Program-made: the position numbers and the translations under genes | Shown: positions 1-64,000 of the stretch, piece after piece | Numbering within the stretch: the first letter of the stretch is position 1 | How the letters are laid out: each line of letters opens with the position of its first letter | The notes under the pieces: model-generated | What the model saw: only the letters and a program-made list of their open reading frames with translations | The model's database searches: none | What the model was told of the DNA's origin: nothing | Assembly (NCBI GenBank): GCA_017542055.1 | Contig: JAFXXW010000023.1 | Coordinates: 22,839-86,838 of the forward strand | Direction: 5' to 3' | From: Kiritimatiellia bacterium | Lineage (GTDB): Bacteria; Verrucomicrobiota; Kiritimatiellia; RFP12; UBA1067 | Length of the DNA: 64,000 nt

Positions 1-233
1 TCCCCCGGCAACAACTCGCCCAAGCCAGTCCGCTCCTCGGTCTCCTTCAGCACGTCGGCCGTAAACCGGTCGACCGAAAAGCGCGCAACCGTCAGACAAA
101 CTCCGTTGACCGCGATCGACTCTCCCGCCTCCAACGGTTTGGCCCAAGGCTCGAACGCGATCTCGAGCACCAGCCCCGCGCCCCGGCTGACGCGCTTCAC
201 GGTTCCGATTTTCTGGATTATGCCCGTAAACAT
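1..233 (-). CDS. ribE: Riboflavin synthase alpha subunit, N-terminal part; gene runs off the window start
   Basis: The reverse complement of 1-233 reads MFTGIIQKIGTVKRVSRGAGLVLEIAFEPWAKPLEAGESIAVNGVCLTVARF..., the canonical MFTGI start of riboflavin synthase. The ATG at 231-233 overlaps the ribD stop. Confidence 0.75.
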   Translation of the reverse strand, partial: MFTGIIQKIGTVKRVSRGAGLVLEIAFEPWAKPLEAGESIAVNGVCLTVARFSVDRFTADVLKETEERTGLGELLPG

Positions 234-1177
234 ATATGCAGATCCTTTAGTTTGCCCGCGCCCAGCAAGGCGGCGTCGCGAATGTGGCGATTGCCGATCA
301 CTTTGGGACACAAAACGGTTAGCCACTCGTCCACCAGACCCTGCTCCACCAGACTGGTCGCCAGGCCCGCCCCGCCTTCGCACAACACGTGGTTGAAGCC
401 GGCCTTGCCCAATTCCGTCAGCGCCACCCGGGGATCGTCGAAGACCAACGTCTGGTTCTGCCCGTCCGCGAACACTTGGGCCTTTTTCGGCAATTTGCCC
501 GACCGTGACACCACCACCCGCACGAGATCCGGATTGGGCTTGCCGTGCGACAACAGCGAAGGATCGTCTTTGCGCACCGTTTCCGCCCCCACCATGATAG
601 CATCCACCCTTTCGCGCAAACGTCCGGTGACCACTCGCGACTCCTCGCTGCTGATCCACTTGCCGTCGCCCCAATTGTCCGCGAACTTGCCGTCCAACGT
701 CATCGCCAGCTTGACGGTCACGTACGGCAGTCCCGTCTTCACCCGCTTGGCGAACGGCTTGATCAGCTCCTCCGCCTCGATGCACGGCAAATGGTCGCAG
801 GAGATGCCGCAAGCGGCCAGCACCCTGCGCGCCCGGTTGCGGTTCTTGGGATTGGGATCGGTGCAAAGATATGTCACGTGCTTGATGCCCGAGCGGATGA
901 TCGCATCGGTGCAGGCGCCCACCCTGCCCGGCTTGGAACACGGCTCCAAAGTAACCAGCAAAGTGTCGGGGCGGCATTTGGGAAAGCGACGTTGCCGGTC
1001 GGCGATCGCCTCCACTTCCGCATGGTTCTCGCCCGCCCGGTGATGATACCCCTCGCCGATGCACTTGCCCCGGGCGGTGAACAGCATGGCTCCCACCGGC
1101 GGATTGGGTCGCGTATGACCCTCGCCCCGACGCGCCAACTCAAGCGCGCGATTTAGCGTAGCGGTCGAGAATTCCAT
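218..1177 (-). CDS. ribD: Bifunctional riboflavin biosynthesis deaminase/reductase RibD
   Basis: Cytidine-deaminase zinc motifs HAEVEAI and TLEPC, followed by a reductase domain. 319 aa. Overlaps the nusB end. Confidence 0.88.
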   Translation of the reverse strand: MEFSTATLNRALELARRGEGHTRPNPPVGAMLFTARGKCIGEGYHHRAGENHAEVEAIADRQRRFPKCRPDTLLVTLEPCSKPGRVGACTDAIIRSGIKHVTYLCTDPNPKNRNRARRVLAACGISCDHLPCIEAEELIKPFAKRVKTGLPYVTVKLAMTLDGKFADNWGDGKWISSEESRVVTGRLRERVDAIMVGAETVRKDDPSLLSHGKPNPDLVRVVVSRSGKLPKKAQVFADGQNQTLVFDDPRVALTELGKAGFNHVLCEGGAGLATSLVEQGLVDEWLTVLCPKVIGNRHIRDAALLGAGKLKDLHICLRA

Positions 1178-1592
1178 TTACGAGCGCCCTCGATTTGGGA
1201 GAAGAGAACCAGTTCGCCAAGTCCACCGCCTCGTTGATCACCACCGGCGCGGGAACGTCGCTATACTTGATTTCCCAAATCCCCATGCGCAAGACCGAAC
1301 GCTCCACCGTGCCCAGCCGGTGCAGTTCCCATCCGTCCAATAGCGGCTTGATGATTTCGTCCAGTTCGTCGCGCGTCTTCAAAACCCCCGCCACCCGCTC
1401 TTCGGTGAATTCCTTGAGCTGCCTTACCGCAGCCAGATTCATGGAGATGAGACCGTCGGTATCGGCGCTCGCGATCAGTTCCCATTCGCTGTCGATGAAC
1501 TCGTTCAGGTTCTCCGGCGGATTGAGGTCGGCCGCGGCGAGCATCTGGACCGCCCATTCGCGCGCCTGCCGTCTAGTAGGTTTGCCGTGCAT
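1140..1592 (-). CDS. nusB: Transcription antitermination factor NusB
   Basis: 150-aa protein with a NusB-like sequence (QAREWAVQML...NGILD). Confidence 0.85.
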   Translation of the reverse strand: MHGKPTRRQAREWAVQMLAAADLNPPENLNEFIDSEWELIASADTDGLISMNLAAVRQLKEFTEERVAGVLKTRDELDEIIKPLLDGWELHRLGTVERSVLRMGIWEIKYSDVPAPVVINEAVDLANWFSSPKSRALVNGILDRYAKSRA

Positions 1593-1593
1593 G

Positions 1594-4500
1594 TCATTTT
1601 CCTCCCAATTTCAACCAAACTCGCAAAAATTCCGAATCGCTCCAGGCTTGCGCGGTGCACCCCTTCTGCGCATGCGGAGCGTCGCCGTCGGCCACCTCGC
1701 TCAGATGGCCCACGCAGCCCAGATTGAGACTCTCCACCGCCGTGGCCAAGAGCGACAGTCCCGACCTTTTCTTCCGGGGATCGATTTCGGCCATCGCCTC
1801 CGCATACAGCGGGAACGGCCACGCCCACACGGTTCCGTTGTGGTAGGCCGGCTTGCGGCAGGTGTCTTCGTCGCCCTCGTAGCGTCCGCGATAGAGCGGG
1901 TGTCCGGCATTGAGCGATCGCACCCCGCCCGGCACCAGCAACTCTTCGGTCGCCTGCAGAATCGACGGGTCCTTGCAGATCCCCAACGTGACGAGAAATA
2001 GCTGGTTGGGCCGGATGGTGTCCTCGGGGATGGCGTTGCGGGCGCTCTCGCCGCCGGGCGCCGCCAAACAGTCGCGATAGCCGTGCTCCCATTTGAAATA
2101 CTTCTCCACCGACTTCGCGGCCATGTTCGCCAAATCGTGCTGCCCCACGAAATGGAGCGCGCTGATCCACAATGCCTGGATCTCCACCGGATACCCCACC
2201 CTCGGCGTGCAGGCGGGATAATTGGTGTCCATCCAGGTGAAATGCGAAGGACTCCACACGAGACCCGAATCGGGATCCATGTGGATGCCGTTGGGCGTGC
2301 CCGACTTGTAGCAGGCGACGATGTTTTCGCAGGTTGGCTTAAGCCCGGACACGTCCACCCCCAGCTTGTCCAGCTCGTTGACGCAGTGGACAAACCACAA
2401 TTGCGCGTCGGTGGTGTCGCGATTGCCGGCCGTGTTGCCGTAGATGATGTTGGGCAGCGTCCCGTTCTCCTCGAACGCCGCAAAGGCCTTCAGGATCTTG
2501 ACGCAGTCCTCGATCATTCCGGCCGCGATCATCCCGCGCATGAAGATGAAAGTGTCGCGTCCCCAATCGAGGAACCAGGGATAGCCCGCGATCACGGTCT
2601 TGAGGTCATCGCGTTTGACGATGTATAGTTCCAACGCCTGACGCAACGCCGTTCCGAAAGTGGTCGTCTCGGGCGTGTCGGGCATGGACGGAAAATTGAT
2701 GAGCGACGGGATGTTCATGGGATTCATGACGCCGATCAGCTCCATCGTGTCGCCCACTTTCAAGTCCGCGCTGACCCAGCCGGGACTGTAAAGATCGCCG
2801 GCGCCCTCCTGTCCGCGCGCCGCTTCCTCGCTATGGTCCACGTTGTACGTCCACTGCGGCTCGTGATGGTAGGCGCCGTTGACCACGCACAACCGGAACA
2901 CGTCGTCGTACGGCCTGAACGAAAATCCGTCCTCCATGTGCACGGTGCGCCGGGGGAATAGTTCCTCCAGTCCCGCGTACGCTTTGGTGGTGGAATGGAA
3001 ACTGCGCCACTCGATATCGGGCCGGAACACCAACCGCACCTGGTCGCCCACGTCCAGATGGCCGGCGTCGACGCGCGACACCTTGATCCGCGCGGCGTTG
3101 ATGTCGGGGCCGAGCGACACTTCGAAACTGAAAGCCGCCTCCTTGCCCATGCCGCAGGGAACCGTAAAGTCCCACTTGGCCGCCCTTCCGGCCGGATCGG
3201 CCGTGAACTTGGTCTGGCAGTGCTTGTCGAACTCGCGCGTATAGCCTTCGCGCTGCAACCAGCAACGGGTGCGCGTCCAGAGATTGATCCGGTCGCTCGG
3301 CACGTTGGGGTTGGGATTGGCCGCCAGAATCGCGTCGTATTGCGACCTCAATTCGCCCCAGCCGACACGAAGCTGGCTCGCGGCTCCGGCGCCGTTGGAA
3401 AGCACCGTCCTAAACTCCGGATTCTTCCTGATCTCCGCCCCCGAAAGCGACAGCTGGGCCTTGGCCTTGGTCGCGGTGGGCGGAATCAAAAAGCGCGACT
3501 TCGTGCGGGTGGATTTGCCGGGCGTGTAGACGATCATCGCGAGCGTCAATTCGCGGGAACGCGTCCCGTTTCCGTGATAGTGCGGCGCGTCGAACACCAC
3601 CTTGTTGTCCACGCTGCGCTGCACCCGGATGGTCTTGCCGGTTTCGGGATCCACCAGCCGCACCCGGAAATGGTACGGCGCGCTTATCTCCACCAGCTCT
3701 TCCTCCGGCACGCAAACGTCGCGGTTGACGTCGCGCGGGAATTGCCAATGGAATTTGGCCGCGCGAGCGGTCCCGACCGGTTCCGGCCCGGCTGCCGCTT
3801 CCGCCTTAGCCTGTTCCATCGGCGCCAGGCATTTCACTTCGCCCGGCTTCAGCGCCAAGCTTCCCTTCAGCTCCGTTTTGCGCTCGGACAGGATATCGAA
3901 CGCCTCGTCATGGGCGAACTTGCTCTCGTCCCATTGGATCCGCGCCGGAGCTCCGGTGTCGAGATTGGCCAGAATGAGCACGCCGTTTCGAATCACCGCC
4001 AACGTGTTGCCTTCGCCGCGCGTGACCACTTCCAGATGGCTCGCGCCGGAAAACGCGGGATTCGTGTCGAGAATATGGTTGAGCTTGGCGATGAGGTCCA
4101 CCATGTTGTCCTGGGCGCCCCAGTTGAGGTCGTTCTTGCCGTGAACGTCGATCTTCTCCCGGCAAAACCACTCCACGCCGTTGGCGATTCCCCACGCCCC
4201 CTGCCAACTCAAAAGCGCCGCCAGCTGCACGCGCATTTTGGCGTACGTTTCTCCGCCTTTGGCCAGCCGGTCGTTGTCGTGCGTCTCCGCGAAATGCACG
4301 AGCGTGCCGTACTTTTCGCTCCGGGCGATCGCCTGCGGCAGATACCACTCGAACTGCCCCCTATCGTACGTCTGGAAGATTTCCGAATACGCCCAGTCGA
4401 GATTGGCCTCCGCCAGCAGCGCGTCCGTAACCTGCAAGTCGCCACCCAGACCCTCCAGCATGAAAACGGTGTCGGGATATTCCTCGCGCACCCGCGCCAC

Positions 4501-5418
4501 GATATATTCCCAGGTCTTGAGGGGAATCATGTAGCCCGCGTCGCACCGGAAACCGTCCACCCCGTTGCGGCACCAGAAGAGAAACACGTCGGCCATATAG
4601 GCCCGCAGCTCCGGATTGGAGTAGTCCAGCTCCACCAGATCCGACCAGACCACCCCCCACGCGCCCGGACTTACGAACTTGCCGTCCTTGGCGCGATGGA
4701 ACCAGTCGGGATGGTGCGTCTGCAGCGTGGACGCCCACCCGGTATGGTTGGCCGGCAAATCCACGAAGAAGAGACCCTTCCGCGCATGGACCGCGTCCAC
4801 CAGTTCCAGAAACTGGTCCAGCGGAGTGGCGTATTCGTCGAATTCCGCCATCGCCGGATCGACCGAAAAGAAATCGAGCGCGGCGAACGGACAGCCGTAT
4901 TCGCCCATCACCGCGTAAGTGGTGGGCACGGGGAAAGGCGGCAACGTCTGAATGATGCGGAAACCCATCCGGTCCATGATGTGCGGCAGCCTCCGCACGA
5001 TTTCGCGGAACGAGCCGAACTGGCGGGGAAAGACGGTGTAGATGGAATTGTTCTTGCGGATTTCCTTGGGCTCCACCTTGATGTGGAAATTGGTGCCGTC
5101 CGGCCACTCGGGCACATTGGACCCGTCGGCGAAAAAGCACGCCTTGCCCGAAAAAATACCCACTTCGTTGAGCGGGATCTCCACCTCGTAGGTGTTGACT
5201 CCGGTCTGCGGCATGGGAATGTCGGTCCACGCCTTGGCCAGCGGCACTTCCCCGCGTTCGGTTTCGGCGATGATCTCCGCGCGGCGCACTTTGGCGTTCC
5301 CGAGATTGCACCTGAACGCCGCCCTTCCGTTGCGCGGATACGGCAGCGTGAGCGACACCTTCAACGTGTCGCCGCACCACTTGAGCAGAAAATCGCCCGG
5401 ATTAGGATATTGCGTCAT
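1594..5418 (-). CDS. Bifunctional glycogen debranching-type enzyme: N-terminal GH13 alpha-amylase-family catalytic domain fused to a C-terminal amylo-alpha-1,6-glucosidase (GDE_C/GH133) domain
   Basis: GH13 regions FVDLPANHTGW, GFRCDAGYM, FMLEGLGG and FAETHDN. C-terminal GYPWFLDWGRDTFI and NGTVWAWPFPLY, typical of the GDE C-terminal domain. 1274 aa. Confidence 0.8.
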   Translation of the reverse strand: MTQYPNPGDFLLKWCGDTLKVSLTLPYPRNGRAAFRCNLGNAKVRRAEIIAETERGEVPLAKAWTDIPMPQTGVNTYEVEIPLNEVGIFSGKACFFADGSNVPEWPDGTNFHIKVEPKEIRKNNSIYTVFPRQFGSFREIVRRLPHIMDRMGFRIIQTLPPFPVPTTYAVMGEYGCPFAALDFFSVDPAMAEFDEYATPLDQFLELVDAVHARKGLFFVDLPANHTGWASTLQTHHPDWFHRAKDGKFVSPGAWGVVWSDLVELDYSNPELRAYMADVFLFWCRNGVDGFRCDAGYMIPLKTWEYIVARVREEYPDTVFMLEGLGGDLQVTDALLAEANLDWAYSEIFQTYDRGQFEWYLPQAIARSEKYGTLVHFAETHDNDRLAKGGETYAKMRVQLAALLSWQGAWGIANGVEWFCREKIDVHGKNDLNWGAQDNMVDLIAKLNHILDTNPAFSGASHLEVVTRGEGNTLAVIRNGVLILANLDTGAPARIQWDESKFAHDEAFDILSERKTELKGSLALKPGEVKCLAPMEQAKAEAAAGPEPVGTARAAKFHWQFPRDVNRDVCVPEEELVEISAPYHFRVRLVDPETGKTIRVQRSVDNKVVFDAPHYHGNGTRSRELTLAMIVYTPGKSTRTKSRFLIPPTATKAKAQLSLSGAEIRKNPEFRTVLSNGAGAASQLRVGWGELRSQYDAILAANPNPNVPSDRINLWTRTRCWLQREGYTREFDKHCQTKFTADPAGRAAKWDFTVPCGMGKEAAFSFEVSLGPDINAARIKVSRVDAGHLDVGDQVRLVFRPDIEWRSFHSTTKAYAGLEELFPRRTVHMEDGFSFRPYDDVFRLCVVNGAYHHEPQWTYNVDHSEEAARGQEGAGDLYSPGWVSADLKVGDTMELIGVMNPMNIPSLINFPSMPDTPETTTFGTALRQALELYIVKRDDLKTVIAGYPWFLDWGRDTFIFMRGMIAAGMIEDCVKILKAFAAFEENGTLPNIIYGNTAGNRDTTDAQLWFVHCVNELDKLGVDVSGLKPTCENIVACYKSGTPNGIHMDPDSGLVWSPSHFTWMDTNYPACTPRVGYPVEIQALWISALHFVGQHDLANMAAKSVEKYFKWEHGYRDCLAAPGGESARNAIPEDTIRPNQLFLVTLGICKDPSILQATEELLVPGGVRSLNAGHPLYRGRYEGDEDTCRKPAYHNGTVWAWPFPLYAEAMAEIDPRKKRSGLSLLATAVESLNLGCVGHLSEVADGDAPHAQKGCTAQAWSDSEFLRVWLKLGGK

Positions 5419-6241
5419 GGATGATTTCCACGCCTTTCTTCAATTCTGCCTCGCTCACGTGGCTCTTCGGCTCGAATACCACATGCGGCACCTTTTTCAT
5501 CATGTCGGACAGTTCTTTGAAATCCACCTTGCCGCCTCCCGGCGCAAAATGGTCGTCGTTGAAATCTTTCACGTCGTTGAGGTGCATCCCCGCGAACTCC
5601 AACTTGCTGTAGGGCGAATCGAGAAACCGACCCGTCCACCGGTTGCACTCCTGGACGCGCCAATGCCCCGTGTCGAACCAAGGCTTGATCCAAGGGGAAA
5701 ACTTCGCCAGCTCCGGCCACTCCTCCGCCATCGGGAACCCTTCCAGATACGGCATGTTTTCGAGCCCCAAAGTAACTTTATTCTCCTCGAGCGCCTTCAC
5801 GATCTCCTCCAGCTCCGGCAACACCGCCTCCATCATCTTCTTTCCGTGCTTGCGCCGCGCCTTGACCCGGTTACTCCAAGGGAAGAACCCGTCCGAAAAA
5901 ACCCTCCCCGCGTGCAGCACCACCGTGTCCGCCCCCATCCTCCGCGCAAACTCCACGTTCTTGACGATGTTCACTTTGGCGATCGCCCGCGCATCCCGGT
6001 TCAAACTCGCTATCGTATACAGCTCCGGATGGCCCCCCGGCGCGGAAATCGGCACCGGACAGAACGAATGCACGCTCCCGATCGCGATCTTCCCCGCCAG
6101 CCGCAGATACTCTTCCGCCTCCTCCGAGGTCGTGCTGTACCCCAGCTCCAGCTCGCCGAATCCCAGCGCCAAGGCCCGGTCGATCCGTTCCGCCACGCTC
6201 GTCTCGCGTTTGAACCAGTTGGTGGAAAGACTCAGTCGCAT
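5402..6241 (-). CDS. Sugar phosphate isomerase/epimerase (xylose isomerase-like TIM barrel) family protein
   Basis: Real start MRLSLSTNWF lies inside the longer track ORF 5402..6955. 279 aa. TIM-barrel AP-endonuclease-2-like pattern (VVLHAG, LGLEN). Confidence 0.55.
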   Translation of the reverse strand: MRLSLSTNWFKRETSVAERIDRALALGFGELELGYSTTSEEAEEYLRLAGKIAIGSVHSFCPVPISAPGGHPELYTIASLNRDARAIAKVNIVKNVEFARRMGADTVVLHAGRVFSDGFFPWSNRVKARRKHGKKMMEAVLPELEEIVKALEENKVTLGLENMPYLEGFPMAEEWPELAKFSPWIKPWFDTGHWRVQECNRWTGRFLDSPYSKLEFAGMHLNDVKDFNDDHFAPGGGKVDFKELSDMMKKVPHVVFEPKSHVSEAELKKGVEIIHDAIS

Positions 6242-6999
6242 TTCAACCTGTCCATCATTTGGGAGATTACCGCCTCTTCGCCGATCATCCGTTCGCTCTG
6301 CCGGTATGCGGCTTCTACCGCCTCCACGTTCCTGAACGCGACGAAATCGTCCAGCTTGCCGCCAACCATCCAACCGCGCACTTCGCGCATGATCGTCCCG
6401 AAAAACGCCTTGCGCGCCAAGGCCTCGTTCTCCTGCGCTTCCGATTCCTTGAGCGACTTCATCATCGCCACCAAACCGTAAATGTCCTTCTCCCGCACCA
6501 TCTGGACGATGTCTTCCATCGTGTCCCGGTCCAGAAACTCCCCCGTCACCGCCAACTCGATCCGTTGCGTGCGCGATACGATCGTGGGCAATATCGCATC
6601 CGGCGCGTCCGTCAGCAAGAGGAACATCGTCTTGGGCGTCGGCTCTTCGAGCGTCTTCAGAAACGCATTGGCCGCCTCTTCGCGCATGCGGTCCGCCCCG
6701 CACACCACCCCCGCCTTCCAGCCTCCGCTGAAGCTCGTGGCGTTCATCGGCTCCACCAACCGCTCGCGCACGCTCTCCACCTTGATGATGCGAGACTTCC
6801 CTTCCGGCTCCAGCCACACGATGTCCGGATGGGTGCGATTCGCCACCTGTTCGACCGCGCCCGGAAACAGTTTCCGCAAAACGAGCTCCGCCAGTTCCGA
6901 CGCGTTGCCGCGCACGTCCCCGACGATCAGATAGCCGGTGGCCGCCTTGCCGCACTCGATGGCGCGGGAAATCAAACTATAGGCGCTACCGACTTCCAT
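6232..6999 (-). CDS. holB: DNA polymerase III delta-prime subunit
   Basis: Start MEVGSAYSLISRAIECGKAATGYLIVG; box TLEEPTPKTMFLLLTD...SRTQ. The classical tmk-holB adjacency is present. The N-terminal 112 aa of the track ORF is shadow sequence. The protein is short, about 255 aa. Confidence 0.7.
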   Translation of the reverse strand: MEVGSAYSLISRAIECGKAATGYLIVGDVRGNASELAELVLRKLFPGAVEQVANRTHPDIVWLEPEGKSRIIKVESVRERLVEPMNATSFSGGWKAGVVCGADRMREEAANAFLKTLEEPTPKTMFLLLTDAPDAILPTIVSRTQRIELAVTGEFLDRDTMEDIVQMVREKDIYGLVAMMKSLKESEAQENEALARKAFFGTIMREVRGWMVGGKLDDFVAFRNVEAVEAAYRQSERMIGEEAVISQMMDRLKCD

Positions 7000-8177
7000 A
7001 TCTCCGTTTCCACCTCGTCTACCGTGCCCGACGCGTCCACCAGTTTGATGCGTCCGGGCTCCGCCTTTTGCATGGCCAAAAATCCTGCTCTCAGCCGGGC
7101 ATGGAACTCGCGCCCCGCCTGCTCGATCCGGTCCGCGCTCGTGGCCGTCTGCGCCTCCCGCTGGCGCATCCTTGCCCGCGCCGTCTCCTCCGGCAAATCG
7201 AGCAGCAAAGTCAAATCCGGCTCCAGTCCTCCGCAAGCGAAAGAATTCATGAGCTCCACCGTTCCCAAGTCCATTCCCCGGCCATACCCCTGATAGGCCA
7301 TCGTGGAATCGCTGAAGCGATCGCTCACCACCCACTTGCCCGACGCCAAAGCCGGCCTAATCACCTTCTCCACCAACTGCGCCCGCGCCGCCAGAAAGAG
7401 CAACAGCTCGCACTTGTCCACCGGAGCTTCTTCCAACTGGTCCTTGATCAGGGTGCGAATGCGTTCGTTGAGCACGGTTCCGCCCGGTTCCCGGGTAAGC
7501 ACCGTCTCGATGCCCTTTTCCGCCAGCCGCGCCGCCAATCGCTTGATCTGGGTGGACTTTCCGCAGCCCTCGCCGCCCTCGAACGTCACGAATTTTCCGC
7601 GCTTCTTTTCCGTCCCCTCGAATTCCGTCATCGTCGCGCATCCTTCATGGTTGATTCCCGAAAAATCGAACATTTTCCCGATCGTCATCGCCAGAATCTT
7701 GAGGTCCAGTTTAAGACTCCGGTTCCGCACGTACCAGGCGTCCAGCTCGAATTTCCGCTCCCACGATAGCGCGTTGCGACCGTTCACCTGCGCCCATCCG
7801 GTGATGCCCGGCAGCACCTGGTGCCGAATCGCCTGCTCCGCGCTGTAGCGCGTAAGATACTTGACCGGCAAAGGCCTTGGCCCCACGAGACTCATTCTTC
7901 CGGCCAACACGAGGAAGAGTTGCGGCAGTTCGTCGATCGAGAATTTGCGCAGCCACTTCCCTGTCGCCGTGAGCCGCGCCTCGTCCGCTCCCTCGCCTTC
8001 CCGCATCGTCCGCAGTTTCCAGAACCGGAACGCCTTGCCGCCCTTCCCGGCCCGCTCGGACACGTAAAAAACGGGCCGACCCATCGTGAGCGCCACGATC
8101 GCCATGCCAACGAGCAGCACCGGCAGCCACACCGGCAAGCCCAACAACGCGAGCGCGATATCCAAAACCCGCTTCAT
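6972..8177 (-). CDS. tmk: Fusion protein: polyprenyl-phosphate sugar phosphotransferase (bacterial sugar transferase) domain + thymidylate kinase
   Basis: N-terminal half has a TM helix followed by a WbaP/WecA-C-like sugar-transferase domain (DELPQL, GPRP, KLDL). The C-terminal half carries the Tmk P-loop FVTFEGGEGCGKSTQ and a lid region. No stop separates the two halves. Confidence 0.7.
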   Translation of the reverse strand: MKRVLDIALALLGLPVWLPVLLVGMAIVALTMGRPVFYVSERAGKGGKAFRFWKLRTMREGEGADEARLTATGKWLRKFSIDELPQLFLVLAGRMSLVGPRPLPVKYLTRYSAEQAIRHQVLPGITGWAQVNGRNALSWERKFELDAWYVRNRSLKLDLKILAMTIGKMFDFSGINHEGCATMTEFEGTEKKRGKFVTFEGGEGCGKSTQIKRLAARLAEKGIETVLTREPGGTVLNERIRTLIKDQLEEAPVDKCELLLFLAARAQLVEKVIRPALASGKWVVSDRFSDSTMAYQGYGRGMDLGTVELMNSFACGGLEPDLTLLLDLPEETARARMRQREAQTATSADRIEQAGREFHARLRAGFLAMQKAEPGRIKLVDASGTVDEVETEIWKSVAPIV

Positions 8178-9301
8178 TTCTGCGCCACCGCCTTAAGTTC
8201 GCCCTGCCCCAGCCGGATGCCCAGCACCTCGCCCGACGCTACCGCCTGCGCCTCCTTCACCACCTCGCCGCTTTCCCTGGTCACTATCGCATACCCCCGG
8301 TCCAGCACCGCGTAAGGCGACAAGAGATTCAGCCGGGTGGAAACCTTTTCCAGTCGCCTCCCCACGCGTTCGCCGTACAGCGCGAGCGCCGAGGCAAGCG
8401 TATCCGACAAGTGATCGAGCCGTTGGGCGAACCATTCGCCCTTCGACACTACCGCGCTACGCATCAACGCGGAATAGCGCGACAGCCGGTCCCGCTCCTT
8501 GACGTATTCCGGCACCGACATCTCGGCCGCGATGGAAGGCGTCCCGGCCCGCAGATCGGCCGCAAGCTCCGTCAAAGTGAAATCGCTTTCGTGACCGATG
8601 GCCGCCACTACCGGAACTTCGCTACCCGCCACCGCCCTTACGAGCGCCTCGTCGTTGAAGCAGAAGAGGTCTTCGAAACTCCCGCCCCCTCGCGCCACCA
8701 CGATCAAATCCGGTCTCCATTCCGTATTGAAATACTTTAGCGCCTTCATCACGCTCGCCGGCGCCTCTTCGCCCTGCACCACGCACGGAAAGAGCCGGAT
8801 CTGCAAATACGGAAATCTCCTGGTCAGCACCCGCGCCATATCGTGGATCACCGCTCCCGCCTCGCTCGTGCAGATGCCGATCCGCTTCGGCAGATACGGC
8901 AATTTCCGCTTTCTCGCCGCGTCGAACAATCCCTCCTGCTGCAGCTTGGCCTTGAGCTCCAGATACTTCTGCATCAAATCGCCTTCGCCCACCAGCTTCA
9001 TTCGCCGGACGACCAACTGGTAGTTGCCCCGGGGCGGATACACCCCCACCGACCCCCGCGCCTTGATTTTGGCGCCGTCCTTGAAGAGCGACCGCTGCGC
9101 GCACGCCGACAGCGCCCCCGCAAACATCACCGCCCCGATCTGCGCGCCTTCGTCCTTGAGCGTGAAATAGGCATGACCCGACGGATACACCTTCCAGCCC
9201 GAAATCTCCGCGTCCACGTCCACGCTCGGGAAGCTGCCCTCCAGCAGACCCTTGATCCGCTGCGTGAGTTCGCTTACGCTGAGACTGGGAGGAGCGTCCA
9301 T
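8174..9301 (-). CDS. xseA: Exodeoxyribonuclease VII large subunit
   Basis: N-terminal OB fold followed by an XseA catalytic region. 375 aa. ATGA overlap with the downstream gene. Confidence 0.85.
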   Translation of the reverse strand: MDAPPSLSVSELTQRIKGLLEGSFPSVDVDAEISGWKVYPSGHAYFTLKDEGAQIGAVMFAGALSACAQRSLFKDGAKIKARGSVGVYPPRGNYQLVVRRMKLVGEGDLMQKYLELKAKLQQEGLFDAARKRKLPYLPKRIGICTSEAGAVIHDMARVLTRRFPYLQIRLFPCVVQGEEAPASVMKALKYFNTEWRPDLIVVARGGGSFEDLFCFNDEALVRAVAGSEVPVVAAIGHESDFTLTELAADLRAGTPSIAAEMSVPEYVKERDRLSRYSALMRSAVVSKGEWFAQRLDHLSDTLASALALYGERVGRRLEKVSTRLNLLSPYAVLDRGYAIVTRESGEVVKEAQAVASGEVLGIRLGQGELKAVAQK

Positions 9302-9302
9302 T

Positions 9303-10442
9303 TTACTTCTGCTCCTTGACGGCCCTGAGGCCCACCGAGAAAATCGTCCCTACCGCAAAAAACGCGCTCAGCATGTTGGTGCCCCCGTAGCTGAAAAAAG
9401 GTAGCGCCATTCCTTTGGTCGGTAGCGCCCGGCACACCACCCCCAGATTGAACATCGCCTGGAAGAAAATGATAAACGCCATTCCGCCCGCCAGATACCG
9501 CCCGAAACGATCCGGCGCATGCGCGGCGATATGGGTGGACAAGACGAAAAACGCGATGAAAAGACCCAACACCCCCACCGAAAACAAGAGCCCCATCTCT
9601 TCCGCCCCGATCGCGAAAATGAAGTCGGTATGCGCCTCGGGCAGATACGCCTGCTTCTGCATCGACTGCCCCAAGCCTACTCCGGCGATTCCTCCGTTCT
9701 TGATGGCCACCAGACTCTGCCGCGACTGGTACTCCGCCCTTTTCGCGGCCGGGTCCATCTGCTCTTCCGTCTTCTGTCCCGACTGCTCCGAAGACGTGGC
9801 GATGAACGCCGAAATTCTCGCCATTCGATTGGAATTGTGCGCCACGTGCCACCCCACTACCGCCACGCCCAAAAGGCCAAAGAGGAAGAGCTGGCGCAGT
9901 CTCACCCCCGCCAAAAACATCACCAGAAACCCCGCTGCCGCGATGACCATCGTCGACCCGAAATCCGGCTCTTTCATGACGAGCGCCGCGAGAATGCCGA
10001 AGATGACGGCCGACCCCACGCCGCCCTTCCAGAAGAGCTCCACCCGCCAGGCGAGCTTGTCCAGATAGACCGCCGTGCAGATGACTGCCGCCAGTTTGGC
10101 GAGTTCGCTCGGCTGCAGATTGAAGAACGACAGATTGATCCACCGGCTCGACCCGTTGATCGGACGGGTGAACAGCACCGCCACCAGCAATCCGCACATG
10201 ACGAGGTAGAATATAACCGCCAACGCCGGATATTTGCGCCAGTTGCGATAATCGAATTTCGCCGCCAGCAGCGCCAGCACCACCCCGGCTCCGCAGAACA
10301 CGAACTGCCTCGTCAGAAAGTGGTACTGGTTGTGATGGATGCGTGCGGCGTTTACTCCTCCCGCGGATGAGAGAACGATAAGGCCTAGAGTCGCCAACAA
10401 CGCAACTACTAGGCCCAACCAGAAAAGCGCGGCCTTGCGCAC
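9303..10442 (-). CDS. ftsW: SEDS family peptidoglycan glycosyltransferase (probable FtsW)
   Basis: Ten TM segments and a C-terminal PTKGMALPFFSYGGTNM motif. Lies in a dcw-like context with murD. Confidence 0.8.
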   Translation of the reverse strand: MRKAALFWLGLVVALLATLGLIVLSSAGGVNAARIHHNQYHFLTRQFVFCGAGVVLALLAAKFDYRNWRKYPALAVIFYLVMCGLLVAVLFTRPINGSSRWINLSFFNLQPSELAKLAAVICTAVYLDKLAWRVELFWKGGVGSAVIFGILAALVMKEPDFGSTMVIAAAGFLVMFLAGVRLRQLFLFGLLGVAVVGWHVAHNSNRMARISAFIATSSEQSGQKTEEQMDPAAKRAEYQSRQSLVAIKNGGIAGVGLGQSMQKQAYLPEAHTDFIFAIGAEEMGLLFSVGVLGLFIAFFVLSTHIAAHAPDRFGRYLAGGMAFIIFFQAMFNLGVVCRALPTKGMALPFFSYGGTNMLSAFFAVGTIFSVGLRAVKEQK

Positions 10443-10448
10443 TTTCCG

Positions 10449-11452
10449 TTACTGGTTGTCGGCGGGCAGCTTGATCACCTGGCCCGCCTTCAACTGGTCG
10501 CCTTCTTCGAGCCCGTTCAGCTCGCGAATCTTGGCCGCCGCCACGCCATACTGGATGGAAATGCCGGTGATGTCGTCGCCTTCCTGCACGGTGTAGTCCA
10601 TCGTGGCCACCTGGGGCACGGGCGCCGCTTCCGCCGGAGCAGCCGCTTCTTCCGCTACCGGCGCTTCGACCGGAGCTTCCGCTGCCGGACGGGCCGGCGC
10701 GATCGTCAGCTGGGTGGGCTCGGCAACAGTCTCGGTCGCGGCCGGCTGGGGTGCGGGAGCGGTTTCCTGGACGGCACCTGCCGCCGGAACCTTCAGCTTC
10801 TGGCCGACGCGAATGTTGTTACTGGAAAGTCCGTTGAGCGACTTGAGCTGGCGGATGTTGATGCCGTTACCGTAGGCGATCTTGCCGAGCGTGTCGCCTT
10901 CCTGCACCGTGTACGTCGTGGTTTCGCCGGTGTAGGTGGTGGCCTGCGAGCTCTTGCCGGTCGTCTTTTCGCCACCCTTCTTGGCGGGCGCGGCAGCCAT
11001 CGCGGGCTTCTTCTGCTCGCCCACGTTCACCTTGCCCGGAAGCTTGATGGTCGCGCCCAACAGGATCTTGTCGTCCTTCATCTTGGGGTTGGCGTCGCGA
11101 ATGGCCTGCTGCTTGATGTTGTAGCGCTTGGAAATTCCGCTCAGAGTGTCGCCGCGCTGCACGATGTAGGGCGTGGTCTCCTGCACGGGAGCCGGCGCCT
11201 CCACCTTGCACTTGCAATCGGCCGCGCCGCACTTGCAAGGCGTCTTGTGCACCGCGCCCGCCGGACACGTGCACTTGGGCTCCTCTTCGACCACCACCAC
11301 TTCGACCGTTTCGGTCTGCTCGGCTTCCGGAGTGGCCTCCACCTGCTTCACCTCGTCCTGCGCCTGAGGACGGTGAGGCTTCAGATAATCGGGATCTTTG
11401 CACCCGGACAGCGTCGCGACCGCCGCAACGCCCACAACCAACGCGATCTTGT

Positions 11453-11456
<4 letters not shown>
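10449..11456 (-). CDS. LysM-domain lipoprotein with a Cys-rich CTCP...CKCG..CKCK motif
   Basis: Lipobox LSGC. Three LysM repeats (YTVQEGDTL..., YIVQRGDTLSGIS, YTVQEGDDITGIS). Low-complexity Ala/Pro linkers. Confidence 0.75.
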
Positions 11457-14723
<3,267 letters not shown>

Positions 14724-14762
14724 TCAGCCTTTCACCAGCTTAAAACAATGTTAGTATCTAAT

Positions 14763-14791
14763 ATTATATCATATTCCGGCCAAAAAAGCAA
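14763..14791 (-). promoter_or_regulatory. Sigma70-type promoter upstream of gyrB
   Basis: Minus strand reads TTGCTT, a 17-bp spacer ending GGAATATGA, then TATAAT (extended TG-10). Belongs to the conserved promoter family in this window. Confidence 0.7.
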
Positions 14792-14808
14792 GCAAAATCT
14801 GCACCAAT

Positions 14809-14840
14809 CGGTAAATCGAACAATCGGTAAATCGGTAAAT
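14809..14840. repeat. 8-bp tandem repeat array (cggtaaat x4, one degenerate)
   Basis: cggtaaat cgaacaat cggtaaat cggtaaat, immediately upstream of the gyrB -35. The same array recurs at 51097 and 51825. Confidence 0.8.
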
Positions 14841-14842
14841 GC

Positions 14843-14932
14843 CGGGGGGGTGCCCACCCCCTCCCCCTATCGCCCAATAGGGCGTCACCCCCTCGCCATA
14901 CGGGGCGACACCCCGGGGGGTGCTTACCCCCC
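14843..14932. other. Cluster of GC-rich hairpins (homopolymeric G/C runs)
   Basis: Hairpins ggggggtg/caccccc, cgccc-aata-gggcg, tcgcc-atacgg-ggcga and gggggg-tgctta-cccccc. No T-tracts. Confidence 0.5.
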
Positions 14933-14993
14933 TCGCCCATACCCCCCCTTGAGCTTTTCCGTCTCGACCTGCACCCTGATTCCGATAGCCTTT

Positions 14994-15030
14994 GTATCTG
15001 CGCTTATTATATAAGCGCGCATCCAGATAC
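14994..15030. repeat. 37-bp imperfect nested palindrome
   Basis: GTATCTG CGCTTAT TAT ATAAGCG CGCATC CAGATAC: an 8-bp inner stem plus a 7-bp outer inverted repeat. Confidence 0.7.
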
Positions 15031-15043
15031 AATCGGTCCCGAC

Positions 15044-15063
15044 GAATCCGATATATCGGATTC
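15044..15063. repeat. Perfect 20-bp palindrome GAATCCGATATATCGGATTC
   Basis: The sequence equals its own reverse complement. The half-site ATCGGATT recurs at 15154. Confidence 0.85.
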
Positions 15064-15211
15064 CATCGAACATCTAATTCAAGGCAATAAAGATTCTATA
15101 ATATTTTTCGCAACTTGCCGTCAAGGCCAAAAGTGATTCCGACAAACTCCCTTATCGGATTTACCCTCCATCGGTTTCATCTAATTCAGCCAAAACGCAA
15201 TTTGCTTTAAT
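15064..15211. other. AT-rich region with iteron-like 22-bp direct repeats (tccatcg..catctaattca x2); candidate replication origin of the adjacent helicase module
   Basis: Sits immediately 3' of the helicase gene. GC is far below the window average. Direct repeats at 15062-15084 and 15167-15191. TATAAT-like and TTATCCATT motifs are present. Confidence 0.45.
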
Positions 15212-16873
15212 TTACTGCGCTTTATCCATTATTTTGCGATACTTTTTGTTGTTCCCGACACCAGTACTGATAAGTTCCACACCATATTCGGTCAAATTAT
15301 CTTTGAAGTAATTGCGGATGGTTCGCATCTCTTCTTCAGTCGGTTTTTTGCCGTCAATCTTGATATTGCTCTTGATGTAATGATCCAACTCGCCGGCGTT
15401 CGGCATCAAACGCTCGACAAATTGGGATAGTTCATTCCCGTATTCGGCGAGCTTGGAGTCGTCCAAGCCGTCTTTCTTGGCGGCCTTAGGCGCGTCGGTG
15501 TAAGGCACTTCGTGCCAATAGACCATATCGCCACCTTCATCGATTGCCGGATCGTGATAGCGGATGAACTTGACCGGCAGCGAATATTTCTCTTTGACCT
15601 CCTTGGGAATATCCCATCCTAGCTGCTTATGACGCTTGCTGCCCGCAAAATAGAAGTGACCGGGCTTGTTCTTTACCGGCCACAGGAGCATCGCCGCGCG
15701 CACCCAGTTGGGTAAGTCCGCGCCACCGATGGCCGTATACTGCGCATACTCGTTGATGGGGTTGGCATTGGCGTTGTTTTTGTTGTTCTCCTGCGGCTTC
15801 ACCGTGTGATGGATGAAGATGAGCCCGCACCCCAAGTGCTTGACCTCGGCATCCTCCGCCACTCCCGGCAATGGATTGAGCACCGGCTCAATGGCGCGAT
15901 CGAAGTAATACCGGAAGAGTTCGCGCGCCTTGTCGTTGTTGGAGATGTCCTCGCCCGCCACCCCCATCAGCGGATTGACGATAAACAGATCGAACGGTTT
16001 GCCGGAGTTGCGGAACTCCTCGCGCTGCACCGCGCGAATCCAGTTGGTGAAATCTTTGCCCTGCAACCCATTCTTGAAAAAGAGCCTTATGTTCGCTCCC
16101 ATTCGCGCGAAATCTTCGTCCGTCCAATGCTCCTCCTGCCGCAATCCCCGCTTGATGTCATCGCGGAAACGCACCATCTCGCTCTTGTTGTCTTCGGTGC
16201 CGTAGATGGCGATCTTGAGCGGATGCACCGGACGCAGCCCCAACATCGCCCGTCCATTGGCCCACGCCATCGCCAGTTGCATACACAAAACCGACTTGCC
16301 TTGTCCCGCCAGCGACACCAACATGGCCGCTCCCCCCTTCTGCAACCACTGGTCGCGGATGAGCGCGTCCGGATTGTGGTCGTCATCTACCGGAGCTTCC
16401 AGTTCGTCCAGCGAAACCCCGCAGAGATCCACCGCCGTTCCAGATCCCGGCAGGTGCTCCTTGACATATTCCAGCACCGATGCGATCTGCGCCGTCTTCA
16501 CCGACAAATCCGGCGCGGAGGTTTCGATTTCTCTGAGTTTCTCCTGCCGCCAGCGATCTAGCGTGGATTCCGCAAACTCCTTGAGCAACAACTCGAGTCC
16601 ATTCATGCTCACTTCGACGTAGTTGTAGCGCTCGCGGAAATCGTCGCCCAGATGCGTTTTGAGCCGGTCCACCAGAATCGGAATATCTTCCAGATAGGAG
16701 CCATCGACATTGCGCGCCGAGATAAGCACCTCGAAAGCTTTGCGTGTCTTTTCGAAAAGGAAATAGTCCGGCTTGATTTTCCACCGCTCCACCCGCTGCA
16801 ACATTTCCTCCATGCGATTGGAATTGCCCAACATCGCCAACAACACTTTCGTTTCGCATTCTAGCTGCGTCAT
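15212..16873 (-). CDS. MGE-type replicative helicase: DnaB-N-terminal-like domain + AAA_25 (RecA-like) ATPase + C-terminal domain of unknown function
   Basis: Real start MTQLECETKVLLAMLGNSN (ATGA overlap with the upstream gene). Walker A motif SLAGQGKSVLCMQLA. A DLFIVNPL...IFIHHTVK pattern. Confidence 0.65.
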   Translation of the reverse strand: MTQLECETKVLLAMLGNSNRMEEMLQRVERWKIKPDYFLFEKTRKAFEVLISARNVDGSYLEDIPILVDRLKTHLGDDFRERYNYVEVSMNGLELLLKEFAESTLDRWRQEKLREIETSAPDLSVKTAQIASVLEYVKEHLPGSGTAVDLCGVSLDELEAPVDDDHNPDALIRDQWLQKGGAAMLVSLAGQGKSVLCMQLAMAWANGRAMLGLRPVHPLKIAIYGTEDNKSEMVRFRDDIKRGLRQEEHWTDEDFARMGANIRLFFKNGLQGKDFTNWIRAVQREEFRNSGKPFDLFIVNPLMGVAGEDISNNDKARELFRYYFDRAIEPVLNPLPGVAEDAEVKHLGCGLIFIHHTVKPQENNKNNANANPINEYAQYTAIGGADLPNWVRAAMLLWPVKNKPGHFYFAGSKRHKQLGWDIPKEVKEKYSLPVKFIRYHDPAIDEGGDMVYWHEVPYTDAPKAAKKDGLDDSKLAEYGNELSQFVERLMPNAGELDHYIKSNIKIDGKKPTEEEMRTIRNYFKDNLTEYGVELISTGVGNNKKYRKIMDKAQ

Positions 16874-17451
16874 TGTCTTGCTCCTTCCGGCTTGTCTTCC
16901 TGCTCCACTCGATTCCATCTGCCGATCAGATTGTCGAAGCGCGCCCAAAGTTCCGAATACGCGCCAATCCACTTGGACGACATAAGTTCGCCAGTTTCGC
17001 CGGTGAATACATCCAGCCAAGCCTTACGCGTCGCATCATGCGCTTCGATGAGACGCAAGACCGGCCATTCCAGTTCCGGACGCTTTTCCGCCAAGAGACG
17101 GAAAAAGCCGTCCCACGACCGTTTCATCGCATCTAGCGCATCCTGTAGCGCATCCTGTTCTGGATACTTTAGTCTGCCGGCAAGCGCCGAAAAGCGGATG
17201 AGGTTGCTCACGTCGTAGGTGGCAAGCAGTTTGTGAATCTCTTGGACGGGAAAGTTGGCCGAATCGTCCTCACGCACTTGCCCCGCCAAATAATCCAGCA
17301 TTTTCGCGGACAACTCCGGCACCTGCACCAGCTCCGCCACCACCTTTCCGCGTTCCGAAATAAATCGCCTGGCGTTCGTGCGTGCCGCTTCCACCGCCAC
17401 TTTCGCGAGCGATCCCATTTCCGCGTTCTGTCTGGTTTCTTTTTCGAGCAT
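16870..17451 (-). CDS. Hypothetical protein (middle gene of the ATPase-helicase operon)
   Basis: 193 aa measured from MLEKET (an alternative start at 17472 is possible). No recognisable motif. Translationally coupled to the helicase gene. Confidence 0.5.
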   Translation of the reverse strand: MLEKETRQNAEMGSLAKVAVEAARTNARRFISERGKVVAELVQVPELSAKMLDYLAGQVREDDSANFPVQEIHKLLATYDVSNLIRFSALAGRLKYPEQDALQDALDAMKRSWDGFFRLLAEKRPELEWPVLRLIEAHDATRKAWLDVFTGETGELMSSKWIGAYSELWARFDNLIGRWNRVEQEDKPEGARQ

Positions 17452-17455
17452 ATCG

Positions 17456-18643
17456 TTATCGAAATAGATCAAGTGGATTCAGCGCCAGAAAATCTCCAAC
17501 CGGCATGCCTTCCGGCCCTACCAGCAAAACTCCATGCGGCTTGAATCGCTTGCGGAATTCCGCCATTCCCGAAGTAAACGTTTCTCGATTGGTCTTCACT
17601 TCGATCGCCACCAATTTCCCCTGTTTTTTCAGCACGAAATCAACTTCCAATTCGCCATCTCGCCAATACATCGCTTCGTAGTTGTCGACAAATGCCCTGG
17701 ACATCAAATGGGCCCCTACCGCCGATTCCACGCAGCGACCCCATTCTACCGGGTTGGACATGATATCTTTGGGCGGCACTCCAAGATAATGGCTCCTAAG
17801 CGAATTGTCGTGAACCTGGAATTTGGGCGAACTGGCCCGTTGGCGCGCCTGGTCGACCGTGCACTTGGGCAAGGCCGAAAGCATTCCGGCCGCCGATAGC
17901 AAAGCAAGGTACCCCGCGAGCGTGGTGGTATTGCCCGCATCGACGAGCGATCCCATCATCTTGGTGTAAGACAGTTCCTTGCCGGAATATTGCGCCCCCA
18001 ACTCGAATGCTTGCCTAAGTAGCGCCGGCTTGGCCACATTCGATCCCATCAGCACATCTTTCTGGATGGTGGCCTCGATTATCGAAGTGCCGATATATTC
18101 CGACCATCGTTCATAATCTTTCGCCAAGGTGGCAGCACCGGGGTAACCGCCGAAATACATATACTCCACTTCGTCAAATCCGAATGCCGCCTGCATTTCC
18201 GGGAAACTCCAATGCGCCACTCGCAACTCTTCGAATCTCCCCTGCATGGACTCGGACAGTCCTCGCTCCAGCATTACCCTTGAAGACCCCAACAATACCA
18301 CTTTAATGTTGACATCGGCGAAAGTATCCGCATCCCACTCTTTCTTGACCGCTTCGCTCCAATTGCGGATCTTCTGGATTTCGTCGATCGCCAGCACGAA
18401 TTCCCGATCGCCGCCCACTCGCATCCTGGTGCGAGCCAATTCCCAGGTATCGCCGATCCATCCCAGATTTTCGCTGGGAACTGCATCGGCCGAAACATAC
18501 AAGTACGGAACCTCAAGTTTGCTCAAAACCTGCTTGACAATGGTCGTCTTGCCCACTTGCCTGGGGCCCACCAATACTTGGATGAACCTGCGCGACTCTT
18601 TCAATCGCGCCAACAGTTTTCCGCATGCCTCACGTTCGTACAT
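17456..18643 (-). CDS. AAA+ ATPase (AAA_14-like) fused to a DUF4143 domain carrying a PD-(D/E)xK-like nuclease motif
   Basis: Walker A motif GPRQVGKTT. C-terminal WRDGELEVDFVLKKQGKLVAIEVK, i.e. a D..EVD...K / E-x-K arrangement. Confidence 0.75.
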   Translation of the reverse strand: MYEREACGKLLARLKESRRFIQVLVGPRQVGKTTIVKQVLSKLEVPYLYVSADAVPSENLGWIGDTWELARTRMRVGGDREFVLAIDEIQKIRNWSEAVKKEWDADTFADVNIKVVLLGSSRVMLERGLSESMQGRFEELRVAHWSFPEMQAAFGFDEVEYMYFGGYPGAATLAKDYERWSEYIGTSIIEATIQKDVLMGSNVAKPALLRQAFELGAQYSGKELSYTKMMGSLVDAGNTTTLAGYLALLSAAGMLSALPKCTVDQARQRASSPKFQVHDNSLRSHYLGVPPKDIMSNPVEWGRCVESAVGAHLMSRAFVDNYEAMYWRDGELEVDFVLKKQGKLVAIEVKTNRETFTSGMAEFRKRFKPHGVLLVGPEGMPVGDFLALNPLDLFR

Positions 18644-18653
18644 GTCGCTTGCC

Positions 18654-18707
18654 TTTTACTCAATACCTTGCAGGATTTTACTCAATGACTGGTAATTTTT
18701 TACTCAA
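18654..18707. repeat. Three direct repeats TTTTACTCAA(T/C) spaced 21-22 bp, in the leader between the -10 element and the start codon
   Basis: Repeat copies at 18654, 18676 and 18697. The spacing corresponds to two helical turns. They overlap the predicted TSS region. Confidence 0.7.
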
Positions 18708-18715
18708 CAGATAGT

Positions 18716-18745
18716 ATTATATCATATTTTTCGCCCAAATGTCAA
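18716..18745 (-). promoter_or_regulatory. Consensus sigma70 promoter (TTGACA-18-TATAAT) for the ATPase/helicase operon
   Basis: Minus strand reads TTGACATTTGGGCGAAAAATATGATATAAT. Confidence 0.7.
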
Positions 18746-18837
18746 TAGAGAAATACAAAATGTTTCTTCCCGCCAGCCCATGCGCCACCCGGCAGATAAC
18801 GATGCGCTGTCGTTTTGATCCCGATGAACACCGCGCC

Positions 18838-18880
18838 GCATCCCGATCAAATTATCACCGCATCCCGATCAAACTGCCCT
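18838..18880. repeat. Two 16-bp direct repeats CCGCATCCCGATCAAA separated by 6 bp, plus a related half-site
   Basis: Seen directly in the sequence. Located about 95-140 bp upstream of the -35 of the 18716 promoter. Confidence 0.7.
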
Positions 18881-18913
18881 TGAGGGCGACAGAAGCGATA
18901 AACTTCGCTTCGC

Positions 18914-19912
18914 TTACTTGGCACCCAGTATTTCCGCTTTTTTCCTAGCATATTCTTCGTCGGTCAAAAGTCCTTTCTCGTGTAAGCTGTCCAATCGTTT
19001 GATTCGCGCTTCAACTTCTGGACCAGGCGTTTTCTTGGTTGCCACTTCACCCTTGCGCTTAATCTTTGGCTTGGTCGCTTTGGCTGCAGGTGCTGGCTTG
19101 GCGACTGGCACTGGCTTGTCGGACAGTTCAACCTTTACCGCAGGCGGCGGAGCTTGCTCTATCTTAGGCTCCGGTTTGGCGACTGGCGGATCGATTCGTG
19201 CCTTGTCGTTTCCACCGAACTTGAAGTTTACGAGCGGAAATTTCCATCCGTTGGCATTCCGGTTCCAAAGACCGATCTGCACCGACCAGTCCGACCCGGA
19301 AGGATCGTGCTCTTTGATTTCATTGTAGAGACCTGCAATCTGCAACCCGCTACCGTACTTTGCCTGATTGCTGAGGCCCGCCACTTGAATTCCGCCGAAA
19401 TCCTCGCTACCGTTAAACAAACTTCCGACTTGAATACCGTTGAGTTCCTTCGCCCGGTTCCACATGAGACCCACCTGAATGCCGTTCATGTCCAGCACCT
19501 CCGAACCCCACCAGCCAATGCCTAGCCCATAGACAGACCGCTGCGCAAAGCACGGATACTCCCAGCCTTCGACAGAATTGGGTTTTCGGGGACCGTAGGC
19601 GAACGGAACAGGATGGAAATCCTGAATCATAATGCCGCATATGTTCCAGTGATAGGCTCCAACTTCGCCAAACGAATAGGAAAAAGGCGACCAAGTGTCG
19701 GACGGAGCTTTTCGCCAAGCCTCCATACGCCGCTCCATACGCTGCTCCTGACGTTTGAGATTTAGCTCCTGAAACTCTTGTCGCTCCTCGGCAGTAAGGA
19801 AAAGCGTCCCTTTTCTCCGCACCACATCCTCGATTGGCTCCTTTTCCCCTGATTTAGGCGTATGGCACGCCACTATCGGCAGACACAGCAAAAGACCAAG
19901 CAATTTTTTCAT
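18914..19912 (-). CDS. Lipoprotein with GIQVG-type internal repeats and a C-terminal SHOCT domain
   Basis: Lipobox IVAC. Repeats NGIQVGLMW / NGIQVGSLF / GGIQVAGLS / GLQIAGLY. A Pro/Lys-rich linker. C-terminal LHEKGLLTDEEYARKKAEIL. Confidence 0.7.
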   Translation of the reverse strand: MKKLLGLLLCLPIVACHTPKSGEKEPIEDVVRRKGTLFLTAEERQEFQELNLKRQEQRMERRMEAWRKAPSDTWSPFSYSFGEVGAYHWNICGIMIQDFHPVPFAYGPRKPNSVEGWEYPCFAQRSVYGLGIGWWGSEVLDMNGIQVGLMWNRAKELNGIQVGSLFNGSEDFGGIQVAGLSNQAKYGSGLQIAGLYNEIKEHDPSGSDWSVQIGLWNRNANGWKFPLVNFKFGGNDKARIDPPVAKPEPKIEQAPPPAVKVELSDKPVPVAKPAPAAKATKPKIKRKGEVATKKTPGPEVEARIKRLDSLHEKGLLTDEEYARKKAEILGAK

Positions 19913-19913
19913 T

Positions 19914-20453
19914 TCAAAGCTCCTTGATGATTGCGGATTTCTTCTGTTCGTATTCTTCCTTGTTCAAAAGACCTTCCTCGTATGCGAGCTTGAGTTCTTG
20001 CAAATTTTGTCTCATCGGGTCGTTCGCCTCCATCTCCTCTGCGAGATATCCATACTCCTGCACCAGTTTCAGGTTGTTGGCGCGATTGACATCCATTATC
20101 GCTCCAGCCATGCCGAATGGCATTGTCACCGAATATATGTACGGGAACCATGACACCGACAATAAAAGCACCCCGCTGCCATTAAGCTCCGCTCTGTCGT
20201 AATCGTGGTTTTCGATGGCCGCATCGCCCATTTTGTTGGCGATAAACATTTGCCCCGCACCCGGCAAAATACTCCAGAAAATCGCTGGCGTCATTTTGAC
20301 GGCCGGTTTGTATCCTGGCGGCGGATTGCCTGCCCAACTTACCCCCTGTTCGTGCAGTCGATCCAATTGCGCCCGCTCTTTTTCGTACACGCGCACGGAA
20401 TTACACCCGGCCATGCCGGCCAGCATCGCCACCATCAATATGCACTTTTTCAT
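19914..20453 (-). CDS. Lipoprotein with a C-terminal SHOCT domain
   Basis: Lipobox LAGMAGC. C-terminal LKLAYEEGLLNKEEYEQKKSAII. Confidence 0.7.
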   Translation of the reverse strand: MKKCILMVAMLAGMAGCNSVRVYEKERAQLDRLHEQGVSWAGNPPPGYKPAVKMTPAIFWSILPGAGQMFIANKMGDAAIENHDYDRAELNGSGVLLLSVSWFPYIYSVTMPFGMAGAIMDVNRANNLKLVQEYGYLAEEMEANDPMRQNLQELKLAYEEGLLNKEEYEQKKSAIIKEL

Positions 20454-20763
20454 AGCATCCTTTCGTTTTCTGTTTTACCGCGTGCGATCCACAAAAAGAA
20501 AACCTCCCTTTGTATCTCTAGAGAGGCTGTGAGAATTGCCCAGATGGAAATACAAAGAGAGGAAGTGCGTTTGCACTTTCCCTGCCAAGTTTCGTCCATC
20601 TTGAAACTTCTCACATTTCTCTAGACGATCGCTTTGCAGCGTTGCAAATTGTCTGTCACTCCGCGCGTTGGCGCGGCGACGTTTGGCGGGGCGTTGCCCG
20701 CCTATACCGTTTTACCTTCTGCCGTTTCCTTTCATTCGGTTCAACGATGGTTTGAAATCTTGC

Positions 20764-21108
20764 TCATGGTTTCGGCAGTTCTGACTGTATGGCGGACAAC
20801 TGCTTTCTCATCTTCGGCAATACGCCGCGAACCGTTTCCCACAATGCCGCATAATCAACCCGCATGTATTCGTGGGCTATCATATTGCGAAGACCCACCA
20901 TCTTGTGCCATTGCACTTCCGGATGGTCGGCCTTCATCGCTCCAGACACCATGTGCGCCGCCTCGCCGATAATCATTATATAACGCTCGGCTGCGGCAAG
21001 CTTATCCTTGTTCTCAAGAAAATCTTCTTTCCGGATGCCGTCGGTCGATTCAAGCGCATCATCGATAGCGCCAAGAATATGCAGGATTCGATCGTAGTCG
21101 CGCATCAT
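20764..21108 (-). CDS. hepT: HepT-like (DUF86) toxin of a HepT/MNT toxin-antitoxin pair
   Basis: RNxxxHxY motif LRNMIAHEY. ATGA overlap with the upstream MNT gene. Confidence 0.8.
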   Translation of the reverse strand: MMRDYDRILHILGAIDDALESTDGIRKEDFLENKDKLAAAERYIMIIGEAAHMVSGAMKADHPEVQWHKMVGLRNMIAHEYMRVDYAALWETVRGVLPKMRKQLSAIQSELPKP

Positions 21109-21407
21109 ACGCTCACCATGTCCCTTCTTACTTCTTTGGCAAACCAAGGACTGCGCTCGTTGTCGATGCACCCATACGAGACAACATCCACTTCACGCCC
21201 CAGAACTCTCTCCATATCGTCTTTAAGGTCGATTGCGTCGAACAGGTTATACTTTGGCGCATACTCCACGAGAAAATCCACATCGCTGTCAGGGCGCTCT
21301 TCCTTGCGGGCGCAGGAGCCGAAGACCCAAAGCTTTTCGGCTTTGTGTTTCCGCGCGATAGCGTAGATTTCGTCCCGCTTCGCCCTGATCTCATCGAGCA
21401 TGCACAT
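21105..21407 (-). CDS. mntA: Nucleotidyltransferase (MNT) antitoxin
   Basis: GSCARKEERPDSDVDFLV nucleotidyltransferase motif. 100 aa. Confidence 0.8.
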   Translation of the reverse strand: MCMLDEIRAKRDEIYAIARKHKAEKLWVFGSCARKEERPDSDVDFLVEYAPKYNLFDAIDLKDDMERVLGREVDVVSYGCIDNERSPWFAKEVRRDMVSV

Positions 21408-21430
21408 GGATTTCCCCGTTAGATGCTAAT

Positions 21431-21459
21431 ATTATACCATATTCCCACCCGAAAAGCAA
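21431..21459 (-). promoter_or_regulatory. Promoter P1 of the MNT-HepT operon
   Basis: Minus strand reads TTGCTT, a 17-bp spacer, then TGGTATAAT. Confidence 0.65.
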
Positions 21460-21614
21460 GCAGAATCTGCGAAAACTCCCCAACTCCAAAACTCCCCCAA
21501 GCGAAAGCAACTCCCCACCCGTCAAGCGGAAAGCGGGGAAAGTGTGAGACGGGAGGTATGGTCAGTAGGCGGCGAGCTTGAGTTCGTCCGTCATGCCCTT
21601 GAAGAAATCCGAGT

Positions 21615-21643
21615 ATTATACCATTTTCCGCCTCAAAAAGCAA
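21615..21643 (-). promoter_or_regulatory. Second promoter-family copy (P2), 184 bp upstream of P1
   Basis: Minus strand reads TTGCTT, a 17-bp spacer, then TGGTATAAT. Starts right after the GT8 stop. Confidence 0.6.
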
Positions 21644-21653
21644 GGGGAATTAT

Positions 21654-22616
21654 TCAGCATCCGTACTTAAGGCGGATATTGAGAAGGTAAAGGAAATAGC
21701 AAGCCAGGTCAAATGCGCCTTGCGGGAGAAACTTATGGAGATAATACTGGAGGAGGTAGCACGGCTGCATGGGCCGCGTCTGTTCGGCCGCAAGCGCCAA
21801 ATCCGCTTCCCGCGCCGCCTCCCGGTAGCGCTCGCGCAAGGGATGGCGCGAGCTCGTATACCAGGGCCGGCCGAGCGTATGGCCGAGAAAATGGAAGATG
21901 CGCGGGTCTTTTTGCGCCTCCAAGTATTCCTTTTCGCCAAAGCGCATCACGCCGCCATTAACGCGCCTTACCCCCGCGTACGAAAAAAGGAAATAGTGCG
22001 AAATAAAGTTCCACTTCGGGTGCAAAAGCGCCGTCTCTTCCGGGAACAGGCGCACGAACACATCCTGGTCGCCCAAAGGATTGGGTCCGTGGGGGTGGGC
22101 GAGCTCGTCCAAGAAACGCTCAGTGCAGCGATGCTCGCGCCACGCTTCAAGGTCGATCACCATCACCCCGGCATTGTAATACGGCAGTTCTTTTGGATGG
22201 TTGATCGCTCGCTTGTATGTCCAAGGCACGCAGTCGGTCGCAAGCGCCAGAGGCTTCCCGCCCAAATCCTGCTCCCACAGCTCCTTGAGGCTTCCGCCCA
22301 CCAAGGTGTCGCAATCAAGATAGATTACACGCTTTTGCGCCAAGAGCTCGGGAATGAAAATGCGTGCGTAGGTGGCGTAAGACGTGTAGCCGTTATAGCC
22401 ACGCGCCTTCAGGTTTTCGAGCGCCCCGCCCACCTCGACATAGCGGAAAGACCCGCCCTTCGCCTCCACCCGGCTTTGCACGAGCTCCCGCGCCGCCGCC
22501 TCAAGCCCATACCCCAAAAGCACGATCTCCGCACCCGGATTGTGCGTCAAGGCCGAAACCGCGCTAATGGCCGTAAGCGCAACGTAATTTGCATCGCTCG
22601 CGTAGACCAAAGTCAT
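21654..22616 (-). CDS. Glycosyltransferase family 8 (LPS/general stress protein A-like)
   Basis: YLDCDTLV and NAGVMVIDL motifs. 320 aa. Confidence 0.8.
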   Translation of the reverse strand: MTLVYASDANYVALTAISAVSALTHNPGAEIVLLGYGLEAAARELVQSRVEAKGGSFRYVEVGGALENLKARGYNGYTSYATYARIFIPELLAQKRVIYLDCDTLVGGSLKELWEQDLGGKPLALATDCVPWTYKRAINHPKELPYYNAGVMVIDLEAWREHRCTERFLDELAHPHGPNPLGDQDVFVRLFPEETALLHPKWNFISHYFLFSYAGVRRVNGGVMRFGEKEYLEAQKDPRIFHFLGHTLGRPWYTSSRHPLRERYREAAREADLALAAEQTRPMQPCYLLQYYLHKFLPQGAFDLACYFLYLLNIRLKYGC

Positions 22617-22718
22617 CTTCAGTAGGCGACGGGTTGGAATTCGCGGATGGCGCGCTTGCCGAGGAAGCGGGCGAAGAGACTATTGCCCTTTTCGCCGGAT
22701 TTTTTCGTTTTCACTCGC

Positions 22719-23351
22719 TTAACGCGCTTGAGCCGCCTTTTCCTGGCGCAGATAGAGGACAAAACGAATCGCCCAAACGAGCACCATCATGTAGCCGAAG
22801 AGCTCGACCGATTCTTCGGTGAAGCGCTTGAACGAGTGCCAGGACCCGTCGGCCGCGCCGGTGCCTTCCGCCAAGGTCTTCCAGAACTTCTTATATCCAA
22901 TGACGCGCGAAAAGCCGAGAATCGTAAAGACGCCCAGCATGAGCAGCGCGGAATTGGGCGCTTTGACCATTGCTTCGAGTCCATCAAGAATGGTCGTGCG
23001 ATACTTGACGGCCAGAACGAGCGCGGCTACCGTGATTACGCCCACCGGCACCACCCAAAAGCCGTGCACCACCTTGTCGAAAAGCGCATCCTGCTCGCGG
23101 ATGGCCATATCGAGGAAGAAGACGCCCGCGAGGAGCAGTCCCGCCAGCAAGTCGCGCCGCTTGAAAGCCGCCCACACGAGCGCGCAACCGGAAACGGCGA
23201 GCGCCAAAAACTGGCACCACTCCACCACGCCGTTTTCCTCGCACGGCTGATGGAGCCCCATCACGTCGGCGATCATGGCGCCGAGACAAATCACCACCAT
23301 GCATAGAAGCGGCAGCGCTTCCCCGACCATCTTTGCGATACGTTTGATCAT
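22719..23351 (-). CDS. Integral membrane protein of unknown function
   Basis: About six hydrophobic segments. ATGA overlap with rfbA. Confidence 0.55.
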
Positions 23352-24211
23352 TTGCAGAGCCCTCTCAAGTATTGTCCGTAAGTCGAAGAACCGTAAGTGG
23401 CGGCGATGTTCCTGAGCTGCTCGCTGGAAATCCAGCCGCGACTCCAGGCGATCTCCTCGATGCAGCTCATCTGGAGACCCTGACGCTCGATGATGGCGCG
23501 CACGAAGTTGGTGGCGTCCGCGAGCGACTGGTGCGTGCCCGTGTCGAGCCAGGCGAAACCGCGACCCATGTTGCGCACGTGCAGGCGCTTCTCCTTGAGA
23601 TAGATCTTGTTGAGGTCGGTTATCTCGTACTCGCCGCGCGCCGAAGGCTGCAGTTCGGCCGCGTACTTGACCACGTCGTTGGGATAGAAGTAAAGCCCCA
23701 CCACCGCGTAGTTGCTCTTGGGATGCGCTGGCTTCTCCTCGAGGCTCAGCACCTTGCCGTCCGCGTCGAATTCCACCACGCCGTAGCGCTCCGGATCCAC
23801 CACCCGGTAGCCGAAAATGGTGGCTTCCTTGCCGTTGCTCGTGTCCAAAAGGAGCTGCGACAGATTGGCGCCGTAGAAAATGTTGTCGCCCAGCACCAGG
23901 CAGACGTCGTCGTCGCCGATGAATTCCCGTCCCAGCACGAACGCCTGGGCGAGCCCGTTGGGCACCTCCTGCACCTTGTACGAAAAGCGCATGCCGAGCG
24001 AGGAGCCGTCGCCCAACAGCCGTTCGTAGAGCGGCAGGTCGAGCGGCGTGGAGATGATCAGCACCTCCCGGATGCCCGCCAGCATCAGCGTGGAGAGCGG
24101 ATAGAAGATCATCGGCTTGTCGTAGACGGGCAGGAGCTGCTTGGAGACCACCCGGGTGAGCGGATGGAGACGGGTGCCGGAGCCGCCGGCCAGAATTATG
24201 CCTTTGCGCAT
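23348..24211 (-). CDS. rfbA: Glucose-1-phosphate thymidylyltransferase
   Basis: [19 protein letters not shown]...[10 protein letters not shown]. Confidence 0.9.
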
Positions 24212-24215
24212 AAGT

Positions 24216-25367
24216 TTACCTCCCGGTGTATTGGCCCATTACGATAACGGACTTGGTGGGTTCGTGATAGATGAAATAGAGGAAAGGACGGTTCAAGACG
24301 AGCGAATGGATTTCCTTGCCCTTGTCCAGATGGACCTGCTGCTCCTGGGGCTTGTCCTTGAGCGGCTCCGCGTCCACTCCCTGCTCGTCCAGCCGGAAGC
24401 GGACCACCTGGCGGAAATCCCGGCCCGGAATGTCGCCGTTGAGTTTGAGATAGCCCTGCACCGGGAACTTGAAGTGCCCCATCGCCCCCGTCAAATCGTT
24501 GACGCTCGTCTGGTCCATCGTCGGGATCGCCACCACTGCCGGACCCTTGTAGATGCCGGTTTCGGTGATGGAATCCATCATTACCAAAAGATCGCCGAAA
24601 TTCTTTTCGGTGAGCTGCTCGCGCACCGCTTTAAGGCTTGTGCCGCTGTGGGGCAGCACCGCATAGAACCAGGCGCCGTCCGCCATCGGGAGGCGGCCCA
24701 TCGTGTAGGTTTTGCCGGTGTAGAGCTCCACCTCGCGAATATCGCACATCATGTCCGTCAAAACACGCGTCTTGAAGTCGGCCTCGTTGGGTAAGAACGC
24801 CTTCTTGCGCCGGTTCCCCACCGGGAACGGTTCCGCCCAGCTGATGTGCACGCTCGCGAGCTCGTAGAAAGAATTGCGCTCCGACTTGGCCGTGTCCATC
24901 GGGATTTCGAAGTCTTCCATGTCGCCTTCCATCATCGCCCGGAACCAGCACTCCGCGCCCTCTTTGGGGAAGGCAAGGGTCACCTCCCCTTGGAAATCGC
25001 GTTGCAGGTCCTGCGCGTAGGCGGCCGAAACCTTGCGGAAATCGGGCACCAGAAAAGCCCGCGCGGAAACGTAGGAAAGGCGATTGGTGGACGACACCTC
25101 GCGCAAATGGCGGAGGATGGGCACGTACGTGCCCTCGAGTCCCGTCAACACCCCCAAGGTCTCCGCGAAATGCGACTTGGCGATGGGCTCGAACGCATTG
25201 GCCATCATCACCGAATCGAGTTCGAAACCGAGGGGCGAAAACACCTTGCTCTCCAAAGTCTCGGCCGGCACTCCGGCATTGAACGCCTCCATGTTGAAGC
25301 CGGGCATCCGTCCCGCCCAAGCCGCACCCGAAATTCCTATCACCAATATCGCCAAAATCCGCTTCAT
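24216..25367 (-). CDS. Secreted serpin-family protein
   Basis: Signal peptide. The C-terminal [11 protein letters not shown] fits the serpin signature pattern. 383 aa. Confidence 0.7.
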
Positions 25368-25381
25368 TGCCGCTCCTTACC

Positions 25382-26113
25382 TTATTCGCCTAGCGCCAGC
25401 CGTTCCGCCAACCGTTCCGGGAGGCCCGCCCTCCTGATGCGTTCCTGCGCCGATTGCACGTCGTATTCGAGCCGCTTGAACCGGACGATGCGCGTCATGG
25501 GGTCGTAGAGGACATAGGCGGCGCGCGGATCCCCGTCACGCGGCTGGCCCACGCTCCCCACGTTGATGAAATACTTGCGCCCGATGGGCAGCTTGAAGTC
25601 CTGCGGGTCGATTCTATACACCCCGCTCACCTGCTTTTCGTAGATCATCGGCACGTGTGTGTGGCCGTGAAAACAAAGCGGCGCCTTCTGGCAGATGAAG
25701 TTGGCCTCGGCCTGGAAATGGTCGAACACGTAGCCGAACGTCTCCGGCCGGTCCATCGTGGAATGGACGAGCGCGATGCCCATCTTGGTCTCCACGAACG
25801 GCAGGTCGAAGAGCCACTGGATCTCCTCCTGGGTCAGCTGTTCGCGCGTCCACTGCACTACGGCAGCGGCGTTGGGATGGAAGTCTTCGAGGTTCTGCTC
25901 GGACGCCACGTAATGGTCGTGGTTGCCCTTGACTACCGGGCAGCCCAGCTCGCGCACGATCTTCATGCACTCCGAAGGCGCCGCGTTGTATCCCACCACG
26001 TCGCCCGTGCAGAGGAAGTCGGTGACGCCCTCCTTGCGGCAATCGTCCAGCACCACGTTGAGCGCCTCGAGGTTGGCGTGGATGTCTCCCAGTATCGCGA
26101 ATAGTCTGGCCAT
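25382..26113 (-). CDS. Metallophosphoesterase (calcineurin-like, YfcE-type)
   Basis: Real start MARLFAILGDIHAN. GDVVGYN and GNHD motifs. Confidence 0.75.
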   Translation of the reverse strand: MARLFAILGDIHANLEALNVVLDDCRKEGVTDFLCTGDVVGYNAAPSECMKIVRELGCPVVKGNHDHYVASEQNLEDFHPNAAAVVQWTREQLTQEEIQWLFDLPFVETKMGIALVHSTMDRPETFGYVFDHFQAEANFICQKAPLCFHGHTHVPMIYEKQVSGVYRIDPQDFKLPIGRKYFINVGSVGQPRDGDPRAAYVLYDPMTRIVRFKRLEYDVQSAQERIRRAGLPERLAERLALGE

Positions 26114-26130
26114 AAAAGATGTTTTGGGGG

Positions 26131-26796
26131 TTATTTGAGCAGGGCCACCGCAATCTGCAGATCTTCCACTGTGGTGATCTTCAGATTGGGCTGGTTGGTT
26201 TCGTAAATCCGGACTTTCTCGCCGCTTTTCTCCACCACCATGCAATCGTCGGTGCATTCCCTCTTGCCGATGGCCTTGTACGCCTTTTTGAGGATGCCGA
26301 TGGGGAACACCTGCGGCGTCTGCACCTGGTAAAGACCCTCGCGCGTGACGGTGCTGACGATTTCCTTCTTGTCCACCTTCTTGATGGTGTCCACCACCTT
26401 GTGGCCTACCGTCACCGGACCCGAAGCTTTGGCGTCCTTCACGACTGCCGCCACCAGTTCCGGCGTGACGAGCGGTCTCGCGCCGTCATGCACCAGCACG
26501 AAGGTGGTGTCCGGATCGCACTGCGCCAACCCCGCCTGCACCGACTCCTGGCGCTTCTGGCCGCCCGGCACCACCTTGTCCAGCTTGGAAATGCCGAACG
26601 TCTTGGCGAGGGTCGCAGCCGCCAGCTGCTGCTCCTTGCGCACCACGAGAATGATGCGGTCGACTTCCTTGCACCGCTCCATCGCGAGCAAACTCCACGC
26701 GACGACCGGTTTGTTGCACAGCGACATGAACGCCTTGTCGCTGCCCGCGCCCATGCGCGTCGATTTGCCTGCCGCCACTATGATCGCCGTAACCAT
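26131..26796 (-). CDS. ispD: 2-C-methyl-D-erythritol 4-phosphate cytidylyltransferase
   Basis: MVTAIIVAAGKSTRMG. 221 aa. Lies inside the C-terminal part of a long shadow ORF. Confidence 0.85.
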   Translation of the reverse strand: MVTAIIVAAGKSTRMGAGSDKAFMSLCNKPVVAWSLLAMERCKEVDRIILVVRKEQQLAAATLAKTFGISKLDKVVPGGQKRQESVQAGLAQCDPDTTFVLVHDGARPLVTPELVAAVVKDAKASGPVTVGHKVVDTIKKVDKKEIVSTVTREGLYQVQTPQVFPIGILKKAYKAIGKRECTDDCMVVEKSGEKVRIYETNQPNLKITTVEDLQIAVALLK

Positions 26797-26798
26797 GC

Positions 26799-29732
26799 CT
26801 ATGCCCCCTTTCCGCAACATTTCTTGTATTTTTTGCCGCTGCCGCAAGGACAGGGATCGTTGCGACCCACTGCCGCCTGCGACTTGGGCGTGACCGGAAT
26901 CGACTGCGGACGCACTCCCAGGATGTCCGCTACCGTCTTGGGTTTGTAAGGCGCGGACGAGGGCGCTTCCGCCTTTTCGGGCGCCGGCATGCGCTGATGC
27001 ATGAGCCGCTGCATGCGCATGGCGGTGGCGCTCCGGAACTCGCTCGACACCACCTTGCTCTTCACCGTGTTCATCAGCGTCTCGAACATGCCGAACGCCT
27101 CTTTCTTGTATTCGATCAAGGGGTCGCGCTGACCATAGCTCCGGAGATTCACCCCCTGCCGCAAGTCGTCCATCGCGCGCAGATAGTCCTGCCATTCGCG
27201 ATCGATGACCTGCAGGAAAACGCCGCGCTCCATGAAAGGCAGCACTTCCGGGTCTTCGCTCTTGCACTTGGCCTCGTACGCCTCCTCCACGCGCTTCATC
27301 ACGAGCTCCCCCGCCTCCAAGGGCCGGCCCATGAGCGGCTTCAGCTCGTCCTCGGTGCAGGTGATGGGGAAGGTGACGCCCAACCAGTTCATGAAGTCCA
27401 CCAGCTGTCCGTCCTTCTCGCTGAAGAGATACCGCTCGGACTGGTTCATGACGAGGTCGTTCATCACGTCCAAAACGAGATTGTGCACCGCCTCCGGCGC
27501 GCCGGTCAGCACCCGACCGCGCAATTCGTAGATGATGGCGCGCTGCTTGTTCATCACGTCGTCGTATTCGAGCGTGCGCTTGCGGACCGCGAAATGCTGC
27601 TGCTCCACGCGACGTTGGGCCGTCTCGACCGACCGGTTGAGCCACCGGTGCTCCATCACGTCGCCCTCCTTCATGCCCAGCTTGGCCATGATGCCGCTGA
27701 TGCGCTGCGACCCGAACAGCCGCATGAGCTGGTCTTCGAGCGAGATGAAGAACTGGCTGGAACCGGGATCGCCCTGACGCGAGCAGCGGCCCCGGAGCTG
27801 GCGGTCGATTCGCCGGCTCTCGTGGCGCTCGGACCCGATCACGTGGAGGCCGCCCAATTCCGTGACGCCCTCGCCGAGCTTGATGTCGGTGCCGCGTCCG
27901 GCCATGTTGGTGGCGATCGTCACCGCGCCCTTCTGGCCCGCCAACGCCACGATTTCGGCTTCGCGCGCATGGTTTTTGGCGTTCAGCACCTCGTGGGGAA
28001 TGCGCGCCATCTTGAGCATGCGCGAGAGGATTTCGGACGTGTCTACCGTCACCGTGCCCAGCAGAATCGGCTGGCCCTTTTCGTGGCGGCGCGCCACGTC
28101 GGCGATGATGGCCTTGAACTTTTCGCGCTGCGTGCGGTAGATCTGGTCGTTGTAGTCGATGCGGTTGACCGGCTTGTTGGTGGGAATCGACACCACGTCG
28201 AGCTTGTAGATGTCCTTGAATTCCCGCGCTTCCGTTTCGGCCGTGCCCGTCATGCCGGCCAGCTTCCGGTAGAGCCGGAAATAGTTCTGGATGGTGATGG
28301 TGGCGAGCGTCTGGCTTTCCTTCTCGATCTCCACCTGTTCCTTGGCCTCCACCGCCTGGTGGAGTCCGTCCGACCAACGCCGACCCGGGAGCACGCGGCC
28401 CGTGAACTCGTCCACGATGTACACGTGGTTGTCCTGCACCACGTAATCGACGTCCTTTTCGTACAGGCAATAGGCCCTGAGCAGCTGGTCCACCACGTGC
28501 ACGCGGTCGCTCTTGACCATGAAGTTGCTCTGTGCGTCGCGACGCTTTTCGAGCCGCTCCACGTCGCTCAAAGCGGCGTCGCCGTCGATGGCGCTCAGTT
28601 CGGCCGCGAGGTCCGGCAACACGAAGAGCTTGGGATCTTCGGGGCAGATCTTCTCGCAACCCTTGTCCGTCAGGGACACTTCGCGGGTGCGTTCGTCGAT
28701 GGTGAAGTAGAGCTCTTCCTTGAGACTCAAGGCGCGCGCCTTCCACATCTCGGAGAGCATCTGCATCTCCACGTCCTCGTGCAGTTTGCGCAAATCCGCG
28801 TCTTCCAAGAGGTGCAGGAACTGTTTGTGCTTGGGCATCGAGTGGTAGACCTGGTAGAACTTGTCCTTCACGGTCTGCACGTCGCCCGCCTCCCACGCCT
28901 TCTTGGCCGCCTGCACGAAATCGTTGCACTGCGCCGTCTGCACGCGCACGATGGAGGAGACCATCGGGTTGATTTCGTTGTAGATGTGCGAGGTGGAAAC
29001 CGTAGCCGGGCCCGAAATGATGAGCGGCGTGCGCGCCTCGTCGATGAGGATCGAGTCCACTTCGTCCACGATCGCGAAGTGATGGCCGCTCTGCACCACC
29101 TGCTCGGGCCGGATGGCCATGCCGTTGTCGCGAAGATAGTCGAAACCGAACTCGCTGTTGGTGCCGTAGGTGATGTCGCAAGCGTACTGGGCGCGACGCT
29201 CTTCGGAGTCCATCGAGTTCTGGATGCACCCTACGGTCAGGCCCAGATAGCGGTACAGGTGGCCCATCCAGCTGGCGTCGCGGCGCGCCAGGTAGTCGTT
29301 GACGGTCACCAGTTGCACGTTCTTGCCGGCGAGCGCGTTGAGGTACAGGGGGAGCGTGGCCACCAAAGTCTTGCCTTCGCCCGTCTGCATTTCCGAAATC
29401 TTGCCCTGATGGAGCACGATGCCGCCGATCAGCTGCACGTCGAAAGGAATCATATTCCAGACGAGCGTGTGGCCGCACACTTCCTCGGTGGTCCCCACCA
29501 GATGACGGCAGGCGTTCTTGACTAGCGCAAACGCGTCCACCAGAATGTCGTCCAAGGTCTCGCCGTTCTTGACCCGTTCGCGCAGTTCGGCCGTCTTCTT
29601 GGGGAAGTCTTCGTCCGTCAGATGCTGCGCTTCGAGTTCCGCCTCTTTCGCGTTGATCTGCTTCACCACCGGCCACAGCTTTTTGAGTTCGCGCTCGTTC
29701 TTGGTGCCGAAAATCAGCTTCAGAATGTTCAT
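26799..29732 (-). CDS. secA: Preprotein translocase ATPase SecA
   Basis: Real start MNILKLIFG. DEAD motor and preprotein cross-linking domains. C-terminal zinc finger CPCGSGKKYKKCCG. 977 aa. Confidence 0.92.
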   Translation of the reverse strand: MNILKLIFGTKNERELKKLWPVVKQINAKEAELEAQHLTDEDFPKKTAELRERVKNGETLDDILVDAFALVKNACRHLVGTTEEVCGHTLVWNMIPFDVQLIGGIVLHQGKISEMQTGEGKTLVATLPLYLNALAGKNVQLVTVNDYLARRDASWMGHLYRYLGLTVGCIQNSMDSEERRAQYACDITYGTNSEFGFDYLRDNGMAIRPEQVVQSGHHFAIVDEVDSILIDEARTPLIISGPATVSTSHIYNEINPMVSSIVRVQTAQCNDFVQAAKKAWEAGDVQTVKDKFYQVYHSMPKHKQFLHLLEDADLRKLHEDVEMQMLSEMWKARALSLKEELYFTIDERTREVSLTDKGCEKICPEDPKLFVLPDLAAELSAIDGDAALSDVERLEKRRDAQSNFMVKSDRVHVVDQLLRAYCLYEKDVDYVVQDNHVYIVDEFTGRVLPGRRWSDGLHQAVEAKEQVEIEKESQTLATITIQNYFRLYRKLAGMTGTAETEAREFKDIYKLDVVSIPTNKPVNRIDYNDQIYRTQREKFKAIIADVARRHEKGQPILLGTVTVDTSEILSRMLKMARIPHEVLNAKNHAREAEIVALAGQKGAVTIATNMAGRGTDIKLGEGVTELGGLHVIGSERHESRRIDRQLRGRCSRQGDPGSSQFFISLEDQLMRLFGSQRISGIMAKLGMKEGDVMEHRWLNRSVETAQRRVEQQHFAVRKRTLEYDDVMNKQRAIIYELRGRVLTGAPEAVHNLVLDVMNDLVMNQSERYLFSEKDGQLVDFMNWLGVTFPITCTEDELKPLMGRPLEAGELVMKRVEEAYEAKCKSEDPEVLPFMERGVFLQVIDREWQDYLRAMDDLRQGVNLRSYGQRDPLIEYKKEAFGMFETLMNTVKSKVVSSEFRSATAMRMQRLMHQRMPAPEKAEAPSSAPYKPKTVADILGVRPQSIPVTPKSQAAVGRNDPCPCGSGKKYKKCCGKGA

Positions 29733-30784
29733 GCTATTTGTTCCACTATGTTTTCCATCGGGTCGCCCTCGCTCCGGAGAAGCGACACCGTTTTTTCCAG
29801 CAACGCCGACTGTTTTTCCCGCGTGTCGGCGTCGTTCAGCCACTTGTCCAGCTGCCTGCAAACCGCCGCTACCGTGAAATCCTCCTGCAAAAGTTCGATC
29901 ATCGGCTGCTCGCCCTCGCCTCCGCACCGGTCCCAGATGATGTTGGCCAGTCCCGCGTACTTGGTGCCGGTGATCATGCGGCGCAAAATGGCCGCCAAGA
30001 GCGCGCTGACCCGGTAGACGAGAATGGTGGGACAGTGGCAGAACGCCGCCTCCAAAGTGGCCGTGCCGCTGGCCACTACCGCGCATTCGGACTGGAGCAA
30101 AACCTCGCGCGCCCCGCCTTGGCGCACCTCGAGGTTGGCGGGGAGCGCATACCGGGAGATCCATCTCGCCGCGCGTTCGTGGGCGGCCGGCACGACGAAA
30201 CGCCGGTCCGGATAGCGCCGCGCCACCTCGAGGAGCGGGGGAAGGATGCGGGAAACTTCGCCCTTGCGCGACCCGGGCAGCAGCGCCACCTGGCCGGCGA
30301 TCGGAGTGCGCACCACGCCGGACAGCTGCTTGGCCAACGGATGGCCGGTAAAGACGGCAAAACCGGGCCGGAACAGCTTGGGTTCGAACGGGAAGAAGCA
30401 GCAGAGGCGATCGAGCGACGCCTCGATTTTGGGGATGCGACCCTGATGCCAGGCCCACACCTGGGGACAGACCACGTGCACCGCCTTGACCCCGCGCTTT
30501 TTGGCGTAGGCGTCCAGCTTGAGGTTCATGCCGGGATAGTCGATGGTGACGATCGCGTCCGGCTTCCAGTCGTCGATGGCGCGCTCCATCGTCCGCTTGA
30601 CCCGGAGGAAAAAGAAAATGCGCCGCAGGACCGCCGCGAAACCGAACACCGCCAGATCCGCGATCTCGAAGCCGTAATCCTGGTAGGTGCGGAATTCGCA
30701 ACCGGGCAGGCGCGCCATCAGCTCGCGCGCGTAGATCATGCCGGACTCTTCTCCGGCCAGGAGGAGGATCTTTTTGCCGGTCAT
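29729..30784 (-). CDS. lpxB: Lipid-A-disaccharide synthase
   Basis: 351 aa GT19-like protein. ATGA overlaps with both lpxI and secA. Confidence 0.85.
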   Translation of the reverse strand: MTGKKILLLAGEESGMIYARELMARLPGCEFRTYQDYGFEIADLAVFGFAAVLRRIFFFLRVKRTMERAIDDWKPDAIVTIDYPGMNLKLDAYAKKRGVKAVHVVCPQVWAWHQGRIPKIEASLDRLCCFFPFEPKLFRPGFAVFTGHPLAKQLSGVVRTPIAGQVALLPGSRKGEVSRILPPLLEVARRYPDRRFVVPAAHERAARWISRYALPANLEVRQGGAREVLLQSECAVVASGTATLEAAFCHCPTILVYRVSALLAAILRRMITGTKYAGLANIIWDRCGGEGEQPMIELLQEDFTVAAVCRQLDKWLNDADTREKQSALLEKTVSLLRSEGDPMENIVEQIA

Positions 30785-31620
30785 GGTCTCAAGGGGGCGG
30801 GGGCGAGACCGCTGTCCACGCCCACGATGGCGATCGAATGTTTGTTGGCGTAGGCCAATACCGCGTCCTTCTGGAGCACTATCTGACGCCCCGCCTGGAA
30901 CCCTAGCGCGGTAGCTCCGGCCTTGCGCATGGTTTTCAAAGTCTTAAGCCCGATTACGGGAATGTCGAAGCGGAAGTCGTGCCCTTCCCGCGCCGCCTTG
31001 TAGACTACCGACCCTCCCCCGCGCGAAAGCTTGCCGCCCCGCTTGATGGCCGCGTTGGTGCCCTCGAACGCCTCGACCGCCAGCACCATGCCGTCGCGCA
31101 CCATCACCGTCTGTCCCACGTCGTGCAGCCCCACGTCGTGCACCACCTGTTTGGCGTGTTCGAGGTCGATCTTTTCCTGCTCGGTGAGGTCGCGCGCGGT
31201 GAGCGGTCCCACGCCCGGCATGGCCTCGTCCATGAAGAGCGAAGCCGGCAACACCTTGAGCCCCATCGCCTCGATCTTCTCGATGAGCTTGCCGAAGATG
31301 GTGTGCGCGGTCTTGACCTTGAGTTCGTCGAGCCACTTTTGGATTTCGCGATCGAACCCTCCCCGGAAAAGCGACATGGGACTGATCTGCCCGGCCATGA
31401 TGACGCCATCGTACCCTTCCGACGCCAAACGCCGCAACGACGCCACCGATTCCCGGAGCGTCCACCAACGGACATGATCGGCCGCCGCAGCCGTCTGGCG
31501 CGACGTCGACCCCTTGATGGCCATCACATCGACCGTGCGCACGCCCGCACGATGTGCACCCTCCACGAGCAACCGGGGATAGTCCCCGCTTCCCGCGATT
31601 ATCGCCAACTTTTCTATCAT
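30781..31620 (-). CDS. lpxI: UDP-2,3-diacylglucosamine hydrolase LpxI (DUF1009)
   Basis: MIEKLAIIAGSGDYP start. 279 aa. Confidence 0.8.
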   Translation of the reverse strand: MIEKLAIIAGSGDYPRLLVEGAHRAGVRTVDVMAIKGSTSRQTAAAADHVRWWTLRESVASLRRLASEGYDGVIMAGQISPMSLFRGGFDREIQKWLDELKVKTAHTIFGKLIEKIEAMGLKVLPASLFMDEAMPGVGPLTARDLTEQEKIDLEHAKQVVHDVGLHDVGQTVMVRDGMVLAVEAFEGTNAAIKRGGKLSRGGGSVVYKAAREGHDFRFDIPVIGLKTLKTMRKAGATALGFQAGRQIVLQKDAVLAYANKHSIAIVGVDSGLAPAPLRP

Positions 31621-31628
31621 TGTTATAT

Positions 31629-31657
31629 ATTATATCATATTCCGCCCGAAAAATCAA
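31629..31657 (-). promoter_or_regulatory. Promoter of the lpxI-lpxB-secA-ispD operon. Its -10 element lies 8 nt from the lpxI ATG, so the first gene is predicted to be leaderless.
   Basis: Minus strand reads TTGATT, a 17-bp spacer, TATAAT, then ATATAACA and ATG. Confidence 0.65.
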
Positions 31658-31704
31658 GCAGAAAACCACCCGTCCGGACATTTTTCGGACCGACGACGCC
31701 AGGT

Positions 31705-32736
31705 CTACATCAGACGACGGGTGGCGATCATCGATAGCGTCACGGCCAATGCCGTCAACAGCGCGCCCGGCAAAAGAAACAGGCGGAAATGCTCGTGCCA
31801 ACGCTCGTAGACGTCGGCGTCGAGCTCGGTGGTCTCCAGCTGGTCGATTTCATCCAGCGCCTCCCCCAGCGCATTGCGATCGTTGACGGCGAAGTAGCGC
31901 CCTCCGGTAGTGGCGGCGATGGACTTGAGTTGCTCCTCGTTGAAGCCGAAACGTTTCATATCGATATTCTCGCCGCCAAACAGCACGTTCGGCACGATGG
32001 CCGGCACCAGATCCGTCCCGGTGCCCACCCCGATGGTGTAGACCTTGACGCCTAGCTTGGCGGCGGATTCGGCTGCCGCTTGGGGATCTACCGAGCCCAA
32101 TCCCTCCGAGTTCTCGCCGTCCGAGAGGAGAATCGCCACTTTGGAGACGGGTTTAGCCTCCTTGAGCCGCAAAATCGCGGTTGCCAGTCCGTCCCCGATG
32201 GCCGTTGCCCGCTCTTCGTTGAGGGCCGACGGCACCTGCACGCCCTCCAATACCTTCAAGAGCGCGGCGTGGTCGGCCGTGAGCGGACAACGCGTAGCGG
32301 CGAATCCGCCAAAGGTCACGAGTCCGATGAGATCGTCCGGACGCTTTTCCACGAATTGGGCGAAGAGTTTCTTGACTACGGCGAGGCGCGTCATGTCCCG
32401 GGTGAAACGGGTGGTGCCCGCCGGAGCCATATCGAGCGCGTTCATGGAACCGGACACGTCTACTGTCATCGCGATGGCGATTGCGTCCACCGCCTTGCGA
32501 TCGTGCGCGAACGGCGTGCGCGGACGGGCTGCGGCCACGATCGAAAGCGCGAGACCCAGCAGAAGCAGATAAGGCACCAGACCCGCCAGCCGGGCCCGCC
32601 AGCCGCCATTGGAGGCGGGGAGCCGGTCGAGGGCGGAGAATTTGATGCCCCGATTGCGTCCGCGCCGCAAGAGTCGCCACGCCGCAAGCGCCCAAATCGC
32701 GAACGCCAGGAACATCCAGGGATTAGCGAACGACAT
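31705..32736 (-). CDS. BatA-like von Willebrand factor A domain membrane protein
   Basis: Real start MSFANPWMFLAF. VWA MIDAS motif DVSGSM. C-terminal TM helix. Confidence 0.8.
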   Translation of the reverse strand: MSFANPWMFLAFAIWALAAWRLLRRGRNRGIKFSALDRLPASNGGWRARLAGLVPYLLLLGLALSIVAAARPRTPFAHDRKAVDAIAIAMTVDVSGSMNALDMAPAGTTRFTRDMTRLAVVKKLFAQFVEKRPDDLIGLVTFGGFAATRCPLTADHAALLKVLEGVQVPSALNEERATAIGDGLATAILRLKEAKPVSKVAILLSDGENSEGLGSVDPQAAAESAAKLGVKVYTIGVGTGTDLVPAIVPNVLFGGENIDMKRFGFNEEQLKSIAATTGGRYFAVNDRNALGEALDEIDQLETTELDADVYERWHEHFRLFLLPGALLTALAVTLSMIATRRLM

Positions 32737-33507
32737 TGTCCCCCTCCAGATAGTTTCTGGCGCAACCGGTCGCCTCCGACGCCATTTCGGGCGTGGCGGC
32801 AAGTCCCGCGAATTTGACGAGATCGGCCGACTCCAGGAAGTCTTTGAGCTGGACGGCCGAATCGGCGCAGACGGTGCGGGCCGCGACCAGGAATTCGCCG
32901 GTCGTCAGATGCGGCGCCTTGATGCCGTATTTGCGCTGAATGTAGCGCCGGACCACCATTGTCAGCTCCACGTAAAAATCTTTGTAGCGACCCTTGCCGG
33001 GCAAGTCCGCCCGGATGAGCCGCTCCAGTTCCACCCGGGCGCGTTCGATGGGCGAAAGATAATGCTCGCGCACCCGGCGAAAGGCGAACGCGAAAAACCG
33101 CCACAGCGCCCAGATCGCACCCGCGCCTGCCGCCAACGCCAAAGCGATTTCCGACGCCAGACGCCAGGTGAGCGGAGACAGGTCGCGCTTGGGCTCGGTC
33201 TCTATCGCACCCCCTACCGCCTCGCGCTTGGGCGGAGGATCGAAATAAACGGGACCGTACACCTTGCCTTCGAAGGCGAACGGCGCGATTTTGTAGACCT
33301 CGGCGCAAGGTTCGGGCACGAGTCGCCAACTGGTGGCATGGTCGTCGTCGTAATCTTCGGCCACGCTGAACCCGCGAAACCGGTTCCGCAGGTCGATGCC
33401 CTTGGGCGCGACCGTGATGAAAAGCGAACGGGCGGGGTCCACTTGCCGATCGCCGGAAACGATCACCGGACCTTCGCGGTATAGAACTGCGGCGAGCAAT
33501 AGCGCGA

Positions 33508-33511
<4 letters not shown>
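32723..33511 (-). CDS. DUF4381-like membrane protein of the MoxR operon
   Basis: Real start MIALLLAAVLY. ATGA overlap with the DUF58 gene. C-terminal YKDFYVELTMVVRRYI pattern. Confidence 0.55.
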
Positions 33512-35322
<1,811 letters not shown>

Positions 35323-35330
<8 letters not shown>

Positions 35331-37167
35331 GTTGCATTCCTTTCGCGAATTCCTTGAACTTGGGCCATGTCATGCCCCGGATTTGCTTTGCTTTCAAACT
35401 CAAATCGAGTTGCCGGGCGGGATCGCTCTCGCCGGCCTTGAGCCTTAGCAGATGGTCCACCCAGATGTCCCGGGCGCGATCCTGCATCTGCTTGGGCACG
35501 CTCTGGGAGCTGGAGTTGCTCAGCTCCGCCTCCAGCAGAACTTCGGTGTACCACTTGTCTTCCGTCGGGCTCAGCTTCTTTTCGAAATCGCTCTTGCCGG
35601 CGGACAGATAGGAAGAAACGAACTTGCGCGTGAAATCGTGCGACAGGACGGAAGCCGGCAAGAGTTCGCGCAACACCAGGATGAGCGCCTCGTCGTCCGG
35701 ATTGGCCGACAAAAGTTCCATCAGCGCCATTTCCGCCGGAGAAGGCGGCTCGATCAATTGCGCATCGAGTCCCGGCATGGGCGGATCGTACTCCTCGGCC
35801 TCCAGTTCTTCGACTGTGTCCGGCACGTGAACTTCGCCGCGCAAACCCGGCGAGGGACTTTTCACCTTGCCCAATTCTTCGAAAATCGCCTGTACCGGCA
35901 ACTTCAGGAGTCTCGCGGCTTCTTCCGCGAGCGTCGCCTTGAGCACCGCGTTTTTGCAGGCCGCCAAAGTGGCGATGACGGCTTTGGCCACACGGTTGAC
36001 CGCTGCGATGTCGTCCGGCTTGGCTTCCTTGGCCCGGGCCGCGCGCACCTGGAAAGCGACGATCGATTCCGCCTTGTCTTCGATCATCCGGCGAAACGCC
36101 TCGGCGCCATGACGCCTCAGGAAACTGTCGGGGTCGTCGCCGTCGGGCAGACTCGCCACCCGGACCGGGATCTCCTCCTGCAGCAGAATGGCGGCAGTAC
36201 GCACGGTGGCCTTGTGTCCGGCATCGTCGTCGTCGAAACACAAAAGCGCCGTATCGGCCACGCGCTTGAGCATCCGCGCGTGCTCGGGGGTGAAAGCCGT
36301 TCCCTGGCTGGCCACCGCGTTGGCGAAACCGTTCACGTGCAACCGGATGCAATCGATCTGCCCCTCGCAAACGATCACCTCGCGATGCGGCTCCTTGGCG
36401 ATGGGACCGGCCGCCTTGTCGAACCCGAAAAGCACTTGCGACTTCTTGAAAATGGGAGTTTCCGGCGAGTTGACGTATTTGCCGGAATGCTTGTTTTCCT
36501 CCAGCTGGCGACCAGAAAACGCCACCGCCCTGCCTCGCCGGTCGGCAATCGTGAACATCAGCCGCCCGCCAAAACGATGATAGCCCGCATCGCCCGCGCG
36601 CTCCGGTCTCCGGATGAGTCCGGCCTGCTCAAGTTCTTCCAGCTTGAAATGGTGCTTGGCCGCCCACTTTTCCATCACCGCCATGCCCTTGGGGGCGTAG
36701 CCGATGATATACTTCTCCGCGATTTCGCCGTCCAACGCGCGTTCCGCCAGATACTTCCGCGCATTGGCCGCTTCGGCCGTCTGCACGAGGCAGCGGCGAT
36801 AGAATTGCGCCGCCTCGCCCATAAGCGCGTAAAGTCGCGTGCGCAGGCCTTCTTCGGGGTCCGCCTTGTACTCCAGCTTGACCCCGGTCTTCTCCGCCAG
36901 CTTCCGGACCGCCTCCACGAACGAAAGCCCCTCTTCGCGCGCCACGAATGTAAACGCCGTTCCCGACACCCCGCAGCCGAAGCAATGGTAGTAGCCTTCG
37001 TTCTGGTTGATGACGAAACTGGGCGTCTTTTCGTTATGGAACGGACAGCAGCACTTGAGCGAGGAGCCCGCCCGGCGCACGTGATAGCCGTACGAGGCCA
37101 CCAGTTCGCCCAAATCGATGCGGGCCTTGATTTCCTCCAGTTGCGCTCGAGTGAATCCGGCCATCAC
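35323..37167 (-). CDS. dnaG: DNA primase
   Basis: Zinc ribbon CCPFHNEKTPSF. TOPRIM motif VIVCEGQIDCI. Confidence 0.9.
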
Positions 37168-37173
37168 GCCCCT

Positions 37174-38826
37174 TTAGATATGGCTGGGTGCGGCGATCCC
37201 CAAAAGATCCAACCCCTTGCACAGCACCCGACCGAACAACCGGCACAGTCGGAGACGGGCATTGCGCACTTGGGCTTCGCTCTTCAAGATGGGCGAATTC
37301 TGGTAGAAGCTGGAATAAAGCTGGCAGGTCTGGTAGAGGAAGTCCGCGAGCACGCTGGGCTTGTAGACCTCGGCCGCCCGGACCACCGCCGAAGGAAACT
37401 TCAACAGCTGCAGCGCCAACTGCTTCTCGAACGGCGATTCTACCGCGAAACCCGCGCTCTCGTCCAACGTCTCCGCCTTCTCCAAGAGCGAACAGACTCG
37501 CGCGTAGGCGTACTGGAGGTAAGGTCCGCTGTTGCCGTCGAGCGCCAGCGCCTTGTCCCAGTTGAAATCGATGGCGGTGGCCGGATCGTGGCTCAGATCC
37601 GCGTACTTGACGGCGCCGTAGCCGATTTCCTCCGCCAGTTTTTCGCTGGCGTTGCCGCGCTCCTCGAGCGTCGCCAGACACCGCCGGACCGCTTCCGACA
37701 GCAGATCGTCCAGCTTGATGAGATTGCCCTCGCGGGTCGAAATGGCCTTGCCTTGATAGGACATGAGCCCGAACGGCACGTGCACCAGCTTGACTCCGGT
37801 GTAGCCCATCTTGGCCGCGATGTCGAAAAATTGCCTGAAGTGGAGCTGCTGGCGATCGTCGGTGACGTAGATGATGCGCTCGGGCGCATACTCCTCCACG
37901 CGCGACTTGACGCACGCCAGATCGCTCGTGGTGTAGTTGTAGCCGCCATCCGACTTGCGCACGATGGCCACGCCCAACCCTTCGTCGTTCAAATCCACGA
38001 TGAGCGCGCCCTCGGACTCCTTGGCGAGCCCCAGCTCAATCAGCCGATCCACCACGCCCGGCATGATCGCGTTGTAGTAGCTCTCGCCGCGATAGGTGTC
38101 GAACTTGACGCCGAGCTTGCGGTACATCCGCTCGAACTCGCCGATCGAAATGTCGATAAAGCGCTTCCAGAGCTCCATGTTGGCTGCGTCGCCCTGCTGC
38201 AACCGGACCAGTTCTTCGCGGCAGGAGCTCTTCCATTCTTCCGACTCTTTGGCGCGCGCCGCCGACAGCACGTAGCACTTTTCCAGATTGGCCACCGACA
38301 GGTTCTCGCGTTCCTCGTCGGTGAGGCATTCGCGATAGCCCTTGATGAGAATGCCGAACTGCGTGCCCCAGTCGCCCAGATGGTTGTCCGCCACCACCCG
38401 GTACCCCAGCGCGCGGAAAATGCGATCGATCGCCGAGCCGATCACCGTCGAGCGGATATGCCCGATGTGCATCTGCTTGGCGGCGTTGGGCGAAGAGTAG
38501 TCGATGACTACCGTCTTGCCCTCGCCCTGCCTGGCGATCCCCAGGTTGGCGTCGGACTCCAACGCGGCCAGACGCGACCCCAGCCACTCGGGCGTTACCG
38601 TCAAGTTGAGGAAGCCGGGACCGGCCACCTCCGCCTGAATCGGCAACAGCGCCGCCACCTTTTCCGCGATGGCACGCGGCGGAAGCTTGAGCCGCTTGGC
38701 CAGCTTCAGCGCGTCATTGCACTGGAAATCGCCGAATTTGGCGTCGGTGGCGGGCAAAACCCGGACGAAGGAAAAATCCTCGCCCGGGAACGCCTGCTCG
38801 AACGCCTTCTGGACTATGCCGTCCAA
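37174..38826 (-). CDS. argS: Arginine--tRNA ligase
   Basis: HIGH motif as MHIGHIRST. 550 aa. Confidence 0.9.
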   Translation of the reverse strand: MDGIVQKAFEQAFPGEDFSFVRVLPATDAKFGDFQCNDALKLAKRLKLPPRAIAEKVAALLPIQAEVAGPGFLNLTVTPEWLGSRLAALESDANLGIARQGEGKTVVIDYSSPNAAKQMHIGHIRSTVIGSAIDRIFRALGYRVVADNHLGDWGTQFGILIKGYRECLTDEERENLSVANLEKCYVLSAARAKESEEWKSSCREELVRLQQGDAANMELWKRFIDISIGEFERMYRKLGVKFDTYRGESYYNAIMPGVVDRLIELGLAKESEGALIVDLNDEGLGVAIVRKSDGGYNYTTSDLACVKSRVEEYAPERIIYVTDDRQQLHFRQFFDIAAKMGYTGVKLVHVPFGLMSYQGKAISTREGNLIKLDDLLSEAVRRCLATLEERGNASEKLAEEIGYGAVKYADLSHDPATAIDFNWDKALALDGNSGPYLQYAYARVCSLLEKAETLDESAGFAVESPFEKQLALQLLKFPSAVVRAAEVYKPSVLADFLYQTCQLYSSFYQNSPILKSEAQVRNARLRLCRLFGRVLCKGLDLLGIAAPSHI

Positions 38827-38828
38827 GC

Positions 38829-38984
38829 TTAGGCCTCGGGCTTGGTCTTCTTGAGACCCAGACCGCGACTACCTTCCTTCCACTCGCCGCGCTTCTGGAG
38901 CAGGTCGACCCGCTCGAAACGCTTCAGCACGTTGCGCTTGGAAGTAATCTTTCCGGAACCTTTGAGAGACGGATGTTGGCTCAT
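38829..38984 (-). CDS. Small basic protein (51 aa, Sbp-like)
   Basis: MSQHPSLKGSGKITSKRNVLKRFERVDLLQKRGEWKEGSRGLGLKKTKPEA. Not present in the ORF track. An AAAGGA RBS. First gene after the 39012 promoter. Confidence 0.6.
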   Translation of the reverse strand: MSQHPSLKGSGKITSKRNVLKRFERVDLLQKRGEWKEGSRGLGLKKTKPEA

Positions 38985-39011
38985 GTTCTGCTTTTCCTTT
39001 CAAATAGTTGT

Positions 39012-39041
39012 ATTATATCATATTTCCGGGTGGAAAATCAA
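39012..39041 (-). promoter_or_regulatory. Promoter of the sbp-argS-dnaG-moxR operon
   Basis: Minus strand reads TTGATT, an 18-bp spacer, then TGATATAAT. Confidence 0.65.
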
Positions 39042-39045
39042 GGGG

Positions 39046-40116
39046 TTATTCCGCTTTTTCTTCGGCCGGCGGCACGAAGCGCTGGAAGTCGCCGCCCGCC
39101 TGGATGTTCGATTCCTTCAGCACCTGGATGATGTACTCCTGCTGGATCTGGCGCGTCTTCTGCTCGGTCAGATAGGCGACCACCTCTTCCCGGCCGGGCA
39201 ACTTCTGCTCCGAAGCCACCTTGACGAGAATGTGCGAAGCGCGCACCGATTCGGGCGCGGCCGGCTCGTCGCCTTCCGCTTCCACCGCCGGGGTCTTTTC
39301 CGTCACCAGGATGAGATGGTAGCCGAACTGCGTCTTGACCGGATCGGACACCACGCCCACCGGCAGCGCAAACGCCACCTCGTCGAACTCCTTGACCATC
39401 TGGCCGCGCGTGAAGGTGCCCAGGTCCCCTCCCTTGCGGGAGCTGGGGCAGGACGATTCAGCCTGCGCGAGTTCGGCGAACTTGGCGCCCACCTGCTCGG
39501 CCGGAGTGTCGTTGAGCGCCGCCTTGATCAGCTCGATCTTGGACTTGGCTTCGGCGTCGGTGGCGGCGTTCTTGGCGTTGTCGGCCTCGATCTTGGCGAT
39601 GATCTCGTCGGCTTCGGCGCTGACGTCGATATTGGCCTTGGCGGTCACGTCGTCCAACAACTTCTTGATGACGATGGCGTGCGTCAGCTCTTCGCGGGCG
39701 CGCTCCTTGCCGAAGGGAAACTTCTCCATGAACTCGTCCATCGTCTTGGGGGCGTCGGGCTGGCCCGCCACCACCTTGAGGAATTCATCCTCGCGCGCCT
39801 TGATGTCGGCGTCGGTGGCCACGAAACCTTCGGCCGTGGCCTTGGCGAAGAGCGCGTTCTCCATGAGGAACGTCTGCACCAGCTGGTTCTTGATCATGGC
39901 CCGGACGTATTCCTGCTGTTCCGCCGGAATCTCCTCGCCGTTGGCCGCAATCAGCGTGTCGATGTCGGACTCCAGCTGCCCGCGCGTCAACGTGACGCCG
40001 GCCACCGCCACCGCCATTTCGTCCGCGCCCTCGACCGGCGCCGAAGCCGTTTCCTTGCCGCAACCGGCGAGCATCGCAAGGCCCGCAAAGGCCGCAACCG
40101 CAATCGAATTTTTCAT
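39046..40116 (-). CDS. Parvulin-type peptidyl-prolyl isomerase lipoprotein (SurA/PrsA-like)
   Basis: Lipobox LAGC. Parvulin motif ASHILVK. Confidence 0.75.
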
Positions 40117-40823
40117 TGCAATTCTCCTTGTTCGTTAGCAATCAGTTTGAGGACCTCGCGCCGGAAACCGGGCGAAAAATCCAGATGGAAATTATAGTAT
40201 ACACCAATTACCCTCGCCGCGTCAAGCAGAATCTTCATATTTTTCTCGCGGCGCGGACGGAGCAAACATGCGGCAACCCTCGGCGTAATGGGCATTTGGC
40301 GACTGCTTTGGCCGGTGAACGACCCCTCCTCGAGGTAGAAGCGGCTGAACGGCGCCTGACACCCTGCGAAGTCCGGCGACACCCCCGCGAGGGTCAGCGC
40401 CGAAAGATCGAATTCGAGCATTTTCGCCATCGCGTCGACCCCGTCGGCCTCGTTCAGACCCTTGGCCAAAAGCGCGTACCACTCCTCCGCCTCGTGCCCG
40501 AGCGGCGAAAGTTCCCCCGCCACGTAACGCATGTATTCCGCCAACGCCAACGCCCGGTAGTCGCCGCGCAACCGGTCGCGCGACTCGACGATGGCGCATT
40601 CCCTCAGCGCATGCACGTCCGACCGCGCCCGCGCGTAATAGACGATTTCGCACGTGTAATTGAGATCGTACTGCCCCAGGAAAAAACTCTTAGGCCGCTC
40701 CGCCCCCTTGACGAGAGTCGTCACCTTGCCGGACGGTGTGAGCCAGGTCGTCACGTGGCTGGTCTTGGACCAGGGACGGATGGCGAGACAGATCGCCTCC
40801 GACTTTACCAGCTCGCCCGCCAC
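40113..40823 (-). CDS. recO: DNA repair protein RecO
   Basis: 236 aa with a RecO N-terminal OB pattern. Confidence 0.75.
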
Positions 40824-41990
40824 CTATACCACCTTGCCCACGAGCCCCCGGTCGCTCGTTCCGGCCACCAGCACCTTGACTTTCGACTTCCTGGCGCCCG
40901 AAAGTCCCCTGCCCTGGCACTCGCACCAGACGTATTCGCCCGTCCACCCGCTGCAGTTCCGGTCGTCGCGGACGTTCTCCACCACCACTTCCACTTCCTT
41001 GCGCACGAAACGCCGCTTGAACCGGACGAAATTGGCCGAAGCGATCTGCGCGATTTCGCGCGCCCGGCTGCGACGCACCTCGCGCGGAAGCCGTCCCGGC
41101 AGCATGGCCGCGATCGTGCCGGGCCGCTCGGAATAGGGAAAGACGTGCGCGTTGACCAGATTGTGCCGCGCGAAAAGTCCCATCGTCTGATGGTGGTCGA
41201 GTTCGCTCTCGCCGGGAAAGCCAGAGATGATATCGCACCCCAGACACGCCCCCGGTAGCGTCTGGTCGGCGTATTCCAGCAGCTTGTCAAGGTCCTTCGC
41301 CGTGTATGGCCGGTGCATCGCCGTCAGCACCCGCTGCGACCCCGACTGGATGGAAAGATGCAAAAACCGGCAAAGATTCGGCTTTTCGGCCATCAAATCC
41401 ACGAGCTCGCGGGCAAAAGGTCCCGGCTCCACCGACCCCAACCGGATCCGGCACTCGCCGTCCAAATCGCACAACGCCGCCACCAGATCCGGAAAGCGGG
41501 GATACTGGCAGAGATTGCACCCCGTGACCACGATTTCGCGATATCCGGTGGCGATGAACGCCCGGGCTTTGGCCATCACGTCCTCGAACGGCACCGGACG
41601 CGACGCCCCCCGGAACTTGGGCACGATGCAATACGTGCAGGCGCTGTTGCAACCGTCCTGCACCTTGAGATAGGCCCGGGCCGTCCGGGTGGGCACGTGG
41701 ACGAGACCCGTCGCCACCTTGCCCGCCTCGCGAATCACGAGCGGCTTGGCGTCCTTGATGCATCCGGTCACCCAGATGCGCTTGTTGGGATACTTCTCCT
41801 TGAGCCGCGCGATTTCCGTTTCGCAATCGTGCTGGGCCTTGCCGGTGACCGAACAGGCGCGGATCACGATGAGATCCGCCTCCTGGTGGCTGTCGACTAT
41901 CTTGTGGCCCTTGAGCCTGGCCTGCGCTTCTTCTTCCAGCGCCTCCGCCCGGTTCAGCCGGCAGCCGAAAGTGTCGAAGCAGATGTTCAC
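40824..41990 (-). CDS. mtaB: Radical-SAM methylthiotransferase, MiaB-like (MtaB-type)
   Basis: N-terminal MTTase domain followed by CNSACTYC. Confidence 0.8.
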   Translation of the reverse strand: MNICFDTFGCRLNRAEALEEEAQARLKGHKIVDSHQEADLIVIRACSVTGKAQHDCETEIARLKEKYPNKRIWVTGCIKDAKPLVIREAGKVATGLVHVPTRTARAYLKVQDGCNSACTYCIVPKFRGASRPVPFEDVMAKARAFIATGYREIVVTGCNLCQYPRFPDLVAALCDLDGECRIRLGSVEPGPFARELVDLMAEKPNLCRFLHLSIQSGSQRVLTAMHRPYTAKDLDKLLEYADQTLPGACLGCDIISGFPGESELDHHQTMGLFARHNLVNAHVFPYSERPGTIAAMLPGRLPREVRRSRAREIAQIASANFVRFKRRFVRKEVEVVVENVRDDRNCSGWTGEYVWCECQGRGLSGARKSKVKVLVAGTSDRGLVGKVV

Positions 41991-41991
41991 G

Positions 41992-43227
41992 TCACTGCAG
42001 CTTGCGGCTCAGCAGCTGGAACTCCTCGAACGTCTGGCCCGGCACCTTGCCCGACCACAACTTCTGGGCCATCACCGGCATGGCGTGCGAAATGCGCTTT
42101 TGCACGTCGTCCAGGCTGGCCGCGTCGAGGAGATCGTTCCAGAGCGCGTATTTGCCGCCCACGATCTGCTCGCAATCCTCCGGAAACACCTTGTCGCCGA
42201 TCACGTTCGGCTCCCAGTTGTTGAAGAGGAACGGCAAATTGAGGTAGTCGTAGTAGTAGCCGGCCTTGGGCACGATGTACACCCAGCCGTCGGGAATGGA
42301 CACGATCGAATACCCGGCTGCGATCGCCTCTTCGGGCCGGTAGAACTGGTTGCTCCAGATGTCCATGTAGATGTCGCGATCGGCGATGACCGGAGTCTCC
42401 CCCCTCGCGTGCGACAGCGACCCCCACGCGCACGCCTTGTAGCCGTACTTGCGGACCATCTTGAACATGGCGTCGGTGAACTTGCGGAAATCTTCGGCCG
42501 CCGCCTTGTTGTATTCGTCGGTGCCCACGTGGCAGTAGGGCCCGGCGAACACCGGATCCTCGCCCGTCAGATACTCGGCGAAAAGCGGCTCCAGCCACGC
42601 CAGTATCTCCTCCTGCTTCGAGAGGTCGAAGTGGTCTTCGCCGTACTCCCGGGAGGCGAAATCCGGCCGGATGCGCGTAAAGGCCAGCGAGTGGGCCGGC
42701 ACGTCGATTTCCGGCACCACCGTCACGCCCTTCGTCTTGGCGTACTTCATGAAATCGCGGAACTCGCCCTTGGAATACGATCCGTCCTTGGCGGTCAATT
42801 CCGGATACGTGCTCGACTCCAACCGGAACGCCGCGTACTTGGTGGACCAGTCGGCCTTGGGATCCTTGCAGATTTCGTTGTCGTTCAGATGCAGATGGAG
42901 CGTGTTGAGCTTGTAGTAGCTCATTTCGTCCACCAGTTCCCTCAGATACGTCAGGGGAATGTACTTTCTCCCCACGTCCAGCAGAATGCCGCGCACCCGG
43001 TACTTGGGCACGTCCGTGATCTCCAACGTGCCTTTGCGCAGAAATTCGTCGCGCATCAGCTGCTTGAGCGTCTGGTTGGCCCAGATATACCCCGTAGGCG
43101 ACTCCGCCACCACCGACACCTGTCCGTTCGACATCGTGATCCGGTAGCCCTCCGGACCCAGCGACTCCGCCGGCCTCGGCTGGGGAATCACCGGCAGCAG
43201 CGCCGCCAACACCATTGTAGCCATCAT
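41992..43227 (-). CDS. Secreted GH20 beta-N-acetylhexosaminidase
   Basis: Signal peptide. GILLDVGRKY, LHLHLNDN, VPEIDVPAHS and HVGTDE motifs. Confidence 0.85.
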   Translation of the reverse strand: MMATMVLAALLPVIPQPRPAESLGPEGYRITMSNGQVSVVAESPTGYIWANQTLKQLMRDEFLRKGTLEITDVPKYRVRGILLDVGRKYIPLTYLRELVDEMSYYKLNTLHLHLNDNEICKDPKADWSTKYAAFRLESSTYPELTAKDGSYSKGEFRDFMKYAKTKGVTVVPEIDVPAHSLAFTRIRPDFASREYGEDHFDLSKQEEILAWLEPLFAEYLTGEDPVFAGPYCHVGTDEYNKAAAEDFRKFTDAMFKMVRKYGYKACAWGSLSHARGETPVIADRDIYMDIWSNQFYRPEEAIAAGYSIVSIPDGWVYIVPKAGYYYDYLNLPFLFNNWEPNVIGDKVFPEDCEQIVGGKYALWNDLLDAASLDDVQKRISHAMPVMAQKLWSGKVPGQTFEEFQLLSRKLQ

Positions 43228-43242
43228 GTTCGTTTTCCTTCC

Positions 43243-43986
43243 TTACTTCTTTCTGATTACCGGACTCGGCGCGGGATTGTAGACCGTCGAATATGGCGGC
43301 ACCGAATCCTTGAGCCATACGTTGCCGCCTATCTCGGAATCGTGGCCGATCGTCGTATCGCCCCCGAGAATGGTCGCCCCCGCATAAATCACCACGTTGT
43401 CCTCCACGTTGGGATGGCGCTTGATGCCCTTCACGAGCGAACCCGTTTCCGGGTCCCGGTCGAAGCTGAGCGCCCCCAAGGTGACCCCCTGGTACAGCTT
43501 CACGTTCTTCCCGATGACGCACGTCTCCCCGATCACCACCCCGGTGCCGTGATCGATGAAAAACCGCTCCCCTATCGTCGCACCCGGATGGATGTCGATG
43601 CCAGTCTTCGAATGGGCGATTTCGCTCATGATGCGCGGAATGATGGGCACCTGAAGCTTGTAGAGCTCGTGCGCCAGGCGATGGATGGTGATGGCGTAGA
43701 GTCCCGGATACGACATCACCACCTCCATCCGGCTCGTGGCGGCCGGGTCTCCCTCGTACGCCGCGGTCACGTCGCTGTCCACCAGCTTGCGCACCGCCGA
43801 AAGCCGGTTCATGAAATCGGTCACCGTCTTTTCCGGATCCCCCTTGGGCATCAACAGCCGCACCTCCTTCAAGAGGTCGCCCGCGATGTCCAGCTCGTTC
43901 GTCCGGCCCAGTTCGTCGTACACGCACGGATGCATGATCGCCATCGCGTGCCGGATTATGTGCGCCACTCTTTGCGGTAGTGTCAT
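43243..43986 (-). CDS. cysE: Serine O-acetyltransferase (hexapeptide repeat)
   Basis: Real start MTLPQRVAHIIRHA. Left-handed beta-helix repeats. ATGA overlap with metXW. Confidence 0.8.
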   Translation of the reverse strand: MTLPQRVAHIIRHAMAIMHPCVYDELGRTNELDIAGDLLKEVRLLMPKGDPEKTVTDFMNRLSAVRKLVDSDVTAAYEGDPAATSRMEVVMSYPGLYAITIHRLAHELYKLQVPIIPRIMSEIAHSKTGIDIHPGATIGERFFIDHGTGVVIGETCVIGKNVKLYQGVTLGALSFDRDPETGSLVKGIKRHPNVEDNVVIYAGATILGGDTTIGHDSEIGGNVWLKDSVPPYSTVYNPAPSPVIRKK

Positions 43987-45776
43987 TTTCTGCCGATCCT
44001 CACGATGATTTTGGCCGCGCCCAAATTCTTGAGCCCCAGCGCCATCAACAATTTGCCCATAAAGTGCCGCGATTCCGACCTCACCTCGCGGATTTCGTAC
44101 CCCTCGGCGTCGCACAGCCGCTTGAAGTCGTGCAGCGTCACGCAATGGATATTGGGCGTGTCGTACCACTCGAACGGCAACGTCTTGGACACCGGGAGCC
44201 GCCCCTTGAAGCCCAGACACAGCCGGATGCGATACTCCGCGAAATTGGGGAACGACACCACCGCCTCGTCCGCGATCCTCAACGCCTCGCGCAAGAGTCC
44301 CCGGGGGTTCTTCACCTCCTGCAGCGTGTCCGACAGCACCGCCACGTCGTAATACTTGTCCGGCACCATCCCCAAGCCTTCGTCCGCGTCCACCCAGAAC
44401 ACGTTATTGCCGTCCGCCAACGCCTCCTTGTAGCGATCGATGTCGATTTCCACCCCGTCGCCCTTGGTGCCGCGCGTGGCTTTGAGCACGTTGAGCAAGG
44501 TGCCGTCGCCGCACCCGATATCGATCACGTGCGCGCCTTTTTTGACCATCGACGCCACCTGGCGATAGAGCCGCTTCTGCCAGTTCATCACCTTGGGCTC
44601 GCGCGGACAGAGGAAGCCGCCCACCACGCCCGAGAGGTCCGAGATGTCCGTCAAAAACGAATCGTGTCCCCGGCCAGACTCCAGGTGGCAGTAGCTCACT
44701 TCCTTCCCGCCCTTCAAGAGCGCGGTGGCCATCGCGGTAGACTCTTCCGCGCCGAACAGCACGTCGCCCCCGTACGACACCACCAGGCACTTGGCCTTCA
44801 CCCGCGCGAAGGCCGCCTCCAACGACCCGAATTCTTCCGCCGCGTCGTAAAAGTCGAGCGATCTCGTCACGTGCAGATACGAATTGGCGTCGAACCGCTT
44901 GAGGAATTTGGACCCCTGATAATCGAGATAGCTCTCGATCTGGAAATACGTCTTGAAGGCGGCGTCGCGCTTTTTGCGCTCTTCCTCCGGCGCCTCGAGA
45001 AAACTCTGCTGCAGCTTGCGCCCGAACTTCTCCTCCAGCAAATCGCGCGAAAGGTACGTGATGTGCGCCAGCTGCCGCGCGTTGGCCAGCCCCAGCTTGG
45101 GCCCCATCCCGTCCCCGATCTCGTAATAGTCGCCGCCATGCCAGTTGGGATCGTCGGTGATCGCCGCGCGACCCACCACGTCGAACGCCAAAGTCTGCGT
45201 GTTGCACGCGGCCGAAGTGGCGATGATGAGCGCCTTGTCCATCTCGTCCGGGCAACGCGTCACCCAGTCCACCACCTGCATGCCGCCATAGCTGCCGCCC
45301 ACCAGCGCCGCCAGCTTCATCTCGCCCGGCAGGGAATTCTCGCGCCACAACTGGCGCAGAAACCTCCGGTACATGTCGACCGCGTCCTTGAACGTGTGTT
45401 GCGGGAAGGTGCTCCCGTAGGGCTTGCCCGTTTCCGGATTGACGGAAGACGGCCCCGTCGTGCCGCTGCAGCCGCCCAGCACGTTGGCGCAGACGATATG
45501 CCACTTGCGCGTGTCGAACGCCCTTCCCGGTCCGATCATGCGCTCCCACCAGCCGCTCGGCTTCGTTTCGCCCGGACGAATCCCCGCCACGTGAGCGTCG
45601 CCGGTCAAAGCATGGCAGAAGAAAATGACGTTGTCCGCGCGAATCGGCGCGCCGCATTCCTCGTAGCGCACCTCCACGTGCTTCAATACGCCGTGCGCCA
45701 CCTCCAGCCCTCCCGGAGGCAGCTCCAGCACCATCGTCTTCGGCGATACTACGCCCACTCCTCCGTCAATATCCAC
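43983..45776 (-). CDS. metXW: Homoserine O-acyltransferase MetX fused to a MetW methyltransferase-like domain
   Basis: N-terminal alpha/beta hydrolase domain (GGSYGGMQ). C-terminal MetW-like domain (VIDIGCGDG). Confidence 0.8.
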   Translation of the reverse strand: MDIDGGVGVVSPKTMVLELPPGGLEVAHGVLKHVEVRYEECGAPIRADNVIFFCHALTGDAHVAGIRPGETKPSGWWERMIGPGRAFDTRKWHIVCANVLGGCSGTTGPSSVNPETGKPYGSTFPQHTFKDAVDMYRRFLRQLWRENSLPGEMKLAALVGGSYGGMQVVDWVTRCPDEMDKALIIATSAACNTQTLAFDVVGRAAITDDPNWHGGDYYEIGDGMGPKLGLANARQLAHITYLSRDLLEEKFGRKLQQSFLEAPEEERKKRDAAFKTYFQIESYLDYQGSKFLKRFDANSYLHVTRSLDFYDAAEEFGSLEAAFARVKAKCLVVSYGGDVLFGAEESTAMATALLKGGKEVSYCHLESGRGHDSFLTDISDLSGVVGGFLCPREPKVMNWQKRLYRQVASMVKKGAHVIDIGCGDGTLLNVLKATRGTKGDGVEIDIDRYKEALADGNNVFWVDADEGLGMVPDKYYDVAVLSDTLQEVKNPRGLLREALRIADEAVVSFPNFAEYRIRLCLGFKGRLPVSKTLPFEWYDTPNIHCVTLHDFKRLCDAEGYEIREVRSESRHFMGKLLMALGLKNLGAAKIIVRIGRK

Positions 45777-46842
45777 AGTCCATGATCTTTCTTTCGAAAC
45801 CGAACACGCTCGCGATCAACGCCGCGCGAATCCACATGCCGTTACGCATCTGCCGCCAATACATCGCCCGGGGGTCGTGATCGCAGCAGGTGGCGATTTC
45901 GTCCCGGCGCGGCAAGGGATGCATGATGATGGCGTCTTTGCCCAGGAGAGCGAGTTCCTCCGCGCCGAATTTGAACCGGCTCGTATCGATCTTGGCGCTC
46001 TCGCCCTTGGCCACGTCCCACTCATCCTGGATGCGCGTCATGTAGACCGCGTCGGAAACTTGCGTCGCGGCCTTGAGGTCGCACCCGATTTCGTACTTGA
46101 CGCCCTTTTCCTTGAGAATCGCGATCACGTCGTCCGGCACCTGCAACGCGTCCGGCGCCACGAAAATCTGCTTGACGTCGCGGAAATTCGTGAGGAGATA
46201 GCTCAAAGATCTCACCGTGCGTCCCCGCAAAAGATCGCCGCAGAACGTGACGGTGCGTCCGTCCACCCCGCCCTTCTTCTCGAACGACCGGATGAGCGTG
46301 TAGATGTCGAGGAGCGCCTGCGTGGGGTGCTGGTCCTTGCCCGACCCCGCGTTCAAGATCGGCACCGGACGCTCCGAATTGGACAGCTCCCACGCCATCT
46401 TTTCCGCCAATCCCTGCTCCGGCGAACGCATGATGATCATGTCGAAGTAGGAGGAGAAAGTGCGGATGGAGTCTTCGTGGCTTTCGCCCTTGAACTCGGA
46501 AGACGTGGCCGCGTCGCGCACGCTGCCCGTCGTGATGCCCAAAATCTGGCACGCCGCCAGGTGCGACAGGAACGTACGCGAGCTCGGCTGCGAGAAATAC
46601 AGCATGGCGCGCTTGTGCGCCAGCACGTTCTTTAGGTAAAGCGCCCCCTCTTTGGACTTGTTGATGAACCGGATGCGATTGGCGAGCCGGCACAGCCGCT
46701 CCAGGATCTCCCGGTCGAACTGCTGCGCGAACAGGGTGTGGTACGGCATGCCGTCGCCCTCGATCCGCTCGAGGTACGGACGCTTGTCGGTCAAACTCAG
46801 CCGGGAAAACTCCGCCCAGCCTATCTTGGTCAGATCGCCCAT
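45766..46842 (-). CDS. pyrB: Aspartate carbamoyltransferase-family protein with an N-terminal extension
   Basis: SSRTF (a variant of STRTR), HPTQALLD and HPLPR motifs. Confidence 0.7.
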   Translation of the reverse strand: MGDLTKIGWAEFSRLSLTDKRPYLERIEGDGMPYHTLFAQQFDREILERLCRLANRIRFINKSKEGALYLKNVLAHKRAMLYFSQPSSRTFLSHLAACQILGITTGSVRDAATSSEFKGESHEDSIRTFSSYFDMIIMRSPEQGLAEKMAWELSNSERPVPILNAGSGKDQHPTQALLDIYTLIRSFEKKGGVDGRTVTFCGDLLRGRTVRSLSYLLTNFRDVKQIFVAPDALQVPDDVIAILKEKGVKYEIGCDLKAATQVSDAVYMTRIQDEWDVAKGESAKIDTSRFKFGAEELALLGKDAIIMHPLPRRDEIATCCDHDPRAMYWRQMRNGMWIRAALIASVFGFERKIMDCGY

Positions 46843-46858
46843 GTTCGCTCCTTCGTGC

Positions 46859-46942
46859 TGGTGCACCTGGTGGGACTCGAACCCACACGCCTTGCGGCAC
46901 TGGAACCTAAATCCAGCGTGTCTGCCATTTCACCACAGGTGC
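46859..46942 (-). tRNA. tRNA-Leu (anticodon TAG)
   Basis: Manual fold: acceptor GCACCTG/CAGGTGC; D-arm GTG..CAC; anticodon stem CTGGA/TCCAG with loop TTTAGGT; long variable arm; T-arm GTGGG TTCGAGT CCCAC; 3' ACCA. Confidence 0.8.
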
Positions 46943-46951
46943 GCCTCGAAA

Positions 46952-48139
46952 TCATTGTTTTTGCAGCTTCTCTTTGTGTTTGAAAAACACGGTCGTGCGC
47001 TGTTTGAACCGGTCCTTCTCCGGGAAATTGCCCGACTGCGCATGCTTCTGGAACGTCTCCAGCGCCGCCTTGGCCTTCTTGTCCAGATTGACCGGCACCT
47101 CGAAGACGATCCGCGCGATAAGGTCGCCGCGCATCTGTCCCCTCAAGCCCGTCATGCCCTGACCCCTCAGCCGCATCACCTTGCCGTTGGGCGTGCCGGC
47201 CGGGAGCTTGATCTCGGCCGTGCCGTCCGGCGTGGGCACGTCGACCGTGCACCCCAAAGCCGCATCGACCGGCGAAACGGGAATGTCCACGTAGAGGTTG
47301 AGACCGTCGCGCTCGAAAATGTCGCTCTCCCCCACCTGCAAAAGAACGTACAGATCGCCCGGCTCGCCGCCCCGCAATCCGCCCGCGCCCTTGCCCGCGA
47401 GTCGCAGTCTCGACCCCGTATCCACTCCGGCCGGAATCTTGAGCGCGATGTGCTGCGCCTTGGCCACCCGGCCAGTTCCGTGACACTTGTGGCAGGGCTT
47501 GTCGATGACCGACCCCTCCCCTCCGCACGTGCGGCACGTCTGGCGAACCTGGAAAAAGCCCGATCCCGCCACCTCGATGCCGCTGCCCCGGCACGTCTTG
47601 CACGTCGTCCGCTTGCCGTCGGCCGAACCCGACCCGTGACAATCCTCGCACTCGGTCGGGAGCTGCAGATCGAGCGTCCGTTCGCTGCCGAACACCGCCT
47701 CGTCGAACTCCACGTCGAGCCGGAACGTCATGTCGTCGCCGCGACGCGGCGCGTTGGGGTCCACCCTGCGCTGCCGACCGCCCCCGCCCCAACCGGAAAA
47801 GCCGGAGAAGCCCCCGCCCATCCCGTTCAGGAACGTGTTGAGGATGTCGTTCAAATCCACGTCCTGGAAGTGGCTGAAGTCGCGTCCGAAGTTGAAGCCG
47901 CCCGGACCGAAATTGACGCCCTGATGACCGAACTGGTCGTACGCCTGGCGCTTCTCCGGATTGGACAGCACCTCGTACGCTTCGGAAATTTCCGTAAACT
48001 TCTCTTTGGCTTCGGGATTGTCCGGATTGCGGTCCGGATGGTACTTCATGGCCAGCTTGCGATAGGCCGACTTGATCTGGTCGGCCGTCGCGTCCTTGGC
48101 TACGCCCAAAACCTCGTAATAATCACGCTTGTCTGCCAT
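46952..48139 (-). CDS. dnaJ: Chaperone DnaJ
   Basis: J-domain with HPD motif. Gly-rich region. Four CxxCxG zinc repeats. Confidence 0.92.
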
Positions 48140-48746
48140 TTGACACCACTACCTGAGCCGGACGGAGCACCTTGCCCTTGAGCATCCATCCGCGCTTTAC
48201 TTCATTGGAAACCTTGCCTTCTTCGATCGTTTCGGACGGCAGCGTGGCAATCGCCTCCATCCGCTCCGGATCCAACGTCTCGCCTACCGAATCGAACGGC
48301 TCCGCGCCGTGATTCTTGAGCGCCGCGAGCATGCTGTCGTAGACGAGCTGCACGCCCTTGACGAAAGGATCCTCCTGGTTCGCCGCCTTCGACAGCGCCA
48401 GCGCCAGATTGTCGATGGCCGGGAGCACGTCGCCCAAAATGTCCGCTTCGGCGTACCGGTAAGTGTCCTCGCGATCCCGCAAGGCGCGCTTCTTGTAATT
48501 GTCGAAGTCGGCCTTCATTCGCGCATAAAGGTCTTTCCAGTCCGGCTCCACTTTTGCAACCTCGGGCCGGGGCGATTCCGCCTTGGGCGCCTCGGGCTGG
48601 GGCGTTTCGGTTGCCGGCTCTTCCGCCTGGGGTTCTTCCGCCTTAGGCGCTTCCGGCTGGGGTGCTTCCTCCGCCGGCTCCGTTTCCGGCGTCACCGGAG
48701 TCTCCGGTTCTTTCGCTATATCCGCTGTTTCTTCCATTTCGCTCAT
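48123..48746 (-). CDS. grpE: Nucleotide exchange factor GrpE with an acidic Pro/Glu-rich N-terminal repeat
   Basis: GrpE core [13 protein letters not shown]-terminal PE/PEA repeats. Confidence 0.85.
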
Positions 48747-49975
48747 GCCTTGATTTGTCCCGCCTTCGCGAGCATCTTCGCTTCCACGCTCTGGATTTCC
48801 GCAAAGCCCTGCGAGCTATGCGGATTGAGTCCGTCCGACGCCTCCATGGAGCTGTCGGCCTCGTTGTAGATCGTGGCCTTGAGCCCCGTGAGACGCTCGA
48901 AAAAGATATTGCCCTTGTAGAGCCCCAAGGTCACTTCCGCCGTAGCCTTGTCCGCCCACACCTGAATGGCCGCCCGCGCCGCCTGCGTGGCCGGATCGAA
49001 CCACCTGCCGTCGTAGATCTGGTCCGCCACCAGCTTCGAGAGCTGCTGGAAGAGCAAGGTGGACCGGCGATCCATCACGCCTTCGTAGATGTACTTGAGC
49101 CCCGCCGACAGCACCTCCATGCCCGGCGCCTCGTACACGCCCCGGCTCTTGGTGCCGATGATGCGATTCTCGAGCGCGTGCTTCATGCCGATGCCGTTCC
49201 GCCCCCCGATCTTGTTCACCTCCAGCATCACCTCGTAGGGGGTAAGCTTCTTCCCGTTCACCGCCACGCACCGGCCCTTTTCGAACTTGAGTGTGATTTT
49301 CTCCAGCTTGCCCGGCGCCTTTTCCGGCCACACGCCCATCGTGGGCTTCACGATGCGCATCGACGTCTCCATGCTCTCCAGATCCTCCGCCTCGTGGCTG
49401 AGTCCCGCGAGATTGGCGTCGGTCGAGTACTTCTTTTTCGTCCCCACGAACGCCTGGATGCCGCGCTCGGCCAGAAACTCCACCATCTGGGTGCGACCCG
49501 GAAACTGCTTGAGCAAATCCTCGTCGCGCCAGGGCGCGTACACGCCGAACTTGGGGTCCAGCACGTTGGTGTACCGCTCGAAACGCATCTGGTCGTTGCC
49601 GCGACCCGTCGCTCCGTGCACCAACACCACGCAACCCGCCTTTTTCATGGCCGGGAGCAGTTTTTGCACCGTCACCGCCCGCGCAATGCCGGTGGAATTC
49701 CAATAGCCGCCATCGTACATCGCCTGGCACTTGACCGTCTCGAAGCAGATGTCCGCCATCTCCTTGGTCACGTCCACGATCGTCGTCTCCACTCCCGTCG
49801 GCGCCATCTTCTTCTTGATGTCGTTGATGTCCTTCTCGTCGGGCTGGCCCACGTTGGCGCTGAACGCCTTGACCTTGACTCCGGCGTCCTTCAAAACGCA
49901 ACAGATGGTCTTGGAATCGAGACCGCCCGAAACGCAAACGCCGACCGTCTTTCCTTTCAAATCTGCAAGCTTCAT
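48743..49975 (-). CDS. argG: Argininosuccinate synthase
   Basis: MKLADLKGKTVGVCVSGGLDS PP-loop motif. Confidence 0.92.
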   Translation of the reverse strand: MKLADLKGKTVGVCVSGGLDSKTICCVLKDAGVKVKAFSANVGQPDEKDINDIKKKMAPTGVETTIVDVTKEMADICFETVKCQAMYDGGYWNSTGIARAVTVQKLLPAMKKAGCVVLVHGATGRGNDQMRFERYTNVLDPKFGVYAPWRDEDLLKQFPGRTQMVEFLAERGIQAFVGTKKKYSTDANLAGLSHEAEDLESMETSMRIVKPTMGVWPEKAPGKLEKITLKFEKGRCVAVNGKKLTPYEVMLEVNKIGGRNGIGMKHALENRIIGTKSRGVYEAPGMEVLSAGLKYIYEGVMDRRSTLLFQQLSKLVADQIYDGRWFDPATQAARAAIQVWADKATAEVTLGLYKGNIFFERLTGLKATIYNEADSSMEASDGLNPHSSQGFAEIQSVEAKMLAKAGQIKA

Positions 49976-50012
49976 GTCTGGATTCTCCTCCTTAAAAACA
50001 TTTTAATAGTAT

Positions 50013-50042
50013 ATTATATCATATTTCCCGCCCAGAAGTCAA
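50013..50042 (-). promoter_or_regulatory. Promoter of argG-grpE-dnaJ
   Basis: Minus strand reads TTGACT, an 18-bp spacer, TGATATAAT, then AAGGAGG. Confidence 0.65.
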
Positions 50043-50049
50043 GGAAAAA

Positions 50050-51000
50050 CTACTTATCGCGCTGAAAAAAGTTGAATATTCCCGCCATCAAAGCGCCCGA
50101 AACCGAATGCCATACGCACGACACGGCCGAGGCGATGGCCGCCTCCGGCATGAGCGGAAAGTGCTTCCCGGCGAGGACTGTCGCAAGGCCCGCGTTCTGC
50201 ATTCCCACCTCGATCGACACCGTCCGCTTCTTGGGCGCGGAGAATCGGGCCGCCACGCCTGCCGCGTATCCCAAGAGATAGCCGAGCGCGTTATGGAGAA
50301 ACACCGCCACGAAAATCAGCACCCCAGACTCCATGAACTTGGCCCCGTGCGCCGACACCACGCCGCCCACGATGCACGCGAGCCCCAGCACCGCCAGGCC
50401 CGGCATAACTTTCATCGCCTCGCGATAGGCCGCGCGCCGTCCGAACGCGGAATTGAGCACGTAGCCGCCCGCCACCGGGAGGAGCGTCACGAGCAGAATC
50501 GACTTGAACATCCCGATCGCGTCGATGTCCACGTTCTCGCCCGCCAGCCACAGCATCAACAGCGGCGTCGTGAGCGGCGCGAAGAGCGTGGAAAACGTGG
50601 TGAGTCCCACCGAAAAAGCCACGTCGCCCTTGCAGAGAAACGTCATGATGTTGGATGACACCCCGCCCGGGCAGCAGCCCACCAGGATAAGCCCCACCCC
50701 TACCGCCTTGGGGAGCCCCATCACGTGCACCAGCAGCCACGCCACGCCCGGCATCACCATAAACTGCGCCAACGCCCCTACCGCGATATCCCAAGGCCGC
50801 GACGCCAAAATGCGGAAATCTTCCGTCTTGAGCGTCATGCCCATCGTAAGCATGATGAAGCCCAGCACCGCAGTCTGCGCATAGCCGCGCACCCAGTCGA
50901 ACACTCCCGGCGCGAAATACGCCCCCACCGCCACTCCGGCCACGAACAGCGGCGTCCACTTGGTCAACCACGCCGCCACCCTCTGCAATTGTTTCATCAT
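50050..51000 (-). CDS. Bile acid:sodium symporter (BASS) family transporter
   Basis: CPGGVSSN motif. The ATG at 51000 follows a GGAGAG SD; the track ORF starts at an upstream TTG. Confidence 0.75.
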   Translation of the reverse strand: MMKQLQRVAAWLTKWTPLFVAGVAVGAYFAPGVFDWVRGYAQTAVLGFIMLTMGMTLKTEDFRILASRPWDIAVGALAQFMVMPGVAWLLVHVMGLPKAVGVGLILVGCCPGGVSSNIMTFLCKGDVAFSVGLTTFSTLFAPLTTPLLMLWLAGENVDIDAIGMFKSILLVTLLPVAGGYVLNSAFGRRAAYREAMKVMPGLAVLGLACIVGGVVSAHGAKFMESGVLIFVAVFLHNALGYLLGYAAGVAARFSAPKKRTVSIEVGMQNAGLATVLAGKHFPLMPEAAIASAVSCVWHSVSGALMAGIFNFFQRDK

Positions 51001-51036
51001 CGTTCTTCTCTCCAAGTTTTGCTTTTTAAGCCGCGT

Positions 51037-51065
51037 ATTATATCATATTTTCCCCAAAATTGCAA
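51037..51065 (-). promoter_or_regulatory. Promoter-family copy upstream of the BASS gene (part of direct-repeat block B)
   Basis: Minus strand reads TTGCAA, a 17-bp spacer, then TGATATAAT. Confidence 0.6.
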
Positions 51066-51096
51066 GCGGAAAGTGCACATTCACACTAATCACAAT

Positions 51097-51128
51097 CGGT
51101 AAATCGATAAATCGGTAAATCGGTAAAT
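51097..51128. repeat. 8-bp tandem repeat array (cggtaaat x4)
   Basis: cggtaaat cgataaat cggtaaat cggtaaat. Confidence 0.8.
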
Positions 51129-51145
51129 TCTCAGTTAAACACCAA

Positions 51146-51167
51146 GGGCTGGGATTGCTCCCAGCCC
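51146..51167 (-). terminator. Perfect hairpin GGGCTGGGA-TTGC-TCCCAGCCC downstream of the DUF5615 gene
   Basis: 9-bp GC-rich stem with a 4-nt loop, followed on the minus strand by TTGGTGTTTAA. Confidence 0.55.
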
Positions 51168-51173
51168 CGAGTA

Positions 51174-51524
51174 TTAGCGCTTGATCCGGCAAGAGTAGTC
51201 GCGCAAGATACAGACCGTGTCGACCAATGAAGAACCGGCATTGGCCAGAAACCATTTGAGCCGCTCCATGATGGCTCGCCGATTGGGCTGTCTGAGCGCC
51301 ACCACCACTATTCCGGCATGATGCGGATGCAAGAGCGGAACCGTATGGTAAAAGTCGCGATCCGAAGTAAGAATCACCGCTCCCAACCTTTGGGCCGTCG
51401 CGAAAACATCGTCGTCCTCAGCGCCGAAATCGCACGCATCTTCAAACGCAATTGCGATATGCCCGCACTCCTCTACGACCTCGGCCGCAGACTTGGGGAA
51501 GTTCTCGTCCAGCAGAAACTTCAT
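51174..51524 (-). CDS. DUF5615 PIN-like toxin-type protein
   Basis: MKFLLDENFP start. 116 aa. Paired with a DUF433 gene. Confidence 0.7.
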   Translation of the reverse strand: MKFLLDENFPKSAAEVVEECGHIAIAFEDACDFGAEDDDVFATAQRLGAVILTSDRDFYHTVPLLHPHHAGIVVVALRQPNRRAIMERLKWFLANAGSSLVDTVCILRDYSCRIKR

Positions 51525-51757
51525 CAGACCACCGACAAATTACCGTACGGCATGTCTTCAAAGCTGGCAAGCGAACCTGCAAACGCGAAGACTGCGGAAA
51601 TGTCTTCCGAAGTAATGCTGGGATAATCCATCATTATATCGTTTACCGAATCGCCTCCGGCAAGCGCACCAAGCAATTGTGACACCAAAACTCTAGTGCC
51701 GCGAATGACCGGTTTGCCGTGGCAGACGGACGGATTTATCTCAATTCTTTCATTCAT
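51524..51757 (-). CDS. DUF433 domain protein (putative antitoxin)
   Basis: INPSVCHGKPVIRGTRV motif. Real start MNERIEI lies 7 nt from the -10 element. Confidence 0.7.
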   Translation of the reverse strand: MNERIEINPSVCHGKPVIRGTRVLVSQLLGALAGGDSVNDIMMDYPSITSEDISAVFAFAGSLASFEDMPYGNLSVV

Positions 51758-51764
51758 GCCTAAT

Positions 51765-51793
51765 ATTATATCATATTTTCCGCCAAATTGCAA
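51765..51793 (-). promoter_or_regulatory. Promoter of the DUF433-DUF5615 cassette (block A); predicted leaderless
   Basis: Minus strand reads TTGCAA, a 17-bp spacer, TATAAT, then ATTAGGC and ATG. Confidence 0.65.
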
Positions 51794-51824
51794 GCGGAAA
51801 GTGCACATTCACACTAATCACAAT

Positions 51825-51856
51825 CGGTAAATCGATAAATCGGTAAATCGGTAAAT
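51825..51856. repeat. 8-bp tandem repeat array (cggtaaat x4)
   Basis: Identical to the array at 51097. Confidence 0.8.
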
Positions 51857-51872
51857 TCTCTATAAACACCAA

Positions 51873-51894
51873 GGGCTGGGATTGCTCCCAGCCC
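51873..51894 (-). terminator. Perfect hairpin GGGCTGGGA-TTGC-TCCCAGCCC downstream of the giant gene
   Basis: Same hairpin as at 51146. Sits about 30 nt after the stop at 51924. Confidence 0.55.
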
Positions 51895-51923
51895 TCGATC
51901 GTTAGCGCTAAGCTAAAGCGTGC

Positions 51924-54900
51924 TTAGTTGTTAGGCGTGGCACTGACCTTGACGCGATAGAACACCGCAGTAGGCGTGCCATTCACCGCCGGCTTCACGG
52001 GGTCGACAGATGCGCTGGTCGCCAACTTGCGAGTGCCCTCGGTCTTACCTTCAGTGAAGCCCAGGTTGGTGGCCGCCTCGATGGAGTAGTAGAGGCCAGG
52101 CTTGGCAGTCGTGATCGTGACTTCAGTGGCATCAGCATCAAGCGCATCCGCCAGGCCTTCAGTCAGTTCATCGGATTCCGAAGCCGGGAACACAACCTCT
52201 TCATTGAGGTCATTGACCGGATCGACCTTCACTTCATACTTACCGTATGTCGCAGACTGCGTCACCGTGTAGTTGAAGTAGGTCTTGTAAGTTTCGGCCG
52301 TTACGCCAGTAGCGGCAGCGACCACAGCTTCCGGAATCTTCACCGAAGCTGCCGCGATAGCTGCTTCCTCGATCTGCGCCTGAGTCTTGCCCGCAGGGTC
52401 GACCGCCACTTCCTGCGTGGAAGTCGAATCGGTCGGATCGATGCCGGCAGACGCCAGCGTGTAGTAGCCAACCTCTTCGGCTTCCACCCACTTGTAGCCA
52501 TTAGGAATTTCCGAAGTCCAGGTAGCGGAAACCGCAACCGTAATACTGACTTTGCTCATGTCATTGTTGTCATCAACAACAGCAACCGCCTTTGTGGCGG
52601 AGAGCGAAGCTCCGGTCTCGATCCGAACATCGATCGTACGATTGGCATCATACTGGGCAACCGCAATCGCCGCGCCCTTGATGGTGGCACCATTGCCAGT
52701 AGGATTGTAGGAATAGGTGGCTACCGTGCCCGTAATGGAGGCGTTCATGGCAACGGACAAACTACCGTCACGGATTTCGATGCCGGACTCGCCTTTGACG
52801 ATGGCAGTACTGCCAACCGTTACATTAGCATGGCCCTGGACCGCGATACCGCTGTGAACATTTTCTCCACCAGTTGCCTCGGACGCATCAACCGTGCCGT
52901 TCACGACAATGTTGATCTCGTTCTCCTGATTCCTCAGGTTGCCGAGCACGAAGAGCATGCCCTTGACGGTGCCATTGACGGTCACATCAATCTTATTCTT
53001 CGTTGCATTGTTGGAGCCGAACACATTGAGACCATAGCAAGTGCCCTCAAGCGTGACATTCTGACCGATTGTGAGCGTACGCTTGCTGGTCAAATCGCCA
53101 GTGCCACGAATCTCAATCGGAGCCCAAGCAACATCAGTGCATGTAATCTTGCCCGTGCCAGTAACAGTCAAGCTACCACCAGCCAATGCAATTCCGTGCG
53201 TGGTAGTGATGTTGCAGTTGTTGAGATCAAGCGTAATGGCCTTATTCTCGGTCGTAGTAGCATAACGTCCCGAGCCCGCGAAGGCCGGCTCTGCACCCGC
53301 ATTCACGAAGAGACGCTCAGTCAGAGCCACATTGGACACCAACGTCACTGTCTGCCCGTCGGTTGCCGCAGCAAGCGCCTCAGCGAGGGTGGGATACAGC
53401 GTGGTGCCGATTTTGGCCTGAGCCATCGCGAAGGTAACATTGACGACCGAATCACCAGTCACAGCGGCAGTGTAGACATTGCCCACCGGAGCCGGTAGAT
53501 CAACCGGATCGGCTGCGCCCACCTTGATGGTGGCCGAGCTGACGAGGCGGTCACCATAGGGGGTCACCGTGAACGAGAGATCCGCGCCATCCTTGACGTA
53601 GAAGTAGGCTCCTGACGGACCGCCCATTTCAGCCGCGACAGCTTCCGGAACCTGACGGACCAGATCACCAATCGTTACGACGACATTACCGTCACCCGAC
53701 AGATAATCCATCTTAACCGTGCGGCGCTCGCCATAGCCATACTTGACGCGACGGTTGGGCGTCACACCGCTTATGGTCTCCACAATCCAGGTAGTGTCAC
53801 CCAAGAAGAAGGACATCTCATCGCCAATGACATAGCCGCCATCGACCGTGATGTCGATTCCCTGTCCGAACGAGACGGTCTCGCCCACATCGATCGTCAC
53901 CGCCTTATCAAGCACCAGCGCATCAGGCACCGCCTGAAGGAGCTTGACCGTCTGGCCAGCCTCGGCCGCCTCGAGGGCCTCGGAGAAGGTCTCGTACTTC
54001 ACGCCGCCGACCTCTGCGACCCAAGTACCGGCCTGAACGACCCAGTAGCCTTCCTGGAGCTTGGCAATACGGCCAGTGGCGAGGAAGTTCGTGCAGAGGC
54101 CGGAGTCGTCACCCTCTTCAGGGTTGACCTGCCAGAAGGAGCCGCCAGTAATGGTGATGAGCTGCTGAGCTACGTTTGCCTGGTTGACCGCCATGCCCGT
54201 CCAGCCAGTCTTGTACTGGTATTCAACAGCGGTGTTGTTCCTGTAGGTACCGCTATTGATGGTAACAGCAGCACCAGTGAACGGATAGACGCAAGCACCA
54301 GCCTGGGAATTGACGGTGACTGTGAGGTCTTCGAGCGTGACATTCGAGCCGGTTCGCGCCGTGATGGCGTAAACACCAGTAGCAACAATTGCGGTATCGT
54401 CCTGCGTGCAGTCGATGGTGCCGTTCTTGATGGTGACCGTGCCGCTCTTGACGTCGAACACGCTGCCGTTGCCGGAGGTGCCGGTACGGGTGATCTTGTG
54501 TCCGTTCAGGTTAATCGTGACCGGCGACATACCGGGACTCGGTTCCACGCGCTCCGTCAGCGTGATATCTTTGAGGACAACCACTTCCGCGTTATACGCA
54601 GTGGCCACAGCTACTGCCCCGGCCAGCGAATCGTAGAGGGTATAATCCACCCGGGCAACCGCTTCCTTGACCTCCATACCTTCCGGTCGAGTAACCGTGT
54701 CGGTATCGGCAGTAAGGGAAATCACCTTCTGAGAAGCGCCATTGATCACATAATCACCATCTGCCGTATAGGTGATGGTTACATTCTCTCCTATCCTCGC
54801 TTTATAGGTGTTGGTATCGGCATCAACCACTTCAGCATCCCCACCCTGCACCGAGATGGTCGTATTGTCCGGAACCTCGACAGTGAAGGTCTTAAACGCC

Positions 54901-57900
54901 AGTTTGAACGGAATGGTAATGGACAGATCGCCGGTCACCGCAGGAATGGTCGCTACAGCAACCGTTTCGTCCTCTTCCGGCTCTTCCGGTTCGATTTCTT
55001 CGGTGATATCTGCATCACCCATGACAACGGAGAGATCATCACTGTCCCCATCGATTTCGTAGTCCTCATCAGGCGTGATTGTGATTGTCACCTCAACACC
55101 GTGCTTGACCGTGTAAGGCGAAGCCGTACCCTTGATGTCGCTTGCGGAAATAGCAACCGAACCATGCTCAGTTGCAGCAACCGTAACCGTATGCGAAGCA
55201 GCATAGCCAATCGACACGACATTGCCCGCAGTGGCCGCCCAGGTGTCGGTGCCGAGGGTATAGGTGGTGCCAGCCGCAAGGGAAATCATACCGGTCGTCA
55301 TCGTCACCGTGCCCACGCTAGTAACGCCAGAGGCCGCATTAATCGTGAGATTCTTGTCGAGCGTGATGCTCTCGACATTCTTGTTGAGCGTAATCGTGTC
55401 GCCCTCGCTTGCGGCTTCAATCGCGGCAGCCAGAGTCGCATACGGCGTGTTGTCGTACGTCGCCTCCGCCAGAGTCGCCACGAGCTCGTAGTAACCGTTC
55501 TTGTAGTTCTTCGTGTAGAAGTAGTTGACATTGGTAGGAGGCACCACTGTCACCTTGTTGTCAGCCTGATCGATGAGACCGGTGAGCTGATATTCCCCTT
55601 CCGTAACGGCGAGACCCGAGCAGTCGAAGGTCAGCGAACCATCCGCGCTAAGCTGAACCGGAACACCGGTCAAGTCCAGCGCGCCATATTCCGTAGTCAC
55701 CGGAGTATTGATGACGGCAGCCGACGTCGGCTTGACAAAGTTGTCTTCCTCCTTTTCAACCGTAAGCGCCGCATTGCCGCCAATGGTCAGCGTCTCCACG
55801 TTGAGCGTTGCGTTAACGGCCAGAGCAGCGGCACCGTCGACCGTAATCGTCACGGAAGTATTGTAGCCTTCAACAACGCTTTCCGGCAGATCGTACTTGT
55901 TCTCCGTATCGCCGTCGCGATCCCACGCGTCAGTGGCTTCGAGTTCCACCTCGCCGGAAACCGTACGCGTGTAAAGACCACCCTGCGGGACGTAAGGATA
56001 GGCATCAACGATTGCTGCCGCCTGAGCATCCGAAATGGCGTAGTCGAACACCCGGATTACGTTTACAACGCCAGTCTCGGATTCATTGTCGGCAACACCC
56101 TTCCAGATGCCTGCACTGCGAACTCCATTACCGAAGTCCGCACCAACCTGCAAACCGGCCTGGGCAGTCGAACCAAGCGTAAACCCTTCACCGGCATCAA
56201 AGTTGCCACGCTTGATACCGTCAACCCAAACCGTGAATTCCGTTCCGCTCTTGACGATTACGTATGCATGGCGAGCAGTCGCCGCGTTCGGCACCGACAC
56301 CTTAACACCATGTGCATCGTCAACCGTACCGCCAGTATTCTTGGCGATCAAAACCTCATCGGCTTTCTCGGTAGTGGCAATCATGAGGCCGGTGCTGGTG
56401 CTGTGATACGAGCCACCCATGTGGACAAATATCGTCTTGGCTGTCGGCGACATCTGTCCCACCACAACCGCAGTAAAGTTATCGAGCGACGAGAACACGT
56501 CATTGGCATCATTGATGTAGGGCGAGCAACGCAGATAAAGACCGGTCGTTTCATCCCAAGCGTCATTATTGAAAGTCGCCGCGTGGTCGAAATACAGTCG
56601 CGCGCCTTCCTTTGCCTTGTAAGTGAAGGTGCCGGGGTTTTGACCATATCCAGACTTGCCGACATCGTCGCGATTGTTGGCGAAGGTGATATCGAACATT
56701 GTTGCCGCGCCGCCAATCTTCACTTCACCCGTGCCTCGAGAAGCGCTGCCGTTCTCCACCTCCAGAGTCGAGGTCGTTCCGTCGACGCGATTGAGCTTTA
56801 CGTACGAAACTCCTTCCAGATTGGAAACGGCAAACCTATCGTTTCCATATTCCGCTGACGTTTCTTTAATCACAACCGTCGAACCGGTAGTGAACTTAAA
56901 CTCTGCAGGCAACGTGCGGGTGGCACTGATATCGTACACCACATTGGCCCCCAGCGAAATGTCGCCCGTCACCTCGGTGAAATCAAGTTTCTCCACCAGC
57001 ACCTGCGTAAGTTCCGCCTCGCTCGTAAACGCCAGCGTGAAGGAACCGGAGCAAACAAACTTGACGTAATCGTACGTCTCCAGCAACGCAGCCAAATCAA
57101 CCGTGCTGGTTCCGCCGTCTGCAACTTCGATTGTCTTGAACGCCGGCTCAGCCTTGATGATCTGAACTGCCGCAAGACCGGCTCTGGCACCAGGCATGGC
57201 ACGGGTAGTGATCTTGAGCGTTCCTTCTTCACCTCGCGGCAGGATGGGGGAAACCAGATAGTTGCCGTTTTCGGTCAAAGTCGCATTATTGGCGGAACCC
57301 CACTTTTCGGTTCCCCAATACTCCACATCATTAAGCGAGACGTACCCAAACTGTCTGCCGTCGGTATCGTTCGAGAAATAAAGGACCACGCGATAGTAGT
57401 CGAACTCGGACGGAATACCGGTTATAGTGGCAATCGGCGTATCAGTCCCGTTGTTCCGATCGTCAATATAACCATGCAACAAACTCTTAGTCGCCTTGCC
57501 GCCACAGTACCAAGAACCTCTCGTGTCCTCCACCTTGACGCTTGTTCCGGCGGAAACCACCTTGTATCCGGCAGTGGAAACCTTGCTGACGGTCGAAAGC
57601 GGCGAATTGAACGTGCTACCGCCAACCGATGTCATCGTGCTCCAATACGTTCCCGGCACCGCATAGTCGCTCGCGCCAACCTTGCCGGAGGTGGAAATGA
57701 CGGTAGTGCCGGAAGCGAAGTTGATGTTGATGGAGGGATTCACATTACCGGTAAATCCGGCAATCGGCGTATTAGCATTTGCAATCGTAGCAATCTCTTC
57801 AGCCGTAAGCGCACCCTTGAAGATCGCAAAGTCGTCGATATAGGTCGTTCCAATGCTCTGCCCGCGAAGCGACGCATCAGCTGCAGAGCCGGCACGTCCC

Positions 57901-58931
57901 GGGCCCATTGCCGCCTGCTTCAGCACACCGGAAAAGCCGGAGGCGGTCTTGACGCTAGTTCCATTCTGATAAACCGTCAGGCTGCCATCGGTTCCGAATA
58001 CCAGCGCATAGTGCGCCCACTCGCCGGCAGTGTAGGCAAGTCCTGCAAACGGAGCATCGCCAGTGCCTCTATACATTGCAAACGAATCATTGGACATATG
58101 TTCCAAACGATAGTTCTCGCTACCGATGCGCAGCGCAATGAAGGAAGCCCAATCCTGAATATCGGATCCGATGTTGGCCCAGAACGAAACCGTGAAGCCT
58201 TCGGAAGTTCCGACGCCAAGGCCGCTCGTGTTGTCTGCCAGACCCAACGTGCCGCTATTGAGCTTGGCGGACTTAGTGCCAAACTTGACCTCGGTTCCAT
58301 CATAATTGCGATAACCGCTTTTCCAAGCTGTCGGAACTACGGTACCAATGCCGCCATCGGTCGCCAGCGCCACGCCGCCATCACCACAGTTGTCGCAAGA
58401 GATATAGTACAGTAGCTCGCTATGGACCAGCTTTAGACCCGAGACGCCATAACCATTCGTCGAATCGGAAGTGGCAGGAGCAATGGAAGCCTCTCCGTTG
58501 TAGGTGCCATTCTCACCTGACTCCTGGAAGCGATAACCTATGCCATTGGAAGCGGCGATATAACGGGCATTGGTGGCTACCGCCTTGATGTTATCGCCAT
58601 CCTGCGTAAGTTCCACGATAACGCACTTGATGTAGCTGCCATCCTTGGTTTGCAATTCGTAGCGCACCACGTCTTCGGACGAAGAGTTGGTGAACGTGTC
58701 GCGGTTGCACACGGCCGCAGGACCGGGATTGTCGATATAGCCGCCATCCATCGTTGCCGCGAGGAAGTACTTGGTGCCGATTTCCGAAAGCTGCACGCCC
58801 TCGAAAACGGTCGTCGCCGTAGTCGGCACGTACGCATCATATACGAGCGACGTTGCCCATGCACTTGTTCCTAGTATTGCCGCGCATGCGAGGGCGACAA
58901 AACGCATAACCCTTCCTGACGTATGTTTCAC
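51924..58931 (-). CDS. Giant (2335 aa) secreted repetitive surface protein with two LamG/concanavalin-like domains and beta-helix-like repeats
   Basis: GTG start with an AAGGAGG SD. Sec signal MKHTSGRVMRFVALACAAILGTSAWA. LamG-like segments FTVSFWANIG...LTVYQNG and IFVHMGG...FTVWVDG. Thr/Val/Gly-rich repeats. C-terminal FYRVKVSATPNN. Confidence 0.7.
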   Translation of the reverse strand: MKHTSGRVMRFVALACAAILGTSAWATSLVYDAYVPTTATTVFEGVQLSEIGTKYFLAATMDGGYIDNPGPAAVCNRDTFTNSSSEDVVRYELQTKDGSYIKCVIVELTQDGDNIKAVATNARYIAASNGIGYRFQESGENGTYNGEASIAPATSDSTNGYGVSGLKLVHSELLYYISCDNCGDGGVALATDGGIGTVVPTAWKSGYRNYDGTEVKFGTKSAKLNSGTLGLADNTSGLGVGTSEGFTVSFWANIGSDIQDWASFIALRIGSENYRLEHMSNDSFAMYRGTGDAPFAGLAYTAGEWAHYALVFGTDGSLTVYQNGTSVKTASGFSGVLKQAAMGPGRAGSAADASLRGQSIGTTYIDDFAIFKGALTAEEIATIANANTPIAGFTGNVNPSININFASGTTVISTSGKVGASDYAVPGTYWSTMTSVGGSTFNSPLSTVSKVSTAGYKVVSAGTSVKVEDTRGSWYCGGKATKSLLHGYIDDRNNGTDTPIATITGIPSEFDYYRVVLYFSNDTDGRQFGYVSLNDVEYWGTEKWGSANNATLTENGNYLVSPILPRGEEGTLKITTRAMPGARAGLAAVQIIKAEPAFKTIEVADGGTSTVDLAALLETYDYVKFVCSGSFTLAFTSEAELTQVLVEKLDFTEVTGDISLGANVVYDISATRTLPAEFKFTTGSTVVIKETSAEYGNDRFAVSNLEGVSYVKLNRVDGTTSTLEVENGSASRGTGEVKIGGAATMFDITFANNRDDVGKSGYGQNPGTFTYKAKEGARLYFDHAATFNNDAWDETTGLYLRCSPYINDANDVFSSLDNFTAVVVGQMSPTAKTIFVHMGGSYHSTSTGLMIATTEKADEVLIAKNTGGTVDDAHGVKVSVPNAATARHAYVIVKSGTEFTVWVDGIKRGNFDAGEGFTLGSTAQAGLQVGADFGNGVRSAGIWKGVADNESETGVVNVIRVFDYAISDAQAAAIVDAYPYVPQGGLYTRTVSGEVELEATDAWDRDGDTENKYDLPESVVEGYNTSVTITVDGAAALAVNATLNVETLTIGGNAALTVEKEEDNFVKPTSAAVINTPVTTEYGALDLTGVPVQLSADGSLTFDCSGLAVTEGEYQLTGLIDQADNKVTVVPPTNVNYFYTKNYKNGYYELVATLAEATYDNTPYATLAAAIEAASEGDTITLNKNVESITLDKNLTINAASGVTSVGTVTMTTGMISLAAGTTYTLGTDTWAATAGNVVSIGYAASHTVTVAATEHGSVAISASDIKGTASPYTVKHGVEVTITITPDEDYEIDGDSDDLSVVMGDADITEEIEPEEPEEDETVAVATIPAVTGDLSITIPFKLAFKTFTVEVPDNTTISVQGGDAEVVDADTNTYKARIGENVTITYTADGDYVINGASQKVISLTADTDTVTRPEGMEVKEAVARVDYTLYDSLAGAVAVATAYNAEVVVLKDITLTERVEPSPGMSPVTINLNGHKITRTGTSGNGSVFDVKSGTVTIKNGTIDCTQDDTAIVATGVYAITARTGSNVTLEDLTVTVNSQAGACVYPFTGAAVTINSGTYRNNTAVEYQYKTGWTGMAVNQANVAQQLITITGGSFWQVNPEEGDDSGLCTNFLATGRIAKLQEGYWVVQAGTWVAEVGGVKYETFSEALEAAEAGQTVKLLQAVPDALVLDKAVTIDVGETVSFGQGIDITVDGGYVIGDEMSFFLGDTTWIVETISGVTPNRRVKYGYGERRTVKMDYLSGDGNVVVTIGDLVRQVPEAVAAEMGGPSGAYFYVKDGADLSFTVTPYGDRLVSSATIKVGAADPVDLPAPVGNVYTAAVTGDSVVNVTFAMAQAKIGTTLYPTLAEALAAATDGQTVTLVSNVALTERLFVNAGAEPAFAGSGRYATTTENKAITLDLNNCNITTTHGIALAGGSLTVTGTGKITCTDVAWAPIEIRGTGDLTSKRTLTIGQNVTLEGTCYGLNVFGSNNATKNKIDVTVNGTVKGMLFVLGNLRNQENEINIVVNGTVDASEATGGENVHSGIAVQGHANVTVGSTAIVKGESGIEIRDGSLSVAMNASITGTVATYSYNPTGNGATIKGAAIAVAQYDANRTIDVRIETGASLSATKAVAVVDDNNDMSKVSITVAVSATWTSEIPNGYKWVEAEEVGYYTLASAGIDPTDSTSTQEVAVDPAGKTQAQIEEAAIAAASVKIPEAVVAAATGVTAETYKTYFNYTVTQSATYGKYEVKVDPVNDLNEEVVFPASESDELTEGLADALDADATEVTITTAKPGLYYSIEAATNLGFTEGKTEGTRKLATSASVDPVKPAVNGTPTAVFYRVKVSATPNN

Positions 58932-58966
58932 GATTAGCCTCCTTGGATTTTAAATTAGTTACACAT

Positions 58967-58995
58967 ATTATACCACCTTTTGGCCGCCCTGTCAA
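58967..58995 (-). promoter_or_regulatory. Perfect-consensus promoter TTGACA-17-TATAAT for the giant gene
   Basis: Minus strand reads TTGACAGGGCGGCCAAAAGGTGGTATAAT. Confidence 0.7.
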
Positions 58996-59101
58996 GTGTA
59001 AATTGCGGAAACTTCCAAAACTCCCGATATCGAAAGCAACTCTCCACCACGCCCTCTTCCTGCCCTCTACGGGCCGCTTTCCGGGCCTCTACGGAGCGGC
59101 T

Positions 59102-59434
59102 TCAAAAATTAAGGGCGGGGCAGATGGTATGGGAGTCGGGGTTGGTCCACTCGAACGGGAAGGTGCGGCACTTGTCGGGCTTGACGGGATTGATGGCGCA
59201 GCGGTTGTCCGGGGTCAGATACGCGCAGGCGCCATCCGGTCGACTTTTGAGCACGAGACCTTGGCGATCGGGGGAGAGGTCGGTCTCCCGCGCGATGAAT
59301 TCCGCCTCGTCCAGTCCCAGAAAGGCCGCGATCCGCGCGATTTCCCCGTCCGACACGCGCACGATGCCGTCCTTGATGCGACAGCACGCCCCGCAACAAC
59401 GGCAGCGGAAATCGCGCCTAGCCGCGTCCGTCAT
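59102..59434 (-). CDS. YkgJ-family (UPF0153) Cys-cluster protein
   Basis: CRCCGACC motif plus a downstream DGAC...C..C..KC motif. 110 aa. Confidence 0.7.
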   Translation of the reverse strand: MTDAARRDFRCRCCGACCRIKDGIVRVSDGEIARIAAFLGLDEAEFIARETDLSPDRQGLVLKSRPDGACAYLTPDNRCAINPVKPDKCRTFPFEWTNPDSHTICPALNF

Positions 59435-59703
59435 GCCAGGACCTGGCCACGCTCCAGGCGGCGATTGCGGAAGTAAAGGACGATATCGAAACCGACCACG
59501 AAAAAGAGCAGCACGTACACCCAGGTGACCCAGTTGAAGTTGTTGACGAGCTTGTGAACGATGCCGCACACGTAGCCCAGTTCGATGAGACAGAGGAAAA
59601 CGAGACTCTTCCCCTTGGTGCTGCGCGACCTCAGCGACTTGGCGATGGAAAACGGCCACGACGCCCCGAAACACACCAACATCATAAATTCGAAAACGCT
59701 CAT
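59431..59703 (-). CDS. Small (90 aa) membrane protein, unannotated in the ORF track as a separate gene
   Basis: MSVFEFMMLVCFGASWPF... with three hydrophobic segments. ATGA overlaps on both sides. Confidence 0.5.
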   Translation of the reverse strand: MSVFEFMMLVCFGASWPFSIAKSLRSRSTKGKSLVFLCLIELGYVCGIVHKLVNNFNWVTWVYVLLFFVVGFDIVLYFRNRRLERGQVLA

Positions 59704-61292
59704 GACGCTTGATTCCTGGTTTCCAGGTCGGCCCAGCGATCGACCAGTTGCTCGAGTTCGGTTTGGGCGGTCGAGAGCCGGGCGGAATCGACCGTTTCGC
59801 GCTTCACGAGCGCCTGCTGCAAGGACTCGATTTCCGCTTCGAGCGCGGCGATCCGGTCCGGCAACTGCGCGAGTTCGCGCTGTTCGTTGTAGGAAAGCTT
59901 CTTCTTGTCTTTGGGCGCGGACTCCTTGCGGGCAGGTTCGGTCGGAGGCGCTTCCTCCTCCGGACGCGCCTCCCCGGACAGATTCCGGAGGTCGAGGGTG
60001 GAAGTGACCACGTTGTCCATGAATTCGCGGTCGTGACTCACCAAAAGGAGCGTGCCCCGGTACTCCATCAGCTCCTCCTCCAGGAGCTCCAGCGTCTCGA
60101 TGTCGAGGTCGTTGGTGGGTTCGTCCATCACGATGAGATTGGCGGGCTTCAAAAAGAGCTTGGCCAAAAGGAGCCGCGCGCGTTCGCCGCCCGACAGCGC
60201 CTTGACCGGAGTGCGGCAACGCTCGGGCGTGAAGAGAAACTTGGCCAGATACGAATACTGCGTGTCGCCCGGCATGTTGTCGAGCACGCTGGCCTCGGGC
60301 TTGAGTTCGGCGCGAAGCTGGTCGAAAAACACCATCTCCACGTTGGTCCCGAGCGTTATCTCGCCGCGCGTGGGTTTGAGTCGGCCCGTGAGGAGTTTGA
60401 GGAGCGTCGTCTTGCCCGCGCCGTTGGGTCCCGTGATGCCCAGCCGCTCGCCCCGCAAAACGTCCATCGTTAGGTTTTGGACGATGGGCGTTCCGCCCTC
60501 GTACGCAAAAGTGACGTCCTCCACCTTGATGACGCGCATGCCGCCCGGCAAGGCGGTGTCGATTCTGAGCTTGGAGGTTCCGATGGACTTGCGGCGATTG
60601 GCGAACTCCTGGCGCAGCGCCAAAAGCGCCGCCACCCGACCCTCGTTGCGGGTGCGCCGCGCCTTGATGCCTTTGCGGATCCACGCCTCTTCCTGCGCGA
60701 GTTTCTTGGACTTGCGCGCCCAGTAGACGGCTTCGTCGGAGAGGAGCTCGGCCTTGCGCTTCACGAACGTGGTGTAGTCGCACTCCCAGCCGCTCAGCTC
60801 CCCGCGATCGAGATCGAGAATGCGCGTAGCCACGCGCCGCAAAAACCTTCGATCGTGCGTCACCACGATCACCGCCATCTCGCGTTGCCGGCGAATCATG
60901 CTCTCGAGCCAGTCGATGCTTTCGCAATCCAGATGGTTGGTGGGTTCGTCGAGGAGCAGCAGGTCGGGTCGGGACAGCAGCGCCTGCTCCAGAATCTGCC
61001 TACGCCGCCTGCCCCCCGAAAGCGCGTTGAACGCGTCGTCGCCGGGACGATCGGCCGGCACCTCCTGCGAAACGTAAACGGTTTTGAGGTCGGGCGCGCG
61101 GACGATCTCGCCCGAATCCGGCGCGGTCAGTCCCGCGATCACCTTGAGCAAGGTGGACTTGCCCTCGCCGTTGCGACCCGTCAACGCGGCCCTCAGTCCC
61201 CTTTCCACCGAAAGCGACACCTGGTCGAGCACGTCCGGACCGCCGAACGCCAGCGACACGTCCTTGAGCGATAAAAGAAAGGCGCGGTTCAA
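59700..61292 (-). CDS. ABC-F family ATPase (Uup/YheS-like) with a C-terminal coiled coil
   Basis: Two ABC cassettes (GRNGEGKST/LSGGRRRR and GPNGAGKTT/LSGGERARL). A C-terminal coiled coil. Confidence 0.85.
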   Translation of the reverse strand: MNRAFLLSLKDVSLAFGGPDVLDQVSLSVERGLRAALTGRNGEGKSTLLKVIAGLTAPDSGEIVRAPDLKTVYVSQEVPADRPGDDAFNALSGGRRRRQILEQALLSRPDLLLLDEPTNHLDCESIDWLESMIRRQREMAVIVVTHDRRFLRRVATRILDLDRGELSGWECDYTTFVKRKAELLSDEAVYWARKSKKLAQEEAWIRKGIKARRTRNEGRVAALLALRQEFANRRKSIGTSKLRIDTALPGGMRVIKVEDVTFAYEGGTPIVQNLTMDVLRGERLGITGPNGAGKTTLLKLLTGRLKPTRGEITLGTNVEMVFFDQLRAELKPEASVLDNMPGDTQYSYLAKFLFTPERCRTPVKALSGGERARLLLAKLFLKPANLIVMDEPTNDLDIETLELLEEELMEYRGTLLLVSHDREFMDNVVTSTLDLRNLSGEARPEEEAPPTEPARKESAPKDKKKLSYNEQRELAQLPDRIAALEAEIESLQQALVKRETVDSARLSTAQTELEQLVDRWADLETRNQAS

Positions 61293-61335
61293 GTCCGCGC
61301 CCTTTCTTGCCCAGCCTGGCTTGGTTTTGCCATGC

Positions 61336-62628
61336 TTACAGGTCGTTGAGCGCGGCCACGCCCGGGAGCGTCTTGCCTTCGAGGAACTCGAGGGAAGCGC
61401 CGCCGCCGGTGGAAATGTGGCTCATCTCCGCCGCCTTGCCGCTCTTCTTCACCGCGCTGACGCTATCGCCGCCGCCGATGATGGAAGTGCCGCCATTGGC
61501 CTTGACCGTAGCCACCGCCTCGCACACGCCGTAGGTGCCCTTGGCGAGCGGCGCGAATTCGAAGCAGCCCATCGGACCGTTCCAGACCACCGTCTTGGCG
61601 CCCTTGATGGCTTCGGCGAAAAGCTCGACCGACTTGGGACCCACGTCGAGACCCATCCAGCCGTCGGGAATGTCGCCCTCGCACACCTGGATGGTGATGT
61701 CGCTCGCGTCCTTTTCGGCCGGGAACTTGTCGGCGATGACGTTGTCGACGGGGAGGAGAATCTTCACGCCGCGCGCTTCCGCCGCCTTGAGCATCTCGCC
61801 GCAATAGGCCACCTGCTCGTCCTCGCATAGCGAAGCGCCCACCTTGAGGCCCTGGGCCTTCTTGAAGGTGTAGGCCATGCCGCCGCCGATGATGAGGGTA
61901 TCGACCTTGGCGAGGAGATTCTTGACGACCGCCAGCTTGTCGCTGACCTTGGCGCCGCCCAGGATCGCCACGAAAGGACGGACGGGATTTTCGACCGCGT
62001 CGCCCAGGAACTTGAGCTCCTTCTCCAGGAGGAAACCGGAAACGGCCGGCTGCAGATAATCGGCCACGACCGCAGTGGAGGCGTGGGCGCGGTGAGCCGT
62101 GCCGAACGCGTCGTTGCAGTACACGTCGCCGTAGGAAGCGAGCTTCTTGGCCATCTCCTGACGCTTGGCCTTGAGTTCGGCCTTCTTGGCGGCGAACTCT
62201 TCGTCGGTGAGGTGGATGCCCTTCTTCTCGTCATCCTTCTTCACCTTGCCGTCTTCGGCCTTGTAGAAGCGGGTGTTCTCGAGGAGCGCCACTTCGCCCG
62301 GCTTAAGCGCCGCGACCACGTCGTCCGCGGCCATGCAGTCGGGGGCGAACTTGACCTCGATCCCCAGCTTGGCCGACAGCGCTTCCGCCACCGGCTTCAG
62401 CGTGAAAGCCTCTTCGAAGCCCTTGCCCTTCGGACGGCCGAGGTGGCTCATCAGCACGAGGCTGCCGCCCTGCTCCAGCACGTACTTGATGGAGGGGAGC
62501 GCGGCCACGATGCGGGTGTCGTCCGTGATCTTGCCGCTGCCGTCCTTGGCCATCGGCACGTTGAAGTCGACGCGCATCACTACGCGCTTGCCCTTGAGCT
62601 CGACGTCGCGCAGAGTCTTCTTGGCCAT
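61336..62628 (-). CDS. pgk: Phosphoglycerate kinase carrying an approximately 25-aa Lys/Glu-rich insertion
   Basis: RVDFNVP and NDAFGTAHR motifs. An insertion [32 protein letters not shown]. Confidence 0.9.
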
Positions 62629-62631
62629 GGC

Positions 62632-62925
62632 TCAGGCCTCCTTGGCGGCCTTGGCGGCCATCTTGTTGAGCTTGAGCTGCGCGCGGCTCTTCTTGCGGTC
62701 GGCGGTATTCTTCTTGATGATACCCTTCTTCACCGCCTTGTCGAGACCCGAGACGAACTCTTTGAACTTCTTGTCCGCAGTTTCCTTCTCGCCCGCGTCG
62801 GCGGCCTTGAAGAGCTTCTTGTGCGAGTCATGAAGCTTCGCCTTCACGACGGAGTTCCGCTTGTTCGCCTTAGCATTCTGACGATCACGCTTCCTGGCGG
62901 CACGACCGCCCTTGATGTTTGCCAT
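62632..62925 (-). CDS. rpsT: 30S ribosomal protein S20
   Basis: MANIKGGRAARKRDRQNAKANKRN. 97 aa. Confidence 0.88.
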   Translation of the reverse strand: MANIKGGRAARKRDRQNAKANKRNSVVKAKLHDSHKKLFKAADAGEKETADKKFKEFVSGLDKAVKKGIIKKNTADRKKSRAQLKLNKMAAKAAKEA

Positions 62926-62960
62926 TTTGTTTTCTCCTTAGTTTGGAAATTTTTCATGAT

Positions 62961-62989
62961 ATTATATCATATTCCGCGCAGAAAATCAA
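62961..62989 (-). promoter_or_regulatory. Promoter of rpsT-pgk
   Basis: Minus strand reads TTGATT, a 17-bp spacer, TGATATAAT, then AAGGAGAA. Confidence 0.65.
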
Positions 62990-62998
62990 TAGGAAATA

Positions 62999-63568
62999 TC
63001 ATAAAAGATGTTGACCCCCGTCCACCGGCACCACGCAGCCGGACACGAAAGGCGTCTCCAGCAAAAAGCGCACGGCCGCAGCTACCGCCTCGGGAGTGGG
63101 CCGGCCGAAGGGAGTTGGGCCCGCCTTTTCGGCCACCCCCACCGGCGCCAGCACGGGACCCGGCGCCACCGCGTTGACCCGCGTTCCAGGGTGGTGGCGC
63201 AAGGTGAGATCAAGAAGCCGCGCCTTCGTTTCGAAGTAGGCGTCGACCTTGGCGGGATGGCGGGACAAAACGCGCGAATCGAGAATATTTACGATATTTG
63301 GCGCGATTTGCTCCTCGATTATCCGCTTGGGCGCGAGATAGTTGACGAGCATCATTTCCGCAGGCGAACCGGTGAAAATGGCCGCGTTGTTGACTACCGC
63401 GTCGAATTTGGGCAGCTCCCACCTCTGGCGAAAATCCACCAGATAATCGGCCGAGGCTTCGGGTCGGTGCGAGGTGGTGAAAACCTTCCAGCCCTTCTCC
63501 CGCAAATGCGACGCGATGGCGAGCCCCAGCCTTACCGTGCCGCCCGTAACGAGTACCGTGCCGCTCAT
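62999..63568 (-). CDS. Short-chain dehydrogenase/reductase-family protein (190 aa)
   Basis: Real start MSGTVLVTGGTVRLG at residue 136 of the track ORF. ATGA overlap with the upstream gene. Confidence 0.65.
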   Translation of the reverse strand: MSGTVLVTGGTVRLGLAIASHLREKGWKVFTTSHRPEASADYLVDFRQRWELPKFDAVVNNAAIFTGSPAEMMLVNYLAPKRIIEEQIAPNIVNILDSRVLSRHPAKVDAYFETKARLLDLTLRHHPGTRVNAVAPGPVLAPVGVAEKAGPTPFGRPTPEAVAAAVRFLLETPFVSGCVVPVDGGQHLL

Positions 63569-63993
63569 ACCGCCAACATCCCCAGCGCGTGAGTTACCGC
63601 CTGCTCCCGGATGGCCGCGCGGTCGCCCGCGAAAATGGCCTTTTCGGTGCGCACCCCGTTCCGGTCCGCGAGACCGAACCACACGAGACCCACCGGCTTC
63701 TCGTCCGTGCCGCCTCCGGGTCCCGCGATACCGGTCACGCTGACGGCGAGATCCGTCCCCAACAGCCGCCTCGCGCCCAGCGCCATTTCGGCCGCGCATT
63801 CGGACGATACCGCCCCCGCGCCCGCCAACGTCACGGCGCGCACCCCCAGGATGTGCTGTTTGACGGAATTGTCGTAGCTCGTCACCCCGCCATAATAGAC
63901 TTCGCTCGCGCCCGGCACCGAAGTGATGGCCGCGCCCACCATGCCGCCGGTGCAGCTTTCGGCCGTCGCACACGTGAGATTCTGCGCCTTCAA
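63565..63993 (-). CDS. pncC: CinA C-terminal domain protein / NMN amidohydrolase PncC-like
   Basis: LTCATAESCTGG motif. 142 aa. Start lies close to the window end. Confidence 0.75.
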   Translation of the reverse strand: MKAQNLTCATAESCTGGMVGAAITSVPGASEVYYGGVTSYDNSVKQHILGVRAVTLAGAGAVSSECAAEMALGARRLLGTDLAVSVTGIAGPGGGTDEKPVGLVWFGLADRNGVRTEKAIFAGDRAAIREQAVTHALGMLAV

Positions 63994-64000
63994 AAACGCC

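Follow-up and report, generated by a model that had tools for sequence, protein, structure and literature searches.

Substrates of the type IX secretion system (T9SS) of Bacteroidota (TIGR04183/TIGR04131) combine a Sec signal with a folded, conserved domain at the extreme C-terminus. This sorting domain lacks a membrane helix and is common to many unrelated secreted or surface proteins, giant adhesins among them. A second set of described systems comprises the giant adhesins of Gram-negative bacteria (LapA/RTX proteins, autotransporters, and the PATR-repeat proteins of the PVC group), whose modular, β-rich bodies are rich in Thr, Val, and Gly and are built from LamG, Ig, and β-solenoid modules. 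A third is found in the rumen, where the dockerins of cellulosomal proteins are small C-terminal modules that tag dozens to hundreds of secreted proteins. Kiritimatiellae, which belong to the PVC group, are glycan degraders, abundant but barely cultured in the rumen and gut. To our knowledge, T9SS is not known in the PVC group, and almost nothing is known about the cell surface of Kiritimatiellae or about export across their outer membrane.

The giant protein analyzed here comes from an uncultured Kiritimatiellae bacterium of the ruminant gut (rumen). It shares with T9SS substrates the Sec signal and a folded, conserved C-terminal domain (CTD) that recurs, without membrane helix, in many unrelated secreted proteins; with the giant adhesins, the size, the composition, and the types of module; and with the dockerin proteins, the habitat and the C-terminal tagging of numerous secreted proteins. 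Yet in the comparisons that follow it matches none of these systems. When its C-terminal 235 and 100 residues were scanned against NCBIfam (E ≤ 10), nothing relevant to T9SS came up, and the predicted CTD is an α/β domain of ~175 aa with no fold match in PDB, not a β sandwich of 70–100 aa. The Sec-type signal peptide implies that the protein is not a substrate of type I secretion, and RTX/hemolysin-type repeats are absent from its Pfam tiles. Autotransporter and type V models were unmatched, and the CTD has helices and about five strands, not a β-barrel of 12 or 16 strands. PEP-CTERM/exosortase substrates had no NCBIfam match, none of 142 family members has a hydrophobic C-terminal stretch, and the giant protein itself ends in FYRVKVSATPNN. 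Dockerins (PF00404), with their duplicated Ca-binding EF-hand-like segments, had no Pfam match among the C-terminal tiles at E ≤ 10; the CTD differs from those of the rumen in lacking the dockerin signature and a known cohesin partner, in its phylum, and in its predicted fold.

Gene and Expression Signals

The gene is an uninterrupted ORF at 51924..58931 on the minus strand, the longest found by ORF scan in the window (the whole stretch of DNA analyzed, 64 kb), with a GTG start and 2335 codons' worth of protein. An identical protein of 2335 aa, annotated as hypothetical, is recorded at NCBI from a Kiritimatiellae MAG (MBR4354621.1) and uses the same GTG after AAGGAGG; metagenome gene callers start instead at Met9, giving 2327 aa (P0001). 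By its ORF and its signals, the gene is real. Its features are listed in Table 1.

Table 1. Features of the giant gene and its product, in window coordinates
Feature	Position	Strand	Residues	Basis
Sigma-70-type promoter, TTGACA-17-TATAAT; −10 preceded by TG (TGgTATAAT)	58967..58995	-		12/12
Shine-Dalgarno AAGGAGG	58938..58944	-		Direct read; 6 nt upstream of GTG 58931-58929
Sec signal peptide, predicted signal peptidase I site AWA/TS	58854..58931	-	1-26	Translation
N-terminal domain, no assigned fold	58422..58853	-	27-170	Start within strain-conserved block of ~146 codons
LamG/concanavalin-A-like module 1	57756..58418	-	172-392	Pfam Laminin_G_3
SININF module, predicted β jelly roll resembling CBM6/CBM35/CBM61	57132..57746	-	396-600	AlphaFold2 and Foldseek
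LamG-like module 2 (probable)	55962..56729	-	735-990	Orthologous modules
Ig-like region with InlB B-repeat-like segment	54657..55514	-	1140-1425	Pfam Flg_new_2
Right-handed β-helix module A (putative)	53928..54656	-	1426-1668	Sub-threshold Pfam Beta_helix
β-solenoid module B (putative)	52452..53417	-	1839-2160	Fold suggested by sequence pattern
CTD, starting at GIDPTD	51927..52451	-	2161-2335	Profile search and AlphaFold2
Terminator-like hairpin, AGGGCTGGGA-GCAA-TCCCAGCCCT	51872..51895	-		Direct read; ~30 nt past the stop codon

The initial annotation had reported the largest gene of the window, its perfect promoter, its Shine-Dalgarno sequence, and its Sec signal, all of which are upheld; it gave neither the strand, nor the true size of the CTD, nor the CBM-like module, nor the fact that another strain has a different gene body. 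With one mismatch or none allowed, the promoter is the sole match in the window (0.07 expected by chance). It is unchanged in a second allele (L007) and matches at 11/12 positions upstream of the homolog P0002 (in L008); upstream of homologs in other species the matches are weak. The further claim that these are the strongest expression signals in the window holds only for the perfect −35/−10 pair, as the extended −10 TGATATAAT is stereotyped and present in eight other promoters of the window. The consensus motifs would suggest high expression, although a consensus match is a sequence similarity and not evidence of expression. GC3 is 0.64 in the giant gene versus 0.79–0.89 in its neighbors, which argues against a codon-optimized, very highly expressed native gene. 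Downstream, the hairpin has a twin copy at 51168..51145 that scored as terminator-like, and the 43 nt around the former are 100% identical in allele L007.

Modules of the Protein Body

The signal peptide, VKHTSGRVMRFVALACAAILGTSAWA/TS, contains a single Cys, in VALAC, which lies inside the hydrophobic core and is preceded by A-L-A. No lipobox ([LVI][ASTVI][GAS]C) is found at its end, and the protein does not classify as a bacterial lipoprotein. The composition (T 12.2, A 11.5, G 10.3, V 10.1%) bears out the Thr/Val/Gly-rich character noted initially. The β-helix-like repeats described along with it fared less well, as self-BLAST revealed no internal repeats and the best match to Pfam Beta_helix (PF13229; E 0.006, 16.7 bits) is below the cutoff of 25.9. 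This match concerns the putative module A, of which P0004 has two copies and the UBA3750 protein one. Module B has no match in Pfam or among PDB sequences; its homolog forms four repeats in P0003 and is also found in P0006 and P0019.

Of the two LamG modules that had been proposed, the first is clear: residues 242–381 match Laminin_G_3 (PF13385) with E 2.4e-17 and 63.9 bits, well above the gathering cutoff of 27.6, which places the module in the family. Tiling was needed to reveal this match; the full-length Pfam scan gave nothing. This module is also present in P0006 and P0009–P0014. The second one is probable, and is supported through its orthologous modules, two of seven of which match Laminin_G_3 (best E 5e-6); its own sequence has no Pfam match, and hhalign aligns it weakly with the first (probability 7.6%, E 0.005), with matching C-terminal strands. 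The N-terminal domain has no Pfam match; it shares 80% identity with the N-terminus of allele P0005. Within the Ig-like region, Flg_new_2 matches at residues ~1247–1306 with E 8e-5 to 1e-4 and 22–23 bits, just below the cutoff of 23.6.

The hallmark of the family is a module of ~205 aa, here called SININF, which is present in 18 of the 24 homologs (P0002–P0025), and twice in P0018. It has no Pfam family. Its AlphaFold2 model is all-β (pLDDT 86, pTM 0.88), and Foldseek relates this model to CBM-type jelly rolls with probability 0.96–1.0, E 1e-3 to 1e-2, and TM 0.3–0.5, the best neighbors being CBMs attached to glycoside hydrolases. The weak fold match of a predicted model thus suggests a jelly roll like those of CBM6/35. 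The predicted topology is similar to that of CBM6, CBM35, and CBM61, and SININF has invariant aromatic and acidic residues (the invariant positions being W, Y, D, N, R, and Q), but these CBMs are of ~130 aa and no relationship was found at the sequence level. No catalytic family was found in Pfam, NCBIfam, or PDB sequences in any tile or in the homologs examined. The Sec signal, the carbohydrate-binding-type modules, and the lack of a recognizable enzyme domain would fit a secreted modular protein.

All members of the family are giant mosaic proteins that reuse the same modules in varying order; the putative β-helix modules recur in duplicate and in shuffled positions, as spacers would. One homolog (P0016) carries autotransporter-associated repeats (PF12951). 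The closest relatives of the giant protein come from ruminant metagenome assemblies.

A Lineage-Specific C-Terminal Domain

The C-terminal tail had been singled out as a candidate sorting signal of ~90 aa. It is indeed conserved in hundreds of secreted proteins, but it is the end of a larger unit, a domain of ~175 aa. The core motif is PGLYY, followed after ~41 aa by FYRVKV and a short tail; among members the spacing between the two elements is 37–48 aa, and the general pattern is GIDP...PGLYY, about 41 aa, GFY[KR]VxV(S)xTP. A search with the CTD profile returned 573 protein cluster representatives at E ≤ 1e-3, and 156 at E ≤ 1e-10. Of the 142 proteins examined, 139 have no more than 15 residues after the end of the domain; one member carries it internally and another has two copies. 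A signal-peptide-like N-terminus is found in 97 of 112 full-length members. No membrane helix was found in members of the family, nor any hydrophobic stretch in the last 45 aa of the 142 members. The cargo of the proteins bearing the domain is diverse, with InlB repeats and a SASA esterase domain among it.

The CTD is covered by no model in Pfam or NCBIfam, and neither database matches it to a known type of anchor. The AlphaFold2 model is confident (pLDDT 84, pTM 0.79) and shows an α/β fold in the order β-α-α-α-β-β-α-α-β-β, with about five strands, for which no structural match was found in PDB or BFVD. Judging from these searches, the CTD is a lineage-specific, previously undescribed domain. 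Its spread and its extreme C-terminal position resemble those expected of a sorting or anchoring signal, and it is from position and distribution that we infer such a role. No second copy is found in the window or its flanks. Among ten loci of family genes no machinery could be linked to the domain, the neighbors being housekeeping genes except in one locus, which adjoins a secretin/Tad-like cluster.

A Strain-Variable Locus

The locus of the giant gene is a strain-variable cassette. In a second strain (L007) the flank and the 5′ end of the gene are 98.1% identical over 3385 nt, and the identity of ~98% reaches from the flank into the gene as far as 58494. The promoter, the ribosome-binding site, the signal peptide, and the first ~146 codons are thus conserved between strains. 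Past this block the sequences are unrelated, the second strain having at the same site a different gene body of 2582 aa, and 100% identity resumes 11–13 nt after the stop codon. The site lies downstream of a CxxCxxCC gene, and in 80 related loci it is occupied by accessory genes that are unrelated. A toxin-antitoxin cassette adjoins the giant gene, and GH123 and GH20 genes are found near it.

Interpretation

We lean towards viewing the giant protein as a strain-variable, glycan-binding surface protein in which the CTD serves as a lineage-specific sorting or anchoring module, a function that is read from sequence, position, and predicted fold. Its body would present ligand-binding-type modules in series (LamG, the CBM6/35-like jelly roll, and a probable second LamG), completed by Ig-like segments and probable β-solenoid spacers, and closed by the α/β CTD. 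The signal peptide, as a sequence feature, would carry the protein over the inner membrane. The CTD may then act as an address tag, for passage through the outer membrane, retention on it, or both, since hundreds of secreted proteins, otherwise unrelated and without a membrane helix, end in it; the logic would be akin to that of the CTD of T9SS substrates, or of a dockerin. From the folds, one would expect the extended body to display its glycan-binding modules at a distance from the cell, where they may adhere to or capture glycans of the host or of plants. A replaced gene body would be expected if the protein is exposed and phage, predators, or host exert diversifying selection on it. A bolder and more doubtful proposal is that Kiritimatiellota have an as yet undescribed pathway for outer-membrane sorting or attachment, that the CTD marks its substrates, and that giant CTD genes are exchanged between strains as cassettes that vary the surface. 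If so, the PVC group would have in this pathway a counterpart to the T9SS-CTD or exosortase systems.

Other readings concern either the domain or the whole protein. The CTD could be a dockerin-like or oligomerization module with no role in translocation, docking secreted proteins non-covalently to a surface scaffold or to each other. It has the distribution of dockerins in rumen bacteria, at the C-terminus of many unrelated secreted proteins, and is predicted to be a folded α/β domain, not a short peptide signal; we nevertheless regard this as unlikely, because dockerin and cohesin models were unmatched in Pfam and NCBIfam, repeated Ca-binding loops are not visible in the sequence, and no partner protein was identified. 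It is quite improbable that the giant protein is not an adhesin but a released polysaccharide-degrading enzyme, a β-helix lyase or hydrolase with CBM and LamG as accessories. The lifestyle of Kiritimatiellae, the two GH genes close by, the glycoside hydrolase context of the best fold neighbors of SININF, and the sub-threshold Beta_helix match would all suit such an enzyme, but the searches for a catalytic family were negative and the putative β-helix modules behave like spacers.

The initial annotation had also considered a surface adhesin or an S-layer-like component. A secreted modular protein would fit; the S-layer part finds no support. A very highly expressed S-layer protein, or another major structural protein of the coat, would agree with the perfect promoter, the strong ribosome-binding site, and the short leader. 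Against it, SLH and other S-layer models were unmatched in Pfam and NCBIfam, strains have wholly different gene bodies, GC3 is atypical and far below that of housekeeping genes, and the promoter loses distinction given the eight others nearly as near consensus and the weak matches of homologs in other species, so that this origin appears very remote. Still harder to credit is a tail-fiber-like receptor-binding protein of a prophage or mobile element, fallen by chance in a variable spot: phage fibers typically have β-helix, Ig-like, and CBM-like modules, and the site is variable and has a toxin-antitoxin neighbor, but a Sec signal peptide is present, phage genes flank family genes in none of the ten loci, and the CTD model has no match among the predicted viral structures of BFVD.

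With more than 570 protein clusters and neither a database model nor a structural neighbor, the CTD offers a concrete foothold for predicting which proteins of this lineage are secreted or at the surface, and a starting point in the search for machinery that recognizes it. The clean swap of a 7-kb gene body between strains that are 98% identical marks such proteins as hot spots of strain-level variation, which is relevant to phage-host and host-microbe interactions. Because the gene body is replaced between strains, metagenome assemblies break at such loci.

The Giant Gene and Its Product

The giant gene is the longest ORF of the 64-kb window, an uninterrupted frame of 7008 nt that encodes 2335 residues from a GTG start. 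AAGGAGG lies 6 bases 5′ of the GTG, and the TTGACA-17-TATAAT promoter with a TG extension found upstream is the only site in the window with at most one mismatch to this consensus (0.07 expected by chance in 64 kb). The product starts with a standard Sec signal without a lipobox (VKHTSGRVMRFVALACAAILGTSAWA/TS, the slash marking the A-x-A cleavage site), ends in FYRVKVSATPNN, and is rich in Thr (12.2%), Ala (11.5%), Gly (10.3%), and Val (10.1%). It is identical to MBR4354621.1 (hypothetical protein IKP97_04910 [Kiritimatiellae bacterium]), and at least four further metagenome contigs have the same allele, there with Met9 as the start chosen by gene callers. The initial annotation, which reported a largest gene of 2335 codons with a perfect promoter, AAGGAGG, and a Sec signal, is largely correct; all of these can be read in the sequence, and the NCBI entry has the same length.

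The same annotation attributed to this gene the strongest expression signals of the window. Its promoter is indeed the best match to the consensus, but there are eight other extended −10 promoters with the 9-mer TGATATAAT (0.03 copies expected), each with GGAAATA ahead of it and a TTGAyw-type −35 at 17–18 nt. It seems that the extended −10 promoters of the source organism are unusually close to the consensus. The giant-gene promoter is conserved in the second allele (see following) and matches at 11 of 12 positions in a close relative, with poor matches in more distant family members. GC3 is 0.64, versus 0.79–0.89 in neighboring genes. The abundance of TGATATAAT promoters, the poor distant promoters, and a codon usage unlike that of housekeeping genes weaken the case for exceptional expression; from its signals, high expression is plausible.

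Features of the window around the giant gene
Feature	Position	Strand
Giant-gene ORF	51924..58931	minus
AAGGAGG	58944-58938	
TTGACA-17-TATAAT promoter with TG extension	58995..58967	
TGATATAAT promoters	14763, 18716, 31629, 39012, 50013, 51037, 51765, 62961	minus
Upstream of giant gene: ABC-F ATPase, 90-aa ORF, CxxCxxCC protein		
Downstream of giant gene: DUF433/PIN toxin-antitoxin pair, SBF transporter, ArgG, GrpE, DnaJ		
108-nt direct repeat	51025-51132 and 51753-51860	
Terminator-like hairpin of each repeat copy	51145-51168; 51872-51895	
DUF433/PIN cassette	51174-51808	
tRNA gene (Rfam)	46862-46942	minus
Low-GC island	~14000-22000	

Modular Architecture and Homologs

Scans of the full-length protein against Pfam and NCBIfam returned zero families (with hmmscan, none even at E ≤ 1), and a PDB sequence search returned nothing. 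When the protein was cut into 400-aa tiles, Laminin_G_3 of Pfam matched residues 242–381 (LamG1; E 2.4e-17, 63.9 bits). Because this domain is seen only in tiles, full-length negatives are unreliable on such proteins. Whole-protein scans can miss families in long proteins of biased composition.

Two LamG modules had been proposed, and LamG1 bears out the first. The second, at residues ~735–990, has no Pfam match in its own sequence and draws on its orthologs: two of seven orthologous modules match Laminin_G_3 at 5e-6, and in a profile–profile comparison with LamG1 the expected C-terminal strands align, weakly. This region is probably a second LamG. For the β-helix-like repeats of the initial annotation there are sequence patterns, such as module starts of the type YxTLxEAxxAAxxGxTVxL that recur four times; however, internal sequence repeats are absent from the protein, and the top Beta_helix score (16.7 bits) is under the Pfam cutoff. 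Such patterns suggest putative β-helix modules.

The 205-aa “SININF” module (residues 396–600), which has no Pfam family, is found in 18 of the 24 homologs and is a hallmark of the family. AlphaFold2 confidently models it as all-β (pLDDT 86, pTM 0.88), and the best Foldseek neighbors of the model are the jelly rolls of CBM6, CBM35, and CBM61 (probability 0.96–1.0, E 1e-3 to 1e-2), which occur isolated or joined to glycoside hydrolases. No catalytic domain was found in the giant protein among Pfam tiles, NCBIfam, and PDB sequences, and the module profiles gave nothing credible in the PDB.

All 24 homologs are unnamed proteins of 1300–3000 aa, and their samples are ruminant gut assemblies (record names XIEF21, WILK20, STEW19, SHIW14, and TONG22). 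They reuse the modules of the giant protein in differing orders and copy numbers. For example, P0003 has four copies of the putative β-solenoid module B (residues 1839–2160), and P0004 has two of module A (residues 1426–1668). Judged by such comparisons, the homologs are mosaics that draw on a common module pool. A scan of GTDB genomes with the whole protein yielded a single short contig, which belongs to Verrucomicrobia bacterium UBA3750; the literature search gave zero matches for UBA3750 and nothing relevant on Kiritimatiellae surface proteins, LamG, or a C-terminal domain.

A Widely Reused C-Terminal Domain

The strand-rich C-terminal tail of the initial annotation is shared with other proteins, but it forms just the final strand of a domain of ~175 residues (2161–2335), hereafter CTD. 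The alignment of eleven family members shows a GIDP(T)D start, PGLYY, (G)FY[RK]VxV ~41 residues further on, and then a short tail. Word-index protein searches were weak (10 fragments with the CTD alignment, no match with the N-terminal 164 residues of the giant protein), hence an exhaustive HMMER search was needed. Run with a profile of the 180-aa region on 1.84 billion cluster representatives, it matched 573 proteins at E ≤ 1e-3, 156 of them at E ≤ 1e-10. Among the 142 new proteins within the 150 best matches, the CTD ends at most 15 residues from the C-terminus in 139 (median 1), is internal in one, and is duplicated in one; the PGLYY-to-FYRV spacing is 37–48 residues, and the final 45 residues are free of hydrophobic stretches in every one of these proteins. 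A signal-peptide-like N-terminus is present in 97 of the 112 full-length proteins. Lengths range from fragments of ~100 aa to 3483 aa, and the bodies are mostly without annotation, some having a sialate O-acetylesterase domain or InlB repeats.

No model in Pfam (to 2025) or NCBIfam (June 2026) matches the CTD. AlphaFold2 confidently predicts an α/β structure from the 11-sequence alignment (pLDDT 84, pTM 0.79), for which Foldseek finds no neighbor in the PDB (best E 0.15, TM < 0.2) or among predicted viral structures. The only significant PDB sequence match, 9n2z (E 2.6e-4), was rejected: it is the de novo designed isopeptide protein DIP013, and the match was taken as chance and nonhomologous because this computationally designed protein has an idealized β-strand sequence.

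Some homologs (P0006, P0010, P0018, P0019, and P0021–P0024) lack the CTD and end at G-T-x-F-(T/S)-V-Y, a second class of C-terminus and perhaps another kind of signal for anchoring or strand donation.

The giant protein combines sequence features of Sec export, binding-type modules, and a strictly C-terminal shared domain. The surface-protein reading of the initial annotation is reasonable. By analogy with the CTDs of T9SS or with dockerins, the CTD would direct passage through the outer membrane or retention at the surface, and the body would serve glycan binding or adhesion. T9SS, autotransporter (T5SS), PEP-CTERM, T1SS/RTX, lipoprotein, SLH, and dockerin were each tested for the giant protein and rejected. 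Giant modular surface proteins are a familiar class, to which this protein belongs; what is new beyond the class is an undescribed, widely reused CTD without structural neighbor.

At ten family loci, the search for CTD-linked machinery found housekeeping neighbors except at L092, the only one with secretion genes nearby. This metagenome locus (1–30452) has the CTD-bearing 3483-aa giant P0109 in tandem with a 3225-aa giant ending in AGFVKIVLE, followed by PP2C, a Ser/Thr kinase, RcpC, a secretin, and an FHA-T2SSE ATPase. It is a single lead, not a pattern.

Two Strains with Different Gene Bodies at One Locus

The giant gene stands alone amid housekeeping genes. Rfam matches the window just once, at a tRNA gene, and near the giant gene there is neither a riboswitch nor another known RNA. 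In another sample, the locus is occupied by P0005, a homolog of 2582 aa, on a contig that matches the window at 98.1% identity over 3385 nt (61878–58494), a stretch that spans flank, promoter, and gene up to ~codon 146; beyond this, only two short patches of 76%–86% identity are found, until the contig becomes 100% identical again 11–13 nt past the stop codon, for 43 nt to its end. The CTD of P0005 is of a different subtype, ending in GFIKVILKAAP. Given the nearly identical flanks and divergent middle, these are two strains of one species that share promoter and signal peptide but differ in the gene body. The exchanged part lies between a conserved 5′ block (~58494–58995) and the terminator (51869–51911). 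This exchange between strains, clean and cassette-like, is the second point that goes beyond the familiar class. Family genes often sit at contig ends, which is consistent with population heterogeneity.

Other alleles were sought among metagenome contigs with the upstream CxxCxxCC protein as query, which gave 80 loci of related species (L009–L088), from rumen Kiritimatiellae-like organisms in which this protein is 67%–83% identical. Downstream of the CxxCxxCC (YkgJ-like) gene, these loci have a wide variety of unrelated accessory genes, among them DUF4143-type ATPases, regulators, and small unknown genes; none of the 80 contains a gene with the CTD or the “SININF” jelly roll. The site looks like an insertion hot spot.

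On the downstream side, the DUF433/PIN cassette sits between two copies of a 108-nt direct repeat, which share 94% identity at a distance of 728 nt. Both copies come with the same terminator-like hairpin, a promoter, and a short tract of taccgattt repeats. The cassette, with a GC3 of 0.50–0.67, looks to have been inserted by duplication of an intergenic module. Elsewhere in the window, GC drops to 51%–56% (versus ~62%) in an island that encodes an AAA_25 protein, a DUF4143/AAA_14 ATPase, and two secreted or lipoprotein-like proteins; one of these two has a Pfam SHOCT tail, which the tail of the other resembles by visual inspection alone. The island probably represents a mobile or accessory element.
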